NCBI GenBank assembly: GCA_029561355.1
Contig: JAKQJD010000267.1
Location: 3,299 to 67,298 of the forward strand
DNA from: Bacteroidota bacterium
GTDB taxonomy: Bacteria > Bacteroidota > Bacteroidia > Chitinophagales > Saprospiraceae
Direction: 5' to 3'
Length of the DNA: 64,000 bases
A program made the translations under genes and the position numbers. The notes beneath the pieces are model-generated. The model did no database searches. It saw only the letters and a list, made by a program, of their open reading frames with translations, and was not told the DNA's origin. This document shows, piece after piece, positions 1 to 64,000 of this stretch (its first letter is position 1; the number at the start of each line of letters is the position of its first letter).

Positions 1-416
1 AATATGCCGTCCACGCAGGTTGCCAGGATACCGTCCATATCCAATCCGCTTGCCGGTAAACCACTTTTTTCTGCGACGCGGCTTATTCCGGTTGTCTGAT
101 ACCGTTCCGATCGGGCTGCGTCGGCAATGGGCCCGGGGCTTAAAAAGTTGATTAACTGGGGCTTGTCCATGGATGGACTAATAATCTGGTCAATCGTTCT
201 TCCAAAATAATCGGCAATGCAGAACAAAGCGTCTATTCGCGGCATTGCTTCTTCCGTTTCATAATTGACGATGGAAGTGCGTTTCAGTTGAATATCGTAA
301 TCCTTGTATTTATCGTTCAGCGCGTCTGCAAGTTTTGCTTGTGTCAGGTCTCTCTTCGTGCGAAGATTTTGCAGGTTCTTTGCAAAATTCTTTTTCAATG
401 TATTTCCAAGGCTCAT
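1..416 (-). CDS. XRE-family helix-turn-helix transcriptional regulator (partial; C-terminus runs off the window start)
   Basis: My own translation of the minus strand from the ATG at 416-414 gives MSLGNTLKKNFAKNLQNLRTKRDLTQAKLADALNDKYKDYDIQLKRTSIVNYETEEAMPRIDALFCIADYFGRTIDQII... This is a typical HTH_3 pattern (LTQ..LA......S.I..YE.G...P....L..IA..F). It is absent from the ORF track because it stays open to the window edge. Confidence 0.7.
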   Translation of the reverse strand, partial: MSLGNTLKKNFAKNLQNLRTKRDLTQAKLADALNDKYKDYDIQLKRTSIVNYETEEAMPRIDALFCIADYFGRTIDQIISPSMDKPQLINFLSPGPIADAARSERYQTTGISRVAEKSGLPASGLDMDGILATCVDGI

Positions 417-690
417 GGTACACGGTCGTGTGGTATGAATGCGGATTGTTAAAACCTCGAGGCAAGGTTAGGCTTGCCTGATCCATTAAATGAGGGAGTA
501 GCGTGACTGCACCCGAACTATTTCCGGATACAGGTTCTACAAGGGCCAAAGTAAGGCATTTAAATTGACGTTGTCAAGATGGCTGTCTTTTTTTTCGACG
601 AATTTTGATGCATTTAATCGAGATATCTAATTTTTTGGTTAAAATAATGTTAAGATGAGTGTATTAAGTTGGCTTTGACTTAACGTATTA

Positions 691-698
691 TACCTTTG
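691..698 (+). promoter_or_regulatory. Candidate Bacteroidota -7 promoter box (TAccTTTG)
   Basis: tacctttg matches the TAnnTTTG consensus. A TTG lies about 19 nt upstream (669-671). No protein-coding ORF follows on the plus strand before the terminator at 875-912. Confidence 0.3.
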
Positions 699-874
699 TC
701 GAAGGTTTAAAACCCTGACCCCCAAAATACCGCTGCCTGCTCCACCACACGGCTAATAAATCCCATTGTCAGCGTAGAAGTTCCGGGCAGGCAGCAAATT
801 CTTTGATATTCCTCTTCTGTGAATAAAGGATTATTATACGGGACGTTTCTTACCTATGAAGCTAATTTAAATGT

Positions 875-912
875 CAGGCGGCGCGCGTAGATAGCGCCGC
901 CTGCTCTATTTT
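875..912 (+). terminator. Rho-independent terminator-like hairpin
   Basis: 10-bp GC-rich stem caggcggcgc / gcgccgcctg with a 9-nt loop, followed by ctctatttt on the plus strand. Confidence 0.5.
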
Positions 913-1076
913 AGAGCGTGTTCGGGATTTTTTTGCCGGCCTGAAAAGTGGCTTTTTCGCCTGCTTTTTCACCTTTTTTCATTTACATAGTCACCGCTAT
1001 GCGCATGAAAAAAACGCGCAAAACAGACAAAAAATCCATCTTTTCAAGCGCCGGCAAAAAATCCCGAATACGCTCT
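913..1076. repeat. About 27-bp inverted-repeat arms (913-940 and 1050-1076) enclosing about 109 bp; a REP/MITE-like element
   Basis: The left arm agagcgtgttcgggatttttttgccggc is nearly the exact reverse complement of gccggcaaaaaatcccgaatacgctct. A compact copy of the same arms forms a simple hairpin at 63269-63317. Confidence 0.6.
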
Positions 1077-1778
1077 TAGCCCGTTCCGCTCTTCCCATTT
1101 CAGGGTATTTACACCTTTTAAAAGCAACCACAAGGCCAGTGATAATTCCGCAATAAAGGCGGGAATCAGAATGGCCGGGAAAATCATGTCTGAGACCGCG
1201 GGAGCAAGCAACAAGACAAAACTATTGGTCAGGTAGCACAACCCGGCGATTTGCATCAGAACGCCCAGGATTTTGGGCAGATAACCGGACCGCACAATCA
1301 AATATCCCACTATCAGGCATTCGATACCGAAAAATATCAGCCCGACGCCCAAACCGTATCCATGCGCTTTAATCGCCAGATAAGCCATCACGTGCAGTTG
1401 CTGCGGTTGGAAAGCATTCAGGTAGAGGGCGCCTCCCAGCGGAAACAAGGCTGTTACCAGATTTAATTTATTGACAACGAGCACGATGGTCTGCACCACG
1501 TTAAAAAGTACGGCAAGCAAGGCCAGGTTCCTGTTCACCGGCCTGAGCAGAATGTACAAGATCAGGATCAACGGGATATCGCAGATGTGCATGATCAGGT
1601 CGCCGGCGATACTCGCGCGCCACAACGATTCCGATGCGAGCAGGTTTTTCGCCGTGGCGGTCAGATCGTCCGGCAGAACCAGTTGGCTTCTGACCATCCC
1701 GCCTAAAACGCCCGCAATAATGATAAGGAGGTAGAGTATTCCACCGATTCTGGCGGTTTTGTTGATCAAACTTTCCAT
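1044..1778 (-). CDS. DUF4386-like integral membrane protein
   Basis: 244 aa with multiple hydrophobic helices. The N-terminal pattern (KTARIGGILYLLIIIAGVLG ... SIAGDLIM) is typical of the DUF4386 family. Confidence 0.65.
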   Translation of the reverse strand: MESLINKTARIGGILYLLIIIAGVLGGMVRSQLVLPDDLTATAKNLLASESLWRASIAGDLIMHICDIPLILILYILLRPVNRNLALLAVLFNVVQTIVLVVNKLNLVTALFPLGGALYLNAFQPQQLHVMAYLAIKAHGYGLGVGLIFFGIECLIVGYLIVRSGYLPKILGVLMQIAGLCYLTNSFVLLLAPAVSDMIFPAILIPAFIAELSLALWLLLKGVNTLKWEERNGLRAYSGFFAGA

Positions 1779-1974
1779 GGAAAATGAATTAGTTCGATCA
1801 ATGTCGTGCGTTTAAATTCAGGGGATATTTATTATCGTTTAAATGGATCGAAATGACGATTAAAGGAGGGATGTATTGGATAACGTGTTAACAGTACATG
1901 AGCAAGCATCATTCTCTTGTGTCCCAAATCGCTCTGGAAAAAATGCGCCACATTTTTTCGGGCGACTACAACTT

Positions 1975-2463
1975 TTAAAAAGTTCTTTTCAACGTCATCA
2001 CCTTTGATGTATGAATTTTATTCCACAGCATTTCTTCTTCGAATTGGGCTACCAGAAATCTTTTTTTCCTGCCGTAATAGTCTTTAGTGATTAAGAAGAG
2101 CACATCATCTTTTATTCTGAATTTTACCTTGTAATAATTATCGCCGCTGACGTGCTTGATACCTGGCTCTTGACATATATGGTTGATAGCCAACCTGAAA
2201 TGCGACCTGTTATAAAATTTCCACTCCATAAAATGACAACATTTTTGTGGGTCATACAAGTAATCTGCATGATTGTAAACCTTGAATGCAGCCTTTTTGA
2301 AATAAGAACTGTCGTCATTGCAGATGTACCATCGGCCTGCCAACCCATTGTTCTTTTTGCTTTCAATAAACGCCCGGACAATTTCTTTTTTCATTTTGCG
2401 CGGGTTCTGCGCCTCGGATTGAAGTGCAAAAAAGATCAATGTAAAAATCAGTAGCCTTTGCAT
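1975..2463 (-). CDS. Hypothetical secreted protein
   Basis: 162-aa ORF with an N-terminal signal peptide (MQRLLIFTLIFFALQSEAQ). AT-rich relative to its neighbours. Confidence 0.55.
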   Translation of the reverse strand: MQRLLIFTLIFFALQSEAQNPRKMKKEIVRAFIESKKNNGLAGRWYICNDDSSYFKKAAFKVYNHADYLYDPQKCCHFMEWKFYNRSHFRLAINHICQEPGIKHVSGDNYYKVKFRIKDDVLFLITKDYYGRKKRFLVAQFEEEMLWNKIHTSKVMTLKRTF

Positions 2464-2514
2464 TGGATAAAAGCATTTTCAGCATCCGTTTGATAAATCT
2501 GGCGGGCATACACC

Positions 2515-3414
2515 TCAACGCGTCACAATCACCCCGTCCTCCGCATAATTCTTCTTGATATTCACCAATATCTGGTGCAGCGTCTCCGCCGCCAGTCCGT
2601 GCAACACCAGCCGGTACGCTGCATTGTAGGTCGTGGCCGGTACCATGGGGTGTTTGTTATTGATGAGGCCGATATGCGCCGGGCTGCTCAAAATCTGGGA
2701 GGAATAGATCGCGATGGTTTCATCCAGTTGCAGCGAATTGCTGGCCCGGATAAAGTCGTTGTACGTCAGGAACAACTGGTAAAACGGCGTAAATACCTCG
2801 ATGGCCGATCGTAAATCCAGCACATTGGTCCATTTATTCGGAAAATCGATGTGCGGAAACTGGTCGTCGGTGATAAACGTCAGGTCCAGTTTTTCCTTCG
2901 GCATCACCGAGATTCTCTTTTCGTTCAACTGGCTGTTGAGGCGGATAACGAAGTTGTACAGGTTGAGGTCGTGCAGCAGGAACAGGTCTTTTTTGACGTC
3001 TTCGAAATTCACCGGTTTCAGCGGATTGGTTTCCACCTGCACGTGGTCGATGTTTTTGGAAATAAATTCCAGGATTTCGCTGCCTACCCAAAAGTGTCTG
3101 AATATCAATAAATTAGCATCAGGACTTACGAAGGTTTTTAAACCCCAGGCCAGGATTCGGTGGAGGATTTTGGACGAATTCGGGAACCGCGGAATGAAGT
3201 ATTTGAAGATATAAATGAAGATCATCGTGATTTTCGACCACACCACAATCAGGGGTTGCAGGTAGCGGGCCGACCACGAATTGTTGTCGCGCATCAAAGC
3301 CAGTTTCGTCCGCGCATTGATCGGAATACTGTGATCCAGGTACAATGCCAGCCAGGGATTCGGGTCGCGCGGATCGTGTGTGGCGACATTGGTGAAAACA
3401 TCTTGTGGAGCCAT
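2515..3414 (-). CDS. Hypothetical protein, last gene of the lipid-modifying cluster
   Basis: 299-aa ORF on the same strand as 3477-6869. One hydrophobic segment (ITMIFIYIFKYFI). No motif recognised. Confidence 0.6.
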   Translation of the reverse strand: MAPQDVFTNVATHDPRDPNPWLALYLDHSIPINARTKLALMRDNNSWSARYLQPLIVVWSKITMIFIYIFKYFIPRFPNSSKILHRILAWGLKTFVSPDANLLIFRHFWVGSEILEFISKNIDHVQVETNPLKPVNFEDVKKDLFLLHDLNLYNFVIRLNSQLNEKRISVMPKEKLDLTFITDDQFPHIDFPNKWTNVLDLRSAIEVFTPFYQLFLTYNDFIRASNSLQLDETIAIYSSQILSSPAHIGLINNKHPMVPATTYNAAYRLVLHGLAAETLHQILVNIKKNYAEDGVIVTR

Positions 3415-3420
3415 CTTTTT

Positions 3421-3466
3421 GAATGATGAACGATGAATGATGAACGATGAATGATGAACGATGAAT
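3421..3466. repeat. Tandem repeat, 14-nt unit gaatgatgaacgat x3
   Basis: Read directly: gaatgatgaacgatgaatgatgaacgatgaatgatgaacgatgaat. The same words recur at 59896-59946. Confidence 0.9.
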
Positions 3467-3476
3467 TTTGACCCGG

Positions 3477-4247
3477 TTATTTCCGGAATTTCAACAGGCC
3501 CAGATGGGCGAAAAATTGCATTATTTGATAGCCGGCATCGATTTGCAGATACGTGTTTCCCAGATTGGCGCGGTCGGCGCGGTCGTGGTGATGCGCATGC
3601 CAGCCTTCACCAAAAGTGATATAAGCCAAAAACCTGTTGTTTCTGGCACGGTGAAAAAGCGCGCCCGGCTTCCCCGATAAATGTCCAATCGAATTGATCG
3701 AATCACCCAGATTATAAATGACGACGAAAGTAAGCCAGGTGGCCACAATACCGCTTGTTCCGAAACACGCGTATGCAAAAACAAGCAAAACCGTCGCGTA
3801 CAACCACATAATGCCTTGATAAACAAACTTCCGGCTCAGCCAACAGCAAAAGGGATCCTGCTGAATGTCCATAGCATTGTCGTTGTATTGCTGGTTGGTT
3901 CGGGGTCGCCAGTACCCGTCGAAATACATTCTGAAAACACCTGCCAACGCGTAAGCCAGGCAAATTAAAGCATTTTTAGAAGGAATATACCAGCCGCAAT
4001 GCGCGTACCGGAATCCGTCGAGTACCGGCGAATGCGGATCACCCGGCTTGTCGGCAAAGCGATGGTGCTGCCGGTGCGTGCCTACCCATTGTACCGGCGT
4101 GCCAGACGGTAGCGCCAGCACGAGCAACACTTTTTTGAACAGCGGTTGCAGGGAGGCGACCCGGTGCGTGAGTATCCGGTGGTACATAACGGATGCACTC
4201 AGGCCACCCAAACAATAAAGCACGAAACAATACGCCAGCAGGGCCAT
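3477..4247 (-). CDS. Acyl-CoA / acyl-lipid fatty acid desaturase (membrane di-iron, delta-9-like family)
   Basis: Three histidine boxes are present: HRILTH, HRQHH and HAHHH. Hydrophobic membrane segments. 256 aa. Confidence 0.85.
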   Translation of the reverse strand: MALLAYCFVLYCLGGLSASVMYHRILTHRVASLQPLFKKVLLVLALPSGTPVQWVGTHRQHHRFADKPGDPHSPVLDGFRYAHCGWYIPSKNALICLAYALAGVFRMYFDGYWRPRTNQQYNDNAMDIQQDPFCCWLSRKFVYQGIMWLYATVLLVFAYACFGTSGIVATWLTFVVIYNLGDSINSIGHLSGKPGALFHRARNNRFLAYITFGEGWHAHHHDRADRANLGNTYLQIDAGYQIMQFFAHLGLLKFRK

Positions 4248-4257
4248 TTTTTTGAGA

Positions 4258-6105
4258 TTAATAATTTCCCAGTTCCATCAACTGCATCTTGTACAAACGC
4301 GCCACGATCCGCGCCGTTTTCACTACACGTTTCGCTACGTCCATGGTCATCCGCGGGTGGTTCAGCGCTTTTTCCAGGTTTTTAAAATGCCCTTCGTCGG
4401 CCACACCATGGTAGGTGAAAAACGACACCTGGTCGTCGCGCAGACCCAATTGCTCCTGAATCATCACGCCCCAGAACGCCGCCAGCCGGTTGCCGATACC
4501 TTCGATGATAAACATGGCGCCCAGCAGATCGATCGGATTGGGCTGGCCGGCCTGGTGAAACATAAACGCCGTAAGTGCCTGACTGCCAATGTTTTTCTCG
4601 GCGCCTTCGGTCAGGTCTTCCACATTTTCGCCGAGCGCGGCGTAGTTGCGTTCCAGCATCTGGTAGTCCTTGTGTTCGGCAGCCGTGTGAACGATAAATG
4701 CCGAGCGCAGTTCGAACAGGTCGATGCTGATGTTGGAAGCGGCCCGCGAAATCCACTGCGAACCGTCGATCACCTGCTGTCGCAAATCCTTCAGCAACAG
4801 TTTGTAATCTTCGATGCTCATATGCCCTTCGTGGATTTTCCGCACGATGGGCACGGTCAGCAATTCCGTTTCAAAATCCACCCACACGTGCGTCAGTTGG
4901 CGCACCAACCACTCGGCCGTTTCGCTTTGTTGTAATTCGAGTTTGGGCGCTTCGATTTCACGGATCGGGAATGCCTTCTGGCTTTTTTCCTGCGGTATAC
5001 TTACCTTAAACTGCATAAACGAGGTAATCGACTGTCCGCTTTCCGGCACCATGCACAGGATTGTGTCGCCGTCGCGGAGCCGTCCGCTTTTAAACAGTTC
5101 GTCGACCATGATAAAAATGGATGCCGAACCCGTATTGCCTTTCGTGGTCAGATTGCTGAACCACTTGCTTTCCTCGATCACCACGCCGCCTTTGGCCAGC
5201 AGATCGCGGATGGGCTGCACGAATATTTCCGAGGAGTAATGGCAGCACAGCCAGTCGATCTTTTTGGGGTCGATTTTGCCCTCGTCGATGAGTTCGAAAA
5301 AGTGCGTCACGCCATTCTGGATCACCTGATCGAGTTTGCGGATGTCCTGTTTCAGGTTCAGGGCGCCTGCCTGCACGGCCGCTTCGTAGTTTTCGTAGTC
5401 GAGCCACGACTGCCCGTCCGTCGGCGTGGTTTTGCCCACATACATACACAGCGGGAAGTCGTTGGCGAAAGATTTCAGTGCCACCCAGTCGATTTTCAGG
5501 GCTGGCCTGTTGGCCGGTTTTTTGTTTTCCAGCAAAAACGCGCCGGCTCCGTCGGATAGCATCCAGCGCAAAAAATCGGTATCGAACGGCACCGATTTCA
5601 GGTTTTGTGTATCGAAACGCGAGGCTTTGAACAGCCGGCTCGACAAGTCGCTTCCCACGCACACGGCGCTGGTTTTTTCCCCGTTTTTCAGTTGCTGAAA
5701 CGCCGTTTGAATAGCCATCACCCCGCTCGAACACACGCTCTGAAAACTCGCCAGTTCGCAGCGCCCAAAACCAGAACGCGCATGAACCGTGCTGGCAAAA
5801 CCGGGCACGGGCAAGTCGCCTTGCGTGGTGCCGGTGGCCAGCAACTGCACTTTTTTCGGATCGAACGTGACGGCCTCCAGGGTGTTTTCAATGGCATGGG
5901 CTGCCAGATCTGCATTTTGATACAGGGTTTTCTGGTTTTTATCGATGGCGTAGTGGCGCGATTGAATGCCGTTTTGTTTCAGTACCCGGCTTTTGGCGGC
6001 GCTGGGACTTCCGTTGATACGTCCGAGGTAATCCTCCATTTCATCGTTGGAAATGGGCTCGCCCGGCAAAAAAACGCCGGTAGAAGTGATAAATACGTCG
6101 CTCAT
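4258..6105 (-). CDS. Fusion protein: KASIII (FabH-like 3-oxoacyl-ACP synthase III) N-terminal domain plus heme-oxygenase-like di-iron (iron-containing redox enzyme) C-terminal domain
   Basis: The N-terminal ~370 aa carry Cys/His/Asn triad contexts (QSVCSSGV, CCHYSS, KGNTGSAS). The C-terminal ~230 aa are helical with carboxylate/His pairs (HTAAEHKDY, FIIEGIG, YHGVADEGH). The start codon overlaps the upstream gene's stop (ATGA at 6102-6105). Confidence 0.8.
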   Translation of the reverse strand: MSDVFITSTGVFLPGEPISNDEMEDYLGRINGSPSAAKSRVLKQNGIQSRHYAIDKNQKTLYQNADLAAHAIENTLEAVTFDPKKVQLLATGTTQGDLPVPGFASTVHARSGFGRCELASFQSVCSSGVMAIQTAFQQLKNGEKTSAVCVGSDLSSRLFKASRFDTQNLKSVPFDTDFLRWMLSDGAGAFLLENKKPANRPALKIDWVALKSFANDFPLCMYVGKTTPTDGQSWLDYENYEAAVQAGALNLKQDIRKLDQVIQNGVTHFFELIDEGKIDPKKIDWLCCHYSSEIFVQPIRDLLAKGGVVIEESKWFSNLTTKGNTGSASIFIMVDELFKSGRLRDGDTILCMVPESGQSITSFMQFKVSIPQEKSQKAFPIREIEAPKLELQQSETAEWLVRQLTHVWVDFETELLTVPIVRKIHEGHMSIEDYKLLLKDLRQQVIDGSQWISRAASNISIDLFELRSAFIVHTAAEHKDYQMLERNYAALGENVEDLTEGAEKNIGSQALTAFMFHQAGQPNPIDLLGAMFIIEGIGNRLAAFWGVMIQEQLGLRDDQVSFFTYHGVADEGHFKNLEKALNHPRMTMDVAKRVVKTARIVARLYKMQLMELGNY

Positions 6106-6869
6106 TTTTTGGTTTTAGTGAAAAGATCGTCCATAAAATTGGTCAGAAAGCCGAATTTATGACCGGCTTTGCCGTGGTGGTCGTTGTGCTTGGTGGCAAA
6201 AAGCAGCCACCGCGGCCGGGTTTTGAGGATCAAACGGTAATTGGAATGCCCGCTGAAATTGATCAGAATGCTCACCGTCGGGAACAGCATTAGTGCCGCC
6301 GCCGAAAAATTGTAAAACGGCGCGATCACCAGCAACACGCTGCTCAACAACGCCGCCTCCACCGGATGAAAACTATATACGGAAAACACCGACGGCACGA
6401 CGGACTGGTGGTGTACGCGGTGCACGTGTTTCATAAAATAGGGCAGGTGCAGGAGGCGGTGGATCAGGTAAAAATGGATTTCATTCCAAAGCGTCAGCAC
6501 CAGCAGTCCCCATAACGTGTTGAGCAAGGTTATTTCGCGCAACTGAATGATATTCAAATTGATAAGAAATTTCAACGGCCAGGCGGAAAACCCGAAAATA
6601 AGGATCGAGTACAGGGATTGGCGCAGTTCGAAACGCAATTGTTCGCGTGTGTAAGGCCGTTCATTGATCTTTTCCGCCCAGCCCCGTTGCTGTAGGAGGC
6701 GGCAGGTTTTCCAGAACAGCCATCCGAGACCGAAGTACAAAAAAGCGAAATAGAGGGTGGTAAATAGCAGCAGTTCGCCGTAGGAAAAGGCGGTAAAAAT
6801 GGAATTGAAAAAAGTGGCTAACCAATGATTCATGCCGAAGGATGTGTTGGTGCAAGAGATGCGGCACAA
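6102..6869 (-). CDS. Fatty acid hydroxylase / sterol desaturase superfamily membrane protein
   Basis: Histidine boxes HRLLH, HRVHH and HNDHH. Multiple TM helices. The true start may be the internal Met at 6833 (MNHWLATFF). Confidence 0.8.
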   Translation of the reverse strand: MCRISCTNTSFGMNHWLATFFNSIFTAFSYGELLLFTTLYFAFLYFGLGWLFWKTCRLLQQRGWAEKINERPYTREQLRFELRQSLYSILIFGFSAWPLKFLINLNIIQLREITLLNTLWGLLVLTLWNEIHFYLIHRLLHLPYFMKHVHRVHHQSVVPSVFSVYSFHPVEAALLSSVLLVIAPFYNFSAAALMLFPTVSILINFSGHSNYRLILKTRPRWLLFATKHNDHHGKAGHKFGFLTNFMDDLFTKTKK

Positions 6870-6946
6870 AAGTGGGGCAAGAATGCAATGGGAAATCCGC
6901 GTCTTGTAATAATGAAATATTTATTTTTATTAAATATTATATTTGG

Positions 6947-8656
6947 TTACGGGATGTTAAAATTCTCATTGACCCGGTCGATCACAATCGCCAGCACCTT
7001 TTTGGCTCGGGAACTAGCCACGTACAATTCATTCAGGTGAGAAAACGACTGCCCTTTTGAAATAATGAGAATCCCGTCCGCTTCCAGGCCCTTAAAAGAA
7101 GACGTTTCCAGCACCGGGATCTCGTCGGGGTCATTGCTGATTTTTTCGCTGAACTGGTAAGTAATGTGCTTTTCGAGTCCGCTGCTCCAGTCGGCCTGAG
7201 CCAGAAATTTCAACAAAAAGTACTTCGTGATCGTGGCATCTACCATATTCAGATCGAGCGCTGCTTTGCCTTCCGATTCGATCCATTTAACACGGTTGGT
7301 GTTGGCAATTTGAACCCCGATTTTGGAAATCACGTGGTTCATATGGATTTTTTTGTACTCTTCCGATGCCAGTGTTTGTATTAATTCAATATCTCTGCTA
7401 TTGGGCAGTACATCATCACTGGCCGATTTTATTTTATCCAAAACGTCGTTGTTGAACCCCAGCAACCTGAATTTTTCTGAGAGTTCCCTTTTCCAGCCCA
7501 TGCCGATCGGAATAGAATGACTCACCATGCCGAATTCCCAGGTATTGATATCGAGGTCACCCGCAATTAAAACGACCGGATTTCGAATATTTTCCTTGCT
7601 TTTCATCCAGTGAATAGCACTGAATACCTTGCTTTTTAATGTGTTCGGATCGGAATAAACGAACAGTTTAACCTTGCCAAGATCTTTCATTTCCATCGAC
7701 GTTTCGGGCGACTGGTAATGAAAATTGGATTTGATGAACTCGTAAATTTTACCGCTGTTCCGACAGTTTTTGGATAGATCCACAATAGGTTCTTCTATCG
7801 GATATACTGAGCGGTAAGGCAGAAGCGCCTGATTGTCGTCGTGAAAAATATACAGGATTTGTTCTTTCCCTTTGGCGAGCAACGCTTCCACCACCAGCCA
7901 CCAGTCTTCCCTGAAATCCTGCGCTTCGTCGACGATTACCGCATCGAAGTGCATGTTTTTATTTTCAATAATCCGAAGCGCATGCTCGAGTTCTTCCTGT
8001 AGCGGTTCGTAATATTTGTTCCAGCCCATCTGCTGCATACTTTCGTACTCGTTCAGGTTCTGAATCAACTGGCCGAACGTGGTAACGAACACGCTGGAGC
8101 CTGAAACCAGGTTTTTGATCTTGTTCGAAAGATTGGGGTTGTGGCACAAAACGAGTACACTCATCCCCGTTTTCGACAAGCGGATTGCTTTCTCGGCAGC
8201 CACTAGCGTTTTCCCCGAACCGGCGCAGCCCGAAATCCGGACTTTTTTCATCTTGTTGATAAAGTTGAGCACCTTGAACTGCTCGTTCGTCAGTTTCTCG
8301 ATGGCCGAATCCAGGATGGCATTGTCAAATGAAAAGACGTTTTTTTCGGCGTGTTCCACCGGCGCCCGCTCCCTTGCCGTTGCCTTCGAAACCAGGCTCA
8401 AGAGGTCGTATTTGATCTTGTTTAGTGCCCTGCTCTCTTCATCGAACGACAGCACGCCCGCCCGCACTTTTTTATTCAGGGAAATCAGGTTGGATTTCAG
8501 AATGATCAACTCGTTTACGATTTCGCTGTGCTCTTCCTCATGGTAAAACAAATCGATGGCCTCCAGGACATTATCGTCGACAATTAAGTTTTTTACAGAC
8601 TCCTGATAATTATCCATGGCGCTTGAAATGACTTGATTTTTTGCGGGTACCAACAT
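6947..8656 (-). CDS. Superfamily-1 (UvrD/RecD-like) P-loop helicase with a distinct N-terminal helical domain
   Basis: Walker A GCAGSGKT. Walker B/DEAQ box AVIVDEAQDF. C-terminal helicase motif VASSRAKKVLAIV. The N-terminal ~95 aa form a separate helical module. The gene is visibly AT-richer than its flanks. The start may be the internal Met at 8617. Confidence 0.75.
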   Translation of the reverse strand: MLVPAKNQVISSAMDNYQESVKNLIVDDNVLEAIDLFYHEEEHSEIVNELIILKSNLISLNKKVRAGVLSFDEESRALNKIKYDLLSLVSKATARERAPVEHAEKNVFSFDNAILDSAIEKLTNEQFKVLNFINKMKKVRISGCAGSGKTLVAAEKAIRLSKTGMSVLVLCHNPNLSNKIKNLVSGSSVFVTTFGQLIQNLNEYESMQQMGWNKYYEPLQEELEHALRIIENKNMHFDAVIVDEAQDFREDWWLVVEALLAKGKEQILYIFHDDNQALLPYRSVYPIEEPIVDLSKNCRNSGKIYEFIKSNFHYQSPETSMEMKDLGKVKLFVYSDPNTLKSKVFSAIHWMKSKENIRNPVVLIAGDLDINTWEFGMVSHSIPIGMGWKRELSEKFRLLGFNNDVLDKIKSASDDVLPNSRDIELIQTLASEEYKKIHMNHVISKIGVQIANTNRVKWIESEGKAALDLNMVDATITKYFLLKFLAQADWSSGLEKHITYQFSEKISNDPDEIPVLETSSFKGLEADGILIISKGQSFSHLNELYVASSRAKKVLAIVIDRVNENFNIP

Positions 8657-8745
8657 TACCTGGCGGTGCGAGGAATACGTTAACCCAACCCGCTCAAAAA
8701 TAACAGGTTATCACAATATGAAATGTATTCATTGAAAAATTCCTG

Positions 8746-11529
8746 TCAATGAATTACGAGCACTTTCGCGCCACGTGATGTACCGCTGATTACCTGTACC
8801 ATATACACGCCGGCCGACAGTTCGGGTAGGAAACATCGCTGCTGACCTGCCGGGCAATGTACGGCCTGCTGAATTCGGCCATTGGCATCATAAATCTCTA
8901 ACCGTGCGTCGTTTTTGAGCCTTTCGGGCAAATTCAGCATCACAGCCCTGCCTTGCATACCCGGGTTGGGCATCAGGGAAAAATCAAGCGATGCCACAAC
9001 CGGATGATGTAAACCTACTGGTAAACTGGCCACACGAAATACCGCCGGCTGCGTAATCACCGGCGCATTGTAGTCGAAATAAATACCGGCCGAATTCATA
9101 ATCGAATCGCCGGGTGCCAGGCCAGTGTGCGGTTTTGCCTGAAATACCGCAAATCCGTGGCTCTTCGGTTCATTGCTGATGCTATCGGGCAAATCAATCG
9201 GATCGAAACGGAATTCCAGGATCCGCCCGTTGTAAATCCGCCATGTGAACGGGTGGCTTGCGCCCTGTATCTGCAAGGTACTCAAGTCGAGTTGGGCAGG
9301 AAGGGTGTCGCGAATCACCACAAACGATGCCGGGTAGTTGCCGGTATTTTGAAAGCGGATGACATACTGCAAGGCGCTGGTATCCAGTTGTTCCTGCATC
9401 AGCATGTCGGGCGCCACCTGTTTGTCGTTGGGGTCGAAGGAATTGACAACCTGGTCGGTGTACCGCGAAAAATTGTTTTCAAAATTGGCATCGTCTTCCG
9501 GCCCGATACTGGCCGAAAATACGACGGGGGTGTTAATGGGCGTATTAACCGGGGTTCGAAACGTTAGCCTGAACCACGTGCTTTGACCGGGCGCCAGCGA
9601 ATCGATGATCCAGGAAAAATGATTGTCGGCTTCCACGGTCGGCGTCGGATCGCCCGACACGAATTCGAGGGGCAAAGGCGTGGTTTGTGTCACAAGCAGC
9701 AAATCGACTTTTGCCGAATCGACCGGCAACGTACCCACATTGGTTACGAATACCTGCACGTCGGTTGCAAATCCGGGCCGGAAGCGTGTCGAATTGACTG
9801 CCACAAGGCACAGATCGTGAAAAAGCGGATACACCGCCCCAAAATCCATCGGCGTTTCCATCGAATCGGGAATAGCGAAAGCAGGCGAGACCATCCAGAG
9901 GGGCTTGTTGACGGCAGCCTTTACGGTATCGTCTATGATATCGGAATAAATCCGGTATTGGCCGGCATCGTCGGTTGTGGCGTACAAACCCGCTTCGGGC
10001 ACGCTGATGAGCACGTTTGGCAGTCCGGGCTCGTCGGTGTCACGGGTGCCGTTCTCATTGGCATCATGAAAAACCGTACCGGAAAAATTCCAGTTCTGGG
10101 TCATGTTCAGCAGGAAAATATCGACAAAACCTGCGGCGGCGAGGTTGTTTACCGGCGCCAGCGGATTAAAATCCACCGTGCCAACGAAACTGCCCAGCAT
10201 AAACAAATTTCCGTAAGGGTCGATTTGCAGCGATACGGCGCCGTCTGTGCCGGTACTGCCCGTGCGCCTGGCCCACACCATGTTGCCGGCACTGTCCAAT
10301 TTCATTAAAAATGCGTCTTCCGAACCCGAAGCGGCCGTCATGTTGAACACGCCCGGGCCCGGGTTGAAATCGGCTGTTTGTGAAAACGTGCCGCAGACGT
10401 ACACGGCGCCCTCGTTGTCAAAACAAACGGATTGGGCTTCTTCGGTTATATTTCCGTTTCCGGTAATATGCCGCGCCCAGACGAGCTTGCCGTCCAGGTC
10501 GAGGTTCAGGATAAACGGATCATACCCATTGGCGGTAAGGCTTGCCGTGCCGGGCCCCGGGTCGAAATCGGCCGTTTCGGAAAAAGTACCGCTGATATAC
10601 AGGTTGTCTGTGCCATCGGTTTTTATTTCGCTGCCAAATTGAAAGTACGAGCCGGTTACCTGTTTTGCCCATACATACTGGCCGGACGCATCCATTTTTT
10701 GAACGAACATATTGGCATAAACCCCGCCCATCACGTTGAGGTTGGCTGTGCCGGGGCCGGGATCCATATCGGCAATATGCCGGAATACGCCCATTGTATA
10801 AACGGAACCTTGCGCATCGACGGTCACATCGTCGACACTTTCCGCATTAGCACCGCCAATGCTGCGCGCCCATTCCAGGGTGCCTTTCCAGTCCATTTTG
10901 GTGATAAAAACATCGGATTCGCCCGCAGAAGTGAGTTCCAGCACATTGGATCCAGGGTCGAAGTCGCCCGTTCCGGTGTAAGCGCCGCAGGTGTAGATGT
11001 TACCCCGCGGATCGATGGCGAGGCCGCGGATACTTTCCGAATTGGCTCCGCCCATCTGGTTTACCCAGTCGAATCGCCCTTCCGGATCGAGTTTCAGAAT
11101 AAAGGCATCGTAACTGCCGGTTGCTGTCAGTATGTGTTCTTCCTGACCGGGATCGAAGTCCACAATTCCGGAAAAAAGGCCTGCCAATACCACATATCCC
11201 CGGGCATCGACCCGGATTACGTTGGCTACTTCGGCATCCGGGCCGCTGATATGCCGCGCCCAAAGCAGCCGGCCTTCCGGGTTTAATTTGACTACAAAAA
11301 GATCGGACATGCCGGCGGAAGTAACATTCAGTACACCGGGGCCGGGATCCAGATCAGCCGTGAGGTTGAACGTTCCTGTGATGTAAATATTCCCGAATTC
11401 ATCGAGGGCGACCGATTCAGGGGTTTCGAGGCTGGTGCCTCCCAAACCCAGTGCCCAGCCGAAATCCTGCGCGGTAGCAGGGATGGTGAAAAAGATTCCA
11501 AAGCATGCAAGGAGGAGTAATCTGTACAT
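8746..11529 (-). CDS. Large secreted beta-propeller-repeat (SBBP-like) protein with a T9SS C-terminal sorting domain
   Basis: Signal peptide MYRLLLLACFGIFFTIPATAQ. About 10 repeats of the pattern GxF.GT.DFDPGPG...L.S.G..D.F..KLD..G...WA. The C-terminal ~80 aa (LMPNPG...LEIYDANGR...LSAGVYMVQV) fit the type A T9SS CTD. Confidence 0.8.
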   Translation of the reverse strand: MYRLLLLACFGIFFTIPATAQDFGWALGLGGTSLETPESVALDEFGNIYITGTFNLTADLDPGPGVLNVTSAGMSDLFVVKLNPEGRLLWARHISGPDAEVANVIRVDARGYVVLAGLFSGIVDFDPGQEEHILTATGSYDAFILKLDPEGRFDWVNQMGGANSESIRGLAIDPRGNIYTCGAYTGTGDFDPGSNVLELTSAGESDVFITKMDWKGTLEWARSIGGANAESVDDVTVDAQGSVYTMGVFRHIADMDPGPGTANLNVMGGVYANMFVQKMDASGQYVWAKQVTGSYFQFGSEIKTDGTDNLYISGTFSETADFDPGPGTASLTANGYDPFILNLDLDGKLVWARHITGNGNITEEAQSVCFDNEGAVYVCGTFSQTADFNPGPGVFNMTAASGSEDAFLMKLDSAGNMVWARRTGSTGTDGAVSLQIDPYGNLFMLGSFVGTVDFNPLAPVNNLAAAGFVDIFLLNMTQNWNFSGTVFHDANENGTRDTDEPGLPNVLISVPEAGLYATTDDAGQYRIYSDIIDDTVKAAVNKPLWMVSPAFAIPDSMETPMDFGAVYPLFHDLCLVAVNSTRFRPGFATDVQVFVTNVGTLPVDSAKVDLLLVTQTTPLPLEFVSGDPTPTVEADNHFSWIIDSLAPGQSTWFRLTFRTPVNTPINTPVVFSASIGPEDDANFENNFSRYTDQVVNSFDPNDKQVAPDMLMQEQLDTSALQYVIRFQNTGNYPASFVVIRDTLPAQLDLSTLQIQGASHPFTWRIYNGRILEFRFDPIDLPDSISNEPKSHGFAVFQAKPHTGLAPGDSIMNSAGIYFDYNAPVITQPAVFRVASLPVGLHHPVVASLDFSLMPNPGMQGRAVMLNLPERLKNDARLEIYDANGRIQQAVHCPAGQQRCFLPELSAGVYMVQVISGTSRGAKVLVIH

Positions 11530-11718
11530 CTTTAATGAATAATTTATGATCAGGATTCGGGAAATTACAGTGCGGTGATATGCCGCTTGCCTAAAAGATC
11601 AGTAAAACTACATGGCCCGGACACAAATTCCATGCTGCGCCGCTTTTTTCTATGCAAGTTTACTGTTTATCTTTAACCCGCATAATCCATTTATCCACAC
11701 GTTTTATTCGCTTCTTTT

Positions 11719-13278
11719 ATGTTAGTAAAAACCTATGCGGGCTCCGTCCATGGGGTCGATGCGCAAACGATCACCATCGAAACCAACACCGGTGGCGCAG
11801 TCGGCAACACCGACAAACTCGGCATTTTTATCGTCGGTCTACCCGACAGCGCCGTGCGTGAAAGCCTCCCGCGCATCGAAGCCGCTGTGAAGAACTCCGG
11901 CTTCCGGCTTCCACGACTCAAAACGATCATTAACCTCGCCCCTGCCGACATTCGCAAGGAAGGTTCCGCATTCGACCTGCCCATCGCGCTGGGTATGCTG
12001 GCCGGCTCGGGCGTGATCCCCCCCGATGGGCTCGACGAGTATTTTATCATGGGCGAACTCTCGCTTGACGGCTCGCTGCGGCCCATCAAAGGGGCCCTGC
12101 CGATTTCCATTCAGGCAAGAAAGGAAAAATTCAAGGGATTTATTTTGCCCAAAGCCAATGCGCGCGAAGCCGCCATCGTGAGCGACGTGGCTATTTACGG
12201 CGTGGAAAACCTGTGCGAAGCCATCGAAATTCTGAGTGGCGAATCGGACATCAAACCCTTGCAGGTGAATACCCGCGAAGAATTCGCCCATGCTGCCGGT
12301 GTCTACGATGTCGATTTCGCCGACGTCAAAGGCCAGGAAAACATCAAACGCGCCCTCGAACTGGCGGCTGCGGGCGGCCACAACGTCATCCTGATCGGTC
12401 CGCCGGGCGCAGGCAAAACCATGCTGGCGCGGCGCCTGCCCACCATCCTGCCGCCACTCACACTCTATGAGGCGCTGGATACTACGAAAATCCATTCCGT
12501 TTCCGGCATCCTGCCCGACAACGCCGCGCTGGTCACCACGCGCCCATTCCGCGCGCCGCACCACACCATCAGCGATGTAGCCCTCGTGGGCGGCGGCTCG
12601 GATCCCATGCCGGGCGAGATCAGTCTGGCGCACAACGGCGTTTTGTTTCTCGACGAATTGCCGGAGTTCAAACGCACCGCGCTCGAAGTGATGCGGCAGC
12701 CCATGGAGGAGCGCCGGGTGACCATCAGCCGTGCCAAGGTGAGCGTCGATTATCCCGCGAGTTTTATGCTGGTGGCTTCCATGAATCCCTGCCCCTGCGG
12801 CTACTACAATCACCCCGATAAAGACTGCGTGTGCGGCCCGGGCGTCGTCAAACGCTACGTCTCCAAAATCTCCGGTCCGCTGCTCGACCGCATCGACCTG
12901 CACGTGGAAGTGACGCCGGTGAGTTACGACGAACTCACCACCACCGAACGCCCCAAACTCACGAGCACGGACATTCGCGAACGTGTGTTGCTCGCCCGCG
13001 AAGTGCAGGCCGAACGGTTCAAGGATCTTCGCGACGTGTATTCCAACGCGCAAATGCCCAGCCGAATGGTGCACGACGTATGTAAACTTGATTCCACCGG
13101 TCTGACTTTGTTAAAAACGGCCATGGAACGGCTGCAACTCAGCGCCCGGGCGTATGACCGGATTTTGAAGGTGGCGCGGACGGCGGCGGATTTGGCGGGG
13201 AGTAAGGATATTCGGATTGAGGATTTGGCGGAGGCGATACATTATCGGAGCTTGGATAGAGAGGGATGGGCGGGCTAA
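11719..13278 (+). CDS. comM: YifB/ComM family Mg-chelatase-like AAA+ ATPase
   Basis: 519 aa. N-terminal Lon-protease-like region, Walker A GPPGAGKT, Walker B VLFLDELPEF, and the zinc-ribbon-like NPCPCGYYNHPDKDCVCG characteristic of ComM/YifB. Confidence 0.95.
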   Translation: MLVKTYAGSVHGVDAQTITIETNTGGAVGNTDKLGIFIVGLPDSAVRESLPRIEAAVKNSGFRLPRLKTIINLAPADIRKEGSAFDLPIALGMLAGSGVIPPDGLDEYFIMGELSLDGSLRPIKGALPISIQARKEKFKGFILPKANAREAAIVSDVAIYGVENLCEAIEILSGESDIKPLQVNTREEFAHAAGVYDVDFADVKGQENIKRALELAAAGGHNVILIGPPGAGKTMLARRLPTILPPLTLYEALDTTKIHSVSGILPDNAALVTTRPFRAPHHTISDVALVGGGSDPMPGEISLAHNGVLFLDELPEFKRTALEVMRQPMEERRVTISRAKVSVDYPASFMLVASMNPCPCGYYNHPDKDCVCGPGVVKRYVSKISGPLLDRIDLHVEVTPVSYDELTTTERPKLTSTDIRERVLLAREVQAERFKDLRDVYSNAQMPSRMVHDVCKLDSTGLTLLKTAMERLQLSARAYDRILKVARTAADLAGSKDIRIEDLAEAIHYRSLDREGWAG

Positions 13279-13470
13279 TACTTCGTTGTTCGATATTCGG
13301 TGTTCGGTGTTCGGTGTTCGATATTTTTTAAATTTCGAACACCGAACACCGAATATCGAACAACGAAGTAAAGTATAAATGATTGAATATAATAAGTTTA
13401 TGAACCAGAAATCTAATTCCAAATACGATCTTGAAGATAGGCTGATTGAATTTGCGGTGCGCATCATTGA
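12787..13470 (+). repeat. Left copy of the ~0.7 kb direct repeat (comM 3' end, hairpin, first ~90 nt of the four-helix-bundle gene)
   Basis: Manual alignment with 43952-44650. Homology starts at ccctgcccctgcgg and ends at gcatcattga in both copies. Confidence 0.9.
13279..13370. repeat. Long word-repeat hairpin (GGTGTTCG / CGAACACC words) immediately 3' of comM; probable terminator
   Basis: tacttcgttgttcgatattcggtgttcggtgttcggtgttcgat...atttcgaacaccgaacaccgaatatcgaacaacgaagta forms a stem of about 40 bp. Confidence 0.85.
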
Positions 13471-13771
13471 TCTGGCAGAAGCCTTGCCCGGGACTGTAGC
13501 AAGCAAAAACCTGGGTAGCCAAATCGTGCGTTCCGGAACGTCACCCGCTTTGAACTATGCAGAGGCTCAATCCGCTGAATCAAAAAATGATTTTGTGCAT
13601 AAGATGAAAATTTGCCTGAAAGAATTGAGGGAAACCCTGGTGTGTCTGAAAATCATTTTACTAAAAGGATATTTCAAAGAAACCAAACTGGCCGCTCTGC
13701 TAAAGGAAAACAGTGAGTTGATTTCGATTTTTGTCAAAAGCATTCAGACGGCAAAAAACAATGCAAAATGA
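13379..13771 (+). CDS. Four-helix-bundle protein (23S rRNA intervening-sequence protein family)
   Basis: 130 aa. Family-typical motifs: LEDRLIEFAVRIIDL, QIVRSGTSPALNYAEAQSAESKNDFVHKMKICLKELRET. Confidence 0.85.
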   Translation: MIEYNKFMNQKSNSKYDLEDRLIEFAVRIIDLAEALPGTVASKNLGSQIVRSGTSPALNYAEAQSAESKNDFVHKMKICLKELRETLVCLKIILLKGYFKETKLAALLKENSELISIFVKSIQTAKNNAK

Positions 13772-14463
13772 AGGAATATTAAAGGCCTGGCGAGCCCGCT
13801 ATTGGCCTAAAATTAATTGCAAAACGAAACGGGTTCCGCCACTGGTTTGGGAAAAATAATGAACCGATTTCTATTTTCGTTATACCAATACGATAACCGA
13901 TCACTTGAGTTGCGATTTGCGATTGGATTTATGAATGGAGATTTTTTTGAATGGCAATCACTTCTTTATAAATGAAAGTAACGAGTAGATTGCCATATTT
14001 GTAGCGAGTAACAAAACCGTTTCAATGAAAAAGTCATGCCTGACTCGAAGCGTAAATCGCCAATCGGAAATCCAATCGGAATTTACTCCGATAAAGACAC
14101 CGCTATCTGCGCCTGATGAAGAATCCGCCGCGTTTCTGCATCCGTAAAAATACCTGTTTTTAAATTCGAGTATTTCTGCTCTATGTATCTGACTTTGTCG
14201 GAGTACATCTTTGCATAAAGAATTATTGATTGGATAATGTTCAGGTCGATAGTTCAGTGAAAAGGAACTGGGCGCCACAAACACTCCTTGCTATTCCGGC
14301 AAAGGCCCTTCTTTACTAAAATTTGGTATTGGTTTCCAACCGGCGTACAACCGCCACTCACCTTGCACTTGCACCGGCCGGGGGTAAGATGTCGTGCCTT
14401 CCGGCAAGGCGTCTGAGTACCGACCACGTTAACTACATATCTAACACCATTTAAATTAAAATT

Positions 14464-16314
14464 ATGGGATACGATCCAAATGAATGTACCAGGAAAATTG
14501 TGGCGAAAGGCCGCATACCTTGCGACGGGTTGAGCCTGCCTTATCATTGCGATACGATTACCGGCGTGGGCGGTGACTACCACGATGAATGTGTCGACGC
14601 AGGAATTATTTATTTCCAGGTAAGGGTGGCTACCTGCTGGAATTCGACAACCAATCAGTCGAGGTACTTTCCGCCTTCTACCTTTTTCCGCGACTGCGAC
14701 GCGCTGCACAGTCAGGACCCGGCCTGGCAGCAACGCTGGTGCTACTGCTGCTGTGCCTGTTTTGCCAAAGATACCCTCGTGGCGGTACCGGGCGGATATG
14801 CGGAAATATACACCATCCCGCAGGGCGCCAAAGTGCTCACTGCTTCTGCCTATGAAAAGGGCGGACTGACGTGGTCCGAGTCAACCGTAAAATTCAGTAT
14901 GGGCACAGGCGAAGGCCCACAACCGTTTATGGTGTACATCGGCTTCGAAAAAGAAGGTACGAAAGACCTGATCTGTACGCAAGAACAGCCTTTCCTGCTC
15001 TCCAACGGGAAATATACCACCGCCGGCAAACTTACCCCCGGCATGCAACTGGTGGATAAAGAAGGGGAACCGGTAGACATACAGTTCGTGAGCCTCGGTT
15101 ATTACGATGGCGCAGTGCACCACATCGCTACTGCCGCGCCCTGGACGGGTTCTCCGGCCGGGCACCTGATCCTTGCAGGCGGCGTTGTAGCAGGCGACTT
15201 CGAAATGCAAATCAAATTCGGAGAACTTCCTGACCACCTGAAAGATGACGTGGATAATACACAGCCGGTGATCGGAACCCAGGCGTACGACGAGGCAGTG
15301 AGCAAACTTGGCAATGTTTCCATGCCTTCCGATGCCCACTTTCAGTTCAGATACAAAAATACGGCGGGCGGAAATGAAACGTCGAAACAACTCGGAAGCG
15401 GCGTATTCAAAACCTATAGCCGGATCACTTCACCCGTGCCGGTGGGCGCCCAGTCATTGCTCACCGCTCAGCAGGCCCGCGATGTACTGAAAAACGGCAC
15501 GCAGGTGACGTTCTCGGACCCTACACCGAAATATTTCTTTGAAACTGCGCAGATCCAGCTTAATGCCTATTTCCCTGACATCGTCTTCTACTACGATGCA
15601 TTCGATATGCTCCCCAATGTGTATGCTTTCGACGCGTACGGAAAGAAGATCGTTCAGGTTTCGGGGGGGCTGGCACGGCTGGCAGAATTTAATTTCGAAG
15701 GCCTTATCATGGCGATGGCGCACGGCGCCGGATGCTTCTATGGAGGCGCGCCTAAAACTTTCGACGGATATACCGCCGTTGGGCAGGCCGATCGCTTCGC
15801 CTTCGGGTCTGTTACCCGCAGTTTGTGGCTGGGCGATCCGGCATTCGGGTACATCGATGCAGGTATTCGTCAATGGATGTATATGTTCGATCTCATCAAC
15901 CCGGACCACAGAGGCGGTACCGATCCCATTTCCAACCCGTCTATCGAATGCCGGGAAATGGTCATACAATCGGCGCCGTTTGGCGGCGGGCTACCTCCAT
16001 GCGCAGGCGGCACACCTCCCAGACTGATCCAGTTGCAGGTTGCGCAGGCCGTTTCCCTTACGCAGGTGGAACTCGTATTCAACCTCGCTATTAATCCGGA
16101 AACAGCAAACAACGTAGCCAACTACGAGTTTTCACCGGAAGTAAAGGTGCTCCAGGCCAGACGAAGCGTGGAAAAAGATTTCGTAGTAGAACTAGAACTC
16201 GAAACAGAACTGACGGCCGGCGAATCTTACCGGGTTACCGCCAAAAACCTTCAATCGGCTTTGGGTACGGGTATGGACCCGCTGCACGCCAGCGCGGAAT
16301 TTACTGCCCCATAA
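14464..16314 (+). CDS. Hint (Hedgehog/intein-like) domain protein with a Cys-rich N-terminal region and an Ig-like C-terminus
   Basis: 616 aa. The Hint module spans about aa 99-245 (nt 14758-15198). It starts CFAKDTLVAVPGG..I..IPQGAKVLT and ends AVHHIAT...HLILAGGVVAGD. A CYCCCAC cluster precedes it. The C-terminal ~90 aa resemble an Ig-like (SbsA/Big-type) domain. Confidence 0.75.
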   Translation: MGYDPNECTRKIVAKGRIPCDGLSLPYHCDTITGVGGDYHDECVDAGIIYFQVRVATCWNSTTNQSRYFPPSTFFRDCDALHSQDPAWQQRWCYCCCACFAKDTLVAVPGGYAEIYTIPQGAKVLTASAYEKGGLTWSESTVKFSMGTGEGPQPFMVYIGFEKEGTKDLICTQEQPFLLSNGKYTTAGKLTPGMQLVDKEGEPVDIQFVSLGYYDGAVHHIATAAPWTGSPAGHLILAGGVVAGDFEMQIKFGELPDHLKDDVDNTQPVIGTQAYDEAVSKLGNVSMPSDAHFQFRYKNTAGGNETSKQLGSGVFKTYSRITSPVPVGAQSLLTAQQARDVLKNGTQVTFSDPTPKYFFETAQIQLNAYFPDIVFYYDAFDMLPNVYAFDAYGKKIVQVSGGLARLAEFNFEGLIMAMAHGAGCFYGGAPKTFDGYTAVGQADRFAFGSVTRSLWLGDPAFGYIDAGIRQWMYMFDLINPDHRGGTDPISNPSIECREMVIQSAPFGGGLPPCAGGTPPRLIQLQVAQAVSLTQVELVFNLAINPETANNVANYEFSPEVKVLQARRSVEKDFVVELELETELTAGESYRVTAKNLQSALGTGMDPLHASAEFTAP

Positions 16315-16383
16315 TTCGACGTACAACACATCATCTGTAGAAGAGGCGGTGGCCTGAAACCACCGCCTCCCTTTGCCCATCGT

Positions 16384-19300
16384 ATGGCGTATACCGCATA
16401 TACGGCCCGTTTTTTCAAATTTCACTTCCAGTATATGAATAACAATCCTGTCAATGGCGACATGGATATGAGAAGACCTTCTTTTCAGGAGATTACCATG
16501 CCGAAGGGTGGCGGGGCCATGCGAGGCCTGGGCGATACTTACAAAGCGGATCTCTTGAAAGGCACAGGGGCTTATTCCATTCCACTACCGGTAACGCCGG
16601 CAAGAGGGTTCGAACCCCAATGGAGCCTCGACTACAATTCGGGAGCAGGCAACAGTGCATTCGGCCTGGGCTTTTCGCTTGCCATTCCGGGCATTTCGAT
16701 CAATACCGAAAAGAGAATCCCTCGTTACGACGGGCATGATGTATTTATTTCGGCCGATCAGGGCGAACTGGTGCTTCGGGAAAGCACCGCGCAGGCGCCC
16801 AACCCACGTAAAGTGACTACGGAAACCGGACAATACGACGTGTTTACGTACCTGCCTCGCATCGAATCTGCTTATTCCCGAATAGAGTGCTGGAAAAAGG
16901 AAAATAATGCAGAAACCTACTGGAAAGTAACGTCCCGGGAAAATGTGGTTTCCTACTTTGGACGCAACGCTGCCTCCCGTATTTTCAACCCGGACGATCC
17001 CTTGCAGGTGTTCGAATGGCTGCTCGACGAATCTATCGACCCAAGAGAGAATCGCGTCCTGTACAACTATCGGGAAGAAAACGAGGCCAACGTACCGAAG
17101 GAGGTATACGAGGTAAACAGATCCTGTACGGCACAGCGTTATCTCCACAGTATCCAGTACGGAAATTATGTGAACCCCGACGGCAACGGCGAGCGGTTCG
17201 CATTCACCGTTGTATTCGATTACGGGGAATACGACATCAGCAATCCGATTACAGCCTGGACGCCCGTTCGGGAATGGGCTTGCAGGCCCGATCCTTTCTC
17301 TAGTTACAGAAGCGGATTCGAGATCAGAACATTCAGACTTTGCCAGACAGTCCTTCTTTTCCACCATTTCGAAAGAGAGCTGGGGGCGCCTTTCCTCGTC
17401 AAAGCCACGACACTGGAATATAGCCACGCGGAGGCTTACGACCCGATCCGTTTTTACGGAATGTCGAAGATGAAAAAAGCGGGTCTCCTGGCCTTCCGGA
17501 AAACGTCGGAAAGCGCTTTCCGGAAGCAACAACTCCCGCCCCTCGAATTCGCATGGTCCGAAATGATTGCCCCGGAACGCCCGGAATTCCGCACGCTGAC
17601 CACCACCGACGGGTTTCCGATACCGGGTTATCTGGAGCCGGGCCAGTTCTTTCCCATCGATCTGAATGGCGAAGGTATTCCGGGATTGCTGTACACCGAC
17701 GGGCAATCGGTACTGTATCTCGAACCGGAAGGGGATGGGAAATACAAGCGGCCTGCCGTTCTGCCGGATTTTCCAATCAATCGGAACATAGGCGAAGGCA
17801 AGGTTTCCATTCAGGATGTGGATGGAAACGGTCATCTGGAACTCGTGGTTGCCGATGAAAACAAAGCAGGATTCTACGAACGGGTAGATGGAAAAGCCTG
17901 GCAACACTTCCGGCCCTTCCTGCGATATCCAACTGATTATGCCCATCCGCAGATGGAAAATGCCGATCTGGGCGGAAACGGCAAGTCAGACCTGCTACTA
18001 ATTAGCCGGAATGAGATAAGCATTTATAATTCGGAAGGAACTACGGGCTACGAACGGCTCCGTACCGTATTAAACGAGAACGGAATTCCAATAGCCGGCA
18101 GTCGTAATCCGGCAGAACTGGTAAGTTTTGCCAATATCTTCGGCGACGGGATGGCGCACCGCGTACGCGTCACCGGAAACTCGGTAGAATGCTGGCCATC
18201 GCTCGGATACGGGAATTTCGGCGAACAGGTAACGATGGGCAATCCGCCCGATTTCGGTGAGCAATTCGATGCGGCACGGCTTTACTTTGCCGATATAGAC
18301 GGTTCTGGCACCGCCGATTTGATCTACGTACATCCGGACAGGGTAGAGGTTTACCTGAACCAGTCGGGAAATTCCTTTTCAGCGCCTGTCACCATTTACC
18401 TTCCGGCGCCTTTCAGCGCACTTGACCAGATCAATTTTGCCGATATACTGGGCAACGGAACTTCGTGCCTGGTTTTTACCAAAATTACGCCCACCCCCGT
18501 TCAGTACTGGTACAATTTTGCCGGGGAAACGCCAACGGAAAGCGGAAATGTAACTGCCTGCATCAAACCATATCTGCTGTGTCAAATAGACAATCATTTA
18601 GGCTCCCTTACTACCATTCGCTACGGTAGTTCCACGCGCTACGCACTGGAAGATAAACAAAAGGGGCGCCCCTGGCCTACCACACTTCCATTTCCGGTGC
18701 AGGTAGTGGAAGAAATCTCTATCCACGACAGCATTTCGGGCTTGCACACAACGCAACGCTATTCGTGGCACGATGGATATTATGATTCGCAGGACAGGGC
18801 TTTTCGCGGCTTCGGTTATGTAGAATCCTGGGACACAGAATCGGAAGAGAGCGGGGCAGGAAAAACGGGCTCCATCTCACCCGTTTACACCCGTTCCTGG
18901 TTTCTTACCGGGGCTTACGCCGAATACAATACCCTGCTGAATCAGTACCGACAGGAGTATTTCAACAAGGATACGGAAGCGCTCGACTTTCCCCGCAGCT
19001 TTTTCGATCCCGATATTTACAGCCACAATGATTCCACCATCAGGCAGGCTTATAATGCATTGAGAGACAAACTCCTGCGCCGGGAAGTGTATGCCGCCGA
19101 CCTTTCCACGCTGTCCGACATTCCTTACACCGTGGAAGAATCCAACTACACCGTGGTATTAATTCAGGCTGCGAATGAAGAGGACCATGGCGTGTATCGG
19201 ATAGACAGCCGTGAAAGCATTGTATACAACTACGAGCGCAACTACCAGGACCCGGCCGCTACTCAGCAATTTACGCTGGAAGTGGACCCCCTGTGTGGAG

Positions 19301-38502: not shown

Positions 38503-39581
38503 ACGAATATACCGTACACAAATATCTGAACGTACGCGTCGGACGGCCGTCGCTTTCCGCTCCATGTTATCAGTTCCTCGCTCCGGGTAGCGTACTGCAA
38601 ACGGACGGACGGATCTACAAAGGCGACCCGTTCGAAGGTGTCGACGACTGGCTGAAAGATGAAGCCGGTAATTACTACTGGAGTGGCGGAGTGATCGGGG
38701 CGTCGAAAAACGAAGCGGGACGCTCCGATTACTGGTTTAGCCAGCTTGGTATCGATACGATCTGGCAGACATTTGGCGAAAAAGGTTCCCGTGCCCGTGT
38801 GCTGGTGCTCGACACCGGAATCAACGATTTTCTCCCGGTATTCGAAGGAGCCGTCGCGGAAGGGCATAAAATCAATTTTGTAAATGGGTCACGTGATCTT
38901 TTCAGCAATGACCAGGATTGCCACGGCACGCATTGTGCCGGACTCATTGCCGCTCGTCCGGGCCAATATTCCGTGGGTGTCGCACCGGAATGCCAACTAC
39001 TGATTGGAAAAATATCTGAAGACGGCATGCTCGGCGACGGCGCTACTATGCGCAGGGCACTCGAAGCATTTCTGGCGCCTCAATATGAATTCGACATTAT
39101 TTCCATCAGCGCCACCATGATGCAGGAAGATGCGGAATTGCGGCGGCTGATCGACGAGCATATTCAAAAAAACCGGATCGTGCTGGCAGCCATCGGCAAC
39201 GATCCGTTGTCCCGAAACCTGCCCTATAAAAAGTACCCCGGCTATTTTGATAGTTGTATTTCCGTCGGAGCCTGCGAATACGACCGCCTGATTTCCGGAT
39301 ACACCTGTTCGCCGCAGAAAGCCACCATCCATTGTTTCGGCACCCACATCGGTTCCTATCAGAAAAGCAGTATACCCCGGCCGCTGAAAGGTACCAGCCA
39401 GGCAACGGCCATTATGGCGGGTATTTGCGCCCTTGCGGTATCGTTTCTCAAAAAAAGAAACCGCTCTTTCAACCAGGAAACGTTCAGGCAACTGCTGCAA
39501 AGCAGTGCCGATCCGCTCGAAAATTTTCATGCTGCCCTCGTCAACCCGGTTTCCCTCTTCCACGCTTTAAAAACTTTATAA
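38499..39581 (+). CDS. S8 (subtilisin-family) serine peptidase with an SH3b-like N-terminal domain
   Basis: Catalytic triad contexts VLVLDTGIN (Asp, nt 38811-38813), HGTHCAGLIAA (His142, nt 38922-38924) and GTSQATAIMAG (Ser300, nt 39396-39398). The N-terminal segment YLNVRVGRPSLSAP....L.PGSVLQ is SH3b-like. No signal peptide seen. Confidence 0.85.
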   Translation: MNEYTVHKYLNVRVGRPSLSAPCYQFLAPGSVLQTDGRIYKGDPFEGVDDWLKDEAGNYYWSGGVIGASKNEAGRSDYWFSQLGIDTIWQTFGEKGSRARVLVLDTGINDFLPVFEGAVAEGHKINFVNGSRDLFSNDQDCHGTHCAGLIAARPGQYSVGVAPECQLLIGKISEDGMLGDGATMRRALEAFLAPQYEFDIISISATMMQEDAELRRLIDEHIQKNRIVLAAIGNDPLSRNLPYKKYPGYFDSCISVGACEYDRLISGYTCSPQKATIHCFGTHIGSYQKSSIPRPLKGTSQATAIMAGICALAVSFLKKRNRSFNQETFRQLLQSSADPLENFHAALVNPVSLFHALKTL

Positions 39582-39585
39582 AACG

Positions 39586-41766
39586 ATGAAAAACAACAAT
39601 ACCTCTTTCCGCTGCCTGTTGGCCGCCCTGCTGTTCTGTGGTACACTGTCTGCTCAGGATCGCATTGCATATTATGACGCTATGGATTTTGCCCGGATTT
39701 TCCATAAAAGCGGCAAAATCTCCACGCAGGATCCCTCAGTAGCAGCTATGCTCGGACCCTATTTCCCGAATGAGGTGATCAATACAGGCTCAAATCCGTT
39801 CCTGAAAGATTATTTCGACGATAACACGGTGGCCGCAGCAGGGCAGGGCCGCGGGCTCGATACCGGAAAAGGATTGCCTCTTGCAGGAGGTCTGGCCGGC
39901 CTCGACGTCACGACCATCACCGACGGCATGGCCCGATTTATGATCAAACGGGCCAAAGAAGAACTCTCCGTGGCTTTTTTTGAAAAATTCAAAAAATTCA
40001 GCGAAGAAAAACCGGAATTCAAGGCGCTGTTTCCCCGCACGACGGAAGCACTGACCAACCTGCTTTCATACCATTACACGGAAATGCTGCCGGCACTGCG
40101 CATCCATTTCTACGACGATCTGACGGCACTGCCGCTTCATCTGGAAGACCTGCTGGAACTGGAAAAATACCGCCCGCTGTTGAAAGAATTTCCCGAACTG
40201 CGACTGATCGTTCAGGTGCTTCGCCTGATACATATCAGCATTGCGGAAAATTCCAACCCCGCCGATATGCTGGAGGCTTTCGCCGTACTGTCGGGCTGGG
40301 ATTTGCCAAATGAAAAATTCGAGGTAAAAAATGTGGGCGCCTCACTGAAAACAGCCCACCTGTTCTCGCGCCACCTCCGCAAAAACGACGGAAGCGCTAT
40401 CTGGGTCTCGCAGGCCGAAGTGCAAAGAATGTTATCTGACCGGGCAGCATTCGAGATCTTCCTGGGCTTGCTTTACCAGACAGAAGCATTGAAAATCCAT
40501 AAAACCTTTTTCTACCGGTCGCCGGTCGACAGTATCAGTGTTCAGGCCTTGCTCGAGGCCGGACAAATCGATGCCCATGATTTTCTGAGCAAACTGATGA
40601 TGCTCACCGACAAGATTGGCAGTGTTCGAGCGAGCCTTCAGGAAAAACGTATGGCAGACGTTCCGCCTTCCAAAGATGATTACTACGAGTTCATCAACAG
40701 TTCAATCGATGTGATAGAACTGGGATTCGATCTGAGCGCGTACCTTGGAGTCTCTGTTCAGGTAGGCCGGTTCACGGATATTGCACGCAGCGCCAATGGC
40801 CTGTTTAAAAACATTTACACGGAAGATTTCCCGGCAGCCATTACCCAATTGAATACGCTGTTGGAAAAAATCGCCGTTTTAATTAAAGAGAAAAGACGTA
40901 AAGATACCGAGATGCTGGCCGGCGCACCTGCTATCGTCGCCACAAATATCACTTCCGATAAGGCGCGTCGGGTGCTGGAGCGCATACAGAAGGGTGATAC
41001 CGAGCGAAAAAAACTCTCTCCAGCCTGTGTAAAACTGCTCGAAAGGGAACTTGTCAAAAACCCGGAAAGTGTGCTCACCCCGCAGCAAAAGCAACAGTTG
41101 TCGCTGCTGCTTTCCGTGCGCAGATATGAAAAAATCGAATCGGTATTGGGTAAAATCAACCGCTACGGCCTTTTTATGGCCAACATGGCAGGGGCCAAAT
41201 CGCCGGAAGAAGTGGAAGAAATACTCGAAAATGTGACCTTACCGGTTGGCAGTTCTTCCATCAAGAAAAATGCCCGCTTCAACGTGTCGCTGCAGTCCTA
41301 CCTGGGTGCCTATTATTTGCCTAATCCGGCTTCCGGCGACCTCGCCACCGCCTGGAATGATCCGTTCGGTGTACACGCGCCCATCGGCATCTCCTTTAGT
41401 ACGGGTTTTGGCCGCGCAGGCTCGGTCAGCCTTTTCGGTTCGCTGCTCGATATCGGAGCCGTAGTGGATTACCGGCTCCGTTCCGAGCAGGTAGTGAAGG
41501 ATGATGGCAGCATGACGACTGCCACCGTGAGGGACTACAAAATTCAACTCGGCCAAATTTTTTCACCCGGCGCATACCTGGTGTATGGTTTTCCTTTCAA
41601 ACTGCCATTGGCCTTTGGTCTGGGCAGCCAGTACGGACCGGGTTTGACACAGCTGAAAACCGACGGCGGCACAGTGCTTAATAACCCCAAATGGCGGTTC
41701 AACTTGTTCCTGAGCGTCGATATGCCGCTACTTACCTTCCGTAACTGGCGCAAAAACGATCACTAA
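39586..41766 (+). CDS. Secreted protein of unknown function (helical body, beta-rich C-terminus)
   Basis: Signal peptide MKNNNTSFRCLLAALLFCGTLSAQD. It starts 4 nt after the S8 gene stop. The last ~200 aa have an alternating hydrophobic pattern and end in ...LLTFRNW. Confidence 0.6.
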   Translation: MKNNNTSFRCLLAALLFCGTLSAQDRIAYYDAMDFARIFHKSGKISTQDPSVAAMLGPYFPNEVINTGSNPFLKDYFDDNTVAAAGQGRGLDTGKGLPLAGGLAGLDVTTITDGMARFMIKRAKEELSVAFFEKFKKFSEEKPEFKALFPRTTEALTNLLSYHYTEMLPALRIHFYDDLTALPLHLEDLLELEKYRPLLKEFPELRLIVQVLRLIHISIAENSNPADMLEAFAVLSGWDLPNEKFEVKNVGASLKTAHLFSRHLRKNDGSAIWVSQAEVQRMLSDRAAFEIFLGLLYQTEALKIHKTFFYRSPVDSISVQALLEAGQIDAHDFLSKLMMLTDKIGSVRASLQEKRMADVPPSKDDYYEFINSSIDVIELGFDLSAYLGVSVQVGRFTDIARSANGLFKNIYTEDFPAAITQLNTLLEKIAVLIKEKRRKDTEMLAGAPAIVATNITSDKARRVLERIQKGDTERKKLSPACVKLLERELVKNPESVLTPQQKQQLSLLLSVRRYEKIESVLGKINRYGLFMANMAGAKSPEEVEEILENVTLPVGSSSIKKNARFNVSLQSYLGAYYLPNPASGDLATAWNDPFGVHAPIGISFSTGFGRAGSVSLFGSLLDIGAVVDYRLRSEQVVKDDGSMTTATVRDYKIQLGQIFSPGAYLVYGFPFKLPLAFGLGSQYGPGLTQLKTDGGTVLNNPKWRFNLFLSVDMPLLTFRNWRKNDH

Positions 41767-41800
41767 AACAGGGGCCGTACGCTGGTGTAACACATGTGGT

Positions 41801-41844
41801 GACCTATCGGAAGCACTGTTTTCGGACCGTGCTACCGATAGGTC
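41801..41844 (+). terminator. Hairpin closing the protease operon
   Basis: gacctatcggaagcac / gtgctaccgataggtc forms a 16-bp stem with one mismatch and a 12-nt loop. No clear T-tract. Confidence 0.45.
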
Positions 41845-41999
41845 CCGCAACTTGAATTGGTGGAGGTACGATGTGTCGAAGTGAAAACACCTGACTGGAA
41901 ATCATGTAATCATAAATCCTTACTTTCGTTTGCCTAAAATTAATCGCCAAACGCGGCTGGTTTCCGCAAGGAACACTAACGGCACTTAAAAATGAAAGT

Positions 42000-42956
42000 A
42001 TGAAACATTTCATATACATACTTCCCTACCTGCTTCCGATAACAATCTCGGCTCAGGCAATGGCAGATACCACAACATTCAGGGTTCCTGCAAACTATAC
42101 CATTGCAGTTGAATATTATTTAAAAAAAATAGAAACAGGCGAAACGGGCCCTGACAATTTTTATCAGGCAGCCTGCTATTTTTCCTTGCTGAACAACCAC
42201 GATATGGCTTTCACTTATTTAAAAGAAGCCATCACCAGAGGTGCAAAAGGAGAAGATGTAATGACGGATACCGACTTCGATACTTTAAAACAGGATTCAA
42301 ATAGATGGAATGAAATGGAATCCTTGTTAAAAGTACAATATGTTGAACGCAATCCGGGGATTTCAAAAATAGATCTAGGTTATGAACTTTGGCTGATGTG
42401 GATAGAAGATCAAAAGTTCCGGACATTAAAAAAGAACTATAAGTTAAAGGGCCAACCCATTACCGATATAGAAAAACACAACAAACATTTATTGCGAATA
42501 AAGAGAATCGTTGAAGATGCCGGCTGGCCAAAATACAGCGAAGTCGGAATAGAAGCGGGCGATGCTGTGTTTTTTATCTTTCAGCATGATGATGCGAAAA
42601 ACATGAAAAATGTGTTGCCTGAATTTATTGCTGTTGCAAAAGCGGGTGAAGCGGATCTAAAAAAGGCGGCTATGATGATCGACCGGTATTTAGCATATAC
42701 CGAACACCTGCAACTTTATGGAACCCAGGCATTTCGAAAAATTGAGCAGGGGCAAAATCGAAATGATATTCCTTTAGAATTGTATCCGATAGCAGATGAA
42801 GAACACCTGTTGGAAAGGCGTGCGGCAATTGGTATGACTGATTTTTTTGAAAATTGCAAAAGATTGGGTGTCGAGTACATACCTGTTCAAAAGCGAAGCA
42901 ATTATAAAGCCATTGCAATCAAGAAGAAATGGATTAAAGCAGGTTATTTACTTTGA
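42000..42956 (+). CDS. Hypothetical secreted protein (TPR-like N-terminus)
   Basis: Signal peptide MKHFIYILPYLLPITISAQA. 318 aa. The gene is AT-rich compared with the surrounding island. Confidence 0.55.
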   Translation: MKHFIYILPYLLPITISAQAMADTTTFRVPANYTIAVEYYLKKIETGETGPDNFYQAACYFSLLNNHDMAFTYLKEAITRGAKGEDVMTDTDFDTLKQDSNRWNEMESLLKVQYVERNPGISKIDLGYELWLMWIEDQKFRTLKKNYKLKGQPITDIEKHNKHLLRIKRIVEDAGWPKYSEVGIEAGDAVFFIFQHDDAKNMKNVLPEFIAVAKAGEADLKKAAMMIDRYLAYTEHLQLYGTQAFRKIEQGQNRNDIPLELYPIADEEHLLERRAAIGMTDFFENCKRLGVEYIPVQKRSNYKAIAIKKKWIKAGYLL

Positions 42957-43101
42957 ACGGGGATTCATGCAACAATGCCGGCCACATTCGAAGCGTAAAG
43001 GCAAGACTTGTGTAGACTTAGTAACAGTTGATGACGCACGTCATCGGAAGGGTATAAAATATAGGGTTTATTTGTATGTTTTTCATCAACATACAACTAC
43101 C

Positions 43102-43413
43102 ATGAGCTTAAAAAAGAAATTTCTAAAATCAGGTAATTTATGCACCGTCACTTTCTCTTTGCCGAAAGAATCATTAAACGGTGCAACCGAGGTAAAAATA
43201 CTGGGCGATTTCAATGAATGGAACGCGGATCGGGGCATTCCCATGAAGGATAAAAGCGGAATCTTCACAGGCTCCATAAATTTGCCCTGCAATGAGGAAT
43301 ACCAGTTCCGCTATCTGATTGGTAATGGCACGTGGGAAAATGACTGGGCTGCGGACAAATACGTTGCTTCCCCTTTCGGGGTAGAAAATTCTGTTGTTAA
43401 CGTGGTTGCGTAA
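43102..43413 (+). CDS. Small CBM48 / isoamylase-N (AMPK beta-like) carbohydrate-binding domain protein
   Basis: From the Met at 43102: MSLKKKFLKSGNLCTVTFSLPKE..ATEVKILGDFNEWN......MKDKSGIFTGSINLP..EYQFRYLI.G.W.ND. This matches the E-set/CBM48 pattern. Confidence 0.6.
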   Translation: MSLKKKFLKSGNLCTVTFSLPKESLNGATEVKILGDFNEWNADRGIPMKDKSGIFTGSINLPCNEEYQFRYLIGNGTWENDWAADKYVASPFGVENSVVNVVA

Positions 43414-43591
43414 GTACTTGCCCTATGAGCATGGCATACCGTCGCATGACACGATAAACAGGGTAATATCTTTGATTGACGGACGTGCATTTGAGCAATG
43501 TTTTATCGATTGGGTACAGATGAGCATTTCCTTGCCGGGGAACGTTTCAGACGCGTCCCCGGATGAGGCTGTCGTTTATCGAGTTCTATAA
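43409..43591 (+). mobile_element. Fragment of an ISAs1-family transposase N-terminal region (decayed)
   Basis: LPYEHGIPSHDTINRVISLIDGRAFEQCFIDWVQ matches the conserved ISAs1/H-repeat N-terminal motif (GIPSHDTFNRVF..LD...FE.CF..W). There is no DDE domain downstream, and it overlaps the 3' end of the XRE ORF. Confidence 0.6.
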
Positions 43592-43946
43592 ATCTCAGAT
43601 TCGATTCATCACAGCCAATCATCTTGGCGGCTTCTTCCTGTGTCATACCGTTCACCAGCCGGGCAAGATGAAGTCGCTTACCCAATGAACCTTCTTCAGA
43701 AGCAAATGGCATATACCCAAGAAAGCCAATGATCGCTTTGGCAAGTTTTGCCGGAGGTTGGTGCCTGTTCATTTCCCAGCCAGTCACTGTATCAGGTGTT
43801 ACGTTCAGAATTTTCGCCACAGCAGATTGCGATAAGCCCCGGTCAAGCCTGACCGTGCGAAGATGATCGCCTAAGGTCTTCAATTCGGCAGGATATGCAG
43901 GATTAGGCAACCGCTTGCCTATTAAAGTCAGGTGACAAAAATGCAA
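43503..43946 (-). CDS. XRE-family protein with two helix-turn-helix domains (C-terminus possibly corrupted by the IS fragment)
   Basis: Two HTH_3-like units: LGDHLRTVRLDRGLSQSAVAKILNVTPDTVTGWE and LGKRLHLARLVNGMTQEEAAKMIGCDESNLRFIE. Its start abuts the right direct repeat. Confidence 0.65.
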   Translation of the reverse strand: MHFCHLTLIGKRLPNPAYPAELKTLGDHLRTVRLDRGLSQSAVAKILNVTPDTVTGWEMNRHQPPAKLAKAIIGFLGYMPFASEEGSLGKRLHLARLVNGMTQEEAAKMIGCDESNLRFIELDKRQPHPGTRLKRSPARKCSSVPNR

Positions 43947-43951
43947 CGCAA

Positions 43952-44443
43952 CCCTGCCCCTGCGGCTACTACAACCACCCCGATAAAGACTGTGTGTGCG
44001 GCCCCGGCGTCGTGAAACGCTACGTCTCCAAAATTTCCGGCCCTTTGCTCGACCGCATCGATCTGCACGTGGAAGTGACGCCGGTGAGTTACGACGAACT
44101 CACCACCACTGAGCGACCCAAACTCACGAGCACGGACATTCGCGAGCGTGTACTGCGAGTCCGGGAGGTGCAGGCCGAACGGTTCAAGGATCTTCGCGAC
44201 GTGTATTCCAATGCACAAATGCCCAGCCGGATGGTGCACGACGTTTGTAAACTTGATTCTACCGGTCTGACTTTGTTAAAAACGGCGATGGAACGCCTGC
44301 AACTCAGCGCCCGGGCGTACGATCGGATTTTGAAGGTGGCGCGGACGGCGGCGGATCTGGCGGGGAGTAAGGATATTCGGATCGAGGATTTGGCGGAGGC
44401 GATACATTGTCGGAGCTTGGATCGGGAGGGGTGGGCGGGCTAA
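43952..44443 (+). pseudogene. comM: Orphan 3' fragment of a second comM allele (last ~163 codons)
   Basis: It aligns with comM 12787-13278. I counted about 33 substitutions in the last ~450 nt, nearly all synonymous. There are only 3 amino-acid differences (LLAREV vs LRVREV, HYRS vs HCRS). It has no 5' part, Walker motifs or promoter context. Confidence 0.9.
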
Positions 44444-44549
44444 TACTTCGGTGTTCGACAATCGGTGTTCGATATTCGGTGTTCGGTGTTCGATATTCGA
44501 TATTTAAAAAATATCGAACACCGGACACCGAATATCGAACACCGAAGTA
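44444..44549. repeat. Word-repeat hairpin (GGTGTTCG words), paralogue of 13279-13370
   Basis: tacttcggtgttcgacaatcggtgttcgatattcggtgttcggtgttcgatattcgat...atcgaacaccggacaccgaatatcgaacaccgaagta. Confidence 0.85.
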
Positions 44550-44557
44550 AAGTATAA

Positions 44558-44650
44558 ATGATTGAATGTAATAAGTTTATGAACCCAGAAATCAAATTCC
44601 AAATACGATCTTGAGGATAAGCTGATCGAATTTGCGGTACGCATCATTGA
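44558..44650 (+). pseudogene. Truncated, frameshifted 5' fragment of a four-helix-bundle protein gene
   Basis: It aligns with 13379-13470. It has a 1-nt insertion (gaacccagaa vs gaaccagaa), and homology stops abruptly after gcatcattga. Confidence 0.8.
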
Positions 44651-44944
44651 AGCACCTCGCCCTCCGCAGCGGCCTATTTCAGAAAAAACGGAAAAAATGT
44701 CATCGCTGCAAGTACCGATTCTGCGTAAATTATATGTTGTTTGAAACGTATTCAGTTGGTCCGGCCTCCCGTAGTAACCGGGATTCCCGTAGAAAACATG
44801 GAAAAAGTGTAGTTTTTGAAAGATCGTACGGCACTCACCTTTGCAGTACAGTACTGAGATTAACATTCAGATGCAAGCAGGTTGTGCGCACTTCCCGTTT
44901 ACATCTTACATCGATCAACTTCACTTTTCAACAGATTTTTTTCA

Positions 44945-46075
44945 ATGAAGAACCAACTTATTATCCTCACGCTTTTCACTTTTGCTATTGCACTGGGAAT
45001 AAGCGGATGCAAAAAAAACGACAGCACAGTCCTTACTGCAGATATTCAAAACGTTCAAACGCTTCCACCGTTAAGGGTTGAAAACAACACGCTTTATTTT
45101 GAAGACATGACCCAGTATTCATCCGTTATGAATATATTATCAGGCATGAGCAACCAGGATATTCTGAACTGGACCCGCTCTCTGGGCTTCGTTTCGGTAG
45201 CCGATTATTACGATCAGGCCATGGAAGGCAACTGCTGCCCCGAAACGGAAGGCAACCTGGAGCAACTCCAGCAACAATTTGAAGGAAAAGTAAGATTTGA
45301 TAAATCTTCCGGCGACATCGCACCGCTTTACAGTATGGGACTTCGCAATTTCATTTCAAACGTAAAAGGTGAATTTTACACCGGTAAAACGTTGCAGAAA
45401 TATGCCGACGACAAGATCATTTCCATTTTCGAACCAACGGAAGAGAAAATTGCCCTGGCCTTAACGGTAAGCAGCCTGGCAGATACCGTTCGGCACATTT
45501 ACGTTCACCCGTATACGGTTTCGATCACGCCCCAGGGTGCTGATGAACGCGCTTGCCCTAAAGTCCTGTTCGGAGGAGGCTCTACGTGGGTGAATTGCTG
45601 CGAAAACGGCCCCCTGTACGGCAACCAGAGTTCACCCTTCAAATACAAGGTAGAAGATGCGTACAGAAACGTTTATGATGATTCGATGATCAACGTCGGC
45701 GAAGTAAACGGCGGCACTTTTACGGTGTACAACATTCAGTTTACCAGCAAAATATTTTTCCATTGCCGTAAAAGAGGCATTTTTGGAACATGGCCTACCT
45801 GCCACAGAACAGTGTGGAATTACTCATCCGTATTAAATTACACGCACAACCTGGGCTCCATGGGCGGGCCAAGTCCGGCATCCAGAAGCTATTCTAATGT
45901 AACGACGGGCAGCGAATGCAAATATGAGCGCTACGATGCATTGTGCGGATTGTTGTCTCAGTCGGCTGAACAATACTATGGACGTTCCCTTACGGTTACC
46001 GGCATGAACCTCAACTTTTCCACTTCGCCGGCATCCGGCGTTACCATTACCGGGTCCAGTTCGAACTGCCTGTAA
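44945..46075 (+). CDS. Hypothetical lipoprotein
   Basis: From the Met at 44945: MKNQLIILTLFTFAIALGISGCKKND, a lipobox-like signal. No other motif recognised. Confidence 0.55.
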   Translation: MKNQLIILTLFTFAIALGISGCKKNDSTVLTADIQNVQTLPPLRVENNTLYFEDMTQYSSVMNILSGMSNQDILNWTRSLGFVSVADYYDQAMEGNCCPETEGNLEQLQQQFEGKVRFDKSSGDIAPLYSMGLRNFISNVKGEFYTGKTLQKYADDKIISIFEPTEEKIALALTVSSLADTVRHIYVHPYTVSITPQGADERACPKVLFGGGSTWVNCCENGPLYGNQSSPFKYKVEDAYRNVYDDSMINVGEVNGGTFTVYNIQFTSKIFFHCRKRGIFGTWPTCHRTVWNYSSVLNYTHNLGSMGGPSPASRSYSNVTTGSECKYERYDALCGLLSQSAEQYYGRSLTVTGMNLNFSTSPASGVTITGSSSNCL

Positions 46076-46251
46076 TTTTCAGTTCTCCTGAAAAGATTAT
46101 TGCTTTGCGCGAAGGTGATTGGAGCGGTTGGAAACGTTGCCGTTTGTTCGGCTTGTTCCGCCGCTTCAAATCACTTCCGCTTTTTTATGATGTTGAAACC
46201 CTGGCTTCATCGTTACTAACCGGCAGAAGTAACTCATACATACCGGAATAC

Positions 46252-47139
46252 ATGAAATTTCTACTTAAAATCATTGCTTGTCTGTTTTTATGGCAATTAT
46301 TGCCTGGTTGTAACTGGAATATTAAACTTCCCGAAGATGAACCCGAACGCCTTTTTCTGTTTGGATACATGCATCCCGACAGTGTTATTTCCATCCGGGT
46401 GACGCACTCCTTCGGGCTGTCGGCACTGTCTAATACTGTAGATGCGGCCGTGAAAAGTGTGTCGGTAAAAGTTTTCGAAAATGATCTTTTGCTGGATAGC
46501 CTGTTAGAAACGAGTCCGGGCATGTACCAATCCGGCCATTCTTACAAGCCGATTCAAGGGCGTTCTTATTATTTCACAGCGGAAGCGACCGGTTTTCAAA
46601 CTGTACGAACCCTGCCCGACAGTATTCCGCCTCCTTTGCCCGTCGCTTCGGTAAGCGCTGATTACGTGCCGACCCAGGAAAATTTCGCCGCACTTACCCT
46701 CGCTGTGCATTTGGCGCGCCCGGTTTCCGACGACTTGCTCGGAATTCAGTTCCATTATTTTTCCACCTTCGTTTTGGATAGCGGCTACGTCAACAGGTGT
46801 ATCGGCAACAGAACCCTGGTGTGCGACCGTTTGAGCGTAGGCGCATTCGTCAATGAATTTTGCCTGGAAGACTTCTACTGCGTAAGCCAATTTGAAGACA
46901 TCACCCTGTACACCCCCGAACTGTCATTTTATGATGGCTCGCCTGCCCGGCTCAGTCTGGCTACTTTTTCACAGCGGTCCATCGAACTGGCCTACAAAAC
47001 CGGCCTGAGTAGCGATACCTACACCAATAACTACGAAGTAAATCCTTTTTATTCGCCCGTATTCTTACCCATCGAGGTCGAAGGTGGGTATGCAGCCATT
47101 TACTTCTACAATACGTACAACCGAACCCTGCAATTTTAA
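46252..47139 (+). CDS. DUF4249-like lipoprotein
   Basis: From the Met at 46252: MKFLLKIIACLFLWQLLPGC. The body pattern (LFLFGYMHPDS.ISIRVTHS ... V.V.V.END.L.D.L.E...G.Y.S...P..G..Y...A.A.GF..V...D.IP) and the neighbouring TonB-dependent receptor both fit DUF4249. Confidence 0.55.
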   Translation: MKFLLKIIACLFLWQLLPGCNWNIKLPEDEPERLFLFGYMHPDSVISIRVTHSFGLSALSNTVDAAVKSVSVKVFENDLLLDSLLETSPGMYQSGHSYKPIQGRSYYFTAEATGFQTVRTLPDSIPPPLPVASVSADYVPTQENFAALTLAVHLARPVSDDLLGIQFHYFSTFVLDSGYVNRCIGNRTLVCDRLSVGAFVNEFCLEDFYCVSQFEDITLYTPELSFYDGSPARLSLATFSQRSIELAYKTGLSSDTYTNNYEVNPFYSPVFLPIEVEGGYAAIYFYNTYNRTLQF

Positions 47140-47146
47140 TTTTGTC

Positions 47147-47707
47147 ATGATAAAATCAATCATTTTATACCTGCTGTTCTTATTGCTCCCTGCCTGTTTT
47201 TACGCGCAAAGTTATTACGGACTCCTGGGCGGTGCGCTCTACAACAACATGCACAGAACCGTTGACCCGCCGGGAGTCGTGCCGATCAGCCAGCCTTACA
47301 AGCCCTACACCGGGATCGCGGCAGGTGCCACCGGAGGTGTGAAATTGAACCGTCTGCTGGGCGTTTCCGGTACACTGTCGTACCAGGCTTTCGCCAGAAA
47401 TACCCCACTGGGGAATAGCAGCCAGCGATATTTGAGCCTGGGCATCGCACCGGAAGTTTATCTTTCTAAAAACTTCCGGCTGTTGGCCGGCGTGCTGGGT
47501 GGGTTTGCGCTGAACGAATCGTTTCCCGGCGTCAATAAGTTTCACCCGATGGCACAGGCAGGCCTGTCCTATACGCTGGGTCCCGTTCTGCTCGATGTAA
47601 GGGGGCTGTATTCCCTGGGGTCATTTTGGGAGGAAAATTCAACCAACGTCATAAAACACTATCATCGCAGCATTCAGATTTCCATCGGCTACCTATGGCA
47701 CAACTAA
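47147..47707 (+). CDS. Small outer-membrane beta-barrel (porin-family) protein
   Basis: From the Met at 47147: MIKSIILYLLFLLLPACFYAQ. Alternating beta-strand pattern, about 186 aa. Confidence 0.55.
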   Translation: MIKSIILYLLFLLLPACFYAQSYYGLLGGALYNNMHRTVDPPGVVPISQPYKPYTGIAAGATGGVKLNRLLGVSGTLSYQAFARNTPLGNSSQRYLSLGIAPEVYLSKNFRLLAGVLGGFALNESFPGVNKFHPMAQAGLSYTLGPVLLDVRGLYSLGSFWEENSTNVIKHYHRSIQISIGYLWHN

Positions 47708-50028
47708 AATGGTTCCTGCTCTGCCTCTGCATGGCCGGGGCAATGCAAAATGCCTGCGCGCAGCGAGTCGTGCTATCCGGAAAGGTGACAGACCCGCAGG
47801 GTGAAACGCTGATCGGCGTTTCTATAAAAGTGGATACCGGCAGATATGCCTGTCAGACCAATAATTACGGATTTTACAGCATCAGTTTGCCCAGGGGGCA
47901 GCACGAAGTCATGGTTCATTACGTAGGCAACAAGGCCGACACGTTTCAGGTTTCCCTGCAGCGCAACACGGAACGCGACATTGTTTTGCGACCACTCGAA
48001 TTGACGGAAGTGGTTATTTCGGCCGATAACGAAACACAAAAAACGGGGGCCTTCGTGCTGCCGCTGCAACTGCTGGCCCGAATCCCTACCCTGGCCGGCG
48101 AACAGGACGTACTGAAAGCCATGACGTTTACGCCGGGTGTGGCCACCGGAACGGAAGGAACCGTAGGGCTTCACGTGCGCGGCGGATCCCCCGATCAAAA
48201 CCTGATTTTGCTCGACGATGCGGTGGTGTACAATCCGGCACACTTATTCGGTTTTTTGAGTGTTTTTAATCCGGATGCACTCAAGCAGGTGGAACTCATT
48301 AAAGGAAACGGCCCTGCCCGGTATGGCGGCAGAACCTCGTCGGTACTCAATATCCGGATGAAAGACGGCAACCAGAACAAGGTGACCGGCGCGATGGGCC
48401 TCGGAATCATTTCTTCACGCGGGCTTCTGGAAGGACCTCTGTGGCGGAAGAAAGGAACCTTCATGGTGGCCGGCCGTGCGGCCTACCTGGGCCTGGTGAA
48501 TTCTTTGAGCCGTATTAAATATAAAAATGGGAAGTCGAGCGAGTACACGGGTTATAACCTGGCCGACTTTAATGCCAAATTGAGTTATCCATTGTCGGAC
48601 AAGACCAACCTGTTTTTCAGTGCCTACAGCGGCGTGGATCAGATGGAGGTGTTTTCGCGCGATACTAAAACGGAATACCTGGAAAATGCCCTTACCTGGG
48701 GAAATGCGACGGCTACGGCCCGCCTGAATACCGTCGTTACGCCCAGGGTGTTTTTAAAAAACATGCTTGTTTTTTCCCGTTTTTTCTATAAAAACCAACT
48801 GGATTACCATTCGGAAAGCGAAGGAGATCGAACCACCTCCGGCTTCGTCAGTAAATCGGGCGTTACCGATTTTACCGGCCGCAGCGAGGTGGATTTTTTT
48901 CTGAACAACCGTTACACCATGCGGTTTGGCGCCGAAGCGTCGAGACATTGGTTCAAGCCCAGGGATAACTCCATTTATACCGTCGCGCCGGATACCACTG
49001 TTCAGGATAACCTGACGAACCGTGCGCAGGCCGTTCAACTGAGCGCCTATACGGAACAGGAAATATCCCTGACGTCCCATTCGGGGGTTAACCTGGGCGT
49101 GCGGATCAATGCTTTCCTGATTGAGGGCAAACAGTACACCATGGCGGAACCCCGGCTGTCGGCACACTGGGAAGTATCGCCGCAAACGGTGCTGAGGGGC
49201 AGTTTTACGGGCGGGCAGCAATGCCTGCACCTGTTGTCCAATGCGGGACTGGGCCTCCAAAACGATGTTTGGGTGCCCGTTACGGGGCGCATCCGTCCGC
49301 AACGGGTTTGGCAGGGCGCCATAGGCGTCAGCACGCGCTCGGCCCGGCACGACGTGGAGTACACGCTGGACCTGTTTTACAAAAAACTGTTCGAACAAAT
49401 TGAATATCGGGAAGGCAGCACGACGCTCACCACACTTACCCGCAACTGGTACGACCTGGTGACGACCGGTGGCATCGGCACTTCCAAAGGTGTGGAACTG
49501 GGCGTCACCAAAAAATCGGGGCGTTTCACGGGCCTTTTTGCATATACCTGGTCGAAAACGGATCGACTGTTCAAGGATTTGAACAACGGAAACCCTTACC
49601 CGTATCTCTATGATTACACGCACAACCTGAATGCAACCAGCAATATCAGCCTGGGACCCAAATGGGATATTTCCGCTACCTGGGTATGGCATACCGGCTC
49701 CGCTATTAGCCTGCCGACTGCCATATTAAACGGCGCAGGCAACGATTACTGGTATCATTACAAAAACAGGAACAATGCACGGCTGCCCGATTATATGCGC
49801 GCCGATATCGGCTTGAACCGCAACTGGACAGGACGAAACAAACACGAAAACACGTTTAATATCAGTATTTACAATGCGCTGAACAGAAAAAACCCGCTGT
49901 ATGCCAAAGTGATAAATGAAGTGACGGGATATGACCAGGCCACCCATTCCTACCAGTACAGCAATAAAATTCACTTGCAGGGCTTTATCCCGATTATTCC
50001 CTCAGTGAGTTATTCGGTAAAATTTTAG
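47695..50028 (+). CDS. TonB-dependent receptor with a carboxypeptidase-regulatory-like N-terminal domain
   Basis: From the Met at 47695: signal peptide MAQLKWFLLCLCMAGAMQNACAQ. CarboxypepD_reg-like VVLSGKVTDPQGETLIGVSIKV. Plug region GEQDVLKAMTFTPGV...GLHVRGGSPDQNLILLDDAVVYNP. C-terminal beta-barrel ending ...SYSVKF. Confidence 0.85.
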   Translation: MAQLKWFLLCLCMAGAMQNACAQRVVLSGKVTDPQGETLIGVSIKVDTGRYACQTNNYGFYSISLPRGQHEVMVHYVGNKADTFQVSLQRNTERDIVLRPLELTEVVISADNETQKTGAFVLPLQLLARIPTLAGEQDVLKAMTFTPGVATGTEGTVGLHVRGGSPDQNLILLDDAVVYNPAHLFGFLSVFNPDALKQVELIKGNGPARYGGRTSSVLNIRMKDGNQNKVTGAMGLGIISSRGLLEGPLWRKKGTFMVAGRAAYLGLVNSLSRIKYKNGKSSEYTGYNLADFNAKLSYPLSDKTNLFFSAYSGVDQMEVFSRDTKTEYLENALTWGNATATARLNTVVTPRVFLKNMLVFSRFFYKNQLDYHSESEGDRTTSGFVSKSGVTDFTGRSEVDFFLNNRYTMRFGAEASRHWFKPRDNSIYTVAPDTTVQDNLTNRAQAVQLSAYTEQEISLTSHSGVNLGVRINAFLIEGKQYTMAEPRLSAHWEVSPQTVLRGSFTGGQQCLHLLSNAGLGLQNDVWVPVTGRIRPQRVWQGAIGVSTRSARHDVEYTLDLFYKKLFEQIEYREGSTTLTTLTRNWYDLVTTGGIGTSKGVELGVTKKSGRFTGLFAYTWSKTDRLFKDLNNGNPYPYLYDYTHNLNATSNISLGPKWDISATWVWHTGSAISLPTAILNGAGNDYWYHYKNRNNARLPDYMRADIGLNRNWTGRNKHENTFNISIYNALNRKNPLYAKVINEVTGYDQATHSYQYSNKIHLQGFIPIIPSVSYSVKF

Positions 50029-50532
50029 GAGAAATATGATTCTTTGACGGTTAAGAGCGTGTAATCACGCATCGGAAATCCACACCCGCTCAGCCATTGC
50101 CAACCAGCATGCCGTTACAAAATGTCCACCACCACACATACCGCCCGCCTGGAACATTTCCTCTTCACCCATTCCTACCTTTTTTTTCAACATATCTCGC
50201 GGTATTACGCACTTTCTGCCGACTCATGGAGCGATACGGCCACTTGTGGGATTTTACGGCCATCAGCACCAATGACCGGATCGACTGGAACCTGGAAACC
50301 ATCACCCGGTTCGAAGACCGGATATACTGGTATTTCTTCTCCATGAATACGGGCGTGAAGTGGACAAAAACCATGCTGGAGTGTTTTGAAAACCGGCATT
50401 TGAAAAGAATCCGGAACCGGAACAGGTCACGATGGGGAAGGAGATCTGGTTGGGAAGATCAGGTTATACTGAAATCATGTAATTACCACTCGTAAATCAT
50501 ACCTACCTTGTCCCGAATTCAAAACTAAAACA

Positions 50533-50757
50533 ATGGCAGCAACAAAAATTACAGTCAACTCCAACGGTTCACTTAAAGTAGAGGGCGATTTTGAAATTGT
50601 AGACGCGCAAGGCAACGTGTACGGATTGCAGGGCCGTACCGCGCTCGGCCTGTGCCGCTGCGGACTGTCCAAAAACAAACCTTTTTGCGACGGTTCGCAC
50701 AACGGACACCTGGAACACGTTGCGGTGGCGTTTGATCTGCCTCCGAAAAAAGTGTAG
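50533..50757 (+). CDS. CDGSH iron-sulfur domain protein
   Basis: CRCGLSKNKPFCDGSH motif. 74 aa. Confidence 0.85.
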   Translation: MAATKITVNSNGSLKVEGDFEIVDAQGNVYGLQGRTALGLCRCGLSKNKPFCDGSHNGHLEHVAVAFDLPPKKV

Positions 50758-50790
50758 GTGCCTTACGAGGCCTCAACGGCACTACACAAT

Positions 50791-50898
50791 CACTTAAGTT
50801 TTTGAGTATCCGAGGATGCGAGTATTTGAGTATAAATGATTCGTTGTCAGTCAGATACTCGAATACTCGCATCCTCGAATACTCAAAAAACGTAAGTG
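50791..50898. repeat. Long word-repeat hairpin (GAGTAT / CGAGGATGCGAGTAT words)
   Basis: The left arm cacttaagtttttgagtatccgaggatgcgagtatttgagtat pairs almost perfectly with atactcgaatactcgcatcctcgaatactcaaaaaacgtaagtg. Stem about 43 bp, loop about 21 nt. Confidence 0.85.
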
Positions 50899-50946
50899 AA
50901 GAAGTCACTCTTAAAAATCTAATCCCCGCCCGCAAGAGGCATTTTT

Positions 50947-52992
50947 ATGCGAAGCATCCTCATCCTGTTATTATCCGCCTCTACCCTGCTGGAAGCGCAG
51001 AATTTTTCTTTTAATTTCAATACCAATGGCCGCCGGGTGTGTCTCGTCGATGCGGAAGTGAATACCGAAACGCCTTCCGTTACCATTCATTTTCTGGATG
51101 CCGCCACCAATACCAATGCCTTTACGGATGTATACAAGCGCCCGCTTTACGGAAACGGGGATGCCTGGATTCCCGTAGCCGCAGGTTTGCCGCCCGGCAC
51201 AACGGAGTGGTCGGATGCCGAAGTAAACGCCGGTGAAACCTGGGAATACCAGATCAGAAGAACCGCCTCATGGACCTACGCAGGTCAGACGTACGACGCG
51301 ATCGGCTACACCGTCGGCGCGGTGCTGCGCGACAATTCTGGTTATCAGGGACAAATGATCCTGCTGGCGGCCGACAATGTCGCAACGGGTTTGCCTGCCA
51401 AATATACCCGCCTGAAAAAAGAACTGACCGGCGAAGGCTGGTTCGTAAACGAAATCGTTGTTCCGGCAGCCGACGGCTGGGACAGCGGCGACGCGGTGGT
51501 CGGGATAAGGGAGCAAATCCGGGAAATGTATGCGAATGCTCCCGCCGGCGACAAACCCAAAATGCTGTTTATTCTGGGCCACGTTCCCATGCCTCGTTCG
51601 GGCTCTACCTCCGTTACCGCACCCGACGCACACGATCAGAACAAAGGCGCCCGCGGTTGCGACGGGTATTACGCGGATATCGACGGTGTGTACACCGATA
51701 TGGCAACATTCGACCCGGGCGGACTGGAAACGCCGCTGGCCGTCAACCTGCCCGGCGATTTTAAGTGGGACCAGGATTTTTTTCCTTCCGAACTGGAAAT
51801 GGCTTTCGGAAGGGTCGATTTTGCCGACCTCACCCCCGGCGCCTTGTCGGAAATTGAACTGACCGGGCGGTATCTCGACCGACTGAGCAATTACAAAACC
51901 CTGGCCGACGGCTTTCATATGGGCCGTAAAACCGGATTTTTCTTCGGATACAACAACTCCAACGACGGCTCCTACCGCACCCTGCCGAATCTGTCGGGCG
52001 CGGCAAATCTCGTGCAGAATAACGCCGGCGCACCGCATCCGCAATGGATCAAAGACAATGGTCCGTTTCAGGTGTACATGCAGAATGCCGCTTTCCCTGA
52101 AATCGGGCAATGGGAGGAATCCGGCATGGATGCCACGGTTTTTTCCAGCGACCAGAGTTACTGGGGTTTCAACGACGAACCGCAGAGTTTTTATTACAGC
52201 CGCATCCGGGCTTTGCTGTCGCTCGATACCCGGTGTCTGGTAGCCCTCTGGACCACTTCGGCCGTCAATACTTTCCACCAGGCTTGTACCGGCGATCCGT
52301 TTGGCAAAGCCATTCTGGAAACGATGAATTACAATGCCGGCAACAACAATGTGGAAAGACCGCCGCAGGACTGGGATACACAGAACTGGTGGAATCGCAC
52401 CCATTTTTCCTACAATGGCGACCCTACCCTGCGTTTGTACCAAACAGCGCCGCCTTCCGGACTTACGATCAGTCAATTAGATAACAAAGCCGTACTCAAC
52501 TGGGCTCCCGCGCCGGATGCGGACGTGATCGGATATCATATTTACAAAAGCGCTACGGAATTCGGCGTGTTCGAGCGACTGACTTCCAGTCCCATAAGCG
52601 CTCTGGAATACACGGACGAACAATACCAGCAACACGACTGGTACATGGTCAGGGCAGTACAGTTGGCGGAAAGTGGCTGCGGTACATTTCTAAACCCGAG
52701 CATGGGCGTATTTGTACAGGGAAGTTTTCCCGTTTCCGCTACCGTGGAAAATTCGGCGGCTCCCGGGCTCGGCGTTTTCCCCAACCCGGCAGACCGTTTA
52801 GTTACCATTGTGGCTGATTTCAATGTGGAATCCCTGGAAATTCTTGATGCAAGAGGTATTCCGGTTCAGCGCCTGAACGACCTGCATCAAAACAAAATTA
52901 CGCTCGATATATCCGGCCTGCCTGCGGGTGTTTATCTTTTGAAAGTGATAAACGGAACAAGATCGGAGACGAGAGAAATGGTGGTGATTTAA
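50947..52992 (+). CDS. Secreted protein with a T9SS C-terminal sorting domain
   Basis: Signal peptide MRSILILLLSASTLLEAQ. FN3-like segment (LTISQLDNKAVLNWAPAPDADVIGYHIYKS). C-terminus VFPNPADRLVTIV...LEILDARG...LPAGVYLLKVINGT matches the type A T9SS CTD. Confidence 0.75.
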   Translation: MRSILILLLSASTLLEAQNFSFNFNTNGRRVCLVDAEVNTETPSVTIHFLDAATNTNAFTDVYKRPLYGNGDAWIPVAAGLPPGTTEWSDAEVNAGETWEYQIRRTASWTYAGQTYDAIGYTVGAVLRDNSGYQGQMILLAADNVATGLPAKYTRLKKELTGEGWFVNEIVVPAADGWDSGDAVVGIREQIREMYANAPAGDKPKMLFILGHVPMPRSGSTSVTAPDAHDQNKGARGCDGYYADIDGVYTDMATFDPGGLETPLAVNLPGDFKWDQDFFPSELEMAFGRVDFADLTPGALSEIELTGRYLDRLSNYKTLADGFHMGRKTGFFFGYNNSNDGSYRTLPNLSGAANLVQNNAGAPHPQWIKDNGPFQVYMQNAAFPEIGQWEESGMDATVFSSDQSYWGFNDEPQSFYYSRIRALLSLDTRCLVALWTTSAVNTFHQACTGDPFGKAILETMNYNAGNNNVERPPQDWDTQNWWNRTHFSYNGDPTLRLYQTAPPSGLTISQLDNKAVLNWAPAPDADVIGYHIYKSATEFGVFERLTSSPISALEYTDEQYQQHDWYMVRAVQLAESGCGTFLNPSMGVFVQGSFPVSATVENSAAPGLGVFPNPADRLVTIVADFNVESLEILDARGIPVQRLNDLHQNKITLDISGLPAGVYLLKVINGTRSETREMVVI

Positions 52993-53930
52993 AGAATTAC
53001 GGCTTCCGGCATCCCTTTTCCTTCGGTCAGCAACTTGAACAGACTTTCCCCGACGTAATAATCCCAGGCTTTCACGCAGGCGCCGTAGCACTCCGCTTTC
53101 GGCGCCAGCCCGAAGTGTGTAAAATCGATGTGCGTCTGATCGCCCTGCCGGGAAATTTCAAAACAGATTTTCGTGTTCGTCCATTCTTCTTTGTCTTCCA
53201 GAAAATTGAGCAGGCTGTCGGTCACCAGCCACACGACCTTTTCATCAGGGATCACTTCCACGAGTTTTTGGGTGGACATATGCACGTCGCCGAAACGAAC
53301 GGTGAACGCATCGCCCGGTTTTTCCGAGCGGCCTTCCATATTTATCGTCCACCATTTCGAAATACCGTTGATGCCGTTGAAGGCTTCGTGCGCCGTAGCG
53401 GGCACGGTAATGCGGAGGTGATAATCCGGTTCTTGCCGGGTTTGATTTTCAGTATGTTGCCGGAGCAACCAGTCGTTGAATCCGCCTTCTTTCGGGTTGG
53501 GCTGGCCCTGGCCCGTAACGATCAGGCTGCGCAGGCTGTTTTGGATGTAATTGGTCCAGGCATCACGGCAAATCTCGAAACATTCGTAGGCGGGTACCAG
53601 GCCCTTGTGTGTAAACCGGAGTTGCGTTTGCTCGTTCTGCCGGGCAATTTCAAAAATGATTTCCGTGCCCTTCCATTCGTTTTCGTCCTGTATAAAATTG
53701 AAGTAGTTGTCCAGCACCAGCCAGACGACTTTTTTGCCCGGCACAACTTCCGTTAACCGCATTTTGCAGTAATGGACGTCTTTGTGGTGGTACCGGAATT
53801 CATCGCCTTCCTTCTCCGTGCCGCCTTCAATTTCCTCCGACCACCATCCGCGAACGTTGGTGACGGCTTGAAATACTTCTTCCGGTGTCTGATCCAGGAG
53901 TAATGTGGTGGTAAAATCTGATGTAGCCAT
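52989..53930 (-). CDS. SRPBCC-superfamily protein with two Aha1/START-like domains
   Basis: Two tandem units are present (EEVFQAVTNVRGWWSE.IEG....GDEF and HEAFNGINGISKWWT..MEG.....GDAF). Preferred start is the Met at 53930 (MATSDF). Confidence 0.65.
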   Translation of the reverse strand: MATSDFTTTLLLDQTPEEVFQAVTNVRGWWSEEIEGGTEKEGDEFRYHHKDVHYCKMRLTEVVPGKKVVWLVLDNYFNFIQDENEWKGTEIIFEIARQNEQTQLRFTHKGLVPAYECFEICRDAWTNYIQNSLRSLIVTGQGQPNPKEGGFNDWLLRQHTENQTRQEPDYHLRITVPATAHEAFNGINGISKWWTINMEGRSEKPGDAFTVRFGDVHMSTQKLVEVIPDEKVVWLVTDSLLNFLEDKEEWTNTKICFEISRQGDQTHIDFTHFGLAPKAECYGACVKAWDYYVGESLFKLLTEGKGMPEAVIL

Positions 53931-54062
53931 TGTATCGTATGATTTTGAATTAGAACACCACAAAATTACCGTCTGAAATCCGCAGTTCACGGGTGCGATA
54001 TAGACATCCTTCCGGGTTGATCTGGACAGAATAAGCGCCTACCTTTGCCCAAAATTTTTAGC

Positions 54063-55034
54063 ATGAAGCAAGTGACGATCCTGGTCCCGAAAGGCAAAGT
54101 CAATCTGAGCAGCATCACGGGTTCGCTGGAAATTCTCACCCGCGCCAACGAACACTGGCGCAAAATGGGCAACCGGCCTAAGATGGAAATACGCATCGCC
54201 GGACTGGTGCCGGAACTGAAACTCGACGGCGGTTTTTTTTCGATTTTTCCGGTGCCCATCGGGGAAATAAAGAAAACGGACCTGATCATCCTGCCTTCCG
54301 TTTCGTACGATTACGGCAACGTCATCCGGGATAATACCGCACTAATTGCCTGGATCAAAGAGCAGTATAAAAACGGCGCTGAAATCGCCAGTATCTGCAC
54401 CGGCGCGTTTTTGCTGGCCGCTACCGGCCTGCTCGACGGAAAAACCTGCTCCACGCACTGGAATGCCGCCAACGACTTCCGGCGGCAATTCCCGAATGTA
54501 CATCTGCAAGTGGATCAACTCGTTACGTCGGACCGCGGCATCTACACCAACGGCGGCGCCTACTCCTTTCTGAACCTGATCCTGTTCCTGGTGGAAAAGT
54601 ACTTCGACCGGGCCACAGCCATTTTCTGCTCCAAGGTTTTTCAGATCGACATGGACCGGACTTCGCAATCGCCGTTTTTTATTTTTCAGGCGCAGAAAAA
54701 CCATGGCGACGAACTCATCGGCCAGGCCCAGACCTATATCGAGGAAAACCTGAGCGCCAAAATTTCCTTCGAGGAACTGGCCTCTTCGCTTGCCGTCAGC
54801 CGCCGCAACTTCGACCGGCGTTTTATCAAAGCCACCGGCAATACGCCGGTTGAATACCTGCAACGCGTAAAAGTGGAAGTGGCTAAAAGCGCCCTGGAAA
54901 AAGGCCGGAAAAATGTTTTCGAGATAATGGATGAGGTAGGGTACTCGGACGACAAGGCGTTCCGGGAGGTTTTTAAGCGGATTACGGGTATGTCGCCGCT
55001 GGATTATCGGGGTAGGTATAATAAGGGGGCGTAA
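54063..55034 (+). CDS. GlxA-family regulator (DJ-1/PfpI domain plus AraC-type HTH)
   Basis: DJ-1/PfpI nucleophile-elbow context ASICTGAFLLAATGLLDGK. C-terminal AraC HTH (SLAVSRRNFDRRFIKATGNTPVEYLQRVKVEVAK ... GYSDDKAFREVFKRITGMSPLDYR). Confidence 0.85.
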   Translation: MKQVTILVPKGKVNLSSITGSLEILTRANEHWRKMGNRPKMEIRIAGLVPELKLDGGFFSIFPVPIGEIKKTDLIILPSVSYDYGNVIRDNTALIAWIKEQYKNGAEIASICTGAFLLAATGLLDGKTCSTHWNAANDFRRQFPNVHLQVDQLVTSDRGIYTNGGAYSFLNLILFLVEKYFDRATAIFCSKVFQIDMDRTSQSPFFIFQAQKNHGDELIGQAQTYIEENLSAKISFEELASSLAVSRRNFDRRFIKATGNTPVEYLQRVKVEVAKSALEKGRKNVFEIMDEVGYSDDKAFREVFKRITGMSPLDYRGRYNKGA

Positions 55035-55085
55035 ATTCTATGATTTGATTTTGATCTTATATTTGGCATCATTTTATTTAAAATG

Positions 55086-55115
55086 TACCTTTGATGCCAT
55101 CATATGATGGCATCA
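55086..55115 (+). promoter_or_regulatory. TAccTTTG -7 box (55086-55093) abutting a perfect 24-bp palindrome (55092-55115) at the Fic gene start
   Basis: tgatgccatcat|atgatggcatca is a perfect inverted repeat. It overlaps the -7 box and ends at the first base of the ATG at 55115. Confidence 0.5.
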
Positions 55116-56074
55116 TGACTCATAAATACTACGAAGGCACTTCTCTGATTATCAATTTGTCAACCGAGATTGGCAGATTGCTAGGTGTTATAGACGCAAC
55201 ACATCTCAGGAAGCCGCAGACTGAACTCAGGAAAAAAAATAAGGTAAAGACCATTCGTGCATCCCTGGCGATAGAAGGGAATACCTTGAGCGAAGATCAG
55301 ATTACCGCAATCATTGAAAACAAACGTGTAATCGGTCCTTCAAAGGACATCAAAGAGGTGGAGAATGCGATTCAGGCATATGACAATCTTTCAAATTTTG
55401 ACGCCTTTTCGAAAGAGTCTTATCTGGAGGCGCACAGGTTGTTAATGTCGGGTCTGGTGGAAAAACCGGGCCAGTTCAGGACCGGTTCGGTCGGCGTAAT
55501 TCAAGGGGACAGGATTGCACACATGGCTCCGCCGGGATGGAATGTCGATAATTTAATGACAAACTTGTTTGCATATCTTAAAGAAGGAGAGGATAACCTG
55601 ATCATCAAGAGTTGCGTGTTCCACTATGAAATGGAATTTATTCATCCTTTTATGGATGGGAACGGAAGGATGGGACGATTGTGGCAAACTGTGATATTAA
55701 TGAGGGCAAATCCCGTGTTTGAATATTTGCCCATTGAACAGGAGATAAAGAAAAGTCAGGAAGAATACTATCATGTATTGAGCCAATGCGATAAGGAAGG
55801 ACTCTCCACAAAATTCGTTGAATACTTATTGGGCAAGATAAAGTTGAGTTTAACGGAACTTGTGGATACGCAAAGGGAAAATTTCACGGATATAGAGCGT
55901 TTGAATTACTTCATGGACCAAATTGATACGGGCGATTTTACCAGGAAAGACTATCTCAGGATGTTCCCTAAAATCTCGACCGCAACCGCAACCAGGGATT
56001 TAAGAAAAGGCGTTGAGGAGGGTATACTGGTTAGGAAAGGGAACGATCGATTGGCGAGTTATCAAAAGAAATAA
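55115..56074 (+). CDS. Fic-family protein (class II-like, with N-terminal inhibitory motif and C-terminal winged-HTH)
   Basis: Fic motif HPFMDGNGRMGR. Upstream SLAIEG fits the (S/T)xxxE(G/N) inhibitory helix. The C-terminus KISTATATRDLRKGVEEGILVRKG is wHTH-like. The gene is AT-rich. The ORF track starts it at a TTG (55091); I prefer the ATG at 55115. Confidence 0.85.
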   Translation: MTHKYYEGTSLIINLSTEIGRLLGVIDATHLRKPQTELRKKNKVKTIRASLAIEGNTLSEDQITAIIENKRVIGPSKDIKEVENAIQAYDNLSNFDAFSKESYLEAHRLLMSGLVEKPGQFRTGSVGVIQGDRIAHMAPPGWNVDNLMTNLFAYLKEGEDNLIIKSCVFHYEMEFIHPFMDGNGRMGRLWQTVILMRANPVFEYLPIEQEIKKSQEEYYHVLSQCDKEGLSTKFVEYLLGKIKLSLTELVDTQRENFTDIERLNYFMDQIDTGDFTRKDYLRMFPKISTATATRDLRKGVEEGILVRKGNDRLASYQKK

Positions 56075-56089
56075 AGAACTATCTCCACC

Positions 56090-56992
56090 CTACCCGCACT
56101 CAAAATCCAGATTCAGCCCCCGTGCCGCCTCATCGCACAAGTCAATAAAATTCCGCACGATCGGGCTGTGATCGTCCGTGCGCCAGACCATGTACAACGT
56201 GGTTTGTGTTTTCAGCGGGATAAACCGCACTTTGAGCGAACTGCCCATGCGGTAACTCAGCGGCAAAATCGAAACGCCCAGGTTTTTTTCCACCAGCCGC
56301 ATGATGGTAGCGCCGAAATTGGATTCGTACGCAATGCGCGGCACAAAACCTTCCTTGTTAAACATGCCGTAAATCAACTGGCGGTACATCTGCCAGTCGG
56401 CCAGATACGGGAGAATAAATCCGTCGCTGCGGCATTGCGCGATGGACTTGAAATTTTCCTTCGTCAGTGCGTGTTTTTCCGGCACCACCAGGGCCAGTTG
56501 CTCTGAAAACAACTTCCGCTGGCACACATTGGGGTGGTCGTACATTTCCTCCCGCGAAAAACACACGTCGATATGGCCGTTCACCAGCGTTTCCAAAACT
56601 TCCACTTCCGCCATTTCCGATAAAACGCCATCCAGTAGCGGCAGTTTCTGTTGCAGCAGGCACAACACCTCCGGCAAAATGGAATACAACGCCGAGCCCG
56701 GATAACCGATCCGGATGGTGCCCACGTGCCCGTTTTGAATGGAAAGAGCGTAATCGAGCGTGTCCTTGAAGCGCTTGTCGAGTTTGATCATCTCGTCGCG
56801 CAGATACATGCCTGCGGGCGTGAGCCACACATTCCGGTTGTTGCGTTCGAACAAAACCACCCCCAGGTCCTGCTCCAGTTGCCGGATCTGGCGGCTCAAT
56901 GCAGGCTGCACAATGTTCAGATTGATAGCGGCTTTTGAGAAATTCAGGGTTTCTGCCACCCCGAGAAAATATTTGATCTGTCGAAGTTCCAT
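56090..56992 (-). CDS. LysR-family transcriptional regulator
   Basis: N-terminal HTH MELRQIKYFLGVAETLNFSKAAINLNIVQPALSRQIRQLEQDLGVVLFER plus a substrate-binding domain. 300 aa. Confidence 0.9.
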   Translation of the reverse strand: MELRQIKYFLGVAETLNFSKAAINLNIVQPALSRQIRQLEQDLGVVLFERNNRNVWLTPAGMYLRDEMIKLDKRFKDTLDYALSIQNGHVGTIRIGYPGSALYSILPEVLCLLQQKLPLLDGVLSEMAEVEVLETLVNGHIDVCFSREEMYDHPNVCQRKLFSEQLALVVPEKHALTKENFKSIAQCRSDGFILPYLADWQMYRQLIYGMFNKEGFVPRIAYESNFGATIMRLVEKNLGVSILPLSYRMGSSLKVRFIPLKTQTTLYMVWRTDDHSPIVRNFIDLCDEAARGLNLDFECG

Positions 56993-57145
56993 GTTCGAAA
57001 AAGTTCCGTGGAAGCACGATTCTATTCATGCTTTTTCGGCATAAATCTATGCAATCTTAGCATTTTCAAGTATCAATCGCTTCCCTGAAATTTGTACCGT
57101 CATCGCGACCGACAGATACATTTTCAACGACAAAATCTACATAAA

Positions 57146-57547
57146 ATGAAACACACACGGACATCCCTCCTTTTCAGTGTATTCCTTTTTCTCCTGCTCA
57201 CAGGCACGAAAACAATGGCTCAGGAAGCGACGGACCTTCAGGTGAAAATTACCACGACGGAAGACCTTCGGGTACTTTTGACGGCTCAAAACGACACCGG
57301 TAAAAAACTGTACTTAAGCGTGCGGATGCAGGAAAATGCCACATTCAACCGCGTGGCGGAAACGGAAATTTATTCGGAAGAAATTTCGGGTGATATATCC
57401 AGTTTTAACCGCGTACTCAACCTCTCCAAACTGGAAAGCGGCACGTACCGGATCAGCATTAAAGCAGGCAAACAACATTTCGACCGATTTTTGAATATCC
57501 GGACGAAACCTGTTGCCGACGATTCCCGCATCATCGCGCTTCAATAG
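57146..57547 (+). CDS. Small secreted hypothetical protein
   Basis: From the Met at 57146: MKHTRTSLLFSVFLFLLLTGTKTMAQ. Divergent from the LysR gene. Confidence 0.5.
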   Translation: MKHTRTSLLFSVFLFLLLTGTKTMAQEATDLQVKITTTEDLRVLLTAQNDTGKKLYLSVRMQENATFNRVAETEIYSEEISGDISSFNRVLNLSKLESGTYRISIKAGKQHFDRFLNIRTKPVADDSRIIALQ

Positions 57548-57560
57548 AATGGGTTAAGTG

Positions 57561-64000: not shown

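Follow-up and report, generated by a model that had tools for sequence, protein, structure and literature searches.

The 64,000 nt window (the whole stretch of Saprospiraceae contig JAKQJD010000267.1 that was analysed) contains a recognisable, decayed genomic island and not a new kind of system. Two direct repeats of the comM 3' part, one completing the gene and the other displaced, were confirmed. What is novel here concerns the right repeat, whose inner edge is, on sequence comparison, a recurrent and sequence-specific junction. The arrangement probably derives from an element that integrated into comM with a surrogate 3' end and was later stripped of its backbone, leaving an immobile island whose repeats are converting.

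Two diverged copies of the comM 3' end

A repeat search of the window and a MAFFT alignment placed the direct repeats, ~0.7 kb each, exactly where they had been predicted, at 12787-13470 (left, + strand) and 43952-44650 (right, + strand), with sharp limits of homology at 12787/43952 and 13470/44650. Three collinear blocks, each ~92% identical, make up the pair (12787-13086/43952-44251, 13283-13406/44462-44585 and 13405-13470/44585-44650). The left repeat includes the comM 3' end (12787-13278), a hairpin and the first 92 nt of a four-helix-bundle gene, and its start is the PCPCGY-coding site at which the junction described below recurs in other loci. Its coding part of 492 nt (163 codons and the stop codon) forms the end of an intact comM (11719-13278, + strand) encoding a 519 aa YifB-family Mg-chelatase-like AAA ATPase with the Pfam domains Mg_chelatase, ChlI and Mg_chelatase_C, which matches the TIGR00368 family over its full length (592 bits, cut-off 362). 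Right after the stop codon lies a long perfect hairpin made up of 7 nt GGTGTTC/GATATTC units (13279-13370, + strand; -64.7 kcal/mol), followed by the intact four-helix-bundle gene (13379-13771, + strand; 130 aa; PF05635, TIGR02436), which belongs to the 23S rRNA intervening-sequence protein (IVP) family. The adjacency of comM and the IVP gene was also seen at four other loci (L007, L034, L035 and L104).

The right repeat, delimited by alignment, repeat search and folding, lacks the 5' part of comM. Its displaced (orphan) comM 3' end (43952-44443, + strand) is still an open reading frame, to which Mg_chelatase_C is the sole match, and is followed by a hairpin identified by folding (44462-44549, + strand) and an IVP gene fragment (44558-44650, + strand). 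A perfect 36-40 bp hairpin (z-scores -14 on the left and -13 on the right) and the first 92 nt of the IVP gene lie behind both copies. As compared with the left copy, the right one carries a 14 nt indel where the hairpin lies and, at ~44585, a 1 nt insertion, which shifts the frame of the IVP fragment before it is cut at 44650. One copy of the comM 3' part thus completes the gene and the other is orphaned, as in elements that replace the 3' end of their target, and the contrast originally drawn between an intact left side and an orphaned, frameshifted and truncated right side holds.

The coding parts are 92.9% identical, with 35 mismatches in 492 nt, close to the ~33 differences and ~93% counted by hand in the original prediction. 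Third codon positions hold 28 of the 35, and three amino-acid changes, the number also given previously, separate the copies (L/R, A/V and Y/C). By the Nei-Gojobori method, dS is 0.34, dN 0.008 and dN/dS 0.024; the probability of finding three or fewer non-synonymous changes among 35 under neutrality is 5e-17. When polarised with five outgroups, the changes split between the left (14) and right (17) branches, and hence selection acted on both copies for most of their divergence. The A to V and Y to C changes in the orphan are derived, at positions that are invariant across the five outgroups. These data support the earlier proposal that purifying selection acted on both copies before their juxtaposition, with the copies diverging as functional comM genes in different lineages and being brought together later. 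Contigs of the same species carry mosaic alleles, and diversity is 1-3% in the repeats against 0.02-0.4% in the flanks, showing that gene conversion is still at work between the fossil copy and the functional comM end.

A recurrent junction in comM

At the inner edge of the right repeat, an XRE-family end gene and a conserved terminus meet comM at codon 357/358. The terminus (ACAAAAATGCAACGCAA; 43935-43951, + strand, by motif match) adjoins the displaced comM 3' end, matches only once in the window, and occupies the equivalent position in 34 loci. Metagenomic sequences of other lineages provide at least 18 more loci (including L105-L112, L116-L120, L123-L126, L129-L133, L135, L137 and L138) where a displaced comM 3' end starts at the same codon (PCPCGYY) and in each case abuts the conserved terminus (ATGCAACGCA) with an XRE-family end gene. 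The orphan in loci of this XRE-orphan order starts at residue 1-2 of the 163 residues. An identical junction, TGACAAAAATGCAACGCAA joined to CCCTGCCCCTGCGG, is present in a related species (L104, ~86% identity), and dozens of database proteins read through it, e.g. ...YAT(N/Q/H) running directly into PCPCGYY. The target stretch in comM is CCC-TGC-CCC-TGC-GGC-TAC (PCPCGY). Recurrence of the repeat edge as a sequence-specific junction in independent genomes is the strongest new support for the original idea of integration in comM with a replacement 3' end; the site was expected near the 3' tip of the gene, whereas it lies 163 codons before the stop.

Comparable brackets or tandem displaced ends were found in three other genomes. 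At L125, an intact comM is followed by a 7.7 kb interior and then the XRE-orphan junction, and its repeats share 90.3% identity over a stretch that runs from the same core to ~50 nt beyond the stop codon. L135 carries two tandem XRE-orphan units with 93% identity, and at L002, L020 and L033 decayed comM 3' remnants follow an intact comM. At L122, L128 and L139, it is the 5' part of comM that adjoins this XRE end, such that the element is reversed and comM is disrupted; this opposite orientation complicates the picture of a simple directional integrase, which would not predict it, and counts against the explanation favoured below.

The element family and its remnant in the window

Homologues of the XRE end gene (n = 112), mostly from Saprospiraceae, adjoin orphan comM ends and TraG-like/ArdC genes. 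Where the available sequence suffices, the gene is part of a mobile element that also encodes a TraG/TrwB-like coupling protein and ArdC and whose defence cargo varies. The defence genes lie beside the XRE gene, and further in are a ~1020 aa TrwB/TraG-D coupling protein, a conserved 181 aa protein, ArdC and a SymE-like gene. The related loci showed neither a relaxase nor T4SS genes nor an integrase within the 10 kb examined. The sole recombinase lead, a 71 aa resolvase-type remnant that adjoins this end motif at L126, would point to a serine recombinase.

The representative in the window, a double-HTH gene (43503-43946, - strand; Pfam HTH_3/HTH_31), is 3'-truncated. Homology to its relatives spans ~43542-43946, and the encoded C-terminus departs from 27 homologues after ~residue 135. 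The 3' end is adjoined and cut by an ISAs1-family transposase fragment (43394-43540, + strand; PF13808, NF033564) of 130 bp, which covers only residues ~28-70 of the 314 aa model and is probably a mark of the deletion by which the element backbone was lost. Judged by its relatives, the XRE gene is the terminal backbone gene of a comM-targeting mobile element, and not cargo as previously thought. No coupling protein, relaxase or mating-pair genes were found in the window. Loss of the backbone and truncation of the XRE gene by the ISAs1 fragment uphold the description of the island as immobilised.

The region between the repeats

Pfam searches of the interior (13772-43393), which is of uncertain origin, identified Tc (ABC) toxin domains in two long genes. 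A predicted TcB/TcC-like fusion (16384-23757) contains SpvB, TcdB mid and RHS domains, and a predicted TcA-like protein (23790-32075) contains VRP1, ABC_toxin_N and TcA_TcB_BD. Upstream of these is a gene for a 616 aa protein with no assigned function (14464-16314). Downstream, the segment 32099-35100 holds three ORFs likewise without an assigned function (32099-32704, + strand; 32854-34440, - strand; 34495-35100, + strand), followed by a four-gene set that includes an S8 protease (35220-41766) and an AT-rich patch with DUF6624-like and CBM48-like genes (42000-43413). Profile searches hence confirmed the Tc genes of the original prediction, together with its ISAs1 fragment and XRE gene, and in agreement with its statement that integrase and recombinase genes are missing, detected no recombinase domain in any interior ORF.

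The broader claim that everything between the repeats is cargo was not sustained. Homologues of the interior proteins are missing from all related element loci examined, and demonstrable element DNA in the window amounts to only ~0.4 kb (the XRE gene). The lack of shared interior proteins counts against the explanation favoured below, as does the sequence beside the intact comM, which differs entirely between loci (IVP/Tc in the window, KilA-N/HTH at L125 and T9SS proteins at L135). A compositional contrast with the flanks, suggested as a check, was found in part: the GC content of the interior is the same as that of the flanks, whereas its 4-mer profile is mildly distinct, and leave-one-out profiles separated 6/6 interior windows from 7/7 flank windows. 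The position of the Tc toxin and protease genes within the boundaries of a dead element hints at, and does not prove, horizontal acquisition.

Origin of the arrangement

We favour an origin in which a member of an element family common in Saprospiraceae/Lewinellaceae, with a TraG/TrwB-like coupling protein, ArdC and a terminal XRE gene, would have entered comM site-specifically at PCPCGY. It would have carried its own comM 3' end and some downstream sequence, derived from a closely related earlier host. Joined to the 5' part of the resident gene, this replacement end, now the left repeat, would have left comM intact, while the resident 3' end would have been pushed to the far side of the element, beside the XRE end gene, to become the orphan in the right repeat. 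L125, L135, L002 and L020 lend indirect support to a surrogate 3' end borne opposite XRE; neither the far end of the element nor its recombinase was found in the loci examined. The transfer and recombination genes would have been deleted afterwards, with ISAs1 inserting into the XRE gene at the deletion joint. The IVP copy behind the orphan would also have been truncated, giving an immobile island between repeats that still exchange sequence by gene conversion within the population. This IVP gene is cut in both the window and L104 at different codons, and the favoured explanation therefore needs extra deletions. No empty site was found for comparison, as the structure is present in all contigs of the same species and no synteny of the comM flanks was detected in other species.

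It is rather unlikely, though worth considering, that the element merely split comM in a disruptive insertion, without any surrogate end, and that the flanking chromosome was captured in a related donor. Imprecise excision or Hfr-like transfer would have taken the comM 3' end, the hairpin, the IVP gene and possibly the Tc region; the captured segment would then have mediated entry by homologous (Campbell-type) recombination, making the interior a piece of a close relative's chromosome, with the backbone deleted later. Such a course would explain why the left repeat runs on far beyond the comM stop codon, through the hairpin and to a neighbouring gene that is complete, and why interior and flanks do not differ in GC content. 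The 90-93% likeness of the copies in the window, L125 and L135 would suit homology-dependent entry from near relatives, but a rare aberrant excision is then needed in at least three independent lineages, in addition to large deletions of the duplicated resident copy. Loci in which the element lies within comM without restoring it (type B) fit a disruptive insertion, and the serine-recombinase remnant at L126 hints at a recombinase type that usually works without a copy of the target gene. The decayed orphans at L002, L020 and L033, whose interiors are very short (including just xisH/xisI), are better explained by a small surrogate end.

An unlikely possibility is that the 31 kb are native, with no island present, and that a 1.25 kb module (43394-44650: ISAs1, XRE, the comM 3' end, hairpin and IVP fragments) came here from a comM locus elsewhere that is occupied by an element, through IS-mediated or illegitimate recombination. 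As would be expected, the module starts with an IS fragment and breaks off abruptly at 44650, and the interior has neither element genes nor a GC content of its own. However, the module would by coincidence have landed just 31 kb downstream of its own source gene and in direct orientation, the 4-mer profiles set interior and flanks apart, and the order of intact comM followed by XRE-orphan recurs at L125, and in tandem form at L135.

Duplication of the comM 3' region in situ, with decay of the extra copy, is very improbable. The original prediction had taken as its mark two repeats that are each other's closest relatives with non-synonymous and synonymous changes equally frequent. The first part was observed, as the copies are mutually closest among all retrieved sequences (92.9% identity; no more than 86% with other species), whereas the second was not. 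The substitution pattern contradicts this origin, with the dS and dN/dS values and the even branch split placing the orphan lineage under purifying selection nearly throughout, and the orphan edge is a recurrent mobile-element junction. An assembly or binning artefact joining the comM regions of two strains can be set aside: although the source is a metagenome-assembled genome and many contigs end within the repeat or hairpin, independent ENA, JGI and NCBI assemblies reproduce both junctions at >99.6% identity, and a single 59 kb contig (ERZ27257431:k141_276433) spans both repeats with an identical spacing of 31,545 nt.

Beyond the favoured origin as a comM-integrated element with a surrogate 3' end, a wider reading may tentatively be put forward. 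The window could belong to an undescribed conjugative family of Saprospiraceae that attaches at the comM PCPCGY site in either orientation and keeps comM working through a surrogate 3' end, which would be refreshed or captured time and again from related hosts along with neighbouring genes of the chromosome. If so, blocks like the Tc toxin operon would be carried along as hitch-hiking chromosome, as in specialised transduction, and arrays of displaced comM ends would accumulate through successive integrations.

The junction gives widespread and apparently undescribed mobile elements of Saprospiraceae, bacteria abundant in activated sludge and digesters, an attachment site and an end sequence that are both precise and conserved. 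The signature ATGCAACGCA, followed after 3 nt by TGYCCNTGYGG, could help to locate such elements in metagenomes and to chart their cargo, including the defence-gene slot beside the XRE gene.

Comparison with known systems

Target genes are restored by the e14 element and phage 21 in icd of E. coli. According to the Islander work (PMC4383910), target-restoring islands, including those in tRNA/tmRNA genes, integrate within a gene and regenerate it with the 3' part that they bear, and the displaced fragment marks the other end of the island. The window resembles these systems in each respect, including diverged direct repeats with mainly synonymous differences. It differs from them in its target, comM, and in the length of the duplication, which is 163 codons and ~190 nt (hairpin and 92 nt of the neighbouring gene) as opposed to tens of nt or ~50 codons in known cases. 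Further differences are the lack of a surviving integrase, the conjugative type of the element in Bacteroidota, and the reversal of the same end in some loci.

In Acinetobacter baumannii, comM is an insertion hotspot where large accessory islands of the Tn7-like AbaR/Tn6022 type accumulate (PMC11014353), a feature shared with the window. AbaR elements are transposons with Tns genes that interrupt comM without restoring it and generate short target duplications. In contrast, no TnsABC-type transposition domains were found in the window, a different site in comM is used, the 519 aa comM is intact, and conjugation-type genes occur in the relatives.

For its integration, CTnDOT relies on a tyrosine integrase and several loosely defined sites. 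Conjugative transposons and ICEs of this type share with the relatives of the window the phylum, a coupling protein, the ArdC anti-restriction gene and an accessory or defence slot near one end, whereas the comM-targeting family has one fixed site in comM and an XRE-family end gene.

Integration into a housekeeping gene is also seen for SXT in prfC, where the element supplies a new 5' end. Islands specific for dusA integrate site-specifically in a conserved housekeeping gene and likewise supply a new 5' end (PMC4482086). In both, as in the window, the target gene is restored by element sequence, with the 5' end replaced there and the 3' end replaced here.

Geometry of the comM repeats

The direct repeats placed by the original prediction at 12787-13470 and 43952-44650 were recovered by a repeat search as three collinear blocks, each ~92% identical (12787-13086/43952-44251, 13283-13406/44462-44585 and 13405-13470/44585-44650), and pairwise alignment confirmed that homology begins at 12787/43952 and stops at 13470/44650. 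The left repeat completes a comM/YifB gene of 519 aa, and the next gene is an intact four-helix-bundle gene (IVP, 13379-13771; 130 aa, PF05635, TIGR02436). The right repeat holds an orphan comM 3' end with its reading frame still open; beyond it the hairpin region differs by a 14 nt indel, the four-helix-bundle fragment is thrown out of frame by 1 inserted nt, and the sequence breaks off abruptly at 44650. Behind the orphan, the four-helix-bundle gene is cut at codon 31 in the window and at codon 85 in L104 (a related species, 1.4 kb contig), which calls for separate deletions.

A very long perfect hairpin (stem of 36-40 bp, 7 nt units GGTGTTC/GATATTC) lies immediately 3' of the comM stop codon in both repeats (13279-13370 and 44462-44549) and at 694-765 in L104; the z-scores of these hairpins are -11 to -14. 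The copies differ by whole-unit swaps on both arms, such that perfect pairing is preserved. In one comparison locus (L034), 219 nt that directly follow the comM stop and extend into the 5' end of the four-helix-bundle gene are duplicated at 95% identity (7360-7578 and 7971-8188), the second copy lying ~600 nt downstream and having no accompanying comM 3' copy.

A recurrent junction at the right repeat edge

The start of the double-HTH XRE gene (43503-43946, minus strand) and the orphan comM end are 5 nt apart. L104 shares this exact junction, TGACAAAAATGCAACGCAA joined to CCCTGCCCCTGCGG; its comM 3' end is ~86% identical to that of the window and its XRE gene only 73%. XRE homologues are numerous in Saprospiraceae, often on short contigs, and in their contexts an orphan comM 3' end, beginning at the first or second of the last 163 comM residues, adjoins the XRE 5' end. 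A metagenome scan added 31 further loci, 18 of which have this arrangement. The conserved end reads ATGCAACGCA(A/C); three variable nt separate it from TG(C/T)CC..., where the first Cys of PCPCGYY is encoded. The window has a single copy of this motif, and 34 loci have it in the corresponding position. Among database proteins, dozens are orphan fragments whose reading frame crosses the junction, for example ...FDNYATQ/PCPCGYY.

As junction and end motif recur across loci, the right repeat starts at the attachment point of a conjugation-type mobile element family that uses one fixed site in comM. The XRE gene, previously counted as cargo, is the terminal gene of the element.

Related elements and the remnant in the window

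On the far side of the XRE gene, relatives carry a variable slot occupied by CD-NTase and TIR-STING genes (with a LexA-like gene, L105 2749-5395), methyltransferase genes (two N6-methyltransferases, L107/L117 10637-13295), a GAPS4-type nuclease gene (PDDEXK_GAPS4, L110 1444-4159) or OLD/UvrD genes. L126 lacks the slot, and its OLD-TOPRIM and UvrD genes lie beyond the ArdC gene (16499-20272). The defence-type genes between XRE and the TraG-like gene differ among most elements. Past the slot come genes for a conserved coupling protein (TrwB/TraG-D type, ~1020 aa) and a 181 aa protein, together with ArdC and a SymE-like gene. Relatives taken to be intact are carried by ENA contigs ERZ27296084:k141_477288 (52 kb), ERZ27296210:k141_570097 (41 kb) and ERZ27268082:k141_99129 (539 kb), by JGI contig Ga0193753_10000002 (1.46 Mb, with XRE near 905.9 kb) and by JADMIO011346865.1 (138 kb). 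A 924 kb Lewinellaceae contig (L152 1-10408) has a ~5 kb unit in tandem, with no comM nearby, consisting of genes for an XRE fragment, a 343 aa protein and a 1213 aa S8 peptidase with a T9SS tail; the end motif precedes the XRE fragment near 4970, and not the copy at ~10000.

Little of such an element is left in the window. In an alignment with 27 homologues, its XRE protein departs from the family after ~residue 135, and the break adjoins ISAs1 transposase sequence, 130 bp that cover only residues 28-70 of the 314-residue model. Demonstrable element DNA amounts to only ~0.4 kb (~43542-43951). The backbone proteins of related elements had no match in the window, and those loci in turn had no match to the proteins encoded between the repeats; that the whole interior is cargo is thus unproven. 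Domain and profile searches of the interior ORFs found no recombinase, relaxase or transfer gene, in agreement with the earlier view that the island, lacking an integrase, is probably immobilised. What survives in the window is decayed and immobile.

Clustering of the genes downstream of comM over 80 loci revealed no recurrent recombinase, no integrase was identified by Pfam searches of further element ORFs, and viral contigs scanned for the other element end or an integrase gave nothing. A comM fragment at a contig edge (P0188) and two XRE homologues (P0109 and P0122), followed as leads to the far end, led to host genes or unrelated arrays. In L126 (8730-8980), ~0.5 kb downstream of the orphan comM, the end motif TTCGTTGCATTTTTGTA precedes a 71 aa N-terminal serine recombinase remnant (Resolvase, PF00239, at the cut-off), with a flank that only loosely resembles the comM core. 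This remnant may be a lead to the recombinase of the family, and nothing more than a lead.

Source of the displaced comM 3' ends

Other loci carry comM 3' ends in excess of one. In L125, a 150 kb JGI contig, an intact comM is followed by 7.7 kb (KilA-N, Cro-like HTH and T9SS-secreted proteins) and then by the XRE-orphan junction, the two repeats being 90.3% identical from the same comM core to ~50 nt past the stop. L135 (1-4870) contains two tandem XRE-orphan units, 93% identical, and hence at least two comM 3' ends in one genome are required. Decayed comM 3' remnants were found within 1-3 kb of an intact comM in three GTDB loci: two in L002 (2438-2602 and 4416-4576), one in L033 (6140-6237) and, in L020 (2494-3594), a 116 nt remnant from the same site that is separated from the intact gene only by xisH/xisI. 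Displaced comM 3' ends can thus pile up downstream of one comM (L135, L002 and L020).

Because a purely disruptive insertion cannot make extra diverged comM 3' ends, an element with a surrogate end is favoured, and the family may carry a surrogate comM 3' end. Islands that restore a split target gene follow a known logic of this kind, as outlined in PMC4383910. In three loci (L122 4046-5504, L128 132-1585 and L139 10-1205), the XRE end instead adjoins the 5' part of comM (residues 1-356), with both on the same strand; here the element has the opposite orientation, the same backbone neighbours and the same comM site, and comM is cut. XRE-orphan loci outnumber these by at least 18 to 3. It is a conjecture that the element can integrate either way round and that selection favours the orientation restoring comM, which would fit these counts. 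The proposed integration with a replacement 3' end gains support from the junction, L125 and L135.

Since the left repeat extends past the hairpin and into the complete neighbouring four-helix-bundle gene, the surrogate end resembles chromosomal DNA of a related host. This extension would also suit another, rather unlikely course of events, in which flanking DNA was picked up by the element and entry was by homologous recombination; the interior would then be, in part or as a whole, chromosome of a relative and not cargo.

The coding part of the repeat (492 nt, 163 codons plus stop) has 35 mismatches, 28 of them at third codon positions, and three amino-acid differences. By the Nei-Gojobori method, dS is 0.34, dN 0.008 and dN/dS 0.024, and so few replacements would have a probability of 5e-17 under neutrality. 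When the 35 differences were polarised with five outgroups, 14 were assigned to the branch of the left copy and 17 to that of the orphan, and two replacements (A->V and Y->C) are clearly derived in the orphan. The orphan thus belonged to a working gene for nearly all of its history and has been free only briefly. In-situ duplication is rejected by the dN/dS ratio and the division of changes between both branches, and an assembly artefact by independent ENA, JGI and NCBI assemblies that give both junctions at >99.6% identity. One 59 kb contig spans both repeats with a spacing of 31,545 nt, as in the window.

Host population and allelic variation

The window derives from a Saprospiraceae/Lewinellaceae population of digester and sludge metagenomes, 3300009783, 3300010355 and ERZ27257431 among them. 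The closest comM among the GTDB representatives listed has 84% DNA identity, no representative of the window's own species being among those loci. Save for occasional adjacency of comM and IVP, no synteny with the window around comM was detected in 80 GTDB loci at the DNA or protein level; because these loci share no such synteny, no empty site was found among them, nor was one found in same-species contigs. Exact-protein matches of comM, IVP and the downstream lipoprotein came only from same-species contigs, which are >99.6% identical and all have the structure. The search for a donor lineage, using cluster members and two homologue searches with the orphan as query, returned short fragments or orphans and never a full-length partner gene. 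Comparison with seven relatives gave no informative identity differences between the comM 5' part and the left and right 3' ends that would mark a break in ancestry at the comM core.

Within the species, diversity is 1-3% in the comM 3' end versus 0.02-0.4% in the flanks. Right-type patches occur in left copies of several assemblies, and left-type alleles in two right copies (L081-L103 and L146-L151 compared with 12787-13278 and 43952-44443); one contig (L103) lacks 44235-44482. Since alleles are mosaic between the copies, this pattern suggests recombination of the repeats, either through gene conversion or through exchange with other alleles. Same-species contigs gave no product lacking the island. 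Elsewhere, at 54049-54103, upstream of an AraC/DJ-1 gene, some strains (L096/L099) have ~100 extra bases; since the alignment resumes with 55 nt of overlap, a small tandem duplication or an insertion polymorphism is suggested.

Interior and flanks

The interior encodes a TcB/TcC-like fusion, a TcA-like protein, a four-gene set with an S8 protease and several proteins of unknown function, and its AT-rich patch contains DUF6624-like and CBM48-like genes. The Tc genes (16384-32075; 2457 aa fusion, then 2761 aa TcA-like protein), found here in a wastewater/digester member of the Saprospiraceae, are preceded by a gene whose 616 aa product has a weak Ig-like match. In the compositional comparison called for by the original prediction, GC is equal (0.506 inside the bracket versus 0.504 outside) and the 4-mer profile is mildly distinct, with 6/6 interior windows nearer the interior profile and 7/7 flank windows nearer the flank profile in a leave-one-out test. 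This difference may be driven by the two giant toxin genes. The left flank (1975-8656) contains a lipid-type cluster (DUF6999, fatty-acid desaturase, ketoacyl synthase-haem-oxygenase-like fusion and fatty-acid hydroxylase) together with an EAD11 and Schlafen-like helicase gene of defence-like architecture.

Comparison with known systems

The original interpretation was largely right, apart from its treatment of XRE and of the whole interior as cargo. No description of comM-targeting elements in Bacteroidota was found in the literature; the family itself is probably undescribed there, and its kind is known. Like tDNA islands, the window has a regenerated target gene and a displaced fragment left behind. 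The same is true of e14 and phage 21 in icd, which the window resembles in arrangement. The Tn7-type AbaR islands of Acinetobacter differ in that they interrupt comM (PMC11014353), whereas the comM gene of the window is intact.
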